Below are positions 1-64,000 of a stretch of 64,000 nt of DNA, piece after piece. A program made the position numbers and the translations under genes. This stretch comes from Candidatus Binatia bacterium (GTDB lineage: Bacteria > Desulfobacterota > Binatia > HRBIN30 > CADEER01). The notes under the pieces are model-generated. The model had not been told where the DNA came from, made no database searches, and saw nothing but the letters and a program-made list of their open reading frames with translations. Within the stretch, counting starts at the first letter, position 1. Each line of letters begins with the position of its first letter. The stretch spans positions 191 through 64,190 of the forward strand of contig JBFXHX010000024.1 of the NCBI GenBank assembly GCA_050176585.1. The letters run 5' to 3'.

Positions 1-394
1 GGTTGCGGTCGCTGCCGGGCTGCCGGTTGCCGTCGCGGTGGCCGGTTGTGCCGTCGCTGTGCTGGTCGCCGCGGGACTGCCCGTCGCGGTTGCGGTCGCT
101 GCCGGGCTGCCGGTTGCCGTCGCGGTGGCCGGTTGTGCCGTCGCCGTGCTGGTCGCCGCGGGACTGCCCGTCGCGGTTGCGGTCGCTGCCGGGCTGCCCG
201 TCGCCGTTGCGGTGGCCGCTGGGCTGCCGGTTGCAGTCGCGGTGGCCGGTTGGGTGGTGGCCGTGCTCGTAGCGGCCGGGCTGCCCGTCGCGGTCTCTGT
301 AGCCTCAGGAGTCTCCGTAGCTTCAGGAGTCTCCGTAGCTTCAGGAGTCTCCGTAGGCTCAGGAGTCTCCGTAGCCTCAGGAGTCTCCGTAGCC
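1..394. repeat. Intragenic tandem repeats: ~87-nt unit x~3 (1-270) and 18-nt unit TCAGGAGTCTCCGTAGCC x5 (305-394)
   Basis: Direct reading: near-identical 87-nt blocks start at 1, 88 and 175; five perfect or near-perfect 18-nt units at 305-394. They encode TA-rich and TETPEA repeats on the minus strand. Confidence 0.85.
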
Positions 395-813
395 GTTACT
401 GTAACGGCTGCGCTGCTCGTTGCCGTCGGCGTAGCTGTGGGCGGCACGGCGGTGGCGGTAAAGGTCGCCGTAGGCGTGAAGACGCCCGGCGCTACGACGG
501 GCCGGAAACATAGCAACCCCGTGATCCGGCTGCTCGCAAACGGGCACCGCGGCTGCGGCCCGCTCAGCGGCGTGAGGCTCAGATCGCACAGAAACGAGCG
601 CTGAGTTTTGCCCGTGACGCAACGCAGAGCCTGATCGCACGCTGCGCCGGTGGAAAACGATGTCGTGACGCATGCCGTCGCGACATTGTTGTAGGGGCAC
701 AGGAACCCGACGGCGTTTGGCCTGACGGTATACGCGCAGACGTCCCCGAATGCCGCGCTGGCCAGCACGAGCGTTGTCAGACAGGCAACGATACTACCGA
801 CGATGGGCCGCAT
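1..813 (-). CDS. Secreted Cys-rich protein with Thr/Pro/Ala-rich tandem-repeat region (3' part runs off window)
   Basis: Minus-strand ATG at 813..811 preceded by GAGGAGGA; open in frame to position 1 with no stop. Predicted N-terminus MRPIVGSIVACLTTLVLASAAFG (signal peptide), then a ~110-aa domain with 8 Cys, then (TETPEA)x5 and degenerate ~29-aa ATATATGSPAAT-type repeats. Not listed in the ORF track because no stop lies in the window. Confidence 0.6.
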   Translation of the reverse strand, partial: MRPIVGSIVACLTTLVLASAAFGDVCAYTVRPNAVGFLCPYNNVATACVTTSFSTGAACDQALRCVTGKTQRSFLCDLSLTPLSGPQPRCPFASSRITGLLCFRPVVAPGVFTPTATFTATAVPPTATPTATSSAAVTVTATETPEATETPEPTETPEATETPEATETPEATETATGSPAATSTATTQPATATATGSPAATATATGSPAATATATGSPAATSTATAQPATATATGSPAATATATGSPAATSTATAQPATATATGSPAATAT

Positions 814-1629
814 AAGCTGATCCTCCTCACGGAACTTCTCGCTACCGCAGCTCCGCTGTCGCCCGTCTTGCCGCATGGGTTGACTGCACTACCCCATTAG
901 ACGAGACGCGCACTTGTGATTTTTTAGCGCTGATCGACACGTGATTTCGTCTTGAAGACCAGAACGACAAAACGCTACCATTCAGTCCGAAAACCGCTAG
1001 TGGACTCAGCGAATTTATTTCGCCGCCGCGAATCGCTCGCCCGCCTCGGCCAACGACCAATTGACGAGCGGAAGCGGGATGAGGCGGCCGCCCGGTTTCC
1101 GCATGCACAGAACGACCATGCGACCGGCGATCGCGACGCACTGATCTAGGCGGCGTACGACGGAGGTGCCGCTTGCCGCATACACAACTGGGTGGCGCAG
1201 CACCTCGCCACGAACCACACTGGAAGCTCGAATGAGCGGCCCGCATGGAGGGCTCCTCCACTGCAGCACCTCACTTAGCGCACGAGCACTTTTGACTTCG
1301 AGCAGCTGGCCCTATCACGCCGCTTCCACCTTGTAAATGAAATAAAGCAGCGGATTGAGAGGCGATTTTTAGCGTGACTAACTCCTTCCCCGCGTGCAAA
1401 CGGCACAACGTGACAACGCCAGGGCTGCCGGCCGATCAATTCAGCGGGGCGGAGTGATCGCGCGGGACGCGATCAGGCAGCGCGGCGGGCCGCATCGGAT
1501 GGGCCAGGCGGAACCACGCCATCCTCGATCCAGACCGGTTCAGCCGGGCGCCACTGATGACACCGGTTCGGCTTATCTGTTGGCCTCGATCGCCGCGCGA
1601 GCGGCGCGCTGGGCGAGGACGCGTGGCGC

Positions 1630-2001
1630 TTATGGGCGCGCGCCGAGCGCACGCCGCAACGGCGGTTCGTATACGTTTTCCGGGTGAGCGGCGAAACAGG
1701 TGTCGGTGTTTTCTTGGCACATGACCACGTATGTGGCCTTGCTGTCGCACCCTTGCACGCCAATCGTGTACTCGAGGCGCGTGAGCCCGCTGACCCAGGG
1801 TCCCTGCACTGCGGGTTCGATGTAATCCTGCGAGAGCACGGTGGCGGTCGCGGAAGGGCAATTGAGGTCGAATCGGCCCCGCTGAAGCGCCACCTGCACA
1901 GCCGCATTTTGCTTCTGGCCGAGCTGCTGTTGCTGACTGGCACAACCCACCGCCGTCAGCGTTGCTGCACTGCAGGCGAGGAACGCCCATCGGCTCAACA
2001 T
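1630..2001 (-). CDS. Small exported (lipo)protein with four Cys, hypothetical
   Basis: ATG at 2001 with GGAGGTG 6 nt upstream. N-terminus MLSRWAFLACSAATLTAVGC- is lipobox-like. High GC3. The ORF-track ORF 1630..2133 carries an unsupported N-terminal extension. Confidence 0.55.
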   Translation of the reverse strand: MLSRWAFLACSAATLTAVGCASQQQQLGQKQNAAVQVALQRGRFDLNCPSATATVLSQDYIEPAVQGPWVSGLTRLEYTIGVQGCDSKATYVVMCQENTDTCFAAHPENVYEPPLRRALGARP

Positions 2002-2185
2002 ATCGTCACCTCCGCCTTCGGCCGTGTGGCCTCGCTTTGCCGGATTTGACGTCATGTGCGCAAGCGTTCGCGACCCGCGAGCGCGCACTTGGCAGTGCAG
2101 ATCCATGCCCCAGCGCTTTGCTTGTCGGGGCAAACGTGCTTAACGCCTGCGACCGCCAACACTATCCGCCACTGGAGGGACGCTC

Positions 2186-2476
2186 ATGCTCACACGCCTG
2201 CTGGCCATCGCTGCCATACCCGCCCTGATCGCCGCGATCGCGCTTACCGCGTTCGCGGATGACGCCAAACCTTCTGGAGCCGGCGCCGCTGACGCGAAAG
2301 CGTCGGGGACGATCGTCGCGGTCGAGGAGGCGACGATGAATATCAAAGGCGCGGACGGGAAGACGTACGAGGTCAAGGTCGTCGACGCGGTCGCCGAAGA
2401 CCTACAGACCGGCGACATCGTCGAGTACGAGTTGGTCGAAGGGCGCCCGGTAAATGTGAAAAAGAAGGCAAAGTAG
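2186..2476 (+). CDS. Small secreted protein (96 aa), hypothetical
   Basis: GGAGGGA RBS 6 nt upstream of the ATG. N-terminal signal peptide MLTRLLAIAAIPALIAAIALTAFA. Lys-rich C-terminus. Confidence 0.6.
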   Translation: MLTRLLAIAAIPALIAAIALTAFADDAKPSGAGAADAKASGTIVAVEEATMNIKGADGKTYEVKVVDAVAEDLQTGDIVEYELVEGRPVNVKKKAK

Positions 2477-2795
2477 CGCACCCAGCGACTTGGGCCTACG
2501 CCGCCGTGGCGGTGCGCCAGCCCTTCGACGCAGCGCCTGGCACGGCGCCGGCTGGCCGTTCTGCGCCGCGTCAGGCAGAGCGGGGGCGACTGCTCGGTGC
2601 ACGGCGGGACGGGCGCAGCGCGCACCGTGGCCGGATGATCCCCGCCATGGCCGAGCTTGCCTTGCGCGGTGCGCCGCCACGGGCTCGACGCGGCGGCATG
2701 AATCAGCCGTGGCGCGCGGCGGTTCGTGAAGCGCTCGGTTGGGCGATCCGCATGCGCCGCGCGGTGATTAGCCCAAAGCGCCCCGCAGAGCGAGT

Positions 2796-3002
2796 CTAAG
2801 CAGCCGTTTCTTCGCCCTTGAAGCCGATTTTGGAATGCGTTCCATCGCAGAACGGCTTGCCCGCCGACGCTCCGCACCGGCACAGATATATAGTGTCGAC
2901 CTGCGCGGCCGGGTGAGCATTCTGCTTGTAGTCCATTACATTTACGCGCCCCTTCACCTCGTACGGCCCATTCTTGAGCGCCTTGATGACGACGTCGGCC
3001 AT
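2796..3002 (-). CDS. CDGSH iron-sulfur domain protein (68 aa)
   Basis: ATG at 3002 with GGGGAGGG RBS. Motif CRCGASAGKPFCDGTHS matches the CDGSH-type [2Fe-2S] signature (C-x-C-x2-S-x3-P-x-CDG-x-H). Divergent from sucA. Confidence 0.8.
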   Translation of the reverse strand: MADVVIKALKNGPYEVKGRVNVMDYKQNAHPAAQVDTIYLCRCGASAGKPFCDGTHSKIGFKGEETAA

Positions 3003-3191
3003 GGTATCCCTCCCCTGTTGGCAATGCCCGATGGCAGCTTGTAGCACGCGCGACAGGCGAGCCGACACAGCGAATTCGTAGGGGAACTGGTACGGAAACC
3101 TCGAACACGCATAGAACGGGGCCCTCGGGCGTGATTTGCCCTTTCCGTCTGATATGGTGGGGCTGAGGCCGCGCATGGGAGGCGCGGCGGC

Positions 3192-5903
3192 ATGGATCTT
3201 GACGCCGTTTTACGTACGAATCCGGACTACATAGACGAACTCTATCGCCGGTACCGCCGCGACCCAGCTTCGGTCGGGGCGGATTGGGCCCACTTCTTCG
3301 CTGGCTTCGAGCTGGGGGTGGACGGCCGAGGTCCGACCGCAGCCGCGACGTCGGACGGCGTGGGCGACCTCATCCACACGTACCGCGAGTTCGGTCACTT
3401 AATCGCCGACCTCAACCCCCTCCAGGCACCCGCCTCCGAGCACCCGCTCCTCGATCCGAAGGAGTTCGGCTTCACCGAGGCGGACCTGGACCGGGTCGTC
3501 CAGTGCCCGACGTTCCGCCGTCAGCCACAGGCGACCTTGCGCGAGCTGATCGCGCTCCTCCGCGCCACCTACTGCCGGACCATCGGGGTTGAGTACACGT
3601 ACATCGCCGACAAAGCGCAGCGCGATTGGCTTACGGACCGCATGGAGCCGAGTCTCAATCAGCCCGATCTGACGGCGGAGGATCGACGGCACCTGCTCAC
3701 CCGGCTAGTGGCAGCTACCGGGTTCGAGGAGTTTCTGCACGTCAAGTACATCGGCCAGAAGCGCTTCTCCCTCGAAGGCGCGGAGGCGTTGATTCCGCTG
3801 CTCGACACGCTCGTCGAGCGCGCCGGGGACAACGAGGTGAAGGAGATCGTGATGGCGATGGCGCATCGCGGTCGCCTGAACGTGCTCACACATATCCTCG
3901 GCAAGCCCTACGAGATGATCCTCGCGGAGTTCGAGGGCACGTTCCTGCCCGCGGACATCCAGGGTGACGGGGACGTCAAATACCACCTCGGGTACGCTCG
4001 GGATTACATCACGCGGGCCGGGCGCACGGTGCACGTCTCTCTGCTGTCGAACCCGAGCCACCTCGAGGCCGTGAACCCCGTCGCTGAAGGCATCGTGCGC
4101 GCCAAGCACATGGCCCGGCGCGATACGATCGGCGCGACCGCCATGCCGCTGCTGATCCACGGCGATGCGGCATTCACAGGCCAAGGCGTGGTCGGCGAGA
4201 CGCTATCCCTCTGCCAACTCCGCCCGTATCGCACCGGCGGAACCGTGCACGTGATCGTCGACAACCAAGTGGGCTTCACCGAGCGCCCCCCCGATTATCG
4301 GCCAACGCGGTATGCGAGCGATGTCGCCAACATCATCCAGGCGCCGATCTTCCACGTGAATGGGAACGATCCCGAGGCAGCCGTGCAAGCGGCGCGCCTG
4401 GCGGCGGATTTCCGCCGCGACTTTCGGGCCGACGTCATCATCAACTTGATCTGCTATCGGCGCCACGGCCACAACGAAGCCGACGACCCGACCATGACCC
4501 AGCCGAGCATGTACCGGCGCATCGCGGAGCTGCCGCCGCTGCGCGACGTCTATGCGGCGCGCATGATCGAGGGCGGGGTCGTCGAAGCGAGCGAAGCCGA
4601 GCGCCTCAAGCAGGAGCTGCGCGAGGTGTTGGATGCCGCCCACGAGTACGCACGCGACTTCATGCCGCGCCAGCATGTCTTCGCACTGGGCGGCCTCTGG
4701 AAGGGACTGACCTGGGCAGGGGACGACTGGAGCGCACAGACGAGCGTCCCGCGCGAACGCCTCGAACAGATCGCCGTAGCCGCTGCCCGTACGCCGGAGG
4801 GATTTCAGACGCATCCGAAGCAGCGCCGCGTGCTCGATGAACGCGTGGCGGCGGTGCGCAGCGGCCGCAACATCGATTGGGCGTGCGCCGAGATGCTGGC
4901 GTTTGGTTCGCTGCTCCTCGAAGGCACGAACGTGCGGCTCGCCGGACAGGACAGTGGACGCGGGACGTTCAGCCAGCGCCATGCCGTGCTCACCGACCAT
5001 ACGAACGACGCGCGTCATGTGCCGCTGCAGCACCTCTCGTCCGACCAGGGCTGGTGCGAGATTATCGATTCGATGCTGTCCGAAGAAGCGGTGCTCGGAT
5101 ACGAGTACGGCTTCAGCTCGGCCGACCCGCGCAACCTGGTGCTCTGGGAAGCGCAGTTCGGCGACTTCGCCAACGGCGCACAGGTGATGATCGATCAGTT
5201 CATCAGCTCGGCCGAGTCCAAGTGGCAGCGCATGAGCGGTATCGTGCTGCTGCTGCCGCACGGTTACGAGGGACAAGGGCCCGAGCACAGCAGCGCCCGC
5301 CTCGAGCGCTATCTCGAGCTCAGCGCCGACATGAACTGGCAAGTCTGCAATCTGACCACGCCGGCGCAGTATTTTCACGCGCTCCGGCGCCAGATTCACC
5401 GCAACTTTCGCAAACCCCTGGTCGTGATGAGCCCGAAGAGCTTGTTGCGGCACAAGATGGCCGTCTCTGACATCGACGCGTTCACGAACGGTACGTTTCA
5501 GACCGTCCTGCCGGAGACCGGCATCAGCGACCAGGCCGCCGTGCGCCGGGTGCTCTTGTGCAGCGGAAAGATCTACTACGAGCTGCTCGCGGCTCGTGAG
5601 CAGCGCGAGATCAACGACATCGCCATCGTGCGCGTCGAGCAACTGTATCCGTTTCCCGTCGAGGAGCTGCGCAGCGCGCTGGCTCCCTTCACGGCGGCAC
5701 CCGACGTGTATTGGGTCCAGGAAGAGCCCTGGAACATGGGCGCGTGGCATTTCATGGCTGCGCGGCTGCCGCGCGTGCTCGGTGAGCGCAAGGCGCGCTA
5801 CGTCGGTCGGGACGAGGCGGCGAGCCCGGCGACTGGATCGTACAAGATTCATCAGAGCGAGCAGTCAGCCGTCGTCGACCGCGCGCTGAGGAAGGCGCCA
5901 TGA
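3192..5903 (+). CDS. sucA: 2-oxoglutarate dehydrogenase E1 component
   Basis: 903 aa. Conserved E1o blocks: [71 protein letters not shown]. Confidence 0.95.
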
Positions 5904-7243
5904 CCGTGGACGTACAGATCCCCCCGCTGGGCGAGTCGGTTTCCGAAGGGGTGATCGTCCGCTGGATCAAGTCCGATGGCGACCGCGTCAGCGCGGATGA
6001 ACCGCTCTTCGAGCTCGAAACCGACAAGGCCAGCGTCGAGATACCGGCACCGAGCGCGGGCGTGCTGGCCGTTTTGGCCAAGGAGGGCCAGGCGGTGCGC
6101 GCCGGCGAGGTGGTCGCGCGCATTGACCCGAACGGCGCATCGGCCAAAGCCGACGGGGCGAAGACCGCCCGGCCGGCGTCCACACCGTCCAGCACAGCGG
6201 CTGCTCCAGCATCCGTGAAGCCCGCGGTCGCACCGGAACCCAGACCACCAGCGGCAGCGACAGCGCCCCCGACACGAGAGAGCGCGCCGGCATCCGCGAC
6301 CAGCGCAGCGCCAGGTGCGGCCGCGGCGACGGAACTGTCACCCGCGGTGCGCCGTCTGGTGGAGGAGCACGCTCTGGATCCCAGACGCATCGCCGGCACG
6401 GGGAAAGGTGGCCGGCTGACCAAGGCCGACGTGCTCGAGCACGTAGGAGCGCGACAGCGGGCGGAGGATGCGGGCGCGCAAGAGGCCCCGCGACCGCCGA
6501 CGCCCTATGCGCGCCCCGAGATGCCCAGCGCGCCGCCGGCCGCCGACGAGGTCGAACGGGTGCCAATGAGCCGCCTGCGCCAGCGCATCGCGGCGCGCCT
6601 GCGTCAGGCACAAGCGACAGCGGCGATCCTGACGACCTTCAACGAGATCGACATGAGCGCCGTTACAGAGCTGCGAGCGCGCTTCAAGTCGCGCTTCGCC
6701 GAGGTGCATGGCGTGCCGCTCGGCTTCATGTCGTTCTTCGCCCGCGCCTGCATCTCCGCGCTCCGCGAGGTGCCGGCGATCAATGCTCAGATCGACGGCA
6801 CGGACATCGTGTACCACCAGCGCGTGCACCTAGGGGTGGCAGTCGGCACCGGGCGCGGGCTGGTGGTCCCCGTCGTGCGCAACGCCGACCAACTCGACTT
6901 CGCGGCGCTGGAGCGCGAGATCGCACGCCTCGCCGGCCTGGCGCGCGACAACAAGCTTTCCATCGATGATCTGAACGGCGGTACCTTCACGATCTCCAAT
7001 GGCGGCATCTACGGTTCGCTGCTGTCGACGCCGATCCTGAACCCGCCGCAGAGCGCGATTCTCGGCATGCACAAGATTGAGAAGCGGCCCGTCGTCGTGG
7101 ATGATCAGATCACCATCCGCCCGATGATGTACGTCGCGCTCTCGTACGATCACCGGCTCATCGACGGCGCCGAGGCAGTCACATTCCTCGTGAAGGTCAA
7201 GGAGCGCCTCGAAGACCCGAGCCGCATGCTGCTCGGCGTCTGA
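5900..7243 (+). CDS. sucB: Dihydrolipoyllysine-residue succinyltransferase (E2o)
   Basis: ATGA overlap with the sucA stop. Lipoyl domain ([13 protein letters not shown]), Pro/Ala-rich linker, E3-binding domain, catalytic domain with DHRLIDG. Confidence 0.95.
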
Positions 7244-7251
7244 CCCGACCG

Positions 7252-7273
7252 GCGCGGGCCGGCGCGCCCGCGC
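7252..7273 (+). promoter_or_regulatory. GC-rich hairpin (8-bp stem GCGCGGGC / GCCCGCGC, 6-nt loop) between sucB and lpd
   Basis: Direct reading of 7249-7275, 9 nt after the sucB stop and ~12 nt before the lpd ATG. Could be an attenuator or RNA-processing hairpin. No U-tract. Confidence 0.35.
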
Positions 7274-7284
7274 GGAGCTCCCCT

Positions 7285-8682
7285 ATGCCTGCAACTCCCT
7301 ACGATCTCGTCGTGATCGGCGCCGGTCCCGGCGGATACATCGCCGCGATCCGCGCCGCACAGCTCGGCATGCGCGTGGCCTGCGTCGATAAAGACCCGAG
7401 CCTCGGCGGCACCTGCCTCAATGTGGGCTGCATCCCGAGCAAAGCGCTCCTCGACTCGAGCGAACGCTACTACCAAGCGGCGCACGACCTGGCAGCGCAC
7501 GGAATTCGCGTCAATGGAATCGGCCTCGATATCCAAACCATGCTGGCGCGCAAGGATCAGGTCGTCAAAACGTTGACGCGCGGCATCGCCAGCCTGTTTC
7601 GCAAGCACCGCATCAGCACCGTGACTGGCGTCGGCCGTCTGGTGGGTGCGGGTCGGGTCGAAGTGCACGGCAACGAGGTTCAGACGCTGGCCGCGGCCAA
7701 GATCCTGATCGCCTCGGGCAGCGCTCCGATCGAGCTCCCGAGCGCGCCCTTCGACGGCCAGCGGATCATCAGCTCGACCGAGGCACTGACGTTGACGGCG
7801 GTACCGAAGCGGATGATGGTGATTGGCGGTGGGGCGGTCGGGCTCGAGCTCGGCTCGGTGTGGTCCCGCCTGGGAGCCCAGGTGCTGGTAGTTGAGCTAC
7901 TCGATCGCGTCGTACCGGGCATGGATGAGCAACTGGCTGGCTTGCTCAAGCGCGCTCTGAAAAAGCAGGGCTTGGACTTTCGACTGCGCACCACTTTGCG
8001 GCGCGCCGCCGTCGAGGCCGACGGTGTGCTCGTCCAGCTATCTGCCGGCGACAGCGTGATCGAGGAACGCTGCGACGTACTCCTGGTGGCCGTCGGACGG
8101 CGCCCCTACACCGACGGACTCGGCCTGGAGACGATCGGCATCGAGCTGGATGAACGCGGCCGGATCCCCGTCGACGCACAGTTCGCGACCGCGGCGCGGG
8201 ACGTTTACGCCATCGGCGACGTCATCGCCGGGCCGATGCTGGCTCACAAAGCCGAAGAGGAAGGCGTGGCCGCGGTGGAACACATGGCCGGCATGCCCGG
8301 CCACGTAAATTACGAAGCCATCCCGAACATCGTGTACACAACGCCGGAACTGGCCAGCGTGGGCCTCACCGAAGAGGAAGCGCGGCGGCGCGGCTTCGAG
8401 CTCCGCGTCGGAGCGTTCCCATACGCCGCCAATGGACGCGCCCGCTGCATGGGCGAGACCGATGGAATGGTGAAGGTCGTCGCGGACGCGACCACCGATC
8501 GCGTGCTCGGCGTGCACATACTCGGGCCGCACGCTTCGGACGTGATCGGCGAGGCCGCCCTAGCCATGGAGTTCTCGGCCAGCGCTGAGGATATCGGACG
8601 CGCCGTGCACGCCCACCCCACGCTGTCGGAAGCGCTGAAGGAAGCGGCTTTGGCCGTAGACGGCCGGCCGCTGAGTATCTAG
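7285..8682 (+). CDS. lpdA: Dihydrolipoyl dehydrogenase (E3)
   Basis: 465 aa. FAD-binding GAGPGGY. Redox disulfide GGTCLNVGCIPSK. NAD-binding GGGAVGLE. C-terminal HAHPTLSE dimerisation motif. Confidence 0.95.
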   Translation: MPATPYDLVVIGAGPGGYIAAIRAAQLGMRVACVDKDPSLGGTCLNVGCIPSKALLDSSERYYQAAHDLAAHGIRVNGIGLDIQTMLARKDQVVKTLTRGIASLFRKHRISTVTGVGRLVGAGRVEVHGNEVQTLAAAKILIASGSAPIELPSAPFDGQRIISSTEALTLTAVPKRMMVIGGGAVGLELGSVWSRLGAQVLVVELLDRVVPGMDEQLAGLLKRALKKQGLDFRLRTTLRRAAVEADGVLVQLSAGDSVIEERCDVLLVAVGRRPYTDGLGLETIGIELDERGRIPVDAQFATAARDVYAIGDVIAGPMLAHKAEEEGVAAVEHMAGMPGHVNYEAIPNIVYTTPELASVGLTEEEARRRGFELRVGAFPYAANGRARCMGETDGMVKVVADATTDRVLGVHILGPHASDVIGEAALAMEFSASAEDIGRAVHAHPTLSEALKEAALAVDGRPLSI

Positions 8683-8693
8683 GCCGTTCGCAT

Positions 8694-8710
8694 GCCGCAT
8701 GCGATGCGGC
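8694..8710 (+). terminator. Hairpin GCCGCAT-gcg-ATGCGGC 12 nt after the lpd stop
   Basis: Perfect 7-bp inverted repeat with a 3-nt loop, located between the convergent lpd and 8777..9214 genes. No T-run, so if it terminates it may be factor-dependent or act bidirectionally. Confidence 0.3.
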
Positions 8711-8776
8711 CAGCCACCCGAGGGGGCTCGAGCCGGGCTGCGCAACCGGCCGAGCCAGACACTCACGCGGACGGCG

Positions 8777-9214
8777 TCAAGCTGCTTGGTGGACGAGCTC
8801 TTCTGGCTGGCCCGTGATCTGCGGCACTGCTCTCTTGATCGGAAGCGGGGACATTTCGCCGAGCAACTCGGCGCGCACCGACTCCGGGTTCAAGTTGAGC
8901 GCGTCACACAGGTTGACGAACGAATACGGCCACGACTGGTCTTCTGACGCGACCCATTCGTACGCTTCCCAATAGAGGCGCTGCTGGCGCCGGCGCGTAG
9001 CGAAGCGGAACCGCTGAAGATCCAATACCGCTTCCCAAAGAACCGCCAGAGCGAGCGCCCGCTCCGGGGAGATGGCGCGAGAGCGATGCCAGATATCTGC
9101 GAACTGCGTCGGCAGCGCGGCCTCGGGTACCAAGACGTCGTCCGACACCCCGGACCACATCCGCGGCACCCCATGACGAGTGCCACCGGCGGTTGCTGCT
9201 GCACGTTTGCTCAT
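8777..9214 (-). CDS. Hypothetical protein (145 aa), predicted alpha-helical, no recognised domain
   Basis: ORF with a GAGGAAG-like RBS. Convergent with lpd. No motif I can assign. Confidence 0.45.
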   Translation of the reverse strand: MSKRAAATAGGTRHGVPRMWSGVSDDVLVPEAALPTQFADIWHRSRAISPERALALAVLWEAVLDLQRFRFATRRRQQRLYWEAYEWVASEDQSWPYSFVNLCDALNLNPESVRAELLGEMSPLPIKRAVPQITGQPEELVHQAA

Positions 9215-9663
9215 AAGTCTTCCTCGATGTCTCCCAGTGAGTGAAATACTGAATTCTTATCATAGACGCAGGAGGTCCACAATGGTTTCGCGTCCACGGC
9301 TGTGGGAGGGCCGCCGGCGCGCGCTGCGGGCGCGGTCACCAGGAGCCCAGGTAAAGCCTGCCGAGGCTTCTTTATAACCACCCCGGCAGTGGTCCGCATC
9401 CGTCCGGCCGCGAAAAAGTTGACGCCCGGTCGAGAACGCCGTTTCTGGCCGAACTAGCGCACCGCCTAATCGCCCGCGACCACATCTCCGACCACAGCCT
9501 ATGTGGGCTCCCGACGTGCGACAGGACACTCTATTCAGCGGCTCGTACGCGCTCAGGCGTCCCGTTCACCGGGTCGGCCCGGCCCGCGAGATATACAGTT
9601 GACAACGCACGACGGCCTCCGCCAGTACTTGCAGCGAATCCAAGACGAAGGAGGTAAGGAATC

Positions 9664-10296
9664 ATGGCGATTCGCCTGGGAGATGTCGCACCGGATTTCA
9701 CCGCGCAAACCACGCAGGGCCCGGTCAAGTTCCACGAGTGGATCGGGAACAGCTGGGCGGTCCTGTTTTCACATCCGAAGGACTTCACCCCCGTGTGCAC
9801 CACCGAACTCGGCGAGGCGGCCCGCCTCAAGCCGGAATTTGACGAGCGCGGGGTCAAAATCATCGGGCTGAGCGTCGACCCCGCCGATTCCCACTCGAAG
9901 TGGGCCGAAGACATCCGGGAGACGCAGGGCCACGCGCTCAACTTCCCCGTGATCGCGGATGCGGATCGGAAGGTCTCGGACTTGTACGACATGATCCATC
10001 CGAACGCGAACGACACCTTGACGGTGCGCTCCGTGTTCATCATCGATCCCAACAAGAAGGTCCGCCTCGTGCTGACGTACCCCGCCAGCACCGGACGCAA
10101 CTTCGATGAGATCCTGCGCGTCATCGACTCGATGCAGCTGACCGATCGCCACAAAGTGGCCACGCCCGTGAACTGGACGTACGGACAGGACTGCATCATC
10201 GTCCCGGCACTGAGTGACGACGAGGCGAAACAGAAGTTTCCCGGCGGCTGGAAGACCCTCAAGCCGTATCTGCGCGTCGTACCGCAGCCGAAGTGA
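9664..10296 (+). CDS. 1-Cys peroxiredoxin (Prx6-type, AhpC/TSA family)
   Basis: Strong RBS GAAGGAGGTAAGG. Peroxidatic Cys motif FTPVCTTE. PVIADADRKVS and the C-terminal extension are typical of 1-Cys Prx. Confidence 0.9.
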   Translation: MAIRLGDVAPDFTAQTTQGPVKFHEWIGNSWAVLFSHPKDFTPVCTTELGEAARLKPEFDERGVKIIGLSVDPADSHSKWAEDIRETQGHALNFPVIADADRKVSDLYDMIHPNANDTLTVRSVFIIDPNKKVRLVLTYPASTGRNFDEILRVIDSMQLTDRHKVATPVNWTYGQDCIIVPALSDDEAKQKFPGGWKTLKPYLRVVPQPK

Positions 10297-10384
10297 CGCA
10301 GCATCTGCGGCGCGCGTGAAGCGGGCGCGCGCCCCGTCGCTCGGCGCATTCGCGCCCGGGCGAAAGAACCTCAGGCCGCGGCGA

Positions 10385-11752
10385 TCAGGCGCTGATCGCC
10401 GCGGTCGACAGCCCCAGCGCGTCGCGCCGGATCGCTTCGAGGTCGTCCAGCGCCTTGGGCACCGCGGCGGTCAGCACTTCGCAACCGTCTGAGGTCACCA
10501 GCACGTCGTCCTCGATGCGTACGCCGATGCCGTGCCACTCCGGAGCGATGTCCTCGAGATGGTCGGCGATATACAGTCCGGGTTCCACTGTCAGCACCAT
10601 ACCGGGCTCGAGCGTGCGCACTTGATCGCCGAGCTTGTAGAGGCCGACGTCGTGCACGTCGATCCCGAGCCAGTGACTGGTGCGGTGCATGTATAGGGGC
10701 TTATAGAGCTCCTCCCGCTCGACGTCATCCGCATCCCCGCTGAGCAGCCCGAGCGCGATCAGGCCTTCGACCAGCACCCGCACGGCGCGGCGGTGCGGAG
10801 CATCGAACGGCGCGCCGGGCCGCACCTCGTGGATCGCGGCGCGCTGCGCGGCGAGCACCAAGCTGTAAATGTCGCGCTGACGTCCAGCAAAGCGCGGCCC
10901 GATCGGGAAAGTGCGGGTGATGTCGGCGCAATAGAAGCCGAACTCCGCGCCCGCATCGATCAACAGCAGTTCGCCTTCGCCGAGCTGGCATTCGTTGTTC
11001 GTATAGTGCAGGACGGTCGCGTTCGCACCCGCCGCGACAATCGACGGGTACGCCGGCGCCGACGCGCCGTGACGCCGAAAGGTATACTCAATCAGCGCTT
11101 CGATCTCGTACTCCCAGCAGCCCGCCCGCGCCTCGCGCATTGCCGCACAATGCGCTTCCGCCGAAATGGTGGCCGCCTGCCGCATGCGCTCGAGCTCGAT
11201 CGGCGCTTTCCGCAGGCGCATCTCGTGCACGGGCTCACGCGCATCGAGCAAACCGGTAGGCCCCCGGCCCGTGCGCGGCCGGTGTTGTTGCGCTTCTTCG
11301 AGCCACTCCATCGCTCGGCGCGCGAACGGCAGCTCGCGCTCGAGGGCGCAATAGAACGTATCGTGTGCGGCTATCCACTTGGGCAGATACCGATCGACGT
11401 CCTGGATCGGATACGCCTTCGACGCGCCGTACTGGCTCACCGCGCCTTCAACGCCCGCACGGCGGCCGACCCACGTCTCGCGCTCGCGATCCCGCGGTCG
11501 GACGAACAGGACGTACTCGTGCTCGGCATCGCCCGGCTGCAGCACGCAGAGCGCCCCCGGTTCGGGGAATCCGGTCAGGTAATAGAAGTCGCTGTGCTGC
11601 CGATAGCGGTACTCGACATCGTTCGAGCGCACGCGCTCCGGCGCTGCGGAAAATACCGCGATGGCGTCGGGGCCGAGGGCGTCCATGAGGCGGCGGCGCC
11701 GCTCGGCGAATACGGACGGCTCCACGCGAGCACTCAAGCGGGCCGCCCCCAC
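10385..11752 (-). CDS. pepP: Xaa-Pro aminopeptidase (aminopeptidase P, M24B)
   Basis: Collinear with E. coli PepP. AMP_N region (YRQHSDFYYLTGF). Metal ligands within HYTNNE, LIDAGAEFGFYCADITRT, HWLGIDVHD, EPGLYI and IRIEDD. GTG start at 11752; an alternative ATG lies at 11686. Confidence 0.88.
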   Translation of the reverse strand: MGAARLSARVEPSVFAERRRRLMDALGPDAIAVFSAAPERVRSNDVEYRYRQHSDFYYLTGFPEPGALCVLQPGDAEHEYVLFVRPRDRERETWVGRRAGVEGAVSQYGASKAYPIQDVDRYLPKWIAAHDTFYCALERELPFARRAMEWLEEAQQHRPRTGRGPTGLLDAREPVHEMRLRKAPIELERMRQAATISAEAHCAAMREARAGCWEYEIEALIEYTFRRHGASAPAYPSIVAAGANATVLHYTNNECQLGEGELLLIDAGAEFGFYCADITRTFPIGPRFAGRQRDIYSLVLAAQRAAIHEVRPGAPFDAPHRRAVRVLVEGLIALGLLSGDADDVEREELYKPLYMHRTSHWLGIDVHDVGLYKLGDQVRTLEPGMVLTVEPGLYIADHLEDIAPEWHGIGVRIEDDVLVTSDGCEVLTAAVPKALDDLEAIRRDALGLSTAAISA

Positions 11753-12504
11753 GTGGGGGCCGCGCCGATGAGGGTACGCAGCAGGTCGAGCGGGATCGGC
11801 ACGATCATCGTGTGGTTCTTCTCCGTGCCCACCTGGGCGAGAGTCTGCAACATGCGAAGGGTCATCGCGACCGGTTGCGTCTCCATCACCGCCGCCGCCT
11901 CACCCAGCCGCGCCGCGGCTTGATACTCGCCTTCGGCGCTGATCACCTTGGCCCGCCGCAAACGCTCGGCTTCCGCCTGGCGCGCCATCGCGCGCTGCAT
12001 GTCCGCGGGGAGGTCGATGTGCTTGAGTTCCACCATCATGACCTTGATACCCCACGGGTCGGTGCTGGCGTCGATGATCTCTTGCAGCTTTTCGTTCAGC
12101 CGTTCCCGCTCGGCGAGCAACTCGTCCAGCAGGGCCTGGCCACACACGCTGCGCAACGTGGTCTGCGCCAATTGTGAGGTCGCGTACAGGAAGTTTTGTA
12201 CCTCCACCACGGCGCGCGCGGGCTCAATCACCCGGAAGTACAGGACGGCGCTGACTTTGACGGATACGTTGTCGCGCGTGATGACATCCTGCGACGGCAC
12301 ATCCAGCGTGATCGTCCGGAGGTCGAGCTTGTACATCTGCTCGAGGAACGGAATCACGTAGATGATCCCGGGGCCGCGAGTGCCGACCAGCCGGCCCAGT
12401 CGCAGGACCACGGCGCGCTCGTACTCGCGCACCACTTTGATCCCGCCGGCGATCAGCAGGACGCCAACGACAATCACGGTACCCAACGCCCCGAGACCAA
12501 ACAT
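11734..12504 (-). CDS. SPFH/Band-7 (stomatin/prohibitin-like) membrane protein
   Basis: N-terminal TM helix (ALGTVIVVGVLLIAGGI) followed by an SPFH core (VVLRLGR...VITRDNV...), then a coiled-coil tail. ATG at 12504. The ORF-track frame 11734..13221 carries a spurious 5' extension. Confidence 0.85.
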   Translation of the reverse strand: MFGLGALGTVIVVGVLLIAGGIKVVREYERAVVLRLGRLVGTRGPGIIYVIPFLEQMYKLDLRTITLDVPSQDVITRDNVSVKVSAVLYFRVIEPARAVVEVQNFLYATSQLAQTTLRSVCGQALLDELLAERERLNEKLQEIIDASTDPWGIKVMMVELKHIDLPADMQRAMARQAEAERLRRAKVISAEGEYQAAARLGEAAAVMETQPVAMTLRMLQTLAQVGTEKNHTMIVPIPLDLLRTLIGAAPTWGRPA

Positions 12505-12615
12505 GGTTGCGACACATAGCACACCGGTTGAAGGCGGGAAACGCGCTCGCCGGCGACGGCCGGAGCGGCCTCCCTCGGCGTAGAACCTCGGCGGGTCGCG
12601 GAGTACTGTGCGCCA

Positions 12616-13137
12616 ATGGCGGATCAGGTAGCACGACGCGATCGCTTGGCAGCGCTGGCGTTGGTGGGTCTGCTGATCAGCGGGGCCGGCACCTTGATCA
12701 TCCGCTCGGTGGTGAACGGCGCCGCCCACCAACACGCCGATCCCTCCGCGCTGCGCGACGCCGTGCTGCTCGATCGCTTCTCCGCGCGCCGGGAGCGCAG
12801 CGCGGAGGGCGATCGGCTGCGGATATCGGTGCGCCTGCGCACCAGCGCCACCGTCAGTCTGCCGTGCTTCGTCTTCGTAATCGCGCGCAACGATCAGTCC
12901 GTGCCGAAGCGCTGGAGCATCTGGCCGCCGCAGCCTCCCGGGCCGGCAATCACGGCGAGCGGGCACTTCCACGCCGCGACGCCCACCGCCGGCGCGCCGT
13001 TCATGTTGAGCGACACCTGGGCGCGCGTCAACGCAACGATTCCCAGCCCCGAAGACGGCGCGAGCTACGACAGCGTGGCCGTCTACGTGGTGGACGAAAG
13101 CGGCCGCGTGCTGCTCGCCCGACCGTTTCGCCTTTGA
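12616..13137 (+). CDS. Hypothetical exported protein (173 aa)
   Basis: High GC3. N-terminal hydrophobic segment LAALALVGLLISGAGTLII. Divergent from the SPFH gene. No recognisable domain. Confidence 0.4.
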   Translation: MADQVARRDRLAALALVGLLISGAGTLIIRSVVNGAAHQHADPSALRDAVLLDRFSARRERSAEGDRLRISVRLRTSATVSLPCFVFVIARNDQSVPKRWSIWPPQPPGPAITASGHFHAATPTAGAPFMLSDTWARVNATIPSPEDGASYDSVAVYVVDESGRVLLARPFRL

Positions 13138-13321
13138 CTGGACCGCCCGCGGCCGACACGGCGGTGGCGCGCGCCGCGCCCCTCCCTCGATCAGTCGCGC
13201 GTAGCCCTGCGCTCCATGCAACTTGCGCCGGCAGACCGCATGAACGTGCGCCCGCCGGTGAAATCATCCGGACACAAAATTTGGTTTTCTGGCGTGTCGA
13301 GTCTCGCTAGGATGGGACGTC

Positions 13322-15553
13322 ATGTCCAAAACGTCGCCGCCGGACCCGGCGGGAGCCGCGGTTGCGCCGACGTGTACCGAGTACCGTCAGCAAGTGCTCG
13401 CGACGTCGATGCCGATGGCCGTGACTCTGATCGTCACAGTGATCGCCTTCTATGGGCTCGTGCACGTGCGGCTGTCCGACTCGCTCGATCAAATCCTCAC
13501 GTTTAGTGCCGAGCTCGCCATCCCGATCACCGCCCTGCTGCTCGTGCGCACTCGGCTGCAGACGCGCGTCGAAAGCGTACTGGTAGTGGCTGACCTGCTG
13601 TTCACCGCGATATTGGCGACGCGCCTGATCCTGCCCAGCGCGACGGTTTCCGGCGTCGCGCTGTTCCTGGTGCTCAAGCAACTCGCCACGGCCGCGTTGC
13701 TGCCGTGGCGACCGCGACTGCAATACGCGTCCTCCGCACTCACCGTCCTCGCGTACTTCCTCGGCCTCGCCATCAGCGGACGCGAGGTCTCGCACGCGCA
13801 TCAGTTGGTCGGTCCACCCATCGCCGCGGTGCTCGCCTGCGTCGGTGCGACCCTGGCCGATCGCACCCGGCGGGACCTGTGGCGGCGCACCGCCGCGCTG
13901 GCGGACTCCGAGCGCGAGACGCGGCGCCTCCTGGAATCCGAGCGCGTCCTCACCGCGCTGGCGCGGGAAATCAGCGTCCTCACCGATCTGCGCAGCGCGC
14001 TCGACCGCGTGAACAGCCTCACCGCGGCGGCCCTCGGTTGCGAGGTCAGCACGATCTACCTCATCGATGAAAAGCGCGGCGTCGCGCGCGCCGCCTCGAC
14101 CAGCGCGCGCGAGCCGACGCGGGCCCACGTGCTGGCCGCGGCCATGCCGATAGACTGGGTGGAGTTGGAGCGCTGGCGCGACGGTCGCGCACTGGTCGTC
14201 GACGCGCCGCAGGCGCGCGCCTGGCTCGGCGACGCCGCGCTGTCCGCCGATCACTCCCTCGCGCTGGCACCGTTGCGCGCTAAATCGAAGCTCGTCGGAG
14301 CCCTCACCGCCGTGCGAATGGGCCGCTCTCCGGCATTCGACGCCTGGCAGATCGCGCTGCTCGAAGCGATCGCTGCGCACGCCGCGATCGCCATCGAGAA
14401 CGCGCAGCTGTTCGACGGGCTGGTGGCGTCGGAGGCCAGTTACCGCGATCTGTTCGAGCGCGCCACGGATCTGATCTTCGTCGTGGACGAGGGCGGGGGC
14501 GTGCGCTTTGCGAACCGCGCGGCGCTCGACTTCGTGGGCGTCGACGCGGAATGTCTGGGAACGCTCGGCTGGCAAGAGCTGCTGACGCCGGAATCACGCC
14601 GGCTCATCGCGCGCCGCATGACCATCGGCCGGCGCCGCCGCACGCGCTCAGAGGGCGCTTTCGAAGTCGAGGTGCACAGGCTCGGCGGAGCGATCGCGAC
14701 GCTCGAGGTGCGCGCGCGGCGCATCAGCCCATGCGGCCAGCCGCGGACGTATCAGTGCATCGCCCGCGACGCGACCGAGCGGCGCCGCCAGGAGCGCGAA
14801 AGCCAGGAGCTACTGAGTCGTCTGCGCGAAGCGAATCGACTGCAGGGCGAATTCGTCGCGAACATGTCACACGAGCTGCGGACGCCGCTGAACGTGATCA
14901 TCGGATATGCGGACCTGCTCGCGGACGAGCCCGACATGCCGACACAAGGTGACGCGCGGCTCTTCCTCCAACGCATCGCCGCCGCCGGACGCTCCCTGCA
15001 CCGGCTGGTGGAGAGCGTGCTCGAGTACGCGCGACTCGATCGCGGCCGCGCCGTGCTCATTCCCCGCCGCTTCGCCGCGGATGAGCTACTCGGCGCGCTC
15101 TCCCAGCTCGGTCGCGATGTGCGCCGCGACTCCTCCGCCGCGGTGCGCGTCCAGGCGCGCACCGATCTCGTGCTGCGCACGGACTATGATCGGCTGTACT
15201 CTGTGCTCAGCAACCTGCTGCTCAATGCGATCAAATTCACGCCGGATGGCTCGGTGGAGCTCACGGTGCACCGCGATGGCGCCGCGGCGGAGTTCACCGT
15301 GCGCGACACCGGCATCGGCATCGAGAAGGGTCAGCTGTCACACGTGTTCGAACCCTTCCGCCAGGCCGACGGATCGCCGACGCGCAACTACGGTGGGGTC
15401 GGGCTCGGACTCGCCATCGTCCAGCGCAACGTCGAGTTGCTGGGCGGCACCGTCGACGTCGACAGCGTCGCGGGAGCCGGCTCGACGTTCCGGGTGCGCG
15501 TCCCGCTGGACCTCGCGGACGCTGCCGCCATAGATACCGCGTCCGCGGCCTGA
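13322..15553 (+). CDS. Multi-domain sensor histidine kinase (polytopic N-terminal membrane domain, GAF, PAS, HisKA, HATPase_c)
   Basis: 743 aa. Five to six N-terminal hydrophobic helices. H-box MSHELRTPLN. N, G1 and G2 boxes (LLLNAIKFT, DTGIGI, GGVGLGLAIV). No adjacent response regulator. Confidence 0.9.
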   Translation: MSKTSPPDPAGAAVAPTCTEYRQQVLATSMPMAVTLIVTVIAFYGLVHVRLSDSLDQILTFSAELAIPITALLLVRTRLQTRVESVLVVADLLFTAILATRLILPSATVSGVALFLVLKQLATAALLPWRPRLQYASSALTVLAYFLGLAISGREVSHAHQLVGPPIAAVLACVGATLADRTRRDLWRRTAALADSERETRRLLESERVLTALAREISVLTDLRSALDRVNSLTAAALGCEVSTIYLIDEKRGVARAASTSAREPTRAHVLAAAMPIDWVELERWRDGRALVVDAPQARAWLGDAALSADHSLALAPLRAKSKLVGALTAVRMGRSPAFDAWQIALLEAIAAHAAIAIENAQLFDGLVASEASYRDLFERATDLIFVVDEGGGVRFANRAALDFVGVDAECLGTLGWQELLTPESRRLIARRMTIGRRRRTRSEGAFEVEVHRLGGAIATLEVRARRISPCGQPRTYQCIARDATERRRQERESQELLSRLREANRLQGEFVANMSHELRTPLNVIIGYADLLADEPDMPTQGDARLFLQRIAAAGRSLHRLVESVLEYARLDRGRAVLIPRRFAADELLGALSQLGRDVRRDSSAAVRVQARTDLVLRTDYDRLYSVLSNLLLNAIKFTPDGSVELTVHRDGAAAEFTVRDTGIGIEKGQLSHVFEPFRQADGSPTRNYGGVGLGLAIVQRNVELLGGTVDVDSVAGAGSTFRVRVPLDLADAAAIDTASAA

Positions 15554-15590
15554 CATCCCGCCCGCCGTGCCGCCGCGCGGCGCGCATGGC

Positions 15591-16751
15591 TCAGCGAATC
15601 AACTCGGCAACCGCGGGCGGCATGTCGGCGGCCACGCGTACGATCGGGATGCCCGTCTGGGTATTCTGATGCATCTCGCGGAGCGCCCTCGGCAGGTCCG
15701 CGAAATCGTAGATCTCATGATGCACGCTCGGCTTGTACACGGAGCCATAGAGCTCGGTGCACGCGTTGCAGCCATCGATGGTCTCGTAGTGCGTGTGGTC
15801 CAGCGTGACCTGTTTGACCGACAAGCCGGCCGAATCGTAGGTCACGCGCTTGTCCAGCTGCCAGCCAGCGCTCACGTTCACCGCGTGGCGCGCTGCTGCG
15901 GCGATACCGGCCGCGAACACGGGACCGCGCAACATATCGCACACGACGTGCATCCCGACGCCGTCGGTGAGCTGCTTGATCTCCCGCGTGAACGCCTTGA
16001 CGTCGTCGGCGCTCGCGAAGCGGTTGAACGCCTTCTGATCGATCGGCGCGGTTCCGAGCTTCGCGAGGTGATCGCGACGTGCGGGGCTGCCGGAACAGAA
16101 GAAGGTGCGGTGGCCTTCGTGCAGCGCCTGCATGAGAAACAACTCCGACACGCCCCCGCCAAACCCGAGCACGTTCAGCCGGGCGAGCTTTTCGCGCGGC
16201 ACTTTCACGCGAAAGATGCCCTCGGCGCGCCGCCACAGATGATACGCCGTCGGAGCGCGCAACGGCAGCGCCGCGATTTCCCACAACGTGAGACCACACC
16301 CGAGCGGCGCCGGGATCACCTGCCAGTCGCCTACCACCGCTTCCTCACCGTACCAGCCGATGGAGTCCGGCTGATCGTACCCCCAAATCCGCAGCGGATA
16401 CCCATACACGTCCGCTTCGCCGATGCAGTGCGTGATCACGATGTCACCCGGTTGAAACCGCGTCACGTCGGCGCCGACGGCCCGCACCTCACCCACCGCA
16501 CTGTTACCGGGAAAGATGGCGCCGCCGCGCAGCTCCGCGATATTGACGGTGTCGGCCAGTGCAGCGTGATCGACGTTGTGCTCGAGCGACACAGCGAGAA
16601 TCCGCATGTGCAGATCACGCGGGCCCATCGGACGCAACTGCAGCTCAGTCAGCGCGATGACCCGGGAGGAATCGAATCGGTCGAGGTCGTCGTTAACCCG
16701 CCGTCGCTCCGCACTGATCGCCGCCGTCGTGATGGCGTAAGCCTTCGGCAT
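15591..16751 (-). CDS. Crotonyl-CoA carboxylase/reductase-like enoyl reductase (MDR superfamily)
   Basis: 386 aa. Alignable by eye to Streptomyces CCR (HCIGEADVYGYPLRIWGYD...GWYGEEAVV, TAYHLW, glycine-rich LGFGGGVSE). Lacks the catalytic Zn ligands of alcohol dehydrogenases. Confidence 0.65.
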   Translation of the reverse strand: MPKAYAITTAAISAERRRVNDDLDRFDSSRVIALTELQLRPMGPRDLHMRILAVSLEHNVDHAALADTVNIAELRGGAIFPGNSAVGEVRAVGADVTRFQPGDIVITHCIGEADVYGYPLRIWGYDQPDSIGWYGEEAVVGDWQVIPAPLGCGLTLWEIAALPLRAPTAYHLWRRAEGIFRVKVPREKLARLNVLGFGGGVSELFLMQALHEGHRTFFCSGSPARRDHLAKLGTAPIDQKAFNRFASADDVKAFTREIKQLTDGVGMHVVCDMLRGPVFAAGIAAAARHAVNVSAGWQLDKRVTYDSAGLSVKQVTLDHTHYETIDGCNACTELYGSVYKPSVHHEIYDFADLPRALREMHQNTQTGIPIVRVAADMPPAVAELIR

Positions 16752-16879
16752 GATCCATCTCTCCCGTCAGCGCGCGGAAGCTAGCCGAGCCTCGGCGGCG
16801 CTTCAATGATCGCGATCACAAGCGCCCACGCCCGCTTGCCATGTGCCGGCCGCGCGCGCAGGATCGTGGTGTGGGTAGC

Positions 16880-17173
16880 ATGCTCGGCATCGTCGCCCTG
16901 CTGGCGGCGGTGGTCTTTCTGGCGCGCACGGCCCAGCGGCGCTCAGCGCTCCGCGGAGGACCGGGCTACCAGCCTGAGCATCCCATCGCGATTCGCGACT
17001 ACGGAGAGATGGACGCGGTCATCGGCGTGCAAACCTGCGTATGCGGCGCCCGCTATGCCTTGCGCGGAGAGGGCCCGAGCGCGGTCGCGCAGCAACGCGT
17101 CGCGCGGTTGGAGTGCCCGCGCTGCGAGCGTGAGGTCGCGTTGTACTTCGACGTGAGCGGTGTTCCGCACTGA
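16880..17173 (+). CDS. Small zinc-ribbon-like protein (CxC...CPRC), hypothetical
   Basis: 97 aa from the ATG at 16880. N-terminal hydrophobic segment. High GC3. Cys pairs VCGARY and CPRC. Confidence 0.45.
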   Translation: MLGIVALLAAVVFLARTAQRRSALRGGPGYQPEHPIAIRDYGEMDAVIGVQTCVCGARYALRGEGPSAVAQQRVARLECPRCEREVALYFDVSGVPH

Positions 17174-17309
17174 CGAGGACGCCCGGGCGCTGCGCAATGC
17201 GGGGTGTGGCCATCCGGGTCGGCGCGCGCCAGCCGCGCGGGCTTTCCCGGTCGCCCGGCCTTGTCACTGTGGCCCGAGCGGCATATAGGCGCCGGCAGGT
17301 CGACTAAGC

Positions 17310-18161
17310 ATGCGCCTGCGGCAGGTCGTCGGCGTGGCGCTGGTGAGCGCCGCAGCAGTGGTCGTCACCGATCTTCTGCTGCACAGCTCACTCTTGCGCG
17401 CACTGCGGCCGCGCATCCTCAGCCCCGCCGATGGCGCCATCATCACCGGTCCGGTGACGGTGACCTGGGAGGGCCCCGAGCCGATGCAGGCGACGCTCAC
17501 GGGCTCCGGACAGCGGATCGATCTCGGGCTGCGGCAAAGTCCGTTCGAGATCGACAGCGCGCGTTTCCCCCGCCCTGGGCAGTACGGCATCGAGTTATCG
17601 GCCACGCAGCTCGGGGGCTTCGTGCGCGTCGACCGGCGATTCATGGTACGGCGGCCGATCCCGCGCGACGCATCCCCCACGGCCGAGACCGCTCAAGCGG
17701 GCGAAGCGCCGCAACGCGCTCCCGCTGCGCCACCCGACATGAGCCGCATACTGGTGGAACGCGATCAGTTGCGGGTCGAGCTCGCTGCGCTGCAGAGCGA
17801 GGTAAATGCGCTGCGCAGCGAGCGGGCCGCCGCCGCGGACGCGCTCGACGCGCAGCAAGCCGACAGCGACGCGCGCTTGGATGCCTCGGAGCGCCAGCGC
17901 GACGCGCTGGCCCGCGATCACGCATTGGCGCTCCAGGAGAATCACTCGCTGCGGTTGCGCTTGGCGTCGGTGCCGCCGTGTATCGTGTGGGGCTATCTGT
18001 CCGCCCCTCGCACTCCGACCGCTCCGGCCAGCCGTCTCGTGGTCGTCAGCAACCGGCGCGGCGAGATCTTCCGCTCCGAGCTCCAATGCGTGGCCGCCCG
18101 CCGCGGCGATCCCACTGGCCTGTCACCGTGCGCCTGCGTGGGCGCGGTTCCGACGGGTTGA
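17310..18161 (+). CDS. Membrane-anchored coiled-coil protein, hypothetical
   Basis: 283 aa. N-terminal TM segment, a Pro/Ala-rich linker, and a long Ala/Arg/Asp/Gln-rich coiled-coil segment (ERDQLRVELAALQSEVNALRSERAAAADALDAQQ...). High GC3. Confidence 0.5.
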   Translation: MRLRQVVGVALVSAAAVVVTDLLLHSSLLRALRPRILSPADGAIITGPVTVTWEGPEPMQATLTGSGQRIDLGLRQSPFEIDSARFPRPGQYGIELSATQLGGFVRVDRRFMVRRPIPRDASPTAETAQAGEAPQRAPAAPPDMSRILVERDQLRVELAALQSEVNALRSERAAAADALDAQQADSDARLDASERQRDALARDHALALQENHSLRLRLASVPPCIVWGYLSAPRTPTAPASRLVVVSNRRGEIFRSELQCVAARRGDPTGLSPCACVGAVPTG

Positions 18162-18225
18162 CCTGCCGCACCACCCGCGCGACCGCGGGTGCGCGGTGCT
18201 GAGCTAGAGCAGCTCTGCGCGAAGC

Positions 18226-19254
18226 TTAGAGCAGCTCGCGGCGATCGGGCACCGGCGGGCCGCCGCCAGCGGGCGGCAGCTGAGCATCGCCCACCGTAAT
18301 ATCCGTCGGTATGCCGTTTTGCGTATCGACTGCGGTGCGCAGCTTTGCCGGATCGACCCAATTCTGCCACCCCAGCTCGGCGACGAGGCGCTGCGCTTCA
18401 GCGTAGAGGTCGGGCAGAAATCGATAGATATCGGGGGACACTTCGGCGTAGATGCGCCCGTCCCGGGCACCGATCTTCACCGGTTGATAGAGGAACTCCC
18501 CCGGGGCGCCGATCGGGACGATGGGGAAAAGCGCTTCGATGTCCTCGGGGTACAGTCGGACGCAGCCGTGTGACACCTGCATACCGACGCCCCAGGGGAT
18601 ATCGGTACCGTGAATGCGATAGCCAGGCATCGTGAGCTCTAGGCGATATTTGCCCAGCGGATTGTCTGGGGCGCCCCCTTCGATCATGCGGCGGTGATCG
18701 CCGCGCTCCCGGATGTGTTCCTCGCGAATGGACTCCGGGATGATCCAGGTCGGGTTTTTGGTCTTGCCGAGGATCTTGAACTTCCCCTGCGGGGTGCGCC
18801 ACTCGTCTCGCCCCAATCCCACCGGGTACGTCGTCACGAGTTGCGGCAAAGCCTGGGTGCGGCGCGGATGAAAATAGTAGAGCCGCATTTCCGGGATGTT
18901 GACCACCACTCCTTGATGCGGGCCCTGCGGAATGATCCAGGCCGTCGGCAAGGTTACGGAACTCGCTTTGATCCCGGGTATCCAGGGATCGACCCCGGGG
19001 TTGGCCTGCTCGATCTCGTTGTAGCCGAGCCCGTAAAAGCGCGCCAAATCGAGGAACGTGTCGCCCTTGGCGGGCGTGTAGTAGCGAACGCTGCCGATGA
19101 TGGTGTCGGCGCTCGCCGGATCACTGCTCGCCAGCATGGCGTACGGCTCGGTCCGCAGGGCCTTGCTGGCGAAGTCCTCTTCGGTCCAGCGTCCCGCCCA
19201 CGCAGGCTCGGTCACCAGCAACACCAGCCCCGCCAACCACCCCATCCTTCGCAT
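18226..19254 (-). CDS. L,D-transpeptidase with LysM domain (YkuD/ErfK family)
   Basis: Signal peptide MRRMGWLAGLVLLVTEPAWAG. LysM segment (YYTPAKGDTFLDLARFYGLGYNEIEQANP). Catalytic HGCVRL and upstream His. Start chosen at 19254 (GAGG 3 nt upstream); the ORF-track start 19326 is probably too long. Confidence 0.85.
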   Translation of the reverse strand: MRRMGWLAGLVLLVTEPAWAGRWTEEDFASKALRTEPYAMLASSDPASADTIIGSVRYYTPAKGDTFLDLARFYGLGYNEIEQANPGVDPWIPGIKASSVTLPTAWIIPQGPHQGVVVNIPEMRLYYFHPRRTQALPQLVTTYPVGLGRDEWRTPQGKFKILGKTKNPTWIIPESIREEHIRERGDHRRMIEGGAPDNPLGKYRLELTMPGYRIHGTDIPWGVGMQVSHGCVRLYPEDIEALFPIVPIGAPGEFLYQPVKIGARDGRIYAEVSPDIYRFLPDLYAEAQRLVAELGWQNWVDPAKLRTAVDTQNGIPTDITVGDAQLPPAGGGPPVPDRRELL

Positions 19255-19331
19255 GCGCCTCGTTCCTGCCTCTCCGGCGGCAACCGCCGCGCCAGGGATG
19301 AAAGCACAGTGATTCTGTTGGTCCAATACCC

Positions 19332-20090
19332 TTATGGCCCCGCGATCAACTGCAGAATCTCATCGTGCACGAGGCCGTTCGAGGCGATGGCGCTGCTTCC
19401 GTACGCGGTCGGACGGCCGGTGAAATCGGTAAAGCGCCCGCCGGCCTCCTCTATGATGATCTTCAAAGCGGCGAGATCCCACGGCTTGAGGTCCACGTCG
19501 ATCATCGCCTCGGCCTGTCCGCGCGCGATGAACGTGTACCCGAAGTAGTCGCCGTACGCGCGCTGCCGACCCGACGCGTCGACGAGTCGTTCGTAAATGG
19601 GCCAGCATCCCGTGCTGCGCAATACGCCGGCGCCGCCGAACACCAGCATGGAGCGCTGGAGCGAGTCGACCGATGAAACACGCAGAGCGCCATGCTGGTC
19701 GAACGCCCCCTGCCCCTTTTGTGCGTACAACAGGTCGCCCGTCGCCGGCGCGTACACGACCCCGGTGGTGATCTCGCCTGCCTCTTCCAGCGCGATCAAG
19801 CTGGCAAAGTACGGGATGCGGCGGATGAAGCTTTTCGTGCCGTCGATCGGATCGATGATCCACTTCGGCCCCGTGCCATCGTGCTCGCCGAACTCCTCTC
19901 CCAGGACGGCACAGTCCGGAAAAGCCGACCGCAGCACGGCGACAGCCGCTTGCTCGGCCTCGCGGTCGGCAATCGTCACCGGTGAGCGGTCGCCTTTGCG
20001 CTCCACCGTGAGGTCAGTGCGGAAGTACCGCATCGCGACCGCGCCCGCGGCCCGGGCGGCGGCGATGGCGGTCCGGAGGCGCTGATCCAT
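19332..20090 (-). CDS. Inositol monophosphatase family protein (SuhB / histidinol-phosphatase HisN-like)
   Basis: 252 aa from the ATG at 20090 (AAGGAG RBS). IMPase motifs DPIDGT and the EE...WDxAA region. The long ORF 19332..20615 carries a spurious extension. Confidence 0.8.
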   Translation of the reverse strand: MDQRLRTAIAAARAAGAVAMRYFRTDLTVERKGDRSPVTIADREAEQAAVAVLRSAFPDCAVLGEEFGEHDGTGPKWIIDPIDGTKSFIRRIPYFASLIALEEAGEITTGVVYAPATGDLLYAQKGQGAFDQHGALRVSSVDSLQRSMLVFGGAGVLRSTGCWPIYERLVDASGRQRAYGDYFGYTFIARGQAEAMIDVDLKPWDLAALKIIIEEAGGRFTDFTGRPTAYGSSAIASNGLVHDEILQLIAGP

Positions 20091-20116
20091 TCGGCTCTCC
20101 TTGCGCCGCGCGACGC

Positions 20117-20518
20117 TCAACGCCAGCGCGGGAACAGGAACGGCACGGCACGCCGGTAACGCGCGTACGCGGCGCCGAAGCGCTTCGCCTGCACCGCATC
20201 GTCGCGCCGCGCCCGCATTAGCAGCGCAGTGCTGGCGAGCCCGCTCCCAACCGCTACCGACGGGCTCCACCACGCAATCGCCGCAGCCGCGGCGAGGCAC
20301 AGGCCGCCCAGTGTTTGCGGGTGCCGTGCGCGCCGGAATGGCCCCGCCAGCACCAGGCGCGGATGCTCGGGATGCGGCGGCGCGGCGGTCAGGCCGATCC
20401 AGCGCCGCCAACCGAGCACCAGCGCCGCCCAGGCGAGCCACCAAACGCCCGCGACGACGAGGGCGGGCACCAACACCGACCTCACCATGCCGGCAGCGTA
20501 GCGGGCGGACAGCCGCAT
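20117..20518 (-). CDS. Isoprenylcysteine carboxyl methyltransferase (ICMT)/PEMT-family small membrane methyltransferase
   Basis: Two to three TM helices. C-terminal motifs LVLAGPFRRARHPQTLGG and RFGAAYARYRRAVPFLFP. Start uncertain: ATG 20518 or 20488, neither with a clear SD. Confidence 0.55.
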   Translation of the reverse strand: MRLSARYAAGMVRSVLVPALVVAGVWWLAWAALVLGWRRWIGLTAAPPHPEHPRLVLAGPFRRARHPQTLGGLCLAAAAAIAWWSPSVAVGSGLASTALLMRARRDDAVQAKRFGAAYARYRRAVPFLFPRWR

Positions 20519-20729
20519 GCTCAAGATGCGGGGCGGAGCGTGGAAACACGGCCGCGTACTCGGGCCAAGGTGGTGATGGATTCGGAGCGCCGAATGGTAG
20601 AACGCGCGGCAACAACGGTCGTACAAGGCGCGAGGGCTATGACAGTGCCATCCACACGGCGCCGGGTCGCCGTGGAGGTCACGGGCAGCCGTGATCTGGT
20701 CCAGTGGATGTCCCGCCGCAGTGCGGACG

Positions 20730-21569
20730 TCACCGGCTGCTGCGCACCGCTTCCGCGATGCGCACGGCGTCGCGCGTCGCCGCCACATCATGCGTCCGGA
20801 TCACCGCGGCGCCGTGGAGTACCGCGGCGGTCGCAGCCGCGAGAGAGCCCGCCAGGCGGTCGGCGGGGTCCACGCGCCCGGTAAGCTCGCCGATGAAGCG
20901 CTTGCGCGAGGCACCGACGAGCAGCGGGCGACCGAGGTCGAGCAACTCGTCCAGCTTTGCCAGCACCCCGAGGTTGAACCGCGTGGGGCGCGTCGCCGAC
21001 GCGGCAAAAAAGCCGATGCCGGGATCGATGGCGATTGCGCTGCGGTCGATCCCCGCCGCGGCGGCTCGGGCAAGACTGTCTCGCAACGAGCGGCGCACGA
21101 GCTGCAACGGCGGTCCATCCGGGCCGCCGTCGGGCCCCGCCACGAGAATGACACCCGCGCTCGCCGCCGCCGCTTTCGCCATGCCGGGATCGCCCCGCAA
21201 CCCGCTCACATCATTGACAATGCGCGCGCCGGCCGCGAGACCCGCGAGCGCCACCGCGGCGCGCGCGGTGTCGGCGGAGACCGGCACGCCGACGGCGCCC
21301 GTGACCACCTCGACCGCCCAGGTGAGCGCTTTCAGCTCTTCGCCGAGCGGCACGTCGGCCCGCCGGTACGGAGCGGTCGAGCGCGCGCCGAGATCGATCA
21401 GATCGGCACCGTCCTGCACTGCGCGCTGCGCCGCATCGCGCAGCGCCGCGGCGTCGGCGTGCACCGAGCCCGGATAGAACGAGTCGGGGCTGACGTTGAT
21501 GGCCGCCATGAGGCGGACCGGTTGCTCGCCCCCTATCCTCACGCCCGCCAGTGTTGCCTCGGGCTGCAT
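20730..21569 (-). CDS. folP: Dihydropteroate synthase
   Basis: Pterin-binding domain: LMAAINVSPDSFYPGS, GADLIDLGARSTAP, IVNDVSGL, IAIDPGIGF, LVGASRKRFIG, IRTHDV. Start taken at Met42 of ORF 20730..21692 by analogy with E. coli FolP, which leaves a 10-nt gap to the upstream kinase. Coordinate is +/-1. Confidence 0.85.
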   Translation of the reverse strand: MQPEATLAGVRIGGEQPVRLMAAINVSPDSFYPGSVHADAAALRDAAQRAVQDGADLIDLGARSTAPYRRADVPLGEELKALTWAVEVVTGAVGVPVSADTARAAVALAGLAAGARIVNDVSGLRGDPGMAKAAAASAGVILVAGPDGGPDGPPLQLVRRSLRDSLARAAAAGIDRSAIAIDPGIGFFAASATRPTRFNLGVLAKLDELLDLGRPLLVGASRKRFIGELTGRVDPADRLAGSLAAATAAVLHGAAVIRTHDVAATRDAVRIAEAVRSSR

Positions 21570-21579
21570 GAATGACGGC

Positions 21580-22290
21580 TCAGCGTGGCAGCGCGAGGGC
21601 GAGGGTGGCGCGGCCGGGACGCTGCTCGACCGACAGCGTGCCGCCGTGCAGACCCGCGACCCCGCGGGCGAGTTCCACGGCGAAGGTGCCATCGTCGAAC
21701 CGGGAGATGATGTCCAACTCGGGCTCGACGCGCAGCGGAATCGTCAGCGTCAGTACGGCACAGCCGTCCTCGTCCGTGAGCCGCGCTTGCACCGAGCCGT
21801 TGCCGCTGCGCACCGCTTCGCGCAACACGCCGCGCAACGCGCAAGCGAGTTGCGCCCGATCGCCGCGGATGCGCGCGCCGTCAACCGCATCGGTGCGAAC
21901 GCACCCCGAGCGCCGCTCGATCACCTCGATCTCGGTCACCAGCTCATCGAGCAGCGCCGCGCCGTCCCATTCGGCGTCATCGGGAACCGCCCGGCCGTTG
22001 CGCAGGTCCGCGAGCAACGTGACCTCCTCGACGACCTGCAAGGCGCGGCGTGCATTCATCTGCAACCGTTCGCACAGATCCGGCCGCTCCACCTCGCCGG
22101 CTTCGGGAAGCGTCTCGGCATAATACGCGATCACCCCGAGCGAGTTGCGCAAATCGTGCACGAGCTGACTCAACAGGCCGCCGTCATCCGCGCGCGGCGG
22201 CGCCTCCTCCACCACTGCCCGCTGTCGCACCCTGTCCGCCATTCGCGGGCGGACGAGACGCAACCGACGTGCCATCAGCTGGGTCGCCAC
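21580..22290 (-). CDS. Sensor-less soluble histidine kinase (HisKA + degenerate HATPase_c only)
   Basis: 236 aa. GTG start with GGAGAGG RBS. H-box LSQLVHDLRNSLGVI. C-terminal G-box-like GVAGLHGGTLSVE. No TM or sensory domain. Lies 10 nt upstream of folP on the same strand. Confidence 0.65.
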   Translation of the reverse strand: MATQLMARRLRLVRPRMADRVRQRAVVEEAPPRADDGGLLSQLVHDLRNSLGVIAYYAETLPEAGEVERPDLCERLQMNARRALQVVEEVTLLADLRNGRAVPDDAEWDGAALLDELVTEIEVIERRSGCVRTDAVDGARIRGDRAQLACALRGVLREAVRSGNGSVQARLTDEDGCAVLTLTIPLRVEPELDIISRFDDGTFAVELARGVAGLHGGTLSVEQRPGRATLALALPR

Positions 22291-22351
22291 CGGTCACCTC
22301 TCCGTGCGCCCTGCCGCCGCGTGTCGGCGACAAAAAAGCATCGCTCGGACA

Positions 22352-23524
22352 TCATAGCGCCGCTCGGTATAACACGGACCACTCCCCGGGTGCAGACGGG
22401 CGAGCGCACACGTCGTCGCAGGCGCAGGCCGTCGTGCCGACGAACTCCACCTCGAGCGCCAGCGGCGTTGCGCGAAGCACGGCGAATCCGTTCTTTGACG
22501 CCGCGAAGCGGGTGTTCTCCCGCGCTCGCACCGGTCCGCAGCGCGCGGCGCTGCCCGAGATGAGCACGGGCGGCTGGCCGGCGTGCGACGGCGCCAGCCA
22601 CTGCAGGGTATGGTCGTGTCCGGCGAGAAACAGGTGCACGGAGTGGCGCGCGAACACGTCCGCCAGCCGGCGGCGATAGCGTGCGTAGCCCCATTCGTAG
22701 ACGTATTCGTCGCCGTATAGAAATGGGGGAAACACAAACAGGTGCAGTGGATAGTAGAGCGCTTTCAGGGCAGCGCCCGCGAACCACGCTCCGTCCTGCT
22801 CGCCGTTGGAGGCGAGCGGATGATGCGCGGCTACCAGGCGCCAGCGCGCTTTACCGTTCCCCAAGAGGTCCTCGAGCTGCTGCGCCGCGCGGGCGCGCTC
22901 CGACGCATCGGCTTCGATCATCGCCTCGCTGTCCAGTGCGACCAGCTGCACGAGCGGCGATTCGTACAGCACCTCGGGCGCGCCGCTCACAAACTGCCAG
23001 GTACCTCTCCAGGGCCGGTCCGGCTGCCAGCGGTCGAGATCGACCTGGTTGGCCAGACCGCCGAGGCGCTCGCACCCGTAATCGTGGTTGCCGGGGATCA
23101 CCCAGAACGGGACGCGGCCGCGCAGAAAATCATAGGGCCCGAGAACCTCTTTGAGTTGCGCGCGCACCGCAGCCGGATCGACCCCGCTCACCCAGGGCGC
23201 GCAGCGCGTATCCGCACCGATCAGCCCGTCCGGATAGAAGTTGTCACCCAGCACGAGCACCGCATCCGGTGCGGTGCCGGTCGCTTCCAGATAGCCGTGC
23301 AATGCCGCCGCCACCTCGCTATTGCGCCCGGCCGCGGACTCGCCGAAGTCCCCGACCGCGACCAGCGTGAACGCGCTCGGGGTGTGCGGCGGCGCGGGCG
23401 CCGGACGGCTCGCGCAGCGCGCGACGTTCGATCCCGGCCCGCCCACGGCGCCACATCCGACCGCCGCCGAAATCCACAGGGCCGATCCGGAAACAAGAAG
23501 CGATCGGCCGATGCGCGGCGACAC
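22352..23524 (-). CDS. Calcineurin-like metallophosphoesterase (purple-acid-phosphatase-like), exported/lipoprotein
   Basis: Signal/lipobox-like N-terminus (LLVSGSALWISAAVGC). Metallophosphatase motifs GDFG, GDNFY, GNHD, HHP and GHDH. GTG start. Confidence 0.8.
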   Translation of the reverse strand: MSPRIGRSLLVSGSALWISAAVGCGAVGGPGSNVARCASRPAPAPPHTPSAFTLVAVGDFGESAAGRNSEVAAALHGYLEATGTAPDAVLVLGDNFYPDGLIGADTRCAPWVSGVDPAAVRAQLKEVLGPYDFLRGRVPFWVIPGNHDYGCERLGGLANQVDLDRWQPDRPWRGTWQFVSGAPEVLYESPLVQLVALDSEAMIEADASERARAAQQLEDLLGNGKARWRLVAAHHPLASNGEQDGAWFAGAALKALYYPLHLFVFPPFLYGDEYVYEWGYARYRRRLADVFARHSVHLFLAGHDHTLQWLAPSHAGQPPVLISGSAARCGPVRARENTRFAASKNGFAVLRATPLALEVEFVGTTACACDDVCARPSAPGEWSVLYRAAL

Positions 23525-23546
23525 GGGGCACGCGAGCGCGGGCGAG

Positions 23547-24932
23547 CTACAGCATGGTGCCGCGCAGCATCAGCGCGGCGATGCTGAAGTAGATCACCAC
23601 ACCGGTCACATCGACGACCGTGGAGACGAATGGGGCGGAAGCCGCCGCCGGATCGAGGCGCAGCAAGCGCAACAGGAACGGCAACATCGATCCGGCAAAC
23701 GCCCCGAACAGCACCACGCCGACGGTGCTCGCACCAACGGCGCAGCCGAGCAGCAGGAAATGCTCGCCGTAGAGATCGGCGTGATCCGGCCACAACACCA
23801 CGCGCGCCACCCCGATCAGGCCCAGCCAGACGCCGAGCGCCAGGCCGGTAAACAACTCGCGGCCCAGCACTCGCGACCAGTCCCGCAGCCCTACTTCGCC
23901 TACCGCCATGGCGCGAATGATCAATGAGGTGGCCTGCGAGCCCGCGTTCCCGCCGCTGGAGATGATCAGCGGCAGGAAGAGCGCCAGCACCACCGCGCGC
24001 TCGATCGCCCCGGCGAAATAGCCCATCGCCGATGCGGTGAGCATTTGTCCGACGAACAAAATGGACAGCCAGCCCGCGCGCTTGCGCAGCATGCGGCCCA
24101 AACCGCTGTCGAGGTATGCGGTGTCGAGCGCTGCCATACCGCCGAGCTTTTGGATGTCCTCGGTCGCTTCTTCCTCGGCGACATCGGCGACGTCGTCCGC
24201 GGTGACGATGCCGACCAGAATGCCACGCGAATCGATCACCGGTAGCGCGATGCAGTGGTAGTGCTGCATCCGCCGCACCGCATCCTCGCGATCGTCGGTG
24301 GCGGACAGGGCGACGAACTTGCGGTCCATCAGCGACTCGACGGACTGTTGCGGATCGGCCAGCAGCAACTGGCGGATGTGCAGATCGTCGATCAGGCGTC
24401 CGCCCTCATCGATCACGTAAACGACATTCACCGTCTCGGCATCGCGCCCGTACCTGCGGATGTGCTCCATCGCCCGCGCGACCGGCCACTCGGCCTTGAC
24501 CCGCACATAATCGGGCGTCATGAGGCGGCCGACGCTATCTTCCGGGTAGCCCAGGATCGCCTGCGTGATGCTCCGCTCGGCGGGCGTGAGCAGCGCGATC
24601 AGCCGCTGCGCAACTTCCGCCGGCAACTCCTCCAGAAGGCGGGTCCGATCGTCCGGCTCGAGCTCGTTGATCAACGCCGCCACGCGCTCGGTACCGAGGT
24701 TCGCGATCAAGTGCTGCTGCTGATCGGAGTCGAGGTAGCTGAACACTTCCGTCGCCGGATCGCGCGGCAGCAGCCGAAACAGCAGCGCCGCTTGGTCGGG
24801 AGCGAGGCTGTCGATGAGATCGGCGAGATCCGCCGGCTCGAAATGGAGCAGTGCGTCGCGCAGCTCATCGAAATGACGCTGCGCCAGCAGCTCCCCGATC
24901 TCGGGCCCGACGAGGCTGTTGAGCGCGTTCAT
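23547..24932 (-). CDS. mgtE: Magnesium transporter MgtE
   Basis: 461 aa. N-terminal MgtE_N domain, tandem CBS domains, C-terminal 5-TM channel with the PLIISSGGNAGSQ signature. Confidence 0.9.
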   Translation of the reverse strand: MNALNSLVGPEIGELLAQRHFDELRDALLHFEPADLADLIDSLAPDQAALLFRLLPRDPATEVFSYLDSDQQQHLIANLGTERVAALINELEPDDRTRLLEELPAEVAQRLIALLTPAERSITQAILGYPEDSVGRLMTPDYVRVKAEWPVARAMEHIRRYGRDAETVNVVYVIDEGGRLIDDLHIRQLLLADPQQSVESLMDRKFVALSATDDREDAVRRMQHYHCIALPVIDSRGILVGIVTADDVADVAEEEATEDIQKLGGMAALDTAYLDSGLGRMLRKRAGWLSILFVGQMLTASAMGYFAGAIERAVVLALFLPLIISSGGNAGSQATSLIIRAMAVGEVGLRDWSRVLGRELFTGLALGVWLGLIGVARVVLWPDHADLYGEHFLLLGCAVGASTVGVVLFGAFAGSMLPFLLRLLRLDPAAASAPFVSTVVDVTGVVIYFSIAALMLRGTML

Positions 24933-25199
24933 GGCCGGCTATTCGTGTTATGGCGCGCCGGCCAGAATCGCTCTGAGTGAAGCTTCAGGAGCGCTGGTCG
25001 ACGCGGCGGTAGATCAGACTACTCGGTCCGTCGTCCATTGCGATTTGCCAACTTAGCGCAGAATGCGGGACGGCGAAAGTGCGTATGTACGCGTTCGCCG
25101 GCCCCGCACCTCCCCGCCGCCGCTCTCCGGCCGCCCGGGGCCGGTTGGACCGAACCCGGCGGCCTCCCTTCGCCGGGCGGCCCATGCTACGAGGGCGCA

Positions 25200-26099
25200 A
25201 TGGCCCGACCGCTCACCCGGCTCGCCGATCTCGAGTCGGCCATCGACCAGGTGGCCGACAGCTACCGCGGCGAGGAAGCGATCAACAGCCTGGAAAGCGC
25301 CGCGCTCCCCAACAAGCGGGCCGTGATCGATGCCTTCAACCATCTAAAACCGGTCATCTACTTGGGGTTTTACAGCACCCGGGCACTCGCGCGCGAAAAC
25401 CTGCGCCACACGATCGCCGAGCACCTGTATCCAGCGTACGAGATTCTGGTCGATCAAATCTTCCGCGTGCTCAGCTACGAGAAGGCGATGGGTCGCGATC
25501 CGGCCGTCCGCGGTCCGGAGTGGAGTGAGGAGCTCGTGCTGCGCTTCTTTCGCGCCCTACCGGCCCTGCGCCGCACGCTGAACGGCGACGTCATGGCGGC
25601 GTACGACGGCGATCCCGCCGCCAAGAGCGTCGAGGAAGTCGTCTTCAGCTATCCGGCGATCGAGGCGATCACCGCCTACCGGGTCGCCCACCTGCTCTAC
25701 CAGGATGGCGTGCCGATGATCCCGCGGATCATCTCCGAGTACGCGCATGGCAAGACCGGCATCGACATACACCCGGGTGCCCGCATCGGCGAGCGCTTCT
25801 TCATCGACCACGGCACGGGGGTAGTGATCGGCGAAACCGCGGTCATCGGCAGCAACGTGAAAATTTATCAGGGCGTCACCCTCGGCGCGCTGAGCATCCC
25901 GCGCAGCGGTGAGGACGCCCTCCGCTCGGCGCGCCGCCATCCGACCATCGAGGACAACGTGACGATCTATTCGGGCGCCACCATCCTGGGTGGCGATACG
26001 GTGATCGGCGCCGGGTCGGTGATCGGCGGCAATGTGTGGCTGGTCCATTCGGTGCCGCCCGGCTCCAAGATCAGTCACGACGCGCTCGAGAAGCGCTGA
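25200..26099 (+). CDS. cysE: Serine O-acetyltransferase (long form with N-terminal helical domain)
   Basis: ATG at 25200 with GAGGG 5 nt upstream. Left-handed beta-helix hexapeptide repeats (GIDIHPGARIGERFFIDHGTGVVIGETAVIGSNV...). Confidence 0.85.
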   Translation: MARPLTRLADLESAIDQVADSYRGEEAINSLESAALPNKRAVIDAFNHLKPVIYLGFYSTRALARENLRHTIAEHLYPAYEILVDQIFRVLSYEKAMGRDPAVRGPEWSEELVLRFFRALPALRRTLNGDVMAAYDGDPAAKSVEEVVFSYPAIEAITAYRVAHLLYQDGVPMIPRIISEYAHGKTGIDIHPGARIGERFFIDHGTGVVIGETAVIGSNVKIYQGVTLGALSIPRSGEDALRSARRHPTIEDNVTIYSGATILGGDTVIGAGSVIGGNVWLVHSVPPGSKISHDALEKR

Positions 26100-26157
26100 G
26101 CTGCGCGCTTCGTTCCATTCGTTGCGCCGCCCCCGGGTGCGGGTTATGCGAGGGGCA

Positions 26158-27360
26158 ATGACGACGGATGGCCCCGACTGGCGCGACCTCGATCTGTTCG
26201 CACCGACCGACGAGCACCGGTTGCTGGCCGAGACTGTCGCCGTGTTCGTCTCGCGTGAGGTGGAGCCGCAGGCCGCCGCCTTCAATCGCGAGGAGCGCTT
26301 CAACATCGCCCTCTTTCGCCGCTGCGGCGAGCTCGGCCTGCTCGGACTGACCGTGCCGGAGGAGGACGGCGGCGCCGGGCTCGACGCGACCGCCGCGGTG
26401 ATCGTGCACGAAGCGCTCTCCACCGCCGATCCCGCGTTCTGCCTCGCCTACCTCGCCCACAGCGTCCTGTTCGTGAACAACCTCTGCCACAATGCCTCGG
26501 TGGCGCAGCGCCGGCGGTTCCTGCCGCCGACCATCAGCGGCGAACGCATCGGCGGCATGTGCATGACCGAGCCCGGCGCCGGCACGGACGTGCTCGCCAT
26601 GCGGACCACCGCACGCCGAGAGGGCGACTCCTACGTGATCGACGGTCGCAAAACGTTCATCACCAACGGCGCCATCGATGACGACACTCTCGGCGACGTC
26701 TTCCTGGTGTACGCCCGCACCGGCGAGCGCAGCATCTCCACGTTGATCGTCGAACGCGGGGCGCCGGGGTTCTCGCTGGGACAGCGCTTGAAAGAGAAGC
26801 TCGGGATGCGGGCATCGGCGACCGCGGAGCTCGTGTTCGACAACTGCCGCGTGCCCGCGGAACAACTGCTCGGCGCCGAGGGCGAGAGCCTGCTGCACAT
26901 GATGCGCAACCTCGAGCTCGAGCGCCTGACGCTGGCGGCGATGTCGCTCGGCATCGCGCAGCGGTGCCTGCGGGTGATGGTCGACTATGCCAACGAGCGC
27001 CGGGCGTTTGGCGTCCCGATTCGCGAGCACGGCCAGATCCAGCGCCACATCGCGGAGTCGTACGCCGAGTACAAAGCGGCGCGCTGCTACGTCTACGATA
27101 CCGCCCGCCGGCTCGATCTCCGCCGCCACGGCAACCGGGTCGACGCCGATGCGACCAAGCTCTTCGCCGCGCGCGTCGCCAAGGAGATCGCCGACCGCGC
27201 CATTCAGGTGCTGGGCGGCTATGGGTACATGGGCGAGTACGTGGTCGAGCGACTCTGGCGCGACGCCAAGCTGCTCGAAATCGGCGGCGGAACGCTCGAG
27301 GCGCATCAAAAGAACATCACCAAAGACCTGGCCCGGGCGCCGGAGCTCGTCGCCCGCTGA
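26158..27360 (+). CDS. Acyl-CoA dehydrogenase (isovaleryl-CoA dehydrogenase-like)
   Basis: 400 aa from the ATG at 26158 (GAGGGG RBS). ACAD N, M and C domains. Catalytic-base region GGYGYMGEYVVERLWRDAKLLEIGGGT. Confidence 0.88.
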   Translation: MTTDGPDWRDLDLFAPTDEHRLLAETVAVFVSREVEPQAAAFNREERFNIALFRRCGELGLLGLTVPEEDGGAGLDATAAVIVHEALSTADPAFCLAYLAHSVLFVNNLCHNASVAQRRRFLPPTISGERIGGMCMTEPGAGTDVLAMRTTARREGDSYVIDGRKTFITNGAIDDDTLGDVFLVYARTGERSISTLIVERGAPGFSLGQRLKEKLGMRASATAELVFDNCRVPAEQLLGAEGESLLHMMRNLELERLTLAAMSLGIAQRCLRVMVDYANERRAFGVPIREHGQIQRHIAESYAEYKAARCYVYDTARRLDLRRHGNRVDADATKLFAARVAKEIADRAIQVLGGYGYMGEYVVERLWRDAKLLEIGGGTLEAHQKNITKDLARAPELVAR

Positions 27361-27456
27361 TCGGGCGACCGGGCATCCGTAAAGCGAGCGTGGGCAGCGG
27401 CGACAGAACCGGGCAGATGCGTCTCGTTCCAGTTCATCCGCCGCGCTGCTGATCCG

Positions 27457-28287
27457 ATGCCGGTCAGCGAGTTCGACGTACGCATCTACGACCTCGATGC
27501 CTTCGGCGATCTCCGCACCCACGTGCTGCTGCGGTTTCTCTGGCAGGCCGCGTCGGAGGCCTCCGCGGCGGCGGGCTTCGACGTCGACTGGTACGAGCGG
27601 CACGGCACGCTCTGGGTGATCCGCCGCACGCAGCTGGAGGTCCACAGGCCGATCGCGCACCGGGAACAGCTGCGCGTGCATACGGAAGTGGTGGACATTC
27701 GCCGCGTGCGCTCGCAGCGCGCGTACGCGGTACGGCGCACCGACGATGAAGCGGTGGTGGCGGAAGCGATCACGGATTGGGTGTACGTCGACCTGGCCCG
27801 CCGCGGCCTCGCTCAACCGCCGCCGGCCATGCAGCAGGCCTTCATGCCACGGGGTGTTGTCAGCCGCGCGCGCCCAGCGAGCCTGGCCAGCGCGCCGCCC
27901 GCAAGCGCATGGCGAGGGACCCGCAAGGTCGAGCTCGCAGATCTCGACACGGTGGCCCATGTGAACAACACCCGGTACGCGGTGTTCGTAGAGCAAGCCG
28001 TCTGGGACGCGCTGCAAGCGCACGGCTGGACCGTCGATCCCACGGCGCGGGGCGCGCGCTTGCGGCTGGCATCGCACGATCTCGAGTATTTCGATCCCGC
28101 GCGGTACGGCGAAACCATCGCAACAGCGGTGTGGGTATCCGCGCGCGCCGATTACGCTTTCACCACCGAGTGCCAACTCGCGGGGCCGCGCGGGCTGCTG
28201 TTGCACGCGCGCAGCACCTGGCGGTGGACCGACAGCGACGTGCCGCAAGTGCTGCGGCGGGCCGTCGAGCGCCTGAGCGCGGCTTAG
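27457..28287 (+). CDS. Acyl-ACP/acyl-CoA thioesterase-like double hot-dog protein
   Basis: 276 aa. Two hot-dog halves (YERHGTLWVIRRTQLEVHRP... and TVAHVNNTRYAVFVEQAVWDAL...). No clear SD. Confidence 0.55.
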   Translation: MPVSEFDVRIYDLDAFGDLRTHVLLRFLWQAASEASAAAGFDVDWYERHGTLWVIRRTQLEVHRPIAHREQLRVHTEVVDIRRVRSQRAYAVRRTDDEAVVAEAITDWVYVDLARRGLAQPPPAMQQAFMPRGVVSRARPASLASAPPASAWRGTRKVELADLDTVAHVNNTRYAVFVEQAVWDALQAHGWTVDPTARGARLRLASHDLEYFDPARYGETIATAVWVSARADYAFTTECQLAGPRGLLLHARSTWRWTDSDVPQVLRRAVERLSAA

Positions 28288-28580
28288 CCATGTCGCGCAC
28301 GCGATGCCGTATCGGCGTTGCGCACTCGAGCGCAGCCGGCGCGCAGCGCGGCGAATGCGATCATTTGACGGTACCGGCGGTCCAGGGTAGGTACCAGGCG
28401 AAATTGGATCGTCCGACCTGCGGTTCAGGCTCTCATCGAGGCTCCGAGTCAGCGGCACGACACTTACTGCATTGGTGGGCACGCCCGGCTGGGATGCAGG
28501 GCGCCGCGGCGTCAGCGCATCGAACAAGCAGTCTGCCGACACACGCGCGCACTGCCACTAGAACGACGAAGGGATACGAC

Positions 28581-29228
28581 ATGAGCTCCTCGGAAAAAGC
28601 AATTTTCGAGCACCAGGGTTTCGGACAGACCATGGGTCTCGGGCAGTCCCCTGCGCTCGTGGTCGTGGATTTCGTCGTCGCTTTCGACGATCCCAAACAG
28701 TTCGGCGGTGGCAACATCCATCCCGCGGTCGAGCAGACGGCGGGACTCCTCCAGTTCTGCCGCGCACAGCGCTATCCGATCGCTTTCACCCGCTATGTGT
28801 TTGCCGAGGACGGGAGCGACGGGAATTTGCTTACCGCCAAGGTGCCGAAGCTGCTCTCGCTCACCGAGAACAGTCCCAATGGCGCGGTCGTGCCGGAGCT
28901 GACCCCGGTTCCGGGCGAGCTGATCGTGCGCAAGCGCAATGCATCGGCATTCTTTCAGACTGATTTCTCGAGCTGGCTCGCTCGGCACCGCGTCGACACC
29001 TTGATCATCACCGGTTGCGTGACCTCCGGCTGCGTGCGCGCCACGGCGGTGGATTCGCTCGGGTTCGGATATCGCCCGATCGTGGTGACCGACTGCGTCG
29101 GGGACCGCGCCATCGCCCCGCACGACGCGAGCTTGTTCGACATGCAGCAGAAGTACGCCGATCTCTACACGCGGGATCAGTTGATCGCCGCATTGTCCGG
29201 GCGCCGTCCGACCACCGCCGCGGCCTGA
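28581..29228 (+). CDS. Isochorismatase-family cysteine hydrolase (RutB / N-carbamoylsarcosine amidase-like)
   Basis: 215 aa. AAGGGA RBS. Catalytic triad context VVVDFVVAF (Asp), K in the RKRNASAFF region, and TGCVTSGCVRATAVD (Cys). Confidence 0.8.
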   Translation: MSSSEKAIFEHQGFGQTMGLGQSPALVVVDFVVAFDDPKQFGGGNIHPAVEQTAGLLQFCRAQRYPIAFTRYVFAEDGSDGNLLTAKVPKLLSLTENSPNGAVVPELTPVPGELIVRKRNASAFFQTDFSSWLARHRVDTLIITGCVTSGCVRATAVDSLGFGYRPIVVTDCVGDRAIAPHDASLFDMQQKYADLYTRDQLIAALSGRRPTTAAA

Positions 29229-29348
29229 GCCGAACCGCCGTGCCGCCGAGACGACAGTGACACCCGGCCTCACCCGCGCGGTCCGAACGAAAACACAAAA
29301 ACCCATTCGCCGCGGCTAGCCTGCGCCTGCATTGCGAAAGAGACCCAC

Positions 29349-30755
29349 ATGACCGACCTCAGCTATGCCACCGCCCTCGAATTGAAGGATGCGATCGCCA
29401 CGAAGAAGCTCTCGCCTGTAGAACTGGTCAAGGCGTCGCTGGCGCGCCTGGACGAGCTCGAACCCAAGCTGAACTGTTTCGTCACGGTCACGCCGGAGCT
29501 CGCACTCGAGGCGGCGCGGGCGGCGGAGAAGGCCGTCATGAGCGGCCGGCCGCTGGGTGCGCTGCACGGGCTGCCGATATCGGTGAAAGACGTGCTCCCG
29601 GTGCAGGGCGTGCGGCTCACCACCGGATCGAAAGCATTCGCCGACACGGTCGCGCAGATCGACGCGCCGGTCGTCGAGCGCCTGAAGGCGGCCGGCGCCT
29701 GCATCGTCGGCAAGACGACGACGCCCGAGTTCGGCGCCAAAGCAGTCGGCACGTCGCCGCTGACCGGGGCTACGCGCAACCCCTGGAACACGGCCATGGG
29801 CTCCGGCGGATCGTCGGCGGGCGCCGCGGCGAGCGTCGCCGCCGGCGTCACGCCATTCTCGGTCGGAACCGATGGAGGCGGATCGATCCGCATTCCCTGC
29901 TCCTTCACGCATCTCTTCGGCGTGAAACCGCAGTTCGCGCGGGTGGCGATGTACCCGGTGAGTGCCGCGACCACGCTCGCGCACTGCGGCCCGATCGCCC
30001 GCACCGTGCGGGACGCGGCGCTGCTGCTGACCACGCAGGCTGGCTTCGACCCACGCGATGCCTGGACGGTCGCAGAACCGGTACCGGACTACCTGCGCGC
30101 GTGCGAGCAATCGCCCAAGGGCATGCGGGTCGCGTGGAGCCCGACGTTCGGTTTTGCAAAGCCCGACCCCGAGGTCTTGAAGATCGCCGAGACCGCAGCG
30201 CTGGCATTCCGCGACCTCGGATGCGAAGTCGAGCTGGTCGAGAAGGTGTTCGACGAGGACCCGGTCGGCATGTGGTCGAGCGAGTTCTACGCGGGGATCG
30301 CCACCCGCTTGAAGCCGATCATGGACAAGTCCCCCGAGCTCATGGATCCCGCCGTAGTGCACATCCTCGAGGCGGCGACCCGGCAGACGCTCGCCGAGTA
30401 CTACGGCAACGTGTTCAAGCGCTACGAGTTTCGCGAAAAGACGCGCCAGTTCTTCGAGCGCTACGACCTGCTGTTGAGCCCCACGCTGCCGGTCGCGCCG
30501 TTCGACGCGCTGCGCGACATGCCGCAAGAGCTCGAAGGCACCGACCGCAACGTCGTGTCGTGGGTCTACTACACGTATGCGTTCAACCTGACCGGCCAGC
30601 CGGCGGCCTCCATCCCCGCGGGGTTCACGCGCGATAGGCTGCCGGTCGGGCTGCAGATGGTTTCTCGCCTTTACCGGGAGACCGACATCTTCCGCGCCGC
30701 CGCCGCTTTCGAGGCGCTTCGTCCATGGGCACAAGAGAAGCCCCCGATCGACTGA
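29349..30755 (+). CDS. Amidase (amidase-signature family, GatA-like)
   Basis: 468 aa. AS signature GGSSAGAAASVAAGVTPFSVGTDGGGSIRIPCSF. Ser-cisSer-Lys triad context. Confidence 0.9.
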   Translation: MTDLSYATALELKDAIATKKLSPVELVKASLARLDELEPKLNCFVTVTPELALEAARAAEKAVMSGRPLGALHGLPISVKDVLPVQGVRLTTGSKAFADTVAQIDAPVVERLKAAGACIVGKTTTPEFGAKAVGTSPLTGATRNPWNTAMGSGGSSAGAAASVAAGVTPFSVGTDGGGSIRIPCSFTHLFGVKPQFARVAMYPVSAATTLAHCGPIARTVRDAALLLTTQAGFDPRDAWTVAEPVPDYLRACEQSPKGMRVAWSPTFGFAKPDPEVLKIAETAALAFRDLGCEVELVEKVFDEDPVGMWSSEFYAGIATRLKPIMDKSPELMDPAVVHILEAATRQTLAEYYGNVFKRYEFREKTRQFFERYDLLLSPTLPVAPFDALRDMPQELEGTDRNVVSWVYYTYAFNLTGQPAASIPAGFTRDRLPVGLQMVSRLYRETDIFRAAAAFEALRPWAQEKPPID

Positions 30756-30938
30756 TCGAGAGGTACGCTCCAGGATGAGAGTCCCGCCGCAATGTCCCTG
30801 AAGCCGCGCGGCTGCGCAGCGCCCGAGCGCTGCGGATTCGGCGCTCTGTTCGGGCACCCGTCGCCCCGGATATCGATTCCGAAGCGGTGAATCCGCGCAG
30901 CGCTCCGGTGCGAGACGCACTATCGAAGGAGGGTTTCG

Positions 30939-32117
30939 ATGCAACGGAGCACAGCCGAACGGATCCTCACCACCCTCACCGGCAGCCTGCCACGGCCCGA
31001 AGACCTCGCGGCGATGCACGTCGCGCGCGCGGACGGACACCAGATAGACGAGGCGGCCTTCCAGGCGCGCATCCGCAGTGCCGTCGCGGATGCCGTCGCC
31101 CACCAAGTCGATTTGGGAATCGACGTGGTCTCCGACGGCGAGCTCTCGAAGAACGGCTACATCGACTACACGCGCGAGCGCATCGCCGGTTTCAGCGGGA
31201 AGATGAACGCCTCTGGGGCGTTCTACTTCACCGATCTCGAGCCGGTTCCCGAGCTCGTCGAGTGGGGGTACAAGGACATTCACATGGCCATCCCCACCTG
31301 TGATGGACCGCTGCGCTACATCGGCGAATCGCAAGTCCAGCGCGACATCGGCAATTTCAAGGCCGCTCTCCAGCGCCATCCGGCCACCGAGGCGTTCATC
31401 CCCGCTGCGTCACCTGGCGTCGTCGCCATGTGCTCACCGAACACCTACTACGGCTCTTACGACGAGTACTTGCTGGCGCTCGCCGCAGCGCTGAACGCCG
31501 AATACCGCGCCATTGCGGAAGCCGGGTTTGTGCTGCAGGTGGACGCTCCCGATCTTGCGCTCGGCGCCGACTTCCACACCTGGATGTGGCCGGAAATCGA
31601 GCGGCGCAGCTTCGAAACCATCTCGCAGCTTCACGTGGAGGCCATCAACGTCGCCCTGCAGGGCGTCCCACGCGAACGCGCGCGGATGCATCTGTGCTGG
31701 GCGAACTACTTCGGACCGCATCGCAAGGACTATCCGCTCCGCGAGGTGCTCAAAGCGGCTTTTCGGGCCAACGTGGGCGGCATCAGCTTCGAGGCCGCGA
31801 ACCCGGCGCACGCCCACGAGTGGGAGCTGTTCGAGGACACCGCGGTGCCGGAAGGCATGACGCTCATTCCCGGCGTGATCGACACCAAGACGCACGTCGT
31901 CGAGCATCCGCACGCCGTCGCTCACCGCGTGCGGCAGTGGTCGCAGGTCGTCGGCGCAGAGAACGTCATCGCCGGAACGGATTGCGGTTTCGGGACGTTC
32001 GTCGGTCTCGGCACGGTGCATCCGAAGGTCACTTGGTGGAAGCTCCAGGCGCTCGCCGAGGGCGCCGCCCTCGCCTCCAAACCGCATTCGTCCCGGCCGG
32101 GCGCGGCGCGTACATAA
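30939..32117 (+). CDS. MetE-C-terminal-domain-like Zn-dependent (methyl)transferase family protein (UROD/MetE-like fold)
   Basis: 392 aa. AAGGAGGG RBS. N-terminal TTLTGSLPRP. Putative Zn ligands in MHLCWANY (His-x-Cys), a Glu, and GTDCGFG (Cys), arranged as in MetE. Too short to be full MetE. Confidence 0.65.
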   Translation: MQRSTAERILTTLTGSLPRPEDLAAMHVARADGHQIDEAAFQARIRSAVADAVAHQVDLGIDVVSDGELSKNGYIDYTRERIAGFSGKMNASGAFYFTDLEPVPELVEWGYKDIHMAIPTCDGPLRYIGESQVQRDIGNFKAALQRHPATEAFIPAASPGVVAMCSPNTYYGSYDEYLLALAAALNAEYRAIAEAGFVLQVDAPDLALGADFHTWMWPEIERRSFETISQLHVEAINVALQGVPRERARMHLCWANYFGPHRKDYPLREVLKAAFRANVGGISFEAANPAHAHEWELFEDTAVPEGMTLIPGVIDTKTHVVEHPHAVAHRVRQWSQVVGAENVIAGTDCGFGTFVGLGTVHPKVTWWKLQALAEGAALASKPHSSRPGAART

Positions 32118-32298
32118 GCGGTAAACCCGGTGCCCGCACCGCCCACTCTGCACCGCCGCTGGTGCGCCCGGTGCGGCGCCGAGCATTGACGCGCCGGATG
32201 GTCTCGCCTAAACGAAGCGGCGCTCGTCGGGTCCCGCCGCCGCGGCGCGGGCTGGCGACGGAGACACGAACGACTCACGCACCAGTACGGGAGCTTTG

Positions 32299-33900
32299 AT
32301 GCGCATCGGCATCGACGTTGGCGGCACGAACACGGACGCAGTCTTGATGAACGGGCCGGACGTGCTCGCGGAAGTGAAGACCTCGACGACGGCGGACGTC
32401 ACCAGCGGCATTACGGCGGCCCTGAAAGGGCTGGCGGCGCGCAAAGCCCTCGCTCCCGATCAGATCCAGGCCGTGATGATCGGCACGACGCACTTCACCA
32501 ACGCGGTCGTGGAGTGCCGGCGTCTGATGGCGACCGCCGCACTCCGCCTCGGGCTCCCGGCGACGCGCGCGCTGCGGCCGATGGCGGGCTGGCCCGAGCC
32601 GCTGCGCCGGGCGATCGGCGATCACGCGTACCTCTGTCACGGCGGTCACGAGTTCGACGGGCGCGCGATCTCGCCGCTCGACGTCGGCGAGCTCCGCCGC
32701 GTGGCGGAGGACATCAGGGCCAAGGGCATCCGCTCGGTCGCGATCACCGCGGTGTTCTCGCCGGTGAACGGCGATCTCGAACGCCAAGCCGCGGACGTGC
32801 TTCAGCGCGAAATTCCGGGGTTGGCGGTCAGCCTTTCGCACGAGATCGGCCGGATCGGTCTGCTGGAACGCGAGAGCGCCACGATCATGAATGCCTGCCT
32901 GCGCGATCTCGCCGTCCACATCACCGGCGCGTTTCGCGCCGCGCTGGACGCCTTCGGCATCGACGCGCCAGTCTATCTCAGCCAGAACGACGGCACGCTC
33001 ATGAGCGTAGAGTACGCGGAGACGTACCCGGTCGCGACGTTCGCCTCCGGGCCGACCAACTCGATGCGCGGCGCGGCGTTTCTGTCCGGGCTGACTGACT
33101 GCGTAGTGGTCGACATCGGCGGCACGACCTCCGACGTGGGACTCCTCCAGCGCGGCTTTCCGCGCGAGGCGTCGCTCGCGGCGGAGATCGGCGGCGTGCG
33201 CACCAACTTTCGCATGCCAGCGGTCTTCTCACTCGGGATCGGCGGCGGCAGCCATGTGTCTCCGGACGGCTCGTCCGTCGGACCGACCAGCGTCGGCTAC
33301 GAGCTCACCACGAAGGCGCTGGTGTTCGGCGGCGACACCTTGACGACCACGGACATCGCCGTCGCGGCCGGATTGGCAGACATCGGCGACCGCGCGCGGG
33401 TGGCGCATCTCCCCGCCGACCTCATCGCGCGCGTGATCGAGAAGATCGAGGTCGCCATCGCGCAGACCGTCGACCGCATGAAGACCAGCAAGGATCCGAT
33501 CCCGGTGGTCGTGGTCGGCGGCGGGAGCATCCTGGTGCAGGACCGCCTCGGAGCGGAGCGCCGGATCGTGAAGCCCAATCACTACGCCGTCGCGAACGCG
33601 ATCGGCGCCGCGATTGCGCAGGTGGGCGGCGAAGTCGACCGCATCTTCTCGCTCGCCGCGATGTCGCGCGAAGACGCGCTGGCCGAGGCAAAGGCCGAAG
33701 CCACGGAGAAGGCCATCGCCGCGGGCGCGAGCCCGGCGAGCATGAGCATCGTCGACATCGAGGAGGTGCCGCTCGCGTACCTGCCCGGGAATGCCGCGCG
33801 CATCCGGGTCAAAGCGGTGGGCGACCTCACCTTCGAAGCGCGCGAGACACCGACGCGCGGTGGCGGTGCGCCGATCGCGGCACAAGGCGGGAGGGGCTGA
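32299..33900 (+). CDS. Hydantoinase/oxoprolinase (HyuA)-N-terminal-family ATPase-like protein
   Basis: 533 aa. MRIGIDVGGTNTDAVL is the hallmark N-terminus of the hydantoinase A/oxoprolinase family (ASKHA-type fold). GGGS motifs present. ATG at 32299 (GGGAG RBS); the ORF track starts at a TTG at 32296. Confidence 0.75.
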   Translation: MRIGIDVGGTNTDAVLMNGPDVLAEVKTSTTADVTSGITAALKGLAARKALAPDQIQAVMIGTTHFTNAVVECRRLMATAALRLGLPATRALRPMAGWPEPLRRAIGDHAYLCHGGHEFDGRAISPLDVGELRRVAEDIRAKGIRSVAITAVFSPVNGDLERQAADVLQREIPGLAVSLSHEIGRIGLLERESATIMNACLRDLAVHITGAFRAALDAFGIDAPVYLSQNDGTLMSVEYAETYPVATFASGPTNSMRGAAFLSGLTDCVVVDIGGTTSDVGLLQRGFPREASLAAEIGGVRTNFRMPAVFSLGIGGGSHVSPDGSSVGPTSVGYELTTKALVFGGDTLTTTDIAVAAGLADIGDRARVAHLPADLIARVIEKIEVAIAQTVDRMKTSKDPIPVVVVGGGSILVQDRLGAERRIVKPNHYAVANAIGAAIAQVGGEVDRIFSLAAMSREDALAEAKAEATEKAIAAGASPASMSIVDIEEVPLAYLPGNAARIRVKAVGDLTFEARETPTRGGGAPIAAQGGRG

Positions 33901-33902
33901 CG

Positions 33903-34991
33903 ATGGGCCGCGATCTGACGGTGGAAGACTTGGAGGACTTGGCGCGCGGCGCGGCATTCCTGGGCACCGGCGGCGGTGGCGATCCCTACATCGGGCGGCT
34001 CATCGTGCAGGAGGCCATGCGCGAGGGCGGGCGCGTCCGGCTGATCGGACTCGACGAAGTCCCCGACGACGCGCTGGTCATCCCGACCGCCATGATGGGC
34101 GCGCCGACCGTGCTCGTTGAAAAGATCCCCGCCGGAACGGAGATCATCGGTTCGCTGCAGACGCTCGAAACGCACCTCGGACGCAAAGCGTACGCGACGA
34201 TGCCGATCGAGTGCGGCGGGATCAATTCCATGATGCCGCTGCTGGTGGGCGCACGGCTGGGCATTCCGGTGGTCGACGCGGACGGCATGGGCCGCGCCTT
34301 CCCCGAGCTGCAGATGGAGACGTTTCACATCTACGGCGTCTCCGGCACGCCCATGGTGATCACCAACGACCACGGCGATTCCACCCTCATCACCGCGCAC
34401 GACAACAGGATGATGGAGCATCTCGCGCGCGGCATCACCGTCCGGATGGGCGGCTGCGCGTACATCGCCGAATACTCCATGGACGGCGCGACGGTGAAGC
34501 GGGTCTCGATCCCCGGTACGACCACCCTCGGGATCGCGATCGGACGCTGTCTGCGCGTGGCGCGCGAGCAGCACGAGGATCCGTTTGCCGCGCTGATCGA
34601 GATGTTGCGGACCACCCCGTACAAGTACGCGCGCATCATCTTCGAGGGGAAAGTCGCGGATGTGATGCGGGAGACCACCGAAGGCTTCGTGCGCGGCTTT
34701 GCGAAGCTGGAAGCGGCGGACGGCACGCCGCTGGAGATCCTCTTCCAAAACGAACACCTGATCGCCCGCTCGGACGGCCAGGTGAAAGCGATCGTTCCCG
34801 ATCTCATTTGCGTTCTCGAAGCCGATACCGCGGAGCCGATCACCACCGAGGGCATCCGCTACGGCCAGCGCGTGAAGATCATGGCCGTATCGACGCCGGC
34901 GATCATGCGCACCCCCGAGGCGCTCAACGTCTTCGGCCCGCGCGGCTTCGGGCTCGATTACGATTTCCAACCGATCGAGGAGCTGAGCTAG
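33903..34991 (+). CDS. DUF917-family protein (hydantoinase-associated, unknown function)
   Basis: 362 aa. Starts 2 nt after the HyuA-like stop, with GGGAGGGG RBS. N-terminal GTGGGGDPYIG. From memory, DUF917 genes are typically found next to hydantoinase-like genes. Confidence 0.6.
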   Translation: MGRDLTVEDLEDLARGAAFLGTGGGGDPYIGRLIVQEAMREGGRVRLIGLDEVPDDALVIPTAMMGAPTVLVEKIPAGTEIIGSLQTLETHLGRKAYATMPIECGGINSMMPLLVGARLGIPVVDADGMGRAFPELQMETFHIYGVSGTPMVITNDHGDSTLITAHDNRMMEHLARGITVRMGGCAYIAEYSMDGATVKRVSIPGTTTLGIAIGRCLRVAREQHEDPFAALIEMLRTTPYKYARIIFEGKVADVMRETTEGFVRGFAKLEAADGTPLEILFQNEHLIARSDGQVKAIVPDLICVLEADTAEPITTEGIRYGQRVKIMAVSTPAIMRTPEALNVFGPRGFGLDYDFQPIEELS

Positions 34992-35036
34992 CCGTCTCCG
35001 CCGCGGCGGCGACGAGCGAATCGGGAGCAAGCCACA

Positions 35037-35353
35037 TGGCACAACGCGTGTTCTTCCTCACTCGGCTCCGCCCGGGCATCCGTCCAGAGGACTACGAAGG
35101 GTGGCTCCGCACCGTCGATTATCCCTTCTCCGCACGGCTCCGCACGCTTCGGCGGTACGACGTGACCAGGATCGGCGGCTTGTTTCAGGGCCAGGGAAGC
35201 GCCGAGTGGCATTACCTCGAAGTAATGGACGTCACCGATCTGGAGGCCTATCGCCAGGAGGTCACGACGGGGCCCGACATCGAGGCGTTCTTCAAAGCGT
35301 GGTCGAGCTTCATCGGCGAGTCGATGGCGTACCACGGCGAGGTCATCGAATGA
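35037..35353 (+). CDS. Small (105 aa) protein, possibly dimeric alpha/beta-barrel (EthD-like), hypothetical
   Basis: ATG at 35037 with GGGAG upstream. High GC3. The ORF-track frame 34211..35353 is mostly an overlap artefact. Confidence 0.4.
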
Positions 35354-35393
35354 CCGTCGCGACGGGCGCGCCGGTTATGCAGGGGCAGTGACA

Positions 35394-36395
35394 ATGACGA
35401 GCGGAACTAGACGACACCCGGTCGGCCTCGTACTCGGCAGCGACACGGCGCCGGAGAAGTTGCCCGCCATGGCGCGCGCCGCCGAGGAGCTCGGGTACAG
35501 CGAGCTGTGGTTCGCGGAGGACTGTTTCTTCATCGGTGGCATCTCCGGCGCGACGGCGACCCTGGCGGCGACCACGGACATCCCGATCGGGCTCGGCATC
35601 CTATCCGCCGTCGTCCGCCATCCGGCGATTCTGGCCATGGAGCTCGCGACGCTCGCGCGCATGTACCCCGGACGGCTCATGCCGGGCATCGGCGTCGGCG
35701 TACCCGACTGGATGCGGCAGATCGGCCGCTTCCCGAAGTCCGCGTTGGCCGCCTTGCGGGAATGCGTAACCACCACGCGCCAGCTCCTCGCGGGAGAGGA
35801 GCTCACCCTGAAGGGCGACCTGTTCAGCTTCGATCACGTGCGGTTAACGCACGTCCCGGATCGGCCGTTGCCCATCTACATGGGCGTCGTCGGGCCGAAG
35901 AACCTGCAGCTCTCCGGCGAGATCGCCGACGGGACGGTGATCTCGGTGCTCGCGGGACCCGACTACGTGCGCTGGCTGCGAGAGCGGGTCCGCGAGGGCG
36001 CGGCACGGAGCGGCCGCTCGGCGGAGAAGCACCGCGTCGCTTGTTACGTTCTCTGTTCAGTGGACGCCGATCGCCAACGGGCGCGCGACGACGTGCGCCC
36101 GATCGTCGCCTTCTATCTGGCCGCCATGGGCCGCTGCGCGCTGACCGATGTACCCGCATATTCCGACCACCTCGAGAAACTGATCGCCAAAGGCGGTCTC
36201 CAAACGGTCACCGAGGAGATGCCGGACGAGTGGCTAGACGAGCTCGCCGTCGCCGGGACGCCGGCGGAGTGCGCGGAGAAGATCCGGCGCTATTTGCAGG
36301 CCGGCGCGGATTCGGTGGTGATCTGGCCCGCTCCCGCCGCGCGCACCGAGGCGATCGTGAACAGCGTCGCGCGCGACGTGTTTCCACGGCTGTGA
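35394..36395 (+). CDS. LLM-class (luciferase-like) flavin/F420-type oxidoreductase, paralog 1
   Basis: TIM-barrel LLM motifs: GYSELWFAEDCFF, GLGILSAVVRHPAILAMELATLARMYPGRL, IYMGVVGPK. Start is ATG 35394 or GTG 35388. Confidence 0.8.
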   Translation: MTSGTRRHPVGLVLGSDTAPEKLPAMARAAEELGYSELWFAEDCFFIGGISGATATLAATTDIPIGLGILSAVVRHPAILAMELATLARMYPGRLMPGIGVGVPDWMRQIGRFPKSALAALRECVTTTRQLLAGEELTLKGDLFSFDHVRLTHVPDRPLPIYMGVVGPKNLQLSGEIADGTVISVLAGPDYVRWLRERVREGAARSGRSAEKHRVACYVLCSVDADRQRARDDVRPIVAFYLAAMGRCALTDVPAYSDHLEKLIAKGGLQTVTEEMPDEWLDELAVAGTPAECAEKIRRYLQAGADSVVIWPAPAARTEAIVNSVARDVFPRL

Positions 36396-36498
36396 TCGGT
36401 CCGGCCATGCATCGGCGCGGCGCGGCCGCAGTGAGCGTCCGGGGTCCGGCGGCAGCGTGCACGGCTCGGACCGAGACGAATAGAAAGGCAGGTGTGAA

Positions 36499-37497
36499 GT
36501 GAGTGCGACGAATCGGCCGCCCGTCGGCCTGGTGCTTGGCAACGCGAGCCCGCCAGAGACGCTCGCCGAGACGGCGCGCGTCGCCGAGGACTTCGGCTAT
36601 AGTGAATTGTGGTTCGCCGAAGACTGTTTTTTCACCGGAGGCATCTCGGGGGCGACCGCCGCGCTGGCCGCGACCAAGGACATCCCGGTGGGTCTCGGCA
36701 TCGTCTCCGCCCTGGTCCGCCATCCGGCAATCCTCGCCATGGAGATCGCCACGCTGGCGCGCATGTACCCGGGGCGGCTGCTGCCGGGCGTCGGGCTCGG
36801 CGTGCCGGACTGGATGCGGCAGATCGGCCTGCTGCCGAAATCGCCGCTAACCGCGCTGCGCGAATGCATGTCCTCGACCACCCGCCTGCTCGCGGGTGAA
36901 GAGGTCACGATGAAGGGGCAGCTCTTCAGCTTCGACCGCGTCAAGCTCACGCACGTCCCGCATCGACCGGTGCCGATGTACATGGGCGTGGTCGGACCGA
37001 AGATGCTCCAGCTCTCCGGCGAGCTCGCCGACGGCACCGTCGTGTCCGTGGTCGCGTCGCCCGGTTACGTCAGCTGGCTGCGCGAACGCGTGCGCGAGGG
37101 AGCGGCCCGCAGCGGACGTTCGGCGGCGGCGCACCGCGTCGCGGCGTACGTGCTCTGCTCGGTCGATTCGGATCGCAAGCGCGCAAAAGAGGCGCTGCGC
37201 CCGTTCATCGCCTTCTATCTGGCTGCGGTCGGCCGTTGCGCGCTGACCGAGGTGCCCGGTTGCGCCGATCAGCTGGAGAAGCTGATCGCCAAGGGCGGCG
37301 CGGAGGCCGTGACCCGAGAGATGCCGGACGAGTGGGTCGACGAGCTCGCGATCGCGGGGGATCCGACCGAGTGCGCCGAAAAGATCAAGCACTATCTGGC
37401 CGCCGGCGCAGATTCCGTGGTCATCTTCCCGACGCCCACCGAGCGGGCCGAGGAGATCGTCAAGACCGTCGCCCGCGACGTGTTCCCGCGTCTGTGA
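36499..37497 (+). CDS. LLM-class flavin/F420-type oxidoreductase, paralog 2 (tandem duplicate of 35394..36395)
   Basis: Roughly 75% amino-acid identity to the upstream gene over its full length (same blocks GYSELWFAEDCFF, VRHPAILAME, YMGVVGPK, GRCALT, EKLIAKGG). GTG start. Confidence 0.8.
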   Translation: MSATNRPPVGLVLGNASPPETLAETARVAEDFGYSELWFAEDCFFTGGISGATAALAATKDIPVGLGIVSALVRHPAILAMEIATLARMYPGRLLPGVGLGVPDWMRQIGLLPKSPLTALRECMSSTTRLLAGEEVTMKGQLFSFDRVKLTHVPHRPVPMYMGVVGPKMLQLSGELADGTVVSVVASPGYVSWLRERVREGAARSGRSAAAHRVAAYVLCSVDSDRKRAKEALRPFIAFYLAAVGRCALTEVPGCADQLEKLIAKGGAEAVTREMPDEWVDELAIAGDPTECAEKIKHYLAAGADSVVIFPTPTERAEEIVKTVARDVFPRL

Positions 37498-37540
37498 GAT
37501 CCCAGCCCGGGGCGAACGGGAGAGTGGCCGGTTCCAGTCG

Positions 37541-38878
37541 CTAGAGGCCGGCGGTCACGCGCAACGCTTGGGCGCGCGCTTGGGCGCGCCGCAGCAGCGC
37601 GGGCTCGTCAATCGTCAGCAGCTTGCGGCCCCGGACCACCACCCGTCCGCCGACGATCACCGTATCCACATCGCCGGCGCGCGCGGAATAGACCAGGGTC
37701 GCGAGCGGATCGTGAATGGGTCGCAGATGGCTGGCCGCGGTGTCCACCAGCACGACGTCCGCCAACCGCCCCTTCTGCAGCGCTCCCACCTGGTCGCCGA
37801 GGCCGCACGCCTGCGCGCCGCCGGCGGTCGCCATCGCGAACACGTCGGCCGCGGTGAGCGCCTGCGCGTCGCGGGTGGTCACTTTGTGCAGCAGCGCCGC
37901 GTCCTTCATGACCTCGAACATATCCTGCGTGTTGTTGCAGGCCGGACCGTCGCACGCGAGGCCGATGACGATCCCAGCGCGGCGCATCTTCAGGATGGGC
38001 GCCGTTCCCGAGGCCAGGATCATGTTGGAGGTCGGATCGTGGATCACCGGCGAGCCGTGGCCGGCGATTAGCTCGATCTCGTCGTCGGTCAGGTGAATGC
38101 AGTGGTTCAACATGACGCGCTCGCCGAGTGCGCCCATCGCCGCTAAATGCGGCACATTGCGACGCCCCGTGCGCGCCTGCACGAGATCGTTGTATTCGGG
38201 CGTCTCGGCCGTGTGCAGATGGACGGCGAGGTTGCGGTCGCGCGCAAGCGCGACCGTGTCGGCCCAGTACTCCTCGGTCGCCGTCCACGGAACCAGCGGG
38301 CCGATGCCAATGCGGAGCCGCTCGTGCCCCGACCAGGCATCCACGAGCTTGCGGGTGCGCGAGGCGATCTCAGCCGTTGATTCGACGAAACCGGGCGCGA
38401 ACTCCTCATCGTTGGAACAGCGGAAGAAGACGCCGCGAATGCCGGCCTCGGCAATGGCATTGGCGGCCAGCGCATCCGCGCCTTCGCCATAGCGGGTGGA
38501 GAAAAACACTTCGCAGACGGTGGTGTTCCCGGCGCGCAGATTCTCCACCGCCCCGAGCGTGGCCGCGAGCGCGTAGTCCTCCGGCAGCATCTGCGCCATG
38601 AACGGCAGCTGCGCCTGGCTGAGCCATTGCAGCAGCGTGCGATCGGTGCCGAGCGAACGGCCGAGCGTCATGCAGAGATGCGTGTGCGCGTTGACGAATC
38701 CGGGGATGACGAGCTTGTCGCGCGCGTCGATGCGCTCAACGCCGGGCAGGCTGGGTGCGGAGCCCCGACCGACCGCCGCAATCCGGTCGCCGTCGGTGAT
38801 CACGTGTCCGGGGTCGAGCAACGGCTGCGCCGCATCCCCGGTCAGTACGGTACCGCCCTCGATCGAGAGTTGAGCCAT
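37541..38878 (-). CDS. TRZ/ATZ-family amidohydrolase (cytosine/guanine-deaminase-like, SsnA-like)
   Basis: 445 aa. GGGGAGGG RBS. Metal-binding FVNAHTHLCMT, HLHTAETPEY, HCIHL and the downstream Asp region. Confidence 0.85.
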   Translation of the reverse strand: MAQLSIEGGTVLTGDAAQPLLDPGHVITDGDRIAAVGRGSAPSLPGVERIDARDKLVIPGFVNAHTHLCMTLGRSLGTDRTLLQWLSQAQLPFMAQMLPEDYALAATLGAVENLRAGNTTVCEVFFSTRYGEGADALAANAIAEAGIRGVFFRCSNDEEFAPGFVESTAEIASRTRKLVDAWSGHERLRIGIGPLVPWTATEEYWADTVALARDRNLAVHLHTAETPEYNDLVQARTGRRNVPHLAAMGALGERVMLNHCIHLTDDEIELIAGHGSPVIHDPTSNMILASGTAPILKMRRAGIVIGLACDGPACNNTQDMFEVMKDAALLHKVTTRDAQALTAADVFAMATAGGAQACGLGDQVGALQKGRLADVVLVDTAASHLRPIHDPLATLVYSARAGDVDTVIVGGRVVVRGRKLLTIDEPALLRRAQARAQALRVTAGL

Positions 38879-38956
38879 GCTACCCCTCCCCGGCCGTGCT
38901 GCAGGAGCGCGGCGACACCTCGCGCATACGTACCGTCTACGTCGTCGGCGCCGAGC

Positions 38957-40309
38957 TCACGCGGTCACGTGCGCGTCCGCCCGCGCCAGCGCGCGATCGA
39001 GGATCGCGATCCCGAGCCGCGCATCCTCCACGGAGGTGGTGCACGGCGGCACGGCATGCACGCGATTGAAGTGCATGAACGGCCACAGCCCCTCCGCCTT
39101 GCAGGCGGCCATCACTTCCGCCATCGGCGCCGCCGCCGCGCCCGCGGCATTGTACGGGACCAGCGGCTCGCGGGTCCGCCGATTGCGGACCAGCTCGACC
39201 GCCCAGAAGCAGCCGAGACCGCGCACCTCGCCTACCGACGGATGGCGTTCCGCCAGCGCCCGCAGGCCTGGGCCAAGCACCTCATCCCCCAGGCGGCGGG
39301 CCTGCTCGATGATGCCCTCCTCCTCGAAGGTGCGGATCGAGGCGACGGCGGATGCGCAGGCGAGCGGATGGCCTGAGTACGTGAGCCCGCCGGGGAACAC
39401 CCGGTCGCGGAACGTCTCGGCGATCCGCCGCGAGATGATCACCCCGCCGAGCGGCACGTATCCGGAATTGACGCCCTTCGCGAAGGCGATGAGGTCGGGC
39501 ACGACCTTCCAGCGGTCGACCGCGAACCATTCGCCGCAGCGCCCGAAACCGGACATGACCTCGTCGCAGACGAAGACGATGCCGTACTGGTGGCAGAGCT
39601 CGCGCACGCCGGCGAGGTAGCCGTCGGGCGGCACGAGGATGCCGTTCGTGCCCACCACCGTTTCGAGCATCACGGCAGCGATCGTGCTGGGCCCCTCGAA
39701 GGTGATCGTATCGGCGAGATGCGCGAGGGCGCGCTCGCACTCCTCGGCCTCGGAGGACGCGTGGAATGGGGACCGATACGGATACGGTCCCCAGAAGTGG
39801 ACCACGCCGGGCATCGCGGGTTCATTCGGCCATCTCCGCGGGTCACCGGTCATGGCAATCGCGCCGCTGGTGGCGCCGTGGTAGCTGCGGTACGCGGTCA
39901 GGATCTTCTGCCGCCCGGTGTGGAGGCGGGCGAGGCGCGCGGCGTTTTCGGTCGCCTCCGCGCCGCCGTTGGTGAAGAACACGACGTCGAGATCGCCCGG
40001 GGCGTGCGACGCGATGAGGCGCGCGGCCTCGCTGCGCATGTCGTTGGCGTGAAACGGCGCGATCGTGCACAGCTTCGCCGCCTGCGCCTGAATGGCGGCC
40101 ACGAGCTTGGGGTGCTGGTGGCCGATGTTGACGTTGACCAGCTGCGAGGCGAAATCCAAGTACCGCTTGCCGCTCTCGTCCCAGAACCACGAGCCCTGGG
40201 CCCCGGCGACGACCACTGGGTCGAGCGCGCCTTGCGCCGACCACGAGTGAAACACGTGCGCGCGGTCGTCCGCTTTGGCCTGTCCCGGCGGGGTATCGCG
40301 AGTGCTCAT
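38957..40309 (-). CDS. Class-III (omega) aminotransferase, beta-alanine/omega-amino acid:pyruvate transaminase-like
   Basis: 450 aa. PLP-lysine context DLIAFAKGVNSGYVPLGGV. VCDEVMSGFGR, and Gly-rich TNGGAEA. Confidence 0.9.
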   Translation of the reverse strand: MSTRDTPPGQAKADDRAHVFHSWSAQGALDPVVVAGAQGSWFWDESGKRYLDFASQLVNVNIGHQHPKLVAAIQAQAAKLCTIAPFHANDMRSEAARLIASHAPGDLDVVFFTNGGAEATENAARLARLHTGRQKILTAYRSYHGATSGAIAMTGDPRRWPNEPAMPGVVHFWGPYPYRSPFHASSEAEECERALAHLADTITFEGPSTIAAVMLETVVGTNGILVPPDGYLAGVRELCHQYGIVFVCDEVMSGFGRCGEWFAVDRWKVVPDLIAFAKGVNSGYVPLGGVIISRRIAETFRDRVFPGGLTYSGHPLACASAVASIRTFEEEGIIEQARRLGDEVLGPGLRALAERHPSVGEVRGLGCFWAVELVRNRRTREPLVPYNAAGAAAAPMAEVMAACKAEGLWPFMHFNRVHAVPPCTTSVEDARLGIAILDRALARADAHVTA

Positions 40310-40325
40310 TGTCCGCGCCGACCGC

Positions 40326-41339
40326 TCACGCCTTTGCTACCGCGACCGCCGGCATGATCGTCTCGCCATACGCCTCGAGGGTCGCTTGCTTGGCGTCGTG
40401 CTGGAGGTAGATCGCGAACTGGTCGACCCCCATTGCCTTCAGCTCCTGCAGGCGCTCGATGTGATGAGCGGGCGATCCGAGGATGCAGAAGCGGTCAACG
40501 ATGGCATCGGGCACGAACGCGGTGTGCCTGTTCCCGCTGCGCCCGTGCTCGCTGTAGTCGTAGCCCGCGCGCTGCGCGATGTAATCCGTGAGCGCCCGCG
40601 GCACGTCCGCGCCGCCCTTCGCACCGTACCGTTTGACGATCTCCACCACGTGGTTGCCGACCATGCCGCCGAACCAGCGGCATTGGTCGCGCTGATGGGC
40701 GAGGTCGTCCCCGACGTAGGCAGGGGCGGCGACGCAGATCTTCACGCTCGCCGGATCGCGACCCGCCTGCTCGGCTGCATCCCGGACGGCTCTGATCGAC
40801 CATCGCGTGACGTCGGGATCGGCGAGCTGCAGGATGAACCCGTCCGCGATTTCGCCGGTGAGCGCCAGCGCCTTCGGCCCGTACGCCGCCATCCACACTT
40901 CCAGGCGGCTCGCGCTGCCCCAAGTGAAGCGCAGCCGCGCGTTGTTGTGCTCGATATCTCGCCCATTGGCGAGCTCCCGGATCACGTGAATGGCCTCGCG
41001 CAACGTGGCCAGGTTGCTGGGCGCGCCGTTGATGACGCGGACGGAGGAGTCGCCGCGCCCGATGCCGCACACGGTGCGGTTGCCGTACATCTCGTTGAGC
41101 GTGGCAAAAAGGCTCGCCGTCACCGTCCAGTCCCGCGTCACCGGATTGGTGACCATGGGGCCGACGATCACCTTCCGGGTCTCGGCCAGGATCTGGCTGT
41201 AGATCACGAACGGCTCCTGCCAGAGCAGGGGGGAGTCGAACGTCCACACGTGGGTGAAGCCGAGGAGTTCGGCGCGCTTGGCAAGGTCGACGACCCGCCA
41301 CGCCGGCGGGTCCGTCTGCAGGACGATGCCGAAATCCAT
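40326..41339 (-). CDS. LLM-class flavin/F420-type oxidoreductase embedded in the pyd-like operon
   Basis: 337 aa from the ATG at 41339, which lies 2 nt after the mmsA stop (translational coupling). Starts MDFGIVLQTDPP...FTHVWTFDSPLLW, a typical LLM N-terminus. The ORF-track ORF 40326..41672 is over-extended. Confidence 0.8.
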   Translation of the reverse strand: MDFGIVLQTDPPAWRVVDLAKRAELLGFTHVWTFDSPLLWQEPFVIYSQILAETRKVIVGPMVTNPVTRDWTVTASLFATLNEMYGNRTVCGIGRGDSSVRVINGAPSNLATLREAIHVIRELANGRDIEHNNARLRFTWGSASRLEVWMAAYGPKALALTGEIADGFILQLADPDVTRWSIRAVRDAAEQAGRDPASVKICVAAPAYVGDDLAHQRDQCRWFGGMVGNHVVEIVKRYGAKGGADVPRALTDYIAQRAGYDYSEHGRSGNRHTAFVPDAIVDRFCILGSPAHHIERLQELKAMGVDQFAIYLQHDAKQATLEAYGETIMPAVAVAKA

Positions 41340-41341
41340 GC

Positions 41342-42829
41342 TCAGCGGACCTGGGGAAAGCCGAGATCGACCCGCGACGTCGCCGGATCGGGCCAGCGCG
41401 ACGTGACGACCTTGGTGCGGGTGTAGAAGTCGATGCCTTCCGGGCCGTACATGTGTCGATCGCCGAACAGCGAGGCCTTCGACCCGCCGAAGCTGTAGTA
41501 CGCGACCGGCACCGGGATCGGCACGTTGATGCCGACCATGCCGATGTTGACGTCGAACTGAAATCGCCGCGCGGCGCCGCCATCGCGGGTGAAGATCGCC
41601 GTCCCGTTGCCGTACGGGTTCTCGTTCACGAGGTCGACCGCGGCGCCGTACGAGTCGACCCGCGCGACGCACAGCACGGGGCCGAAGATCTCGTCGCGGT
41701 AGCAGGCCATCTCGGGCGTGACGTGGTCGATCAGCGACACCCCGAGGAAGAAGCCCTCGCGCGGGACCGCGGCCTCGCGGCCGTCGACCAGCACGACGGC
41801 GCCCTGCTCGCGGCTGGAGTCCAGATACGAGGCGACCTTGTCCCGGTGCTCGCGCGTGATGAGCGGCCCCATCTCGCTGCGCGGGTCGGAACCAGGCCCG
41901 ACCGCGATCTTGCCGAGGCGGGAGCGGATCGCGTCGACCAAGGCGTCGGCGACCTCGCCCACGGCGACCACCACCGACACCGCCATGCAGCGCTCGCCGG
42001 CCGAGCCATAGGCGGCGGAGACAGCTGCATCGGCGGCCATGTCGATGTCGGCGTCGGCCAGCACGACCATGTGGTTCTTGGCCCCGCCGAGGGCCTGCAC
42101 CCGCTTTCCGTTGCGCGTGCCGGTTTCATAAATGTAGCGCGCGATCGGCGTCGAGCCGACGAACGATACGGCGGCGACATCGGGATGCTCGAGCAACCCG
42201 TCGACTGCGAGCTTGTCGCCATGCACGACGTTGAACGCTCCGTCCGGCAGTCCCGCCCGCTGCAGCAGCTCGGCCAGCAGGAGCGGTGCCGACGGGTCCT
42301 TCTCGCTCGGCTTCAGCACGAACGCATTCCCGCAGACCAGCGCGTTTGCGATCATCCAGATCGGCACCATCGCCGGAAAGTTGAACGGCGTGATGCCGGC
42401 GACTACGCCGAGTGGCTGGCGGATGCTGTACACGTCGACCCCGCTGGAGGCCTGCTCGCTGTAGCCGCCTTTGAGCAGGTGCGCCGCGCCACACGCGAAC
42501 TCGATGTTCTCCAGGCCGCGCGCCACCTCGCCGAGCGCATCGTCGCTCACCTTGCCGTGCTCGGCGGTGATGAGCGCGGCGATGTCGCGCCGATGCCGGT
42601 CCACGAGCTCGCGGAACTTGAACATCACCTCGGTGCGGCGCGACAGCGCCGTCGCACGCCACGCCGGAAAAACGGCGACCGCCGCGGCCACCGCCGCGTC
42701 GATTTCCGCGCGCGAAGCGAAATCGACCTCCGCTTTCACTTGTCCCGTGGCGGGATCGAAGACCTGCCCGCGGCGGCCGGACGCGCCGGCGACCGCCCGG
42801 CCGCCGACGAAGTGATGAATGTGCTGCAT
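41342..42829 (-). CDS. mmsA: Methylmalonate-/malonate-semialdehyde dehydrogenase (CoA-acylating)
   Basis: 495 aa from the ATG at 42829 (GAGGAG RBS). MMSDH-type ALDH with catalytic Cys in GSAGERCMA, lacking the general-base Glu context of hydrolytic ALDHs. GITPFNFP, VLKPSE. Confidence 0.85.
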   Translation of the reverse strand: MQHIHHFVGGRAVAGASGRRGQVFDPATGQVKAEVDFASRAEIDAAVAAAVAVFPAWRATALSRRTEVMFKFRELVDRHRRDIAALITAEHGKVSDDALGEVARGLENIEFACGAAHLLKGGYSEQASSGVDVYSIRQPLGVVAGITPFNFPAMVPIWMIANALVCGNAFVLKPSEKDPSAPLLLAELLQRAGLPDGAFNVVHGDKLAVDGLLEHPDVAAVSFVGSTPIARYIYETGTRNGKRVQALGGAKNHMVVLADADIDMAADAAVSAAYGSAGERCMAVSVVVAVGEVADALVDAIRSRLGKIAVGPGSDPRSEMGPLITREHRDKVASYLDSSREQGAVVLVDGREAAVPREGFFLGVSLIDHVTPEMACYRDEIFGPVLCVARVDSYGAAVDLVNENPYGNGTAIFTRDGGAARRFQFDVNIGMVGINVPIPVPVAYYSFGGSKASLFGDRHMYGPEGIDFYTRTKVVTSRWPDPATSRVDLGFPQVR

Positions 42830-42837
42830 GGCGCTCC

Positions 42838-44262
42838 TCAGACTAGATAGTTGCTCACATCGCGCTTCACGAACCGCCCGTGGCCCTTGCGCCCGAGGTA
42901 TTCGTCGTTCTCCACCAGCACGGTGCCGCGGGACAGCACGGTGTCGACCTTGCCATCGATCACCCAGCCCTCCCACGCGGAATAGTCGACGTTCATGTGG
43001 TGCTTCTTGGCGTAGCCGACCTCGGTGCGCGCATTCGGATCCCACACGACGACGTCCGCGTCGGCGCCCGGCGCGATCACGCCCTTGCGCGGGTACATGC
43101 CGAACATCCGCGCCGGGGTCGTGCAACACGTCTCCACCCAGCGCTCGAGGGAGAGCTCGCCGCGCACCACGCCTTGGTACATGAGCTCCATGCGGTGCTC
43201 GACGCCGCCTATGCCGTTCGGAATCTTCGCAAAGTCACCCCGCCCCAGCTCCCGCTGATCCTTCATACAAAACGGGCAGTGATCGGTCGACACGACGGCG
43301 AGCTCGTTCTTGCGAAGCCCCTTCCACAGATCCGCGTGATGGTGGCGATGGTCGTGCTTGGAGCGGATCGGCGGCGAGCAGACGTACTTCGCGCCCTCGA
43401 ATCCCGGCTGCGCGAGGTGGTCCTCGAGCGTCATGTAGAGATACTGCGGGCACGTCTCGGCGAACACGTTCTGGCCGGCGTGGCGCGCCTCCGCGACCGC
43501 GTCGAGTGCTTCGGCGGCCGACATATGCACGATGTAGAGCGGCACGTTGCCGGCGACCTTCGCGAGGGCGATCGCGCGGTGGGTGGCCTCGCCTTCGAGC
43601 AGCGACGGGCGGGTGAGCGAATGGAACTTCGGATCGGTGTCGCCCCGCGCACGCGCCTGGGCGATGAGCACGTCGATCGCGATACCGTTCTCGGCGTGCA
43701 TCATCATCAGCGCGCCGCACTCGGCGACGGTCTGCATGGCGCGCAGGATCTGGCCGTCGTCGCTGTAGAACACGCCGGGATACGCCATGAAAAGCTTGAA
43801 GCTGGTGATGCCCTCGTGTGCGACCAGGTCCTTCATCGCCTCCAGCGAACCGGCGTCGACGCCGCCGATGATCTGGGAAAAGCCGTAGTCGATGGCGCAA
43901 TTGCCGTCGGCCTTGCGATGCCACTCGGCCAAGCTGTCGTGCACGTTCTCGCCGTACCGCTGCACCGACATATCGCAGATCGTGGTGACGCCACCCCAGG
44001 CCGCCGCGCGGGTGCCGGTCTCGAAGTTGTCGCTGCACTTCGTACCGCCGAAGGGAAGGTCCATGTGGGTGTGCACGTCGACCCCACCCGGGATCACGTA
44101 CTTGCCGGTCGCTTCGATGATCCTGTCACACCCGGCCTCGATCTTGCCGAGCGCGCCAGGAATGAACACGGCGGCGATGCTCTCGCCGTCAATCAGCACG
44201 TCGTTCGTAACCAGTCCGGTGGCGCTGATGACCTTGCCGTTTTTGATCAATGTGCGTGCCAC
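42838..44262 (-). CDS. Dihydropyrimidinase / D-hydantoinase
   Basis: 474 aa from the GTG at 44262 (GGAGGA RBS). Metal ligands GGVDVHTHMD, carbamylated-Lys region SFKLFMAY, HAENG, STDHCPF. Confidence 0.9.
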   Translation of the reverse strand: MARTLIKNGKVISATGLVTNDVLIDGESIAAVFIPGALGKIEAGCDRIIEATGKYVIPGGVDVHTHMDLPFGGTKCSDNFETGTRAAAWGGVTTICDMSVQRYGENVHDSLAEWHRKADGNCAIDYGFSQIIGGVDAGSLEAMKDLVAHEGITSFKLFMAYPGVFYSDDGQILRAMQTVAECGALMMMHAENGIAIDVLIAQARARGDTDPKFHSLTRPSLLEGEATHRAIALAKVAGNVPLYIVHMSAAEALDAVAEARHAGQNVFAETCPQYLYMTLEDHLAQPGFEGAKYVCSPPIRSKHDHRHHHADLWKGLRKNELAVVSTDHCPFCMKDQRELGRGDFAKIPNGIGGVEHRMELMYQGVVRGELSLERWVETCCTTPARMFGMYPRKGVIAPGADADVVVWDPNARTEVGYAKKHHMNVDYSAWEGWVIDGKVDTVLSRGTVLVENDEYLGRKGHGRFVKRDVSNYLV

Positions 44263-44395
44263 GTCAGTCCTCCGTCGGGAAGGCGCGGCGGGGGGACGCC
44301 GCCGCGGCATGGGGGCGCGCCCGCCCCACCCTCCAGGTGGCGCGCGCCGCGACGCGGAACGAAAGTCCTGCGGAATGCGGATCGCCGCAGCGAGA

Positions 44396-45238
44396 TCATG
44401 ATGCGATCAGCGGGCCGTACATGTCGGGCCGGCGGTCGCGGTAAAACGCCCATTGCTGGCGCACCTCGGAGATCACGTCCATGTCGAGGTCGCGCACCAC
44501 GAGCTCCTCCTCGTACGTACTCGCCACCCCGCCGACGAACTCGCCGCGCGGGTTCACGAAGTAGGTCTGGCCGTAGAAGTCGTTGTCGCCGAGGTCCTCG
44601 ACGCCGACGCGATTGATCGCGCCGATGTAGTACTCGTTCGCGACCGCGGACGCGGGTTGCTCGAGCTGCCAGAGGTGCGCGGATAAGCCGCGCGAGGTGG
44701 CCGATGGGTTGAAGACGATCCGCGCGCCGCCGAGCCCGAGCGCCCGCCAGCCCTCGGGGAAATGGCGGTCATAACAGATGTACACGCCGATGCGGCCCAC
44801 GGCGGTGTCGAATACCGGGTAGCCGAGATTGCCGGGTCGAAAATAGAACTTCTCCCAAAAACCCTTGACCTGTGGAATGTGCGTTTTGCGATATTTCCCG
44901 AGGTAGCGGCCGTCGGCGTCGATCACCGCTGCGGTGTTGTACAGCACGCCCTCCTGCTCCTGCTCGTACATGGGCACGACGAGAACCAGTTTGAGGTCCT
45001 TCGCCAGCTGGCGCATGCGCTGAATCGTCGGCCCGTCGGGTATCGGCTCGGCGTACCCGTAGTACCGCGTGTCCTGCACTTGACAGAAGTACGGCCCGAA
45101 GAAGAGCTCCTGGAAGCACATCACTTGGGCGCCGTGCTCAGCCGCCTGGCGCGCATAGGCGACGTGCACATCGATCATGGACGCCTTGTCGCCCGTCCAC
45201 TTCGCCTGAACCAGAGCGGCGCGGATCACGTTGGCCAT
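44396..45238 (-). CDS. Nitrilase-superfamily beta-ureidopropionase (N-carbamoyl-beta-amino acid amidohydrolase), paralog 1
   Basis: 280 aa. AAGGGAG RBS. Glu-Lys-Cys triad contexts (CFQELF, GKYRKTHIP, GVYICYDRHFPEG). Strongly alignable by eye to eukaryote-type beta-alanine synthase (GKHRKNHIP...ICYGRHHP...IIFNPSAT). Confidence 0.8.
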   Translation of the reverse strand: MANVIRAALVQAKWTGDKASMIDVHVAYARQAAEHGAQVMCFQELFFGPYFCQVQDTRYYGYAEPIPDGPTIQRMRQLAKDLKLVLVVPMYEQEQEGVLYNTAAVIDADGRYLGKYRKTHIPQVKGFWEKFYFRPGNLGYPVFDTAVGRIGVYICYDRHFPEGWRALGLGGARIVFNPSATSRGLSAHLWQLEQPASAVANEYYIGAINRVGVEDLGDNDFYGQTYFVNPRGEFVGGVASTYEEELVVRDLDMDVISEVRQQWAFYRDRRPDMYGPLIAS

Positions 45239-45490
45239 GGCGGTTCTCCCTTCATCTGGTCCCAGCTCTCGGCTGGATCATAAGGGAAGGCGCGGACGGC
45301 TGACAATGCCGAACGACCGTCGGAGAGTGTCGCACAGGCCGCGCTCGCCCGATGAGCGGCACTATCTGCACTAGCAGCCGCTCTCCCACTTTGGTTTGCC
45401 AGAACACGCCGCGGGTCAGTAGAAGAGGGCGGCCACACTGCGAAGCGTTGCTCCACGGATTGCGAACGCAAGGAAGGAAGGAGCCGGCTG

Positions 45491-46531
45491 ATGCTGACGT
45501 TTGGTGTGATGTTCGATCCCGTCGCCGAGGCGGCGGACTGGTCGCGTTTCGCCGAAGAACGCGGCTTCGAGTACATCTACTTCATCGATTCCCCCGTGCG
45601 CTGGCGGGAAATGACCCCGTTCATGACCCTCGCGGCGCTGAATACGAAGAAGGCGAAGATCGGCGCCTGCGTCACGAATCCGGTGTCGCGGAACCCGGTA
45701 GTGACGGCGAGCAGCCACGCCGCGCTGCACGAGCTCAGCGGCGGGCGGGCGCTCATCGGCCTCGGCAAGGGCGACAGCGCGCTGCGCACGCTCGGCGAAC
45801 GGCCGGCCCGCCTGAAGGCGTTCCAGGAGAAAGCGCTGTTCATCCAGCGGCTGGCGAATGGCGAAACGGTGGACTACACGCCTCAGGTTCCCGCGCACGA
45901 GCAATGGCATGCGCAGGGGAGCGGCGCGATCCGGCTGCAATTGCAGTGGGCGCCCAAGCAGCACATTCCGCTCTACATCGCCGGGTACTCGCCCAAAGTG
46001 ATGCGCTGGGCGGGCGCGGTCGCCGACGGCGTGTTTTTGCAGATCGCCGATCCGGACACGATCGCGTGGTGCACGGGCAACATCCGCGCGGGCGCCGCGA
46101 AGGCGGGACGGGACCCGCGTGCAATCGACATCGTCTGCGCCGCTCCCACCGCGGTCAACGACGATCTTCATGCCGCCTGTGATGCCGTCCGCGGCTTCCC
46201 GGCGTACGTCTCTAACCACGTCGTGGACATGCTCAACTACTACGATCGCTCCGAATTTCCCGAAAGCTTGCTGAAGAGCCTCGCCGCGAAACAGGTATAC
46301 GACTATCGGGAGCACACGAGCAGTCACGCGGAGCACAGCGGCAGCTTCCCCGACGACGTGGTGGAGAGCTTCACGATCGTCGGATCGGCCGAACGATGCG
46401 CGAACAAAATCAAACTCCTCGAGTCCCTCGGCGTGACCCAGATCGGCCTGTACTTCTTCGGCGAGCCGGATCAGACCGTCCGCTCGACCATCCGCACCTA
46501 TGCCGATCAGATCATGCCGCGCGTGAGATGA
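45491..46531 (+). CDS. LLM-class flavin/F420-type oxidoreductase
   Basis: 346 aa. Very strong RBS AAGGAAGGAG. LLM blocks FEYIYFIDSP, GRALIGLGKGDS, IAGYSPK. Confidence 0.8.
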   Translation: MLTFGVMFDPVAEAADWSRFAEERGFEYIYFIDSPVRWREMTPFMTLAALNTKKAKIGACVTNPVSRNPVVTASSHAALHELSGGRALIGLGKGDSALRTLGERPARLKAFQEKALFIQRLANGETVDYTPQVPAHEQWHAQGSGAIRLQLQWAPKQHIPLYIAGYSPKVMRWAGAVADGVFLQIADPDTIAWCTGNIRAGAAKAGRDPRAIDIVCAAPTAVNDDLHAACDAVRGFPAYVSNHVVDMLNYYDRSEFPESLLKSLAAKQVYDYREHTSSHAEHSGSFPDDVVESFTIVGSAERCANKIKLLESLGVTQIGLYFFGEPDQTVRSTIRTYADQIMPRVR

Positions 46532-46633
46532 CCCGGGCCCGGGTTGCGCGCGGCGGGCGCCCGGGTGAGTGACGCGGGCCGACGCTGCGAGGTGCGGGGG
46601 ACTCCAGGCACACACTATTGGAGGGTGACAGCC

Positions 46634-47494
46634 ATGGCCGTCGTCAAAGTGGCGATGATCCAGCAGCAGGGCGCGTATGAGAAGGAGAAGAACGTCGCCA
46701 AGGCGCGGCAGTACATTCGCCAGGCGGCGCAGAACGGGGCCCGCATCATCTGCCTCCAGGAGCTCTTCAACACGATCTATTTCTGCTTCGAGGAGAACGC
46801 GAAGTACTTCGACTGGGCCGAGACCATCCCGGGCCCGACCACCGATGCCATCGCCGAGGTGGCTCGGCAGGAAGGCGTGGTGGTCGTCTGCCCCATCTAC
46901 GAGCGCTCCGCCGACGTGAAAGCGGTCCGCTACAACGCCGCCGCGGTGCTCGGCGCTCAGGGCGAGCTGATGGGCATCTACCGCAAGCACAGCATCCCCC
47001 TGGTGCGGACCGAGTCGCTGAGCGCGAACGAGAAATTCTATTTCAACGTCGGCAACACGGGCTTCCCCGTGTTCCAGACCCCGTTCGGCGTCAATGTGGG
47101 GATCGTCATCTGTTACGACCGACACTTTCCGGAGGGGCCGCGCAGCGTCGCGCTGAATGGCGCGGACATCATGTTCGTGCCTACCGCGACGTGGGGCATG
47201 TCGCGGCCCATCTGGGAGATCGAGCTGAAAGGGCACGCCGTCTTCAACCTCTTCTACGTCGGCGGCGTGAACCGCGTCGGACTGGACGAGCGCGGCAACC
47301 CGAAGGGGAACTTCTACGGATCGAGCATCTTCGTCACGCCGCTGGGCGAGATCACCGCGACTGCCAGCGATCAGCACGATGACATCATCTACAGCGACGT
47401 CGACACGGGAGTGATCGAGCGCATCCGCGACGACTGGGGCCTCTACCGCGATCGCCGACCCGACGCGTACGGCGCGCTCGCCGCCGCCAAGTGA
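46634..47494 (+). CDS. Nitrilase-superfamily beta-ureidopropionase-like amidohydrolase, paralog 2
   Basis: 286 aa from the ATG at 46634 (GGAGGGTG RBS). Same triad blocks as paralog 1 (CLQELF, GIYRKHSIP, GIVICYDRHFPEG, MFVPTAT). Confidence 0.8.
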   Translation: MAVVKVAMIQQQGAYEKEKNVAKARQYIRQAAQNGARIICLQELFNTIYFCFEENAKYFDWAETIPGPTTDAIAEVARQEGVVVVCPIYERSADVKAVRYNAAAVLGAQGELMGIYRKHSIPLVRTESLSANEKFYFNVGNTGFPVFQTPFGVNVGIVICYDRHFPEGPRSVALNGADIMFVPTATWGMSRPIWEIELKGHAVFNLFYVGGVNRVGLDERGNPKGNFYGSSIFVTPLGEITATASDQHDDIIYSDVDTGVIERIRDDWGLYRDRRPDAYGALAAAK

Positions 47495-47533
47495 GCCGAG
47501 TCGCGTTCCACACCCCGATTGCGTGAGTGCGTC

Positions 47534-49918
47534 ATGAAGTACGTCGGCCAGCGCATCCCCGGCCTCACCGCCCGCATGCTGGCGAGCGGGCGCGGAACGT
47601 TCGCGGCCGACCTGTCATTACCCGAGATGGCGGCGATGGCCGTGCTGCGCAGCCCCTACGCACACGCGCGCCTGCTTCGCGTGGACGCCGAGCGCGCACG
47701 CGCCCTCCCGGGTGTGGTCGCCGTCATCACCGGCGAGGAGATTCGCGCCGCGACGAATCCCATGGCTGCGGCCGCGAATGCCGCGAACTACCCGGGCGGC
47801 CAAGGCGTCTCGCTGTACGCATTGCCGACGGATCGCGTGCGCTTCGTCGGCGATGCCGTCGCCGCGGTGGTGGCGGAGGACCGCTTTACCGCCCACCGCG
47901 CACTCGAGCTGATGGGCGTGGAGTACGAGGAGTTGCCGGTGGTGACCGACGCCGAATCCGCCCTGGCGCCCGGTGCGCCGCGCGTCGAGCCGGACTGGAG
48001 CGACAACGTCATGCTCCAGCGCACGTTCACCAGCGGGGATGTGGCGCAGGCGCTCAGCCGAGCGGACGGCACCGTGCGCGGCTCGGTCAAGGCACACCGG
48101 TACGTGGCGGCTCCGATGGAACCGCGCGCGTGCGCCGCGAGCTACGATCCCTACGGCGGCCAACTCACGGTGTGGTCCGCCACGCAGGGGCCACATCCCC
48201 TCCGCGTGTATCTCGCCGAGACGCTCGGCATGCCGGAGCGGGACCTGCGCGTGATCCAGCCCAACGTCGGCGGCGGGTTCGGCCAGAAGGCGCCGATCTT
48301 TCCCGAAGAGGTGCTGGTCGCCTACGCGGCGCGCGCGACCGGCCGGCCCGTCAAATGGATCGAAGAGCGCACCGAGCACTTCCTGGCCGGCGGACATGCG
48401 CGCGAGGAGGTCATCGAGTTCGAGGCCGGCTACCGGCGCGACGGGCGCGTCACCGCGCTCCGCGCCCGCATTCTCGCCGACGTCGGCGCGCCGGCGACGT
48501 TCGTCGGCTGGGCGATGGCGTTCGTGAGCGCGTATTGCGTCCCCGGCCCGTACAAGATCGCCGACTGCGAGATCGGGCTGTACATCGTGGTCACCAACAA
48601 GTGCCCGTGGAACGGTTATCGCGCGTTTGGAAAAGAGGCCGCCTGTTTTCTCCTCGAACGGGTCATGGACCGGGTCGCCGATGCCACCGCGCTCTCCCGT
48701 GCCGAGGTACGCCTGAAGAATTTCATTGCGGCGGAGGAGTTTCCGTTCACCCAGGTGACCGGCGCGGTCCTCGACAGCGGAAATTACGCTAGCGCCGTCC
48801 ATCGCGTGCTCGAGCTGGCCGGCGCTGAGCGGTTTCCCGCCGAGCAGGCCGCGGCGCGCCGCGAGGGCCGCCGGCTTGGATTGGGCCTCGCCTTCGAGCT
48901 GACGCCCGAGGGCTGCTCGCTGCCGAACGGCTACGTCCAGGGGTACGACGGCAGCACGGTGCGGGTCGCGCCTTCGGGGCACGTGACCGTCCTCACCGGC
49001 GTCACCTCCCCCGGGTCGGGCAACGAAACGGGCATCGCGCAGCTCGTCGCGGACGCGCTCGGCGCCGGATTGGACCAGATCCGCGTCGTGCAGGGCGACA
49101 CGGACACGTGCCCGTTCGGCCTCGGCAACTTCAGCTCGCGGAGCGTGATGATCGGCGGCGCGGCCGCCCGCCTGGCAGCGCTCGACCTCCGCGCCAAGAT
49201 GTTTCATGTGGCGGCGCGCGCCCTCGAAGTGACACCCGACGACCTCGACGCCGAGGACGGGCAGATCTACGTCGCCGGCGCGCCGAGCCGGCGGCTGAGC
49301 TTTCGGGACGTGGCCAGCCTCGTGTACCGGCACGCCTACGGTCGCGAAGTGGCGGACCTCGAGCCCGGGCTCGAGTCGACGCGCTACTACCGGGTGGACA
49401 ATGTCCACCATGAGCCGGACGCGCAGGGGCGCATCAGCCCGTATCCTACGTGGCCGAACGGCGCGTGCATCGCGATCGTCGAGGTGGACCCCGACACCGG
49501 TCTCGTGAAGGTGCTCCGCTATGCCATGGTGCACGACGCCGGGTTCCTCGTAAATCCGACCATGGTCGAGGGCAACGTGCTCGGGGCGATCGCGCAGGGC
49601 ATCGGAGGGGCGCTCTACGAGAACATGGTCTACGACGAGCTCGGGCAGCTGCGCACCACGACGTTCATGGACTACACGCTACCGACGGCGCTCGAGATGC
49701 CGCCGTGCGAGCTCGCGCATCAGATGACGCCGTCGCCGTTCACCCTGATGGGCATGAAGGGCGCGGGCGAGTCCGGCATCGCCGCTCCGCTGGCGGCGAT
49801 CGCGAGCGCGGTCGAGAACGCGTTTCCGGAGCTCCGGCTGGAGCTCATGGAGACGCCGTTCATGCCGCAGCGAATCTGGCGCGCGCTGTCCGAAGCGCGC
49901 GCGCGCACACCCGGCTGA
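47534..49918 (+). CDS. Xanthine-dehydrogenase-family molybdopterin-binding large subunit (CoxL/aldehyde-oxidase-like)
   Basis: ~794 aa. Ald_Xan_dh_C and C2 domains: GVVAVITGEEI, VRFVGDAVAAVVAED, GGGFGQK, and a C-terminal MoCo-binding region including MGMKGAGESG. No 2Fe-2S or FAD subunit genes adjacent. The ORF-track start is a TTG at 47519; ATG 47534 is preferred. Confidence 0.85.
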   Translation: MKYVGQRIPGLTARMLASGRGTFAADLSLPEMAAMAVLRSPYAHARLLRVDAERARALPGVVAVITGEEIRAATNPMAAAANAANYPGGQGVSLYALPTDRVRFVGDAVAAVVAEDRFTAHRALELMGVEYEELPVVTDAESALAPGAPRVEPDWSDNVMLQRTFTSGDVAQALSRADGTVRGSVKAHRYVAAPMEPRACAASYDPYGGQLTVWSATQGPHPLRVYLAETLGMPERDLRVIQPNVGGGFGQKAPIFPEEVLVAYAARATGRPVKWIEERTEHFLAGGHAREEVIEFEAGYRRDGRVTALRARILADVGAPATFVGWAMAFVSAYCVPGPYKIADCEIGLYIVVTNKCPWNGYRAFGKEAACFLLERVMDRVADATALSRAEVRLKNFIAAEEFPFTQVTGAVLDSGNYASAVHRVLELAGAERFPAEQAAARREGRRLGLGLAFELTPEGCSLPNGYVQGYDGSTVRVAPSGHVTVLTGVTSPGSGNETGIAQLVADALGAGLDQIRVVQGDTDTCPFGLGNFSSRSVMIGGAAARLAALDLRAKMFHVAARALEVTPDDLDAEDGQIYVAGAPSRRLSFRDVASLVYRHAYGREVADLEPGLESTRYYRVDNVHHEPDAQGRISPYPTWPNGACIAIVEVDPDTGLVKVLRYAMVHDAGFLVNPTMVEGNVLGAIAQGIGGALYENMVYDELGQLRTTTFMDYTLPTALEMPPCELAHQMTPSPFTLMGMKGAGESGIAAPLAAIASAVENAFPELRLELMETPFMPQRIWRALSEARARTPG

Positions 49919-50055
49919 CCCGGCGCTCCGGACGCCGACGGCAGCCAAGCACCGCGGCAGTCGTTGCCGTCGAGCGCGGGCGCCGGTGCGCGGCGTTTGC
50001 CGACTCGAAGCCCGTCTCGATAGAGTGCGCTCCCGCACGCGGTGAAAGGATCGCT

Positions 50056-50964
50056 ATGTCGACGCCTCGTTCACAGACGAATCTCGCCCGCGCTGACAAA
50101 CCCCTGACCGATTACTCCATTTGGACGCTCGCCTACTGTCAGGCCGACATGCCGCACGACTTCTTCGGCGGTTCCGGCTTGATGAGCAACAAGGGTACGG
50201 TACAGATTCCCATGCTCTACACCGTGCTCGTCGGCGGCGAGGTCGGCGGCAAACGGCACGTCGCCCTGGTGGATGCGGGGTTCGGCAACCAGGAATGGAT
50301 GTCGCGCTACAATTTCTTCGCCTGGGAAGATCCGCTGCACGTGCTCGGCAAAGTGCAGATCAAACCGGAGGACGTGGACGCGATCCTCGTCACCCACCTG
50401 CACTTCGACCACGTCGGCAACTTCGGCGCGTTCCCGAACGCGCATCTGTACATTCAACTCGACGAGTACATGGGGTGGCTGCGCACGCTCGCGCTTCCGG
50501 CCGATTTCGGCGGCGGCCAGCGGGCCTGGCTGCTGTCCTCGCTCGATCCGCAGGACATTCACAACGTCGCCTCCGCGATTGCACTCGGCAAGGTGACGTT
50601 GATCGAAGGGGATGCCGAAGTGCTGCCGGGCATCACCGCACGCTTGGCGAAGGACTCGCACACCTTCGGCACTCAATGGTTCGAAGTGGAGACCCTCAAC
50701 GGCACTTTCGCCATCGCCGGCGACGCGGTGTACTGGTACTCGAACGTCGAGCAGATGTGGCCACCGGGATACAATCAGGGCAATCCCTTCAACCAGCTGT
50801 TCACGTACGATCGCATCCGCCGCACGCTCCGCAGCGAGCTCGAACGCCTCATTCCGGGCCATGATCCACTCGTGTGGCAACGGCACCGCACCTGGAGCGC
50901 CGGTCCGAACCAGGTGGCGGAGGTGACGCTCGCGAAGGGGCAGGCCTCCAAGAAGCCTACATAG
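50056..50964 (+). CDS. MBL-fold metallo-hydrolase (lactonase-like)
   Basis: 302 aa from the ATG at 50056 (AAAGGA RBS). HxHxDH motif THLHFDHVGN. Downstream His and Asp ligands. Confidence 0.75.
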   Translation: MSTPRSQTNLARADKPLTDYSIWTLAYCQADMPHDFFGGSGLMSNKGTVQIPMLYTVLVGGEVGGKRHVALVDAGFGNQEWMSRYNFFAWEDPLHVLGKVQIKPEDVDAILVTHLHFDHVGNFGAFPNAHLYIQLDEYMGWLRTLALPADFGGGQRAWLLSSLDPQDIHNVASAIALGKVTLIEGDAEVLPGITARLAKDSHTFGTQWFEVETLNGTFAIAGDAVYWYSNVEQMWPPGYNQGNPFNQLFTYDRIRRTLRSELERLIPGHDPLVWQRHRTWSAGPNQVAEVTLAKGQASKKPT

Positions 50965-51070
50965 AAGGAGCTTGTGCCGGGCTGCGTAGCGCAGCGCCGC
51001 GTCCGAACGATGGCTGGCGCATTGAGCGCAGTGCAGTCGCGCGGCGCCGAAAAGAGAGAGCGGAGAAAGC

Positions 51071-52546
51071 ATGGCGGATTTGTTGATCGAGAACGTCACC
51101 GTCCTCACCATGGACCCCACCCGGCGAATCATTCCGAACGGCTACGTCACCGTGACGGGAAACCGCATAGAGGTGGTCGGCAGCGGGAAACCCGAGCGCG
51201 AAAGCGCCAAGGAGCGCATCGACGGCAACGGCGGCGTGCTCACGCCCGGGTTCATCAGCACCCATCAACATCTGATCGACTCGCTCATGCGCGGCGGCCT
51301 CGAGCAGGACCGCAACCTGTTCGACTGGTTCTTGAACGTCTACTACGGCGGTCTCGCCGCCTATACGCCGGAGGACTGCGGTCTCGCGGCGCGCCTGAAC
51401 GTCGCGGAGGCGATCCGCGCCGGCGTCACCACCATCAACGACAATTGGGGCGTCAACACCGGCGACGAGCTCCAGCGCGTGAACGATTGCGCCGAGGCCA
51501 CGCTCGAGGCGTACCGCGAGATTGGCATTCGCCTGATCTTCGCGCGCATGTTCGTGGACACCATGCCGCCCTATTGGGGCCCGCTGATCGACAACCTGCT
51601 GCGCAAGGTGCCGGGCAAGACGCTCGATAGCCGCACGATTGCCGAAGATACCGATCGGGTGCTCACCTCGATCGAGAGCCTGATGCAAAAGCATCACGGC
51701 ACGGAGAACGGCCGCATCCACGCCTGCCCATCGCCGATGTTGCCGCAGTGCGGAACGCCGGAGGCGCTGCAAGGCTCGCTCGAGCTCGCGCGCCGGTTCG
51801 ATACCATCGTGCCCATTCACGTCTGCGAGTCGAATATGGACGCGCGGGTGTTCAGCGAGACGTGGGGCGGTCTGAGCTGCACGGATTATCTGAACAATCT
51901 CGGGTTCCTCGACTCGCGCGTGCTGGCGGCGCACTGTGTGTGGCTGAACGACCGCGACATCCGCCTGCTCAAGGTCAACGACGTGAAGGTGGCGCACAAT
52001 CCGAGCACCAACATGTTCCTCGCCTCCGGCATCGCCCCGATCCCGAAGATGATCGCGTCGGGGATCACGGTCGGCCTCGGCATAGACGACACGACCACCG
52101 GATCGAACGTCGACATGCTGCGCGAGATGCGCCACGCCGCCCTGCTGCACAAGGTCGCCAACCTCGACGCCGGCGCCATGACGGCGGAGAAGGTTCTCGA
52201 GATGGCGACCATCGACGGCGCGCGCGCCATCGGGCTCGAACGCGACATCGGCTCGCTCGAGCCCGGCAAGAAAGCCGATCTGGTGCTCTTCGACACCGAC
52301 CGCCCACATTGGTACCCGCGCCATCACCTCGCGTCGACGATCGTCTACCAGGCCCACCCGGACGACGTGCGGACGGTCGTGATCGACGGCGCGGTCGTCA
52401 TGCGCGACCGGGTGCTCGCATGGATGGACGCGGATGAGGAGCGCGAGCTCTGCCGGAAAGCGCAGCGGGCGTCCGAAGCGATCATCGAGCGGGCCGGCTT
52501 ACAGGTGCTTCGCAATCGCGGCTGGCAGAGCCAGGGCCGCTGGTAA
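51071..52546 (+). CDS. TRZ/ATZ-family amidohydrolase, paralog 2 (deaminase/chlorohydrolase-like)
   Basis: 491 aa. Metal-binding FISTHQHLIDS, PIHVCES, HCVWL, GLGIDD. Confidence 0.85.
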   Translation: MADLLIENVTVLTMDPTRRIIPNGYVTVTGNRIEVVGSGKPERESAKERIDGNGGVLTPGFISTHQHLIDSLMRGGLEQDRNLFDWFLNVYYGGLAAYTPEDCGLAARLNVAEAIRAGVTTINDNWGVNTGDELQRVNDCAEATLEAYREIGIRLIFARMFVDTMPPYWGPLIDNLLRKVPGKTLDSRTIAEDTDRVLTSIESLMQKHHGTENGRIHACPSPMLPQCGTPEALQGSLELARRFDTIVPIHVCESNMDARVFSETWGGLSCTDYLNNLGFLDSRVLAAHCVWLNDRDIRLLKVNDVKVAHNPSTNMFLASGIAPIPKMIASGITVGLGIDDTTTGSNVDMLREMRHAALLHKVANLDAGAMTAEKVLEMATIDGARAIGLERDIGSLEPGKKADLVLFDTDRPHWYPRHHLASTIVYQAHPDDVRTVVIDGAVVMRDRVLAWMDADEERELCRKAQRASEAIIERAGLQVLRNRGWQSQGRW

Positions 52547-52568
52547 GCAGCACGACAGGAGGTGCAGC

Positions 52569-53741
52569 ATGGGGACCAATCTGAGCGGCATGATCGAGAG
52601 AGAACGGGTGGCGCTGAGGCGCACGCGAGCGGATCTGCTCGATGCGCGGCATCTGCCGGGCGAGTTCTACACCTCCGCGGAGATCTACGCGCAGGAGGTC
52701 GAAAAGATCTTCATGAAGGACTGGCTGTGCGTCGGCCGGGTGGAACAGTGGTCGCAGCCGGGCGACTTCCGCGCGCTGCGCATCGCCGACGAGCCCTTGC
52801 TGATCTGTCGCGACCAGCAGGGCAGCTTGAACGCGTTCTCCAACGTCTGCCGCCACCGCGGCGTCGAGGTGGCCTTCGGCACGGGCAATCAGACGGAGTT
52901 TCAGTGCCCGTATCACGGGTGGCTCTATGACCTCGAGGGCAAGCTGGTCGGCGCCCCGTACTCGAAGGAAGTGAAGACCTTCGACTTCGCGAACTGCCGG
53001 CTTCCGCGGGTGAAGCTCGACACCTGGGCCGGGTACGTGTTCGTGAACTTCGACCCGAGCTCACCGAGCTTGGGCGAGTACCTCGCCCAGGACGAAGGCG
53101 TGCGAAAAGCGCAGGAGCTGCTACACCCCGAGCGTACGCGCATCTGCGACGAGTTCACGTTCGAGATCGAGTGCAACTGGAAGTTCATTCCCGAGAACCT
53201 GATGGACATCTATCACGCGAAGGTGGTCCACGGTTCGTCGTTCGCGAAGAAGTTCACGATGGAAGGGTACCCCTTCCGCTTGGGCAAGAACGGCCGCTAC
53301 CACGCCGAATATGAGAGCCTCACGATGGCGCCCGACGGCATCATCCTGTTCGGGCCAATGCCGTGGTTGCGCGACCGCAGCGAATACCTGGCGTTCACCG
53401 TGTTCATCCCGCCAACGTTCAACCTCTTCGGCCGCCAGGACCTCATCCAGCCGTGGGTCAGCCTGCCGCTCGCGCCCGACCGGACGCAGATCACGATCTG
53501 GACCCAGCTGCCCGAGGAACATTTCGCCTCCCCGGCCTTTGAGGAGAAGACCGACATCCTGAAGAACTTCATTCGGCTGGTCGCCGCCGAAGATAGCGCG
53601 ATGCTGCGCTCGCTCCACAAAGGCGTGCGGTCGCGTTCGTACGTGCCCGGTCCGACGATCCAGTTGGAGAAGGCGATTCACCACCTGCTGAACTACTACC
53701 TCGACCGGATGTTCGGAGAGAGCGCCGGGCGCCCGGTCTGA
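52569..53741 (+). CDS. Rieske non-heme iron oxygenase alpha subunit (alpha-only type)
   Basis: 390 aa. Perfect AGGAGG RBS. Rieske motif CRHRG...CPYHGW. Mononuclear Fe site with His/Asp in IYHAKVVHG. No beta-subunit or reductase gene adjacent. Confidence 0.85.
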   Translation: MGTNLSGMIERERVALRRTRADLLDARHLPGEFYTSAEIYAQEVEKIFMKDWLCVGRVEQWSQPGDFRALRIADEPLLICRDQQGSLNAFSNVCRHRGVEVAFGTGNQTEFQCPYHGWLYDLEGKLVGAPYSKEVKTFDFANCRLPRVKLDTWAGYVFVNFDPSSPSLGEYLAQDEGVRKAQELLHPERTRICDEFTFEIECNWKFIPENLMDIYHAKVVHGSSFAKKFTMEGYPFRLGKNGRYHAEYESLTMAPDGIILFGPMPWLRDRSEYLAFTVFIPPTFNLFGRQDLIQPWVSLPLAPDRTQITIWTQLPEEHFASPAFEEKTDILKNFIRLVAAEDSAMLRSLHKGVRSRSYVPGPTIQLEKAIHHLLNYYLDRMFGESAGRPV

Positions 53742-53805
53742 ACGCGCCGCCGCCGCGCGCAGGTTTGCTCCTGGCCCGTTCCGGGGGACGAGGGGCCGGG
53801 GCGCC

Positions 53806-54411
53806 TCAGCCCTGGCCTTCGACGAGGTTGAACGCCCGGTTCAGCGCGGAGAGGTTGTAGGCAATCAAGGCCGCGCTCGCGAGCTCCACCAGCCCCGCGT
53901 CGGATACGCCGTGCCTCCGCACGCGCGCGACGTCCTCGTCGCCGATCTGGCGGGGTGCGAAGGCCACCTTCACGCCGAAATCCACCAGGTCGCGTTCCCG
54001 CTCGGAGACCAGGTGGCTCTTCTCTTCCCAGTCGCGGGCGACGGCGATCGCGGCCTCGTCGGCGCCTTCGAAACGCGCCGCGCCTTCATGGTACGGCGCG
54101 CAGGTCGGCGTCTCGTCGCCCTCGTTGCGCCAGGAGATGACCGCGGCGAGCAACTCCTTGGTCGACGACTCGATCTCGCCGTGCTTGACAGCGTAGTGCT
54201 CCATGAGGAACCAGCTCCGAAAGAGGTCGGGCTTCAGCGCGAGCGTGCGCAGGGTGACCGCGCCGTAGAGGGCGTCACCGGGAACTCCGGGAATCGCCTC
54301 GAGGCCGCGCTTGATCAAGCGCAAGTGCTCGCGCAATTCCGCTGGGGCGCTTGCCTCCAATGTGTGGAGCGCCTCGGGTGGGGCTGGCTGGATGCGAAAC
54401 GGTGTGGCCAC
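53806..54411 (-). CDS. Carboxymuconolactone-decarboxylase (CMD/AhpD-like) family protein
   Basis: 201 aa. GTG start with GAGGAG RBS. AhpD-like helical fold inferred from the TCAPYHEGAA (Cys/His) region. Confidence 0.65.
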   Translation of the reverse strand: MATPFRIQPAPPEALHTLEASAPAELREHLRLIKRGLEAIPGVPGDALYGAVTLRTLALKPDLFRSWFLMEHYAVKHGEIESSTKELLAAVISWRNEGDETPTCAPYHEGAARFEGADEAAIAVARDWEEKSHLVSERERDLVDFGVKVAFAPRQIGDEDVARVRRHGVSDAGLVELASAALIAYNLSALNRAFNLVEGQG

Positions 54412-54702
54412 AGCGGGCTCCTCGTGCGCTTCGGTCGCCGTTTGACGCGACCGCCGGCTTCGTCGCCGGCTCGTGTTGGACGTGTGTGGCGCCAGCTAGC
54501 ACAGCGGCGCCCGCGCCGACAGCGAACGGGCTCGCGCAGTCTCGGGCGCAGCGCACCGCCCGGCGCCGGGTTCGCCGCGGCGCGCCAAGCGCGAACCGTT
54601 GTGCCGCTCGACTGCGGGCGCGACGCCGGCGTATGAATCGACGCGATTTGGTCATATGAGTAGACGGCCGCGGGCTGATCGGTAACGTTCAGCCGACACT
54701 GC

Positions 54703-54731
54703 GCCGGCTCGCGAGGTTCGAATCAGCCGGC
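54703..54731 (+). promoter_or_regulatory. Hairpin GCCGGCT-N15-AGCCGGC in the CMD/dmpF divergent promoter region
   Basis: 7-bp perfect inverted repeat. The loop contains GGTTCGAATC. Lies 19 nt upstream of the dmpF ATG. Confidence 0.3.
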
Positions 54732-54749
54732 GAGAAAAGAGCCAAGGCG

Positions 54750-55670
54750 ATGGACAAGGTGAGATGCGCGCTAGTCGGATCGGGGAACATCGGCACCGAT
54801 CTGTTGTACAAGCTGAAGCGCAGCGCGGTGCTGGAGCCCGCGTGGATGGTCGGCATCGAGCCAGCCTCCGAGGGACTCGCGCGCGCCCGCGAGCTGGGAT
54901 TGAAGACGACAGATCAGGGCATCGACGGTTTGCTGCCGCACGTGATCGACGACAAGGTGCAGATCGCTTTCGATGCCACATCCGCCTACGTGCACCCGGA
55001 GAACTCGCGCAAGCTCACTGCATACGGGGTGCTGGTAATCGATCTGACCCCCGCCGCCATCGGGCCGTACTGCGTGCCGCCGGTGAATTTGAGCGATCAC
55101 GTGGGCGCGCGGGAGATGAACGTCAACATGGTCAGCTGCGGCGGCCAGGCGACGATCCCATTGATCGCCGCAGTATCGCGTGTGCAGCCGGTGGCGTACG
55201 GCGAGATCATCGCCACGGTGGCGTCGCGTTCGGTCGGTCCGGGCACGCGCAAGAACATCGACGAGTTCACCCGCACCACCGCCGAGGGCGTCGAGAAGAT
55301 CGGCGGCGCGAAGCGCGGGAAAGCGATCATCATCATCAACCCCGCCGAACCGCCGCTCATCATGCGCGATACCATCCACTGCCTCACCGAATCGCCTCCG
55401 GACCAGGAGGCCATCACCGCATCGGTCAACGAGATGATCCGCGAGGTGCAGAAGTACGTGCCGGGGTACCGGCTGAAGAACGGCCCCGTGTTTGATGGGA
55501 ACCGCGTCTCGGTGTTCATGGAAGTGGAAGGCCTCGGCGATTACCTGCCGAAATACGCCGGCAACCTCGACATCATGACGGCGGCCGCCGCGCGCACTGC
55601 CGAAATGTTCGCGGAGGAAATCCTGGCGGGACATTTGAAACTCCAGCCGGCGCGCGCGGAGGTGGCGTGA
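54750..55670 (+). CDS. dmpF: Acetaldehyde dehydrogenase (acetylating)
   Basis: 306 aa. N-terminal Rossmann [15 protein letters not shown]. Catalytic Cys in [12 protein letters not shown]. Collinear with DmpF/MhpF. Confidence 0.9.
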
Positions 55671-56704
55671 TGGATCTGCGCGGAAGAACAGTCACCCTTC
55701 ACGATATGTGCCTGCGCGATGGCATGCATCCGAAGCGCCACCAGATCACGTTGGCGCAGATGACGGCCATCGCGCGCGGGCTCGACGATGCCGGCGTGCC
55801 GCTGATCGAAGTGACGCACGGGGATGGCCTCGGCGGTGCGTCGCTCAATTACGGCTTCCCCGCCGAAACCGACGAGAAATACCTACGCGCCGTGGTGCCG
55901 CTGCTCAAGCGCACCAAGGTGTCCGCGCTGCTCATTCCGGGCATCGGTACCGTCGATCACTTGCGCATGGTGCACGAGATCGGTGTGCAGACCATCCGCG
56001 TTGCGACGCATTGCACGGAAGCGGACGTCGCCGAACAGCACATCGGGCTGGCCCGAAAACTGGGCATGGACACGGTCGGGTTCCTGATGATGGCGCACAT
56101 GATCTCGCCGGAGAACATCGTGCACCAGGCGAAGCTCATGGAATCGTACGGCGCCAACTGCGTCTACTGCACCGACTCGGCCGGCTACATGCTGCCCGCG
56201 GACGTAACCGCGCGCGTCGGCGCCCTGCGGGAGGTCCTGAAACCGGAGACGGAGATCGGCTTTCACGGCCATCACAACCTCGCCATGGGGGTCGCCAACT
56301 CCATCGCGGCGGTCGAAGCGGGCGCCAGCCGAATCGACGGCTCCGCCGCGGGGCTCGGGGCTGGAGCCGGCAACACGCCACTCGAGGTATTCGCCGCCGT
56401 CTGTCACCGCATGGGAATCGAGACCGGGGTCGACCTCTACAAGCTGATGGACGTCGCCGAAGACCTCGTCATGCCGATCATGGACCAGCCGATCCGGATC
56501 GACCGTGACGCGCTCACGCTCGGCTACGCGGGCGTGTACTCGACGTTCCTCTTGTTCGCCAAACAAGCGGAAGCGAAATACGGCGTGTCTTCGCGAGACG
56601 TGCTGGTCGAGCTCGGCCGGCGCGGCACCGTCGGCGGCCAGGAGGATATGATCGAAGACCTGGCGCTCGAAATGAGAAAGCAGCGGACCGGCGCGGGCGC
56701 GTAG
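55670..56704 (+). CDS. dmpG: 4-hydroxy-2-oxovalerate aldolase
   Basis: ATGA overlap with the dmpF stop. HMGL-like TIM barrel ([29 protein letters not shown]). C-terminal DmpG communication domain. Confidence 0.9.
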
Positions 56705-56794
56705 CGGAGAGCGCCGCGCTCCAACGCCGGCAGGCCGTTCCCCTTCTGTCGACTCCGGATGACGGTGTCGACGTTATGGATGGAAAGCGGAAGG

Positions 56795-57606
56795 TCAGAC
56801 GGAGAACTCGATCACGGCAGCGCCACTGCCGTACACCGGCCCATACGCGTGCGTCCGCGCGCTGCGGAAGGCGCCGCCGAGCGCCCCGAGAATCCACGAG
56901 AAGTGTTTGAAGCCCATCTCCGCGCGGGCTTCGCTGGCGAACTGCGGCAACGCCGCGCGCACCCGTGCCACGTCCGCGTGCTCGAGCAGGTCGATCATGC
57001 GCCGGTTCCACGCGTCGTCTTCAGGGCGCGCGATGCGGTCCTCGGCGATGTCGATCTCGTCGCGCAGAATCGAGCCGGATAGGCCGCCCACGCCGACCAC
57101 GGCCACGCGCCGGCCCAGCCCGCCAGCCACCGAGGCCGCGAGCTGTCCCAGCCGCTCGGTGGTTTCGGCGTTGTGGTAGACGTTGTTGGCCGCGATCACC
57201 AGCGGAATCTCGCCGCCCGGATTCAGGAAGTGGTTCGCGACGATCGTACCCGTATCGATCGGGAACTCGTCGTAGTCGACGCCCTTGGAGCTGACGCCCG
57301 CCGCGCGAGCGGCGGTGATGCAGGCGTGCGCCATCTCGGTATCGATGCGCATGTCGAACGGCAGATCGCCGTACTCGTACCAGTTCTCGTCGACGTGCAA
57401 CCCCTGCACGCGCGGGCGCGTCTGCCACAGCTCGTCCAGCACCGCGATCCACTGGGTGGAATAGAGGAGGATCACGTCCGGCCGCGCGGCAGCGAGGGCG
57501 CGCGCCGCTTGACCGTATCCGGTTGCGATATGCCCCCACGGCGGGTTCTCGGGCTTGAGCCGCGGCAGCGGCGAGCCCGGCACGAGAAAGGCGGCGATGA
57601 CCGCCA

Positions 57607-57607
<1 letters not shown>
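56795..57607 (-). CDS. LigB-fold extradiol dioxygenase second subunit (AmnA-like, 2-aminophenol 1,6-dioxygenase alpha-like)
   Basis: 270 aa. ATG shares one nucleotide with the upstream stop (TGATG). LigB-type fold. Follows the catalytic subunit as in the amnBA arrangement. Confidence 0.6.
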
Positions 57608-58990
<1,383 letters not shown>

Positions 58991-59677
58991 GGCGTCTCCT
59001 TCAACGCCCAACCAACCCGCTCATAGAGCGGCCAGTACCTCCCTGCAGGGCCGATGTCCGCCCCGTGGCGCGCCGGGCGAGAATGGCCTCGCAGCGCCGC
59101 TGACATTCGGCTTCGCCTCCATCTCGGCAGCTCGATGCCCCAACACATGCCGCGGTAACGGCGTGGCGGCCGCTAATTACCGCCGACCTTCGCCACCGTC
59201 AACTCGCGCCTCGGACCGCATCGCCGGACGTGCGCGACAGCAAGCGCGGCCGCTGCATGCACAACACCGTGCGCGCCGCAGACTACCGGTCGCCGCGATC
59301 GCGGCGCGTATCCGCGGTCATGCAAAACTTGACAGATTCTAATGTCGGGAGTAGGCGGGGCGTGACGCGCAGTTCTCCGCTCTCGAGCGAAGGGCAGGTC
59401 CTCGATGTTCGAGACGCAGCATGCAGGTGTTGCGGAATTGACCGAGTACAGCGCTTACTTTCCCCGCCCGGCTATGCGGCCGGCGCAGGGCTCATCGCAG
59501 GTGTGCGCGCGGCGCCGCCGCGCTCGAATCGGCGCGCGCAGCGGAACGCCCGTCGCGGCAGCCACTCGCAAACATGCGGTAGTGCAGGGGGGTTTGATCG
59601 TCTGAGGAAGGTTCGAAACGTCTGGTAGCCACTCTCACCGCGTGCTGCTCGCACGCCGCTCCGACCAAGGAGGCACG

Positions 59678-60928
59678 ATGAAGCACTTGGCATCAGTGAA
59701 GGGACTGTCGCTCGTGTTGTTCGTAGCCGTATTGAGCTCAGGAGGCGGCGCAGCGCTTGCCTGGACGGCGCCGAACCCCGAAGCCGAACGCAACGCGAGC
59801 CAAAAAGTGGGATCGGATTACAACCAGATGATCAACGGAAAGCCGTACAAGATTTCACCGGGCAGCAAAGCCGGCAGCTACAACGTGAGCTGGGGCGACG
59901 AGAGCTTCGTATGGGAGCCGAAGCCCTGGCAGCACAAGCAGTACCAGGCCGAAGGCCCTGCCGTGTACGACCGGTGGATCCAGCCGGGTCTCCCGTACCC
60001 TTGGGACAGTACGCTCGACGAGCGGTTCAATATGTCGGGGCGGGACGTGCACTCAATCGTGTACACCTCCGTCTACTTCAACGAGTTCGGCACCAACTTC
60101 ATCACGCGGTGGGCAATCGATCTCACCTCCCCGGACGGCGTCGAGCGCAACAAGGAGCTTTTCGAATGGGCGGTCGCCTATCGGCGCGACCCCACTGGCC
60201 TCGCGGCGGACCAGGTCGGCAAGGTGACGGTGCGCTACATGTTCACCTTCATCGCCCCGGACGACTACCGCGGCCTCGGCATGTCGACGACGATCTACAA
60301 AGGCGACAAGCAGAACGAGGAGTTCCTATACACGCCGTCCAGCCGCAAAGTGCGCCGCCTGCCGCAAGGCGCCCGCCAGGACCTGATCCCGGGCACGATC
60401 GCACGGTGGGAGGACTTCCCGCAGGTGAAGCCGTTCGAGGACATCGACTACACGATCGTCGGCACCACTCTGTACAAAGGTCAGCCCGACGGCACGTTCG
60501 GCTTCACGGTGAATACGAAGGGCGAGCAGGTCGGCACCGGGATGGACGGCGTCGGCGAACCCTGCGTGATCATGGAGCTCACCCCCAAGGGCTCGTACTG
60601 GTACGCGAAACAGCGCCGCATCATCGGCTTGAAGTCGATGAACAGCTGGTACGAGGAAGCCTACGACACCAAGGGCGAGATCATCCGCCATCGCGTGAAC
60701 CGGCGCGCGATCGCGAAGGGGGATCCGCGCCTGCAGAACGACTACGCCGGGCTCGAGCCCTGGCAGATCATCTGGGGGCAGGAATACTTCTGGGAGCCGA
60801 AGTCAGGCTTTCGGATGGCCTGGTACATGATCGACTTCTGGATCAACTACAACGAGATGCCGCGCGACATCGTCAATGTGGAGAACCTTCAGAAAGAGCC
60901 GGTGCGCAGGATCCTGTTCTGGCAGTAA
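59678..60928 (+). CDS. Secreted protein of unknown function (416 aa) inside the meta-cleavage cluster
   Basis: AAGGAGG RBS. Signal peptide MKHLASVKGLSLVLFVAVLSSGGGAALA. Trp/Tyr-rich. No motif I recognise; a DUF1329/LolA-like fold is only a guess. Confidence 0.6.
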   Translation: MKHLASVKGLSLVLFVAVLSSGGGAALAWTAPNPEAERNASQKVGSDYNQMINGKPYKISPGSKAGSYNVSWGDESFVWEPKPWQHKQYQAEGPAVYDRWIQPGLPYPWDSTLDERFNMSGRDVHSIVYTSVYFNEFGTNFITRWAIDLTSPDGVERNKELFEWAVAYRRDPTGLAADQVGKVTVRYMFTFIAPDDYRGLGMSTTIYKGDKQNEEFLYTPSSRKVRRLPQGARQDLIPGTIARWEDFPQVKPFEDIDYTIVGTTLYKGQPDGTFGFTVNTKGEQVGTGMDGVGEPCVIMELTPKGSYWYAKQRRIIGLKSMNSWYEEAYDTKGEIIRHRVNRRAIAKGDPRLQNDYAGLEPWQIIWGQEYFWEPKSGFRMAWYMIDFWINYNEMPRDIVNVENLQKEPVRRILFWQ

Positions 60929-61123
60929 CCCGACCTGGGCGCCGCGCTGCGGGCGCGCGCCCGGACAGCGCCAACCCGCAAGAGCCCGCTCGGCACCGGT
61001 GGTCTCGCCAGACCATCGGTGCCGCGGCACGGCTGCTTTGAACAACGCAAACGCGTTGCCGCTCCGCCGACCTGCGGTAGCTCTGGGTTCCGACCGACGG
61101 TACGCCGGTCGGACGCGCACACG

Positions 61124-62596
61124 TCACAATTTCACGCAGACGTTGGTCGGCTCGGAGTAGAAGCGCAGCGCGTCCATTCCGCCCTCGCGGCCGATCCCGG
61201 ACAGCTTGGCGCCGCCGAAGGGCGTGCGCAGGTCGCGCAAAAACCAGCAGTTGACCCACGCCAAACCGCAGTCCATCTGCTGCGCCACCCGATGACCGCG
61301 CGAAATGTCGCGCGTCCACACCGTCGAGGCCAGACCGTAGCGGGTATCGTTCGCGAGCGCGATCGCCTCGTCTTCGGTGTCGAATGGCGTGACGTGGCAC
61401 ACGGGCCCGAAGATCTCCTCCCGGGCGGAGCGGGCCGATTCCGCGAGGCCCGTCCAGATCGTCGGCTGCACGAAAGCGCCGCGGTCGCGCTCGTCGCCGA
61501 ATTCGGGCACACCGCCGCCGGTGATCACCGCGGCGCCCTCGCGGCGGGCGAGGTCATAATACGAGAGCACCTTTTCCCGGTGCTGTCGTGAAATGAGCGG
61601 GCCCGTGGTGGTCTCCGGATCTTCCGGCCGACCGAGGCGCATCCCCTCGGCTTTGGCCTTCAGCGCGGTCACGAATCGCTCAAAAATCGGGCGCTCGACA
61701 TACACGCGCTCGGTGGAGAGGCACACCTGACCGCAGTTGTCGAACACCGAGCTCACCGTCCCGGCGAGCGCCGCGTCGAAGTCGGTATCGGCGAAGATGA
61801 GCGCCGGATTCTTCCCGCCCAGCTCGAACGAGATCGGTTTGACGGTCGGCGCGACGGCCTTCATGATCGCCGCGCCGGTGGCGGACTCGCCGGTGAAAGT
61901 GATCCCGTCGACATCCGGATGCGTGGTGATGAACTCGCCCGCCGAACTCGGCCCGAAGCCGTGCACGAGGTTGAACACACCTTCGGGTATCCCGACCTCC
62001 TGCATCACTTCGGCGAGCAGGGTCGCCGTCGACGGCGTCTCTTCGGACGGCTTCACCACCACGGTATTGCCACACGCCAGCGCGGGCGCGACCTTCCAAG
62101 TCAGCAACAGCAACGGCAGATTCCAGGGCGCGATGACCCCGACCACGCCCAGCGGTTTCCGCATTGCGTAGTTCACCGCGCCGCGGCCATCGGCGGTGTC
62201 CATATGATACGAGTCCATGCCGGCGCCGCGCACGAGATCCGCGAACACACGAAAGTTCGCCGCGCCGCGCGGAATGTCGAGCCGCCGGGCGAGACTGACG
62301 GGTTTGCCGGTATCCGCGACTTCCGCGGCGAGGAAATCCTCGAAGCGCCGCTCGATCCCATCCGCAACCTTGTGCAGCAGCGCGGCGCGGTCCGCGATGG
62401 ACAGGCGCCGCCAGGAGCCGCGTAGCGCCCTCCGCGCCGCTTGTACGGCGCGGTCCACCAGCGCCGCATCGGCTTCGTGCACCACCGCTATCGTGCGGCC
62501 ATCGACCGGGCTGACCTTCGCGAACTGCTGGTCGGTGGCCACGAACTCGCCGCCCACGAAGTTCTTGCGCTCAGTCGGGTTCGCCTGCGGTGCCAT
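61124..62596 (-). CDS. 2-aminomuconic/2-hydroxymuconic semialdehyde dehydrogenase (AmnC/DmpC/XylG-like ALDH)
   Basis: 490 aa. ALDH motifs [18 protein letters not shown]. Catalytic Cys in [17 protein letters not shown]-binding FTGESATG. Confidence 0.85.
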
Positions 62597-62866
62597 CTTG
62601 AGTGCTTGCGCCGGTGGAGGAGCTCACGCGGCTTCCGCGTGATGGTGCTAACTACCGCGCGATTCGTGCGAGCGTCAACTCGTCGCTCCCGTGGGTGCGC
62701 GCCCGCGAATCCGCCGTGCGGCGTGCGCGCGCGCCGCGGTGTGCTCGGGATGCGTGCCGAGAGCGCGCCCGAACGGCGGCGCCGCGCAGCGGTCGAATCC
62801 GCTCGGCGGGCTGCGGCTGTACACGCCCCGCCGGAGTCGTATACAGACGTGGCCACGGAATCCGGG

Positions 62867-63664
62867 ATGCCCGCCGCTCTGAACTCCTCGCTGAACGCCG
62901 AGCTCGCCGAGCGCTTGCGCAACGCCTACAGCACGCGCCAGCCGATCGCGCCAATTCGCGACGAGCTGCCCGCGGGCGATGCCGCCGCCGCCTACGCGGT
63001 GCAGAAGATCAACACCGACCACTGGTTGGCGCAGGGTCGCCGGCTCGTCGGCCGCAAGGTCGGGCTCACGTCCAAGGCCGTCCAGAAGCAGTTGGGTGTC
63101 GATCAGCCGGATTTCGGGATGTTGTTTGCCGACATGGCACTCGGCGACGGCGAGGAAGTCTCGCTTGCGCGCGTGATGCAGGCCAAAGCGGAAGCGGAGA
63201 TCGCGCTCGTGCTGGAGCGCGACCTCATGCAGGAGAATCCCACCCTCAGCGAAGTGATCTCGGCGATCGCATACGCGGTGCCGGCTATCGAGATCGTCGG
63301 CAGCCGCATCGAGAATTGGAATATCCGGCTCACCGATACGATCGCGGACAACGCGTCCTCCGGCTTGTTCGTGCTCGGCGCGCAGCCGGTCACGCTCGCC
63401 GGGCTCGATCTGCGGCTGTGCGGAATGGTGATGGAGCGACGCGGCGAACAGGTGTCCGTCGGAGCGGGCGCCGCGTGTCTCGGCAACCCGCTGAACGCCG
63501 CGGCGTGGCTAGCGCGAACGATGGTACAAGTCGGCTCGCCGCTCAAAGCGGGCGACGTCATTATGACCGGCGCGCTCGGCCCCATGGTAGCGGCGGCGGC
63601 GGGCGACGTCTTCGTCGCGAGCATCTCGGGCCTGGGAGCGGTGCGCGCGGCGTTCGCCGCCTGA
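62867..63664 (+). CDS. 2-oxopent-4-enoate hydratase / 4-oxalocrotonate decarboxylase family protein (MhpD/AmnF/AmnE-like)
   Basis: ~265 aa from the ATG at 62867 (weak SD). FAH/MhpD-family blocks [42 protein letters not shown]. Confidence 0.75.
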
Positions 63665-63675
63665 AACGTGCAGTG

Positions 63676-64000
63676 ATGCCCGACATCGAAGCGCTCGCCG
63701 CGCTGCTCGACGATGCGGCGCAGCGCGGCACGGCGGTTCCGCAGCTGTCCGCCACGACGCCGCTCTCGCTCGCGGACGCGTACGCGATACAGCACGCCAA
63801 CGTGGGCCGCCGGCTGGCGCGCGGCGAGCGGCTGGTCGGCATCAAAATGGGGCTGACGAGTCGCGCCAAGGCGCTGCAGATGGGCGTGAGCGATCTCATC
63901 TTCGGCCGACTCACCGACCGCATGATCATCGAGGATGGCGGCGCGCTCGACTGTGGGCGCTACGCCCACCCCCGCGTCGAACCAGAGCTCGCGTTTCTCC
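63676..64000 (+). CDS. Second MhpD/AmnE-family hydratase/decarboxylase paralog (5' part; runs off window)
   Basis: ATG at ~63676, 12 nt after the previous stop. Same family blocks (GRRLARGERLVGIKMGLTSRAKALQMGVSDLIFG). Confidence 0.6.
   Translation, partial: MPDIEALAALLDDAAQRGTAVPQLSATTPLSLADAYAIQHANVGRRLARGERLVGIKMGLTSRAKALQMGVSDLIFGRLTDRMIIEDGGALDCGRYAHPRVEPELAFL

Follow-up and report, generated by a model that had tools for sequence, protein, structure and literature searches.

A stretch of 64,000 nucleotides from a Candidatus Binatia bacterium (contig JBFXHX010000024.1, positions 191 to 64,190; in the following, the window) carries a HyuA-like gene directly followed by a gene of the DUF917 family, which raises the questions which reaction the two products perform and how many of the surrounding co-oriented genes take part in it. 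The initial annotation had assigned no function to the pair, and neither a function nor biochemical data on any member of the coupled pair were found in the searchable literature. It had also suggested that six genes together form an ATP-dependent hydantoin/lactam-opening system; of this suggestion the pair as a putative ring opener can be retained, based on the A-type fold of the ATPase and the neighbours in other genomes, but not the six-gene module.

Gene content and local context

All six genes are present and co-oriented at, or at most 3 nt off, the coordinates first assigned, in agreement with independent calls on identical metagenome contigs, and are followed by two genes for luciferase-like (LLM) oxidoreductases:

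28581..29228, + strand: isochorismatase-family cysteine hydrolase (Pfam PF00857 Isochorismatase, 125.7 bits)
29349..30755, + strand: amidase-signature amidase (Pfam PF01425 Amidase, 342.6 bits)
30939..32117, + strand: short MetE-like Zn protein (Pfam PF01717 Meth_synt_2, 55.3 bits)
32299..33900, + strand: short HyuA-type ASKHA ATPase, 533 aa (Pfam Hydant_A_N and Hydantoinase_A)
33903..34991, + strand: DUF917 / S-Me-THD-like protein, 362 aa (Pfam PF06032 and PF20906, 207 and 209 bits)
35036..35353, + strand: HapK/REDY-like small alpha+beta protein (Pfam PF11639, 39.5 bits, cutoff 25)
35388..36395, + strand: LLM oxidoreductase 1 (Pfam PF00296, 193 bits)
36499..37497, + strand: LLM oxidoreductase 2 (Pfam PF00296, 190.9 bits)

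The 2 nt between the stop codon of the HyuA-like gene and the ATG of DUF917 were confirmed, with a GGAGG situated within the 3' end of the HyuA-like gene. Tight packing is restricted to the HyuA-DUF917-HapK-LLM core, with gaps of 2-44 nt, while the isochorismatase, amidase and MetE-like genes are separated by gaps of 120-183 nt, as is the last of them from the pair. As had been noted, pyrimidine genes, in the form of a reductive pyrimidine operon, adjoin the region, in which C-N hydrolases are abundant.

Pfam bears out most of the family names given at first, DUF917 being renamed S-Me-THD-like there, but not the designation RutB-like. With 36.7 bits against a cutoff of 378 for the RutB model, RutB identity of the isochorismatase-family hydrolase is ruled out; among solved structures it matches 3ot4/3uao best (218 bits), then N-carbamoylsarcosine amidohydrolase (146 and 97) and RutB with only 35, and maleamate (NicF) and N-carbamoylsarcosine amidohydrolases are its nearest relatives. 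The amidase scores 485 bits with NCBIfam PRK06169, slightly under the cutoff of 506, and has GatA, aryl acylamidase and 6-aminohexanoate-cyclic-dimer hydrolase as PDB relatives. The MetE-like protein, annotated as 'cobalamin-independent methionine synthase II family', indeed lacks the N-terminal MetE half and consists of the C-terminal catalytic domain only (Pfam Meth_synt_2), covering the MetE profile of 750 positions solely at 421-496. Its putative Zn-ligand pattern is present as described, with H251, C253 and C349 invariant and E285 nearly so across 26 homologues, accompanied by the subfamily motif N288-x-x-H291-x-H293-E294-W295. LLM oxidoreductase 1, which starts 6 nt later in the gene call on an identical contig, finds most of its best NCBIfam matches among F420-type LLM models, all under their cutoffs, and is probably F420-dependent; LLM oxidoreductase 2 is its tandem paralogue (77% nucleotide identity over 300 nt) and the nearest copy to the single LLM gene of the related Binatia MAG L001 (80%).

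Conservation of the pair and of its neighbours

The statement that HyuA-like and DUF917 genes recur side by side in other genomes proved correct. Among the Binatia, Actinomycetota and metagenome contigs compared, DUF917 has a short HyuA gene as its immediate neighbour wherever the genome or metagenome sequence reaches far enough upstream. Matches to the short HyuA occur in 135 plasmid records and matches to DUF917 in 127, with a nearly equal taxon breakdown; in all 46 records shared by the best 60 of the 135 and the best 60 of the 127, the best matches to the two are at most 1.2 kb apart (median distance approximately 20 nt). Haloferax, Lactiplantibacillus and Rhizobium are among these records, and annotated examples are those of Haloferax volcanii pHV3, Geobacillus, L. 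plantarum, Mesorhizobium, Shinella, Arsenophonus and Aureimonas. The adjacency, which recurs far beyond chance in bacteria and archaea, turns into a single fused protein in some eukaryotes: six fusion representatives of 920-1007 aa carry Hydant_A_N, Hydantoinase_A, S-Me-THD_N and S-Me-THD_C in this order, and their N-terminal halves align end to end with residues 1-520 of the window ATPase at 42-47% identity. Five of the six were traced to eukaryotes (Ancoracysta, Sulcionema, two Anaeramoeba species and Acanthaster planci), that is, to protists and one starfish. The functional unit is the two-gene pair 32299-34991 and not the six genes; in the Binatia lineage the pair is joined by the HapK-like protein and one or two LLM oxidoreductases.

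That all six genes form one module for N-heterocycle degradation, in which the HyuA/DUF917 opener would feed the amidase, the isochorismatase-type hydrolase and the MetE-like enzyme, is improbable and largely refuted as a conserved arrangement, but could hold locally. In its favour, four metagenome contigs from this organism carry the co-oriented set without a difference, C-N hydrolases abound in the region, and the isochorismatase-family gene has as its second-closest relative of solved structure N-carbamoylsarcosine amidohydrolase, an enzyme which in creatinine catabolism acts directly after the ATP-dependent N-methylhydantoinase. The neighbourhood comparison, however, shows no co-conservation of the six genes. 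Among the compared loci, the isochorismatase and amidase genes are restricted to contigs of their own organism and are syntenic with the pair at no locus outside the same species, weak amidase-family matches occurring elsewhere in L008 and L021/L022; they are lineage-specific neighbours outside the conserved core, set apart from it by the wider gaps. The best annotated isochorismatase homologues occupy nicotinate (nic) clusters, where homologues of 52-54% identity adjoin a 2,5-dihydroxypyridine dioxygenase. Synteny of the MetE-like gene with the pair was seen in L001 alone, whereas its homologues of 57-71% identity reside in unrelated contexts, several directly followed by an alpha/beta hydrolase; upstream of the MetE-like gene, the closest other genome has a PIN toxin gene. 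Outside the Binatia lineage the pair is found without the HapK-like gene, which is kept 3' of DUF917 in L001 (62% identity) as the one related Binatia MAG, while an LLM gene is found 3' of the pair in both L001 and L030. Since every compared relative outside the species lacks the isochorismatase and amidase genes and homologues of the former belong to nic clusters, the proposed feeding of amide hydrolases is not a conserved design but a lineage-specific possibility: as local additions, the two enzymes may process a linear amide or carbamoyl product.

Putative functions of the two proteins

The short HyuA-type protein possesses intact P1 (DVGGTNTD) and P2 (DIGGTTSD) motifs, which match those described for CapA (PMC8453981), but is devoid of the Hydant_A_C domain of Pfam. 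In caprolactamase, part of such a C-terminal region touches HyuB. In Foldseek searches with its AF2 model (pLDDT 81.8), the best folds are N-methylhydantoinase (NMHase, 9h03), acetophenone carboxylase (Apc, 5l9w_B) and the caprolactamase subunit CapA (6yra_A) with TMq 0.74-0.76, while ASKHA proteins outside the HyuA-type family reach at most 0.34, so that the model presents the protein structurally as an A-type subunit of the HyuA/ATP-dependent cyclic-amidase family.

A HyuB, the usual partner of such subunits, was not detected in the 64 kb window by tblastn with a HyuB at E <= 0.01. DUF917, the presumed catalytic partner in the pair, is not recognisably similar to HyuB and is without the Asp-His-Asp-His metal site of the latter, which counts against a two-component reading. 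Its AF2 model (pLDDT 90.1) has 2o3i as sole PDB fold match, and its invariant residues comprise G21xGGGG26, E73, E80, E103, N108, D125 and D127 as well as G130-R131-A132, P134, E172, E284 and P299-D300.

Two thiohydantoin desulfurase models are the best NCBIfam matches of DUF917 and share its Pfam domains, as would be expected if the gene were an orthologue of the thiohydantoin/S-methyl-thiohydantoin desulfurases of ergothioneine catabolism. The scores of 92.5 and 95.1 bits, where 440 and 450 would be required, effectively refute this highly improbable reading, and DUF917 was not found to belong to a known unrelated pathway. Among the scanned genes there is neither an ergothionase nor a thiourocanate hydratase, and the local dihydropyrimidinase passes the dihydropyrimidinase model but scores 207 against the ErtD cutoff of 650.

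Thiohydantoin desulfurases hydrolytically displace sulfur from C2 of thiohydantoins and, to our knowledge, do so without an ATPase, so the chemistry of DUF917 does not intrinsically require ATP. DUF917 might thus be the sole catalyst, hydrolysing or desulfurising a hydantoin-like ring as its named relatives do, with the short HyuA-type protein not as a substrate kinase but as an ATP-dependent helper such as an activase or a metal-loading or repair chaperone. The stand-alone desulfurases named in the family by NCBIfam, weak Pfam matches of the ATPase to the MutL/GlmL and BcrAD/BadFG activase families and the presence of one to four DUF917 paralogues per ATPase gene agree with such a division of labour. 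We regard it as unlikely, since over the whole chain the ATPase fold is that of substrate-activating A subunits (TMq about 0.75, compared with about 0.3 for HgdC-type activases), and the stable 1:1 fusion in eukaryotes suits a catalytic subunit better than a chaperone acting catalytically. In the compared loci one ATPase gene often serves two to four DUF917 paralogues, which is unusual for a fixed heteromer and counts against a two-component enzyme.

Genomic context and proposed reaction

In other genomes an NCS1 'cytosine/hydantoin' permease lies directly beside the pair, in some together with a PucR regulator, and the recurrent neighbours further include ABC transporters of the peptide type or OPT transporters, genes of the Asp/Glu/hydantoin-racemase family, hydrolases of the carbamoylase type (CN_hydrolase or M20 aminoacylase) and flavoenzymes that dehydrogenate rings (a CDO-like nitroreductase with PF19585, DHO_dh or LLM). 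A study on cyclodipeptide oxidases reports the same enrichment around DUF917 (10.1101/2023.09.25.559410). The pair thereby takes the position of the hydantoinase in hydantoin-utilisation-like clusters. Contexts with NCS1 and PucR suggest nucleobase- or hydantoin-like compounds as substrates, those with peptide transporters, CDO or M20 enzymes cyclic dipeptides. As no transporter, racemase or CDO homologue is encoded within the 64 kb window, this argument from context is borrowed from relatives.

The pair is most reasonably read as an ATP-dependent ring opener of the hydantoin/lactam type, and we give about even chances to a more specific form of this reading, a two-component opener of cyclic amides of the hydantoin, dihydropyrimidine or diketopiperazine type in which DUF917 replaces HyuB. 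The first component would be the short HyuA-type ASKHA ATPase, which keeps the motifs for the ATP gamma- and beta-phosphates without Hydant_A_C, and the second DUF917, of unrelated fold, with which it would form a complex in prokaryotes. In a first step the ATPase would phosphorylate the lactim oxygen of a hydantoin-, dihydropyrimidine- or 2,5-diketopiperazine-class cyclic amide or ureide, comparable to CapA, which forms a phospho-lactim prior to hydrolysis by CapB (PMC8453981). DUF917, with its invariant glycine-rich loop and carboxylate-rich pocket and relatives annotated as thiohydantoin desulfurases, would subsequently direct the attack of water on the activated carbon, opening the ring with release of phosphate. 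The flavin or deazaflavin partner adjoining the pair, LLM oxidoreductase 1 here and a CDO-like or DHODH-like enzyme elsewhere, would probably set the saturation state of the ring.

Alternatively, ATP might be used for a non-hydrolytic reaction in which a small ketone or cyclic amide is, for instance, carboxylated, as by acetone and acetophenone carboxylases, or converted to an amidine by exchange of the activated carbonyl oxygen for nitrogen. DUF917 relatives exchange the C2 group of a hydantoin-type ring without opening it, the A-type subunits of acetone and acetophenone carboxylases are structurally as near to the ATPase as those of the hydrolases, and caprolactamase requires bicarbonate (PMC8453981). 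The catabolic neighbours, namely transporters, racemases and carbamoylase/amidase-type hydrolases, suit ring opening followed by amide hydrolysis, and the window lacks a homologue of HyuB, which in the carboxylases couples the reaction as a metal-containing subunit; both points render such chemistry distinctly doubtful.

Comparison with known systems

The window ATPase belongs to the same fold class as the A-type subunits of N-methylhydantoinase (HyuA-HyuB), 5-oxoprolinase (OplA-OplB), caprolactamase (CapA-CapB) and the acetone/acetophenone carboxylases (TMq 0.74-0.76) and shares their Pfam N-terminal and ASKHA domains and phosphate-binding motifs. As in these systems, its gene is located immediately beside that of a second, presumably catalytic, protein, and relatives of the pair are found in cyclic-amide catabolic contexts. 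Unlike canonical HyuA-type subunits, it is approximately 160 aa shorter, without Hydant_A_C, no HyuB is found anywhere in the window, and the partner is of an unrelated fold in which carboxylate and glycine-rich invariants replace the Asp-His-Asp-His metal site, with up to four paralogues per ATPase gene.

With the thiohydantoin desulfurases (NF058529, NF058532; S-Me-THD_N/C), whose named substrates are hydantoin-type rings, and with the structural-genomics protein 2o3i, DUF917 shares family and two-domain fold; the alignment, which is to 2o3i and not to the desulfurases, keeps the glycine-rich loop, D-x-D-G-x-G-R-A-x-P, N-E and P-D. In contrast to the desulfurases, the window protein scores about one fifth of the equivalog cutoffs, is of a type obligately linked to an ATPase and fused to it in eukaryotes, and stands outside an ergothioneine-pathway context.

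A classical hyu cluster consists of an NCS1 permease, a hydantoin racemase, a hydantoinase and a carbamoylase. Relatives of the pair are likewise flanked by NCS1 permeases, Asp/Glu/hydantoin-racemase genes and CN_hydrolase/M20 hydrolases and therefore occupy the hydantoinase slot, with ATPase and DUF917 in place of the metal-dependent amidohydrolase-type hydantoinase; unlike these clusters, the window is without permease or racemase. With the creatinine route, in which N-methylhydantoinase is followed by N-carbamoylsarcosine amidohydrolase, the window shares a close relative of the latter enzyme, encoded three genes upstream of the pair. Non-CDPS clusters with CDO-like enzymes combine DUF917 with hydantoin-racemase homologues, AroM, peptide/OPT/EamA transporters and CDOA and CDOB, according to a passage which considers DUF917 alone as a possible hydantoinase and there makes no mention of the ATPase partner (10.1101/2023.09.25.559410). 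The loci L017, L019 and L029 are of that type, whereas the window locus, without CDO, carries LLM oxidoreductases.

Gene content and layout

All six forward-strand genes which the initial annotation had described in 28581-35353 were found in place, with the same boundaries in the gene calls on four identical metagenome contigs, and two genes for luciferase-like oxidoreductases, LLM1 and LLM2, lie downstream. The window has a GC content of about 67%; NCBI proteins of a Binatia MAG match its HyuA-like and its MetE-like protein at 100% identity.

Genes of the region, as assigned by Pfam
28581-29228, + strand: isochorismatase-family hydrolase
29349-30755, + strand: amidase-signature amidase
30939-32117, + strand: MetE-like protein, catalytic domain of cobalamin-independent methionine synthase only
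32299-33900, + strand: HyuA-like ATPase of 533 aa, Hydant_A_N and Hydantoinase_A (129.9 and 103.2 bits)
33903-34991, + strand: DUF917 protein, S-Me-THD_N and S-Me-THD_C in current Pfam names (207.4 and 209.1 bits)
35036-35353, + strand: HapK/REDY-like small protein
35388-36395, + strand: luciferase-like oxidoreductase LLM1
36499-37497, + strand: luciferase-like oxidoreductase LLM2

The first three genes are separated from one another and from the ATPase/DUF917 pair by 120-183 nt, whereas only 2-44 nt lie between successive genes from the ATPase to LLM1. Between the HyuA-like stop and the DUF917 start lie 2 nt, as had been noted, and a GGAGG is located within the 3' end of the HyuA-like gene. 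LLM1 and LLM2 are tandem paralogues with 77% nucleotide identity over 300 nt; as the nearest locus of another Binatia MAG (L001) has a single LLM, nearest to LLM2, the tandem duplication is considered recent. Besides this duplication, a promoter/terminator and repeat scan of 28200-37600 revealed nothing informative.

Conservation of the six genes

The six genes had been proposed to form one conserved module. A comparison of the encoded proteins against 12 genome loci, 4 metagenome loci and 16 loci reached via homologues shows that they are not kept together: synteny of the isochorismatase-family and amidase genes with the pair is restricted to contigs of this organism (L013-L016), with weak and non-syntenic amidase-family matches elsewhere, and L001, where the DUF917 protein is 87% identical, is alone in having the MetE-like gene, the HapK-like gene and one LLM gene along with the pair. 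At the site of the window isochorismatase and amidase genes, L001 has a PIN-domain toxin gene (453-1172) upstream of the MetE-like gene, which is a synteny break. An LLM gene also follows the pair in L030. Because of these limits of synteny and the wider spacing of the upstream genes, the six genes are not one module, and only the ATPase-DUF917(-HapK-LLM) block is to be treated as a unit, with the three upstream genes annotated separately; the six could still cooperate locally in this organism.

The RutB-like label for the product of 28581-29228 had to be abandoned, as the protein scores 36.7 bits against an equivalog cutoff of 377.95 for RutB, the ureidoacrylate amidohydrolase. Compared with solved structures, it scores 218 bits with 3ot4/3uao, which we take to be the maleamate amidohydrolase NicF, 146 and 97 with N-carbamoylsarcosine amidohydrolase and 35 with RutB. 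Plasmid homologues (52-54% identity) are located in nicotinate clusters, and the Azospirillum homologue adjoins genes for a 2,5-dihydroxypyridine dioxygenase, an alpha/beta hydrolase, an Asp/Glu racemase-family protein and an FAD monooxygenase.

MetE is a two-domain enzyme of about 750 aa, the Zn ligands of its catalytic domain being His, Cys, Glu and Cys. The MetE-like protein indeed lacks the N-terminal domain and consists of the catalytic domain only (Pfam), and the Zn-ligand pattern read from it recurs among 26 homologues, with H251, C253 and C349 invariant and E285 nearly so; the subfamily carries the additional motif N288-x-x-H291-x-H293-E294-W295. As the protein stays below every methionine-synthase equivalog cutoff (best 92.8 versus 406), it is, by sequence, a member of the MetE superfamily for which methionine synthase activity is not implied. 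Homologues with 57-71% identity have unrelated neighbourhoods (three homologue contexts), and in several plasmid records and in L035 an alpha/beta hydrolase gene directly follows the MetE-like gene, which suggests that these two form a separate small module unrelated to the pair. On the three homologue contexts together with the plasmid contexts, the idea that the MetE-like gene moves along with the pair was rejected. In L035 (6451-10096) and L045 (4995-6820), a 'methionine synthase II family' gene lies directly 5' of the alpha/beta hydrolase gene, once with an NCS1 permease gene in front.

Catabolic genes nearby

The position beside pyrimidine/hydantoin genes holds, with a reductive pyrimidine catabolic set occupying the reverse strand from 37541 to 45238.

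Genes of the reductive pyrimidine set
within 37541-45238, - strand: TRZ/ATZ-type deaminase
within 37541-45238, - strand: class-III aminotransferase, passes PRK06062
40326-41672, - strand: luciferase-like oxidoreductase
within 37541-45238, - strand: methylmalonate-semialdehyde dehydrogenase (TIGR01722, 717 versus cutoff 448)
within 37541-45238, - strand: dihydropyrimidinase (TIGR02033, 537 versus 393)
within 37541-45238, - strand: CN_hydrolase

The set is apparently complete; no canonical dihydropyrimidine dehydrogenase was seen in it, and the oxidoreductase at 40326-41672 might fill this role. Further genes are an LLM of the TIGR03842 family (268 versus cutoff 295), a second CN_hydrolase and a xanthine-dehydrogenase-family molybdenum hydroxylase (45356-49918, + strand), a TRZ/ATZ-type amidohydrolase (51026-52546), a Rieske oxygenase (52383-53741) and a LigB-type dioxygenase (57607-58614). 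The overall impression of the window is that of a catabolic island for N-heterocycles.

Linkage and fusion of the ATPase and DUF917

The recurrent adjacency of HyuA-like and DUF917 genes, which the initial annotation had put forward, was seen in all related loci with enough upstream sequence: each has a gene for a short HyuA of about 513-534 aa, and one to four DUF917 genes adjoin it directly. In a plasmid collection searched by tblastn, the ATPase occurs in 135 and DUF917 in 127 records with an almost equal taxon breakdown (ATPase/DUF917: Rhizobium 27/27, Lactiplantibacillus 16/15, Haloferax 7/7, Parageobacillus 5/5), and in all 46 records common to the best 60 of each search the best matches are 1.2 kb or less apart. 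Gaps in these 46 records are mostly -16 to +38 nt; two of about 1.1 kb equal the width of one DUF917 gene, both in records with extra DUF917 copies. The pair is annotated in Haloferax volcanii pHV3, Geobacillus, Lactiplantibacillus plantarum, Mesorhizobium, Shinella, Arsenophonus and Aureimonas, and published gene lists show the two side by side in Clostridioides difficile and, under accessions that follow one another, in Lactobacillus rhamnosus.

Two to four divergent DUF917 paralogues per ATPase gene, with 28-53% identity to the window copy and usually in the order ATPase, a, b, c, are found in L019 (5046-14587), Haloferax volcanii pHV3 (L037, 6364-11192) and Geobacillus pBcl1 (L038, 3090-9651). 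The Geobacillus plasmid has two ATPase-DUF917 pairs around an NCS1 permease gene, with one ATPase shortened.

An exhaustive DUF917 search of 1.84 billion representatives gave 4,324 relatives at E <= 0.001, and among the best 150 of these are fusion proteins of 920-1007 aa with a C-terminal DUF917 part, the domain order being Hydant_A_N, Hydantoinase_A, S-Me-THD_N and S-Me-THD_C. Five of the six fusions have a eukaryotic source, namely Ancoracysta twista, Sulcionema specki, Anaeramoeba flamelloides, A. ignava and the starfish Acanthaster planci (representatives P0433, P0442, P0468, P0470 and P0495). The Anaeramoeba fusions stem from anaerobic protists, and the starfish protein is recorded as XP_022083172.1, 'uncharacterized protein'. 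No fusion occurs among the 120 closest short-HyuA homologues. Residues 5-360 of the window DUF917 protein align to the C-terminal halves of the fusions and residues 1-520 of the window ATPase to their N-terminal halves (42-47% identity), so that the short ATPase is a complete module. ATPase and DUF917 evidently act as one enzyme, the fusion being the strongest evidence, and it is highly probable that the pair is an obligate two-component enzyme.

Features of the ATPase and the DUF917 protein

The AF2 model of the ATPase (pLDDT 81.8) has as nearest Foldseek matches N-methylhydantoinase 9h03, acetophenone carboxylase 5l9w_B and caprolactamase 6yra_A (TMq 0.74-0.76), with ASKHA proteins outside the A-type family such as dehydratase activators, sugar kinases and PilM reaching 0.34 or less. 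Since carboxylase A subunits are structurally equally close, the chemistry of the pair could be a carboxylation or amination instead of a hydrolysis. Alternatively, the DUF917 protein could be self-sufficient, with the ATPase as its activase or chaperone, as one ATPase accompanying several DUF917 paralogues would allow; the 1:1 fusions weaken this reading, as does the structural match with subunits that activate the substrate.

The gamma- and beta-phosphate motifs DVGGTNTD (P1) and DIGGTTSD (P2) are kept and agree with those defined for CapA, a caprolactamase subunit (PMC8453981). With 533 versus about 700 aa, the ATPase has no match to Hydant_A_C (PF19278), the region of the C-terminal alpha+beta and barrel domains of A subunits, carried by the canonical HyuA in L029, and its alignment to full-length HyuA ends at about residue 371. 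In caprolactamase, an alpha+beta domain of the Hydant_A_C region provides a loop contacting the B subunit (PMC8453981). A tblastn search of the whole 64 kb window with one HyuB (Hydantoinase_B, PF02538) gave no match at E <= 0.01. The metagenome locus L029 (6754-11443) encodes the ATPase with two DUF917 genes, then a fused CDOA-CDOB (nitroreductase and PF19585; CDO, cyclodipeptide oxidase), then canonical HyuA and HyuB; both ATP-dependent systems being encoded there, they coexist and are presumably not redundant.

For the DUF917 protein (AF2 model pLDDT 90.1), the only Foldseek fold match is 2o3i, a structural-genomics entry without assigned function, which is also the sole PDB match in sequence and profile searches; DUF917 as a disguised HyuB was therefore dropped. 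In an alignment of 21 diverse members, with archaeal, Firmicute and paralogous copies among them, the residues G21-x-G-G-G-G26, E73, E80, E103, N108, D125-x-D127-x-x-G-R-A-x-P134, E172, E284 and P299-D300 are invariant, and the window protein has every one of them. Whereas HyuB has an Asp-His-Asp-His metal site, no His or Cys is invariant among the 21 aligned members.

The only named NCBIfam relatives of DUF917 are thiohydantoin desulfurase and S-methyl-thiohydantoin desulfurase, against whose models the window protein scores 92.5 versus 440 and 95.1 versus 450 bits. Judged from these scores, it is placed within the desulfurase superfamily but is not one of those named enzymes. Orthology to the ergothioneine-pathway desulfurases is thus excluded by the scores and also by context, as ergothionase, thiourocanate hydratase and ErtD are absent among the genes scanned in the window, and as the window cyclic amidohydrolase passes the dihydropyrimidinase model (536.6 versus 393) and fails that of ErtD (207 versus 650).

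Neighbourhoods in relatives

The gene directly upstream of the ATPase gene in Actinomycetota is that of an NCS1 'cytosine/purine/allantoin' permease, with a PucR regulator downstream in one locus, and Firmicutes and Arsenophonus have a minimal permease, DUF917, ATPase cassette, to which L. plantarum adds a PucR regulator. The neighbours in other lineages are peptide-type ABC or OPT transporters, Asp/Glu/hydantoin-racemase-family genes, AroM, DUF1177 and a CN_hydrolase or M20 aminoacylase. A flavoenzyme for ring C-C bonds repeatedly adjoins the DUF917 genes: a CDO-like nitroreductase with PF19585 in L017, L019 and L029 (a nitroreductase match also in L011 and L027), a dihydroorotate-dehydrogenase-family protein in L021-L024, and an LLM in the window, L001 and L030. 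A cyclodipeptide oxidase study identifies PF19585 as the B subunit and describes non-biosynthetic clusters of this enzyme as enriched in DUF917, called uncharacterised there, racemase homologues, AroM and peptide transporters (10.1101/2023.09.25.559410). Queries with the racemase, the peptide ABC substrate-binding protein, CDO, AroM and DUF1177 brought up no homologue in the 64 kb window, and no transporter family was seen among its scanned genes.

Proposed function

The literature searched contained no functional study of the short-HyuA/DUF917 pair. That the pair is an ATP-dependent opener of cyclic-amide rings is a reading to which we give about even weight. In caprolactamase, the A subunit makes a phospho-lactim which the B subunit then hydrolyses (PMC8453981). 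By analogy with this division of labour, the short ATPase would phosphorylate the lactim oxygen of a cyclic amide or ureide and DUF917 would hydrolyse the activated carbon, opening the ring; beyond linkage, fold and context, such steps are what we infer. The desulfurase relatives of DUF917 replace a sulfur leaving group on C2 of thiohydantoin, to which a phosphate leaving group on a hydantoin-type carbon would be analogous, and the glycine-rich loop and acidic cluster of DUF917 would suit a phosphorylated intermediate and a divalent metal. Reduction or oxidation of the ring may be the task of the LLMs beside the pair, and, in this organism only, the hydrolase related to NicF and N-carbamoylsarcosine amidohydrolase and the amidase may process the linear product.

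With respect to the substrate, the NCS1 and PucR contexts favour a hydantoin- or nucleobase-like compound, and the peptide-transporter, CDO and M20 contexts favour a diketopiperazine. Enzymes hydrolysing diketopiperazines were reported as unknown in 2013 (PMC3852281). An ATP-driven hydrolase opening 2,5-diketopiperazines (cyclic dipeptides) to linear dipeptides, which we regard as rather improbable, would explain the dipeptide/oligopeptide ABC and OPT transporters, CDO homologues, racemases and M20 peptidases nearby, the minimal 'permease + pair' cassettes on plasmids of food lactobacilli, the multiple, substrate-specialised DUF917 paralogues and the fusion protein in protists and starfish.

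Comparison with known systems

The pair is a widespread conserved unknown, which bacteria and archaea have as linked genes and some eukaryotes as a fused protein. Identification of its substrate would annotate thousands of 'hydantoinase/oxoprolinase family' and 'DUF917' genes, would clarify the non-biosynthetic cyclodipeptide oxidase clusters and possibly lead to a biocatalyst for stable cyclic amides.

By analogy with the layout of hydantoin-utilisation clusters, the pair would hold the hydantoinase slot in relatives, many of which also have the permease, racemase and carbamoylase set of hyu clusters that was not seen in the window. With the HyuA/HyuB enzymes, the window ATPase shares the features of the A-type subunit, whereas Hydant_A_C and HyuB are theirs only. 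Annotations already show the two genes side by side, and DUF917 is on record from CDO clusters, which makes the pair a known unknown. Compared with systems of established function, it would be of the ATP-dependent hydantoinase/lactamase kind and, if the proposed mechanism is true, ATP-dependent lactam/hydantoin opening has gained a second, non-homologous catalytic partner.

Follow-up and report, generated by a model that had tools for sequence, protein, structure and literature searches.

A luciferase-like (LLM) oxidoreductase of family TIGR03842 is probably an F420H2-dependent uracil/thymine reductase, which would serve as a non-orthologous replacement for PydA/PreTA/DPD in pyrimidine degradation. 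The gene lies in a 64-kb stretch of DNA from a Candidatus Binatia bacterium (hereafter the window), within a unit of six co-directional minus-strand ORFs (37541–45238) that are free of internal stops. An initial annotation had described these six genes, their spacing and three LLM paralogs around them, all of which were recovered here:

45277–45306, minus strand: sigma-70-like promoter match, TTGTCA-18-TATGAT, 39 nt upstream of the CN-hydrolase ATG
44396–45238, minus strand: CN-hydrolase (Pfam CN_hydrolase, 221 bits); putative N-carbamoyl-beta-alanine / beta-aminoisobutyrate amidase (beta-ureidopropionase type 1)
42838–44262, minus strand: dihydropyrimidinase / D-hydantoinase, GTG start (TIGR02033, 537 bits, cutoff 393)
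41342–42829, minus strand: CoA-acylating (methyl)malonate-semialdehyde dehydrogenase MmsA (MMSDH TIGR01722, 717 bits, cutoff 448)
40326–41339, minus strand: LLM class F420-dependent oxidoreductase, proposed F420H2:uracil/thymine reductase (TIGR03842, 580 bits, cutoff 295)
41229–41231, minus strand: codon 37 of the LLM gene, CCC (Pro); near-invariant His (CAC) in the family alignment
38957–40309, minus strand: class-III (omega) aminotransferase, putative beta-alanine / beta-aminoisobutyrate transaminase (PRK06062, 768 bits, cutoff 472; Pfam Aminotran_3)
37541–38878, minus strand: putative TRZ/ATZ-type amidohydrolase/deaminase, peripheral to the conserved module (best NCBIfam match 5'-deoxyadenosine deaminase, 357 bits, cutoff 522)
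35388–36395, 36499–37497 and 45491–46531: three further LLM genes flanking the operon

Read 5' to 3' along the unit, the intergenic gaps are 133, 8, 2, 16 and 78 nt, with the LLM ATG 2 nt past the mmsA stop. The dihydropyrimidinase ORF could reach back from its GTG at 44262 to an ATG at 44310. No terminator-like sites were found on the minus strand within the six-gene unit. The promoter match is the sole promoter-like site in 37300–45600, but it is only suggestive, since about 0.9 such sites are expected by chance in that interval.

Partner genes and the ring-reduction step

The dihydropyrimidinase, mmsA and class-III aminotransferase assignments of the initial annotation held, each scoring above the cutoff of its family, and the closest solved relative of the dihydropyrimidinase is the Brevibacillus agri enzyme 3sfw (463 bits). 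Putative Pyd pathway members in the window are thereby a PydB dihydropyrimidinase and, for disposal of beta-alanine / beta-aminoisobutyrate, an omega-aminotransferase and MmsA. The gene previously called a beta-ureidopropionase does encode a CN-hydrolase, and its sequence places it in the carbamoyl-amine amidase branch. Its more specific name is drawn from context, because the protein attained no equivalog cutoff (top NCBIfam match aguB-like, 259 bits, cutoff 410) and a search of PDB sequences found its similarity to N-carbamoylputrescine amidase (197 bits) and to eukaryotic beta-ureidopropionases (182 and 177 bits) to be about the same, with D-carbamoylase at 106 bits. The deamination step that had been assigned to a cytosine-deaminase-like gene found no support: the amidohydrolase at 37541–38878 resembles TRZ/ATZ and 5'-deoxyadenosine-deaminase proteins, scored under every NCBIfam cutoff and had no ortholog in any of 80 related loci, leaving the name cytosine deaminase unsupported.

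Like the initial annotation, we found no PydA/PreTA-like gene (DHO_dh/PreA-like or GltD/PreT-like) in the 64-kb window, using Pfam/NCBIfam scans of called genes and tblastn searches with the E. coli PreT and PreA proteins; PreT/PreA homologs were likewise not found across 93 loci (1.63 Mb in all). Little can be concluded from a single window without pydA, since PreTA is not adjacent to the canonical clusters of S. meliloti and Thalassospira either. Every step except ring reduction has a candidate enzyme in these clusters.

Family, fold and predicted cofactor of the LLM enzyme

The LLM protein aligned over its full length (residues 2–332 on profile positions 1–329) to TIGR03842, an F420-class NCBIfam family of unknown function ('CPS_4043 family'), and an identical (100%) NCBI protein from a Candidatus Binatia MAG is named as a TIGR03842-type LLM. 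Its top NCBIfam matches were all F420 families, FMN-LLM matches were marginal (E 1e-10 or weaker), and neither RutA nor SsuD models were among the 24 NCBIfam families matched at E ≤0.001. The nearest solved proteins were Mer (F420-dependent 5,10-methylene-tetrahydromethanopterin reductase; 118–135 bits), and the solved relatives were all F420 enzymes. An AF2 model of the protein (pLDDT 78.7, pTM 0.83) also matched Mer structures best (Foldseek TM 0.75), making Mer its closest characterised homolog in both sequence and predicted structure. The two align collinearly, and the alignment predicts F420 binding through retained Mer motifs (GPxVTNP..TAS, GxGxGD and GPK..GExxDG). Mer-clade LLMs form the F420H2-consuming 'reductase' branch (PMC6279831).

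Identity with Mer itself was rejected: scores against the two Mer models were 134 bits (cutoff 276) and 118 bits (cutoff 349), and residue 6 of TIGR03842 is an invariant Val where Mer has its catalytic Glu6. Mer also lacks a family-specific insert of ~50 residues (about 221–270), a presumed substrate lid modelled at a pLDDT of only 52–64, and the genomic context of the LLM gene is pyrimidine catabolism, not C1 metabolism. Profile comparison, which addressed whether the operon LLM belongs to an F420 subfamily or with RutA/SsuD-like enzymes, thus firmly indicates an F420-class, Mer-related enzyme that is neither RutA/SsuD-like nor Mer.

Linkage of the LLM gene across phyla

Context was counted in 80 related loci, mostly actinobacterial. 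Among 62 related loci with an upstream flank of 3.6 kb or more before LLM, 59 kept the order and strand of the CN-hydrolase, dihydropyrimidinase, (MmsA) and LLM genes, with gaps mostly of 5–60 nt and CN-hydrolase orthologs (58–83% identity) at the head. Having CN-hydrolase and dihydropyrimidinase genes directly upstream of LLM on the same strand this often puts the arrangement far beyond chance. The downstream enzymes were less constant: mmsA stood directly 5' of LLM in 21 related loci, aminotransferase orthologs (≥50% identity) occurred within 10 kb in 37 of 80, and 12 of 36 loci with full flanks had the trio of CN-hydrolase, dihydropyrimidinase and LLM with neither aminotransferase nor MmsA within 10 kb, which ties LLM to the ring steps and not to beta-alanine processing. 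Many actinobacterial loci carried an NMT1/THI5-type ABC transporter after the module and a MocR-type regulator before it. The TIGR03842 LLM is 76–82% identical between Binatia and Actinomycetota, with just a single full-length 50%-identity cluster lying above 60% identity, and such extreme conservation suggests one universal substrate.

Similar linkage was found outside the Actinomycetota. A Chloroflexota locus encodes on one strand a CN-hydrolase (69% identity to that in the window), LLM (48%) and dihydropyrimidinase (56%), and an Acidobacteriota contig has a CN-hydrolase ortholog 5 kb from LLM. Proteobacterial LLM proteins (~41% identical) are encoded by the last gene of a cofGHDCE-npdG(Fno) operon in all eight contexts, and in five of these the F420 operon adjoins genes for a TIGR02033 dihydropyrimidinase, an M20 carbamoylase (TIGR01879), an NCS1 or NMT1-ABC transporter and an aminotransferase; the other three had no dihydropyrimidinase within 10–12 kb. 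Linkage of LLM, dihydropyrimidinase and a carbamoyl-amidase is thus common to Actinomycetota, Chloroflexota, Binatia and Proteobacteria. The M20 decarbamoylase and the transporter of Proteobacteria have no homology to their actinobacterial counterparts, and persistence of the link between LLM and dihydropyrimidinase despite this replacement supports a role for LLM as the ring reductase. Of the 80 mostly actinobacterial loci, 10 had a cofC, cofD or cofE homolog no more than 10 kb from the cluster, among them loci of Cellulomonas, Leifsonia, Agromyces and Cryobacterium, and no cof/fbi F420-biosynthesis homologs were found within the 64-kb Binatia window.

Proposed reaction and alternative functions

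The initial annotation had suggested that the LLM enzyme fills the place of the absent ring reductase, perhaps using F420H2, and its family class, its cross-phylum linkage and the proteobacterial F420/Fno operons all point the same way. From these data we infer the substrate, reaction direction and chemistry as follows. F420H2 would be supplied in Proteobacteria by Fno, which would reduce F420 from NADPH, and elsewhere by FGD or Fno. Hydride transfer from F420H2 to C6 of uracil or thymine, with protonation of C5 by an enzyme acid, would yield 5,6-dihydrouracil or 5,6-dihydrothymine. Dihydropyrimidinase would then open the ring, the CN-hydrolase (an M20 enzyme in Proteobacteria) would remove the carbamoyl group, and the class-III aminotransferase and MmsA would convert beta-alanine / beta-aminoisobutyrate to acetyl-CoA / propionyl-CoA. 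We found no description of a TIGR03842 LLM as a pyrimidine ring reductase in the searchable literature.

Since TIGR02033 enzymes also include D-hydantoinases and the CN-hydrolase attains no beta-ureidopropionase equivalog, the cluster could instead degrade another, related N-heterocycle that the LLM enzyme reduces or oxidises (a pyrimidine bearing substituents or modifications, a hydantoin-type precursor or some other cyclic-ureide precursor), with any uracil reduction carried out by a PydA encoded elsewhere. Our search for pydA covered the 64-kb window and the fetched loci, and the window also holds two TRZ/ATZ amidohydrolases, a Mo-hydroxylase, hydantoinase-A-like and S-Me-THD-like genes and an amidase. 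We nevertheless consider this unlikely: MmsA and class-III aminotransferase genes co-cluster in about half of loci, fitting a beta-alanine / beta-aminoisobutyrate product; NCS1 and NMT1/THI5-type transporters accompany the module, and a like ABC transporter and a RutR regulator flank hydA in S. meliloti; and the close similarity of Binatia and actinobacterial LLM proteins suggests a single substrate. It seems very improbable that the LLM enzyme instead works at the last stage, in the manner of RutE/YdfG, as a malonate / methylmalonate-semialdehyde reductase or a 3-hydroxy-acid dehydrogenase that depends on F420. Many characterised F420-dependent LLMs do use alcohol/carbonyl pairs (Adf, FGD, fHMAD, phthiodiolone ketoreductase), and LLM is the immediate neighbor of mmsA both in the window and in the 21 loci noted above, but its universal partners are dihydropyrimidinase and carbamoyl-amidase, including in the trio-only loci. 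Such an activity would be redundant wherever MmsA is present, would leave ring reduction without an enzyme, and would make a whole F420 operon hard to rationalise for a job done by ubiquitous NAD(P)H enzymes.

To our knowledge, no LLM other than RutA has a known role in pyrimidine catabolism. RutA shares the Bac_luciferase superfamily (PF00296) with the operon LLM, and its substrates are uracil or thymine. The initial annotation had allowed for a hybrid pathway, which would be oxidative/reductive if the LLM were a RutA/SsuD-like FMN-dependent monooxygenase. RutA is oxidative and FMN/O2-dependent and works with RutB–G, whereas the LLM studied here falls among F420 families in profile and structure searches alike, and its proteobacterial orthologs share an operon with F420 biosynthesis and Fno genes. 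We reject the hybrid pathway as extremely unlikely.

Even if TIGR03842 is a family of pyrimidine reductases, the Binatia copy could be impaired or neofunctionalised, with the operon relying on another reductase. The motif W-T/F-F/Y-D-S-H-L/I-L-W carries its His in 117 of 118 sequences of the enzyme's own clade and in all 109 proteobacterial members, so that the operon LLM, with Pro at position 37, is the sole exception among 227 sampled TIGR03842 members. Judged from alignment offsets, position 37 corresponds to the catalytic His of FGD1 (His40) and of Adf (His39), and loss of a near-invariant His at such a site may mean that the Pro37 copy is altered or impaired. The protein also departs from consensus in 7 of 183 near-invariant columns, whereas the median for the other sequences is 0. 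Apart from Pro37, however, these departures are largely conservative changes, and some of them would be expected of a single Binatia protein compared with actinobacterial ones. Several observations make impairment unlikely: the gene is intact, translationally coupled through its 2-nt gap and otherwise ~80% identical to orthologs; D-S-P also occurs in an LLM paralog in the window and in a metagenomic fragment (P0246), indicating that Pro is tolerated in related enzymes; and Mer-type reductases may not employ this His as FGD and Adf do.

As a uracil/thymine reductase, the LLM enzyme would catalyze the same reaction as PydA/PreTA/DPD (EC 1.3.1.1 / 1.3.1.2), uracil/thymine to the 5,6-dihydro-pyrimidine, and would likewise head the reductive pathway, feeding dihydropyrimidinase and carbamoyl-amidase. 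The two are unrelated in sequence as well as fold: PydA/PreTA/DPD combine a DHODH-like FMN barrel with a GltD-like FAD/Fe-S subunit and draw electrons from NAD(P)H via Fe-S clusters, whereas the LLM enzyme is a metal-free TIM barrel for which we propose F420H2 as donor. A precedent for uracil-ring reduction comes from napsamycin / mureidomycin biosynthesis, where genetic evidence shows that reduction of the uracil C5=C6 bond in mureidomycins requires NpsU / SSGG-03002, a putative F420/FMN oxidoreductase (PMC10714638), though in-vitro activity was not obtained. Unlike the LLM enzyme, NpsU / SSGG-03002 has distant homologs of the PPOX/FDOR class, and its substrate is a uridyl-peptide antibiotic made in secondary metabolism. 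If the TIGR03842 LLM performs ring reduction in pyrimidine catabolism, this may explain why some Proteobacteria make F420.

The operon and its surroundings

The six minus-strand open reading frames that the initial annotation read as a pyrimidine operon are present and free of internal stops, with gaps of 133, 8, 2, 16 and 78 nt between them as it had claimed, and the ATG of the luciferase-like oxidoreductase (LLM) does lie 2 nt past the mmsA stop.

Genes of the minus-strand operon, with profile scores
44396-45238, minus strand: CN-hydrolase; below every equivalog cutoff
42838-44262, minus strand: dihydropyrimidinase (DHPase); TIGR02033, 537 bits (cutoff 393)
41342-42829, minus strand: CoA-acylating methylmalonate-semialdehyde dehydrogenase (MmsA); TIGR01722, 717 bits (cutoff 448)
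40326-41339, minus strand: LLM; NCBIfam TIGR03842, 580 bits (cutoff 295)
38957-40309, minus strand: class-III aminotransferase; PRK06062, 768 bits (cutoff 472)
37541-38878, minus strand: TRZ/ATZ-type amidohydrolase; below all cutoffs

The DHPase start codon at 44262 is GTG. The one sigma-70-like match is located 39 nt 5' of the first operon gene, and no terminator-like site was found within the minus-strand six-gene unit, consistent with transcription of the six genes as one message. The first gene had been called a beta-ureidopropionase: among solved proteins this CN-hydrolase scores 182 and 177 bits to the animal enzymes, but N-carbamoylputrescine amidase is about equally close (197 bits; D-carbamoylases are far lower, at 106) and no equivalog cutoff is reached, so beta-ureidopropionase would be a reading from gene context. 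The cytosine deaminase reading of the amidohydrolase was a guess, as the protein falls below every cutoff and lies outside the conserved module, with no counterpart at any of the 80 related loci compared.

PydA/PreTA, the usual NAD(P)H-dependent dihydropyrimidine dehydrogenase (DPD), is indeed absent from the window, judging from Pfam/NCBIfam scans of called genes and from tblastn searches in which E. coli PreT and PreA served as queries, and PreTA was likewise not found in 93 loci totalling 1.63 Mb. Since the canonical DHPase clusters of S. meliloti (L092, 6652-15083) and Thalassospira (L093, 845-10458), which contain no LLM, also have no neighbouring PreTA, we treat its absence near the LLM as weak evidence rather than as diagnostic of a replacement of PreTA in situ.

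Three additional LLM genes flank the operon, as previously reported. One of them (45491-46531), which is 34% identical to the operon LLM and scores 269 bits to TIGR03842 (under the 295 cutoff), belongs to a second, plus-strand module (45491-53741) that is divergent from the pyrimidine operon and has a 252-nt intergenic region in common with it. This module also encodes a second CN-hydrolase, a Mo-hydroxylase large subunit (CoxL/XdhA-like), a metallo-beta-lactamase-fold protein, a second TRZ/ATZ amidohydrolase and a Rieske oxygenase alpha subunit, and is possibly another N-heterocycle degradation route; its pairing of LLM and CN-hydrolase was absent in the sole informative relative (L098). The other two paralogs (35388-36395 and 36499-37497) are tandem F420-class LLMs resembling Mer, the F420-dependent methylene-tetrahydromethanopterin reductase. 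They lie in an upstream plus-strand cluster (29349-37497), convergent with the operon, together with an amidase of the amidase-signature family, a MetE-like protein (Meth_synt_2), a hydantoinase-A/oxoprolinase-like protein without a B subunit and an S-Me-THD-like protein (PF06032/PF20906). This cluster, too, appears to be a catabolic unit for cyclic amides or hydantoin-type compounds that makes use of F420. Meta-cleavage-type aromatic catabolic genes at 54750-58554 and 61124-62596 (acylating acetaldehyde dehydrogenase, DmpG-like 4-hydroxy-2-oxovalerate aldolase, LigB-type extradiol dioxygenase and aldehyde dehydrogenase) are unrelated to the pyrimidine finding.

Family placement of the oxidoreductase

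Profile classification places the operon LLM, first described as only possibly F420-dependent, in the F420-class family TIGR03842, with no match to the RutA or SsuD models of NCBIfam. TIGR03842 is a "hypothetical equivalog", a family thought to have one common, as yet unassigned, function, and NCBIfam release 20.0 (June 2026) still gives it none. The family is unusually tight: the best 120 matches to the window LLM share 76-82% identity with it, and when 50%-identity cluster representatives were searched exhaustively, only one full-length representative exceeded 60%.

A search against solved proteins found no structure for any TIGR03842 member, and the solved relatives above threshold were all F420 enzymes, with Mer first (118-135 bits), then FGD2/fHMAD, Adf and FGD1. 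The best matches to an AlphaFold model of the LLM (pLDDT 78.7, pTM 0.83) were also Mer structures (TM 0.75). The two proteins align collinearly and the cofactor-binding motifs of Mer are kept in the LLM, whereas the catalytic Glu6 of Mer is replaced by an invariant Val and the Mer cutoffs are missed; the LLM is Mer-like yet not Mer, falling outside that enzyme by its defining tests. Since the Mer clade is the F420H2-consuming "reductase" branch among F420-dependent LLMs (Mascotti et al., PMC6279831), a reductive role is favoured. An insert at about residues 221-270 (RWFxxMVGNHVxDIV...GYDYxEHG) is specific to the family, common to all its clades and missing from the neighbouring, generic Mer-like LLMs. 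Because this insert is the poorest-modelled region of the AlphaFold structure, we base no active-site reasoning on the model.

Genomic linkage across phyla

Scanning one genome per species revealed at least 596 loci encoding an LLM relative, and such relatives are abundant in marine and soil metagenomes. The best 80 loci, taken for context, are mostly from Actinomycetota, among them Mycobacterium, Rhodococcus, Nocardia, Cellulomonas, Microbacterium, Actinoplanes, Ilumatobacteraceae and Acidimicrobiia. Where at least 3.6 kb of upstream sequence was available, CN-hydrolase and DHPase genes lay immediately 5' of the LLM on the same strand (59 of 62 loci), with MmsA between DHPase and LLM in about one third of those loci and gaps to the LLM mostly of 5-60 nt. 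Unbiased clustering of all open reading frames at the loci showed that the genes directly 3' of the LLM encode an ABC transporter whose binding protein is of NMT1/THI5 type and whose first permease gene overlaps the LLM stop codon, and that a divergent MocR-type regulator gene lies upstream of the cluster. Twelve of the 36 loci with full flanks carry the trio of CN-hydrolase, DHPase and LLM with neither aminotransferase nor MmsA inside 10 kb, indicating that the obligate partners of the LLM are the ring-opening enzymes.

No F420-biosynthesis gene was found in the 64-kb window. Homologs of cofD, cofE or cofC do occur inside 10 kb at 10 of the 80 loci, including those of Cellulomonas, Leifsonia, Agromyces and Cryobacterium, where cofD (in some also cofE or cofC) lies 3-9 kb 5' of the trio operon and a siderophore-type ABC transporter sits between them.

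Loci with cof homologs
L034, L035, L047, L050, L056, L063, L069, L071, L074, L080: positions 1-6000 of each

Proteins of the Binatia operon share 70-83% identity with proteins annotated as actinobacterial at the 80 loci (at most 83% for the CN-hydrolase and 82% for the LLM). Elsewhere the window carries separate genes for 2-oxoacid dehydrogenase complex E1, E2 and E3 and a LolA-like/DUF1329 gene, from which we infer that the host is a diderm and not an actinobacterium. Because the operon proteins are this similar to actinobacterial ones while other genes indicate a diderm host, our comparison suggests that the whole operon may have been transferred horizontally between Actinomycetota and Binatia. 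G+C is ~65-70% across the whole window, and no base-composition anomaly was seen in the operon.

TIGR03842 genes on annotated plasmids of Leisingera and Paracoccus encode proteins with ~41% identity to the window LLM. The Leisingera order is cofG-cofH-cofD-cofC-cofE-npdG-LLM, where npdG encodes Fno (NADPH:F420 oxidoreductase), and pntAB, genes for a class-III aminotransferase and a "Zn-dependent hydrolase", and hydA stand back-to-back to this operon. Counting the seven other proteobacterial contexts (Paracoccus, Cohaesibacter, the gammaproteobacterium Marinobacterium, an abundant marine alphaproteobacterium, Pseudovibrio, Hoeflea and Pukyongiella), the LLM is the final gene of an F420-biosynthesis and Fno operon in eight of eight.

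Operons of cofG/H/D/C/E, npdG and LLM in Alpha- and Gammaproteobacteria
L081: 6510-13002
L082-L090: ~4400-11000 each

In five of the eight, the neighbouring genes encode DHPase, an M20 "hydantase/carbamoylase" amidase and a transporter of NCS1 or NMT1-ABC type, and three of these five have an aminotransferase as well; no DHPase was found inside 10-12 kb of three of the eight operons. At the marine alphaproteobacterial locus, scores exceed cutoffs for DHPase (TIGR02033, 592 bits against 393), amidase (TIGR01879, 392 against 204), Fno (172 against 150) and LLM (TIGR03842, 504 against 295). A Chloroflexota (Limnocylindrales) contig encodes on one strand a CN-hydrolase, LLM and DHPase with 69%, 48% and 56% identity to those of the window, and an Acidobacteriota contig carries the CN-hydrolase ortholog 5 kb away from its LLM, short of the contig end. 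The LLM-DHPase pairing thus survives both deep divergence of the LLM and the exchange of decarbamoylase and transporter for non-homologous proteins, and we regard this survival as the strongest evidence that the LLM works in this pathway.

In the canonical S. meliloti and Thalassospira clusters, the ABC transporter next to hydA (ATPase, two permeases, binding protein) resembles the NMT1-type system by layout alone, and the S. meliloti cluster also contains the RutR regulator. This layout is consistent with pyrimidine or dihydropyrimidine uptake by the NMT1-type system.

A putative F420-dependent ring reduction

We propose ring reduction for the LLM because it is the sole reaction of the reductive pathway left without an enzyme in these clusters. 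Building on the gene identities, family membership, F420-class homology and linkages observed here, we infer substrate, direction and chemistry: most likely, the LLM would reduce uracil to 5,6-dihydrouracil or thymine to 5,6-dihydrothymine. F420 would be reduced by NADPH via Fno, or in Actinomycetota possibly by glucose-6-phosphate via FGD; the LLM would pass the F420H2 hydride to pyrimidine C6, with protonation at C5, and DHPase, carbamoyl-amidase, aminotransferase and MmsA would complete the route. Hydride reduction of activated C=C or C=N bonds by F420H2 is established for F420 enzymes (see PMC8498797; PMC5449967). In mureidomycin biosynthesis, a putative F420/FMN oxidoreductase (NpsU/SSGG-03002) is genetically required for reduction of the uracil C5=C6 bond, with no in-vitro activity (PMC10714638); as a PPOX-class protein it was set aside as a homologous precedent and offers a functional analogy only. 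The LLM would likewise be an analogue of PydA/PreTA/DPD in its proposed function, but the two share neither fold nor cofactors nor electron donor.

Extending this to the family, we lean slightly towards TIGR03842 comprising F420H2-dependent dihydropyrimidine dehydrogenases, with the proteobacterial cofGHDCE-fno-LLM operon as a self-contained cofactor-plus-enzyme cassette mainly for pyrimidine catabolism. It is unlikely, in our judgement, that the LLM instead acts on a different heterocyclic substrate. Its action as a terminal semialdehyde reductase is disfavoured by the trio-only loci and seems very unlikely, and both the family assignment and the proteobacterial F420 operons argue against a RutA-like monooxygenase, which we consider highly improbable.

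The window's own LLM differs from its family at codon 37 (41229-41231, minus strand), which reads CCC (Pro), one nucleotide from the family His codon CAC. His occupies this position in 117 of 118 own-clade and 109 of 109 proteobacterial members (226 of 227 sampled overall), and alignment offsets place it within ~1 residue of His40 of FGD1 and His39 of Adf, which we take to be the proposed catalytic acid/base in their own enzymes. The window LLM is atypical in this respect, and its activity might be altered. Since paralog 45491-46531 and metagenomic fragment P0246 also carry D-S-P, Pro at this site is tolerated in related enzymes; an impairment peculiar to the window's copy strikes us as quite unlikely.

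In the full-text literature outside subscription-only journals, no paper was found that connects pyrimidine catabolism with F420 or with any LLM, and the preprint version of Price et al. 2018 contains nothing on the subject. What is new here would be a known pathway with a predicted non-orthologous, F420-dependent first enzyme. If the LLM does reduce pyrimidines, a large and strongly conserved family, with relatives encoded at no fewer than 596 loci of species-representative genomes, would gain a function. It would also add LLM-class ene-reduction of the pyrimidine ring as a new F420 reaction type, provide an Fe-S-free, non-orthologous substitute for dihydropyrimidine dehydrogenase and put right how annotation pipelines fill gaps in this pathway; there may be a bearing, too, on microbial fluoropyrimidine drug metabolism and on making dihydropyrimidines and beta-amino acids by biocatalysis. 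The PydA gap would be filled in hundreds of actinobacterial species, as well as in Chloroflexota and Binatia. A 2021 review noted that no F420-dependent enzyme had been studied in non-actinobacterial bacteria and that why Proteobacteria make F420 was an open question, its trace levels suggesting a niche role (PMC8498797). Pyrimidine reduction by the LLM would give the first physiological reason, concrete and testable, for F420 synthesis in many Alpha- and Gammaproteobacteria.
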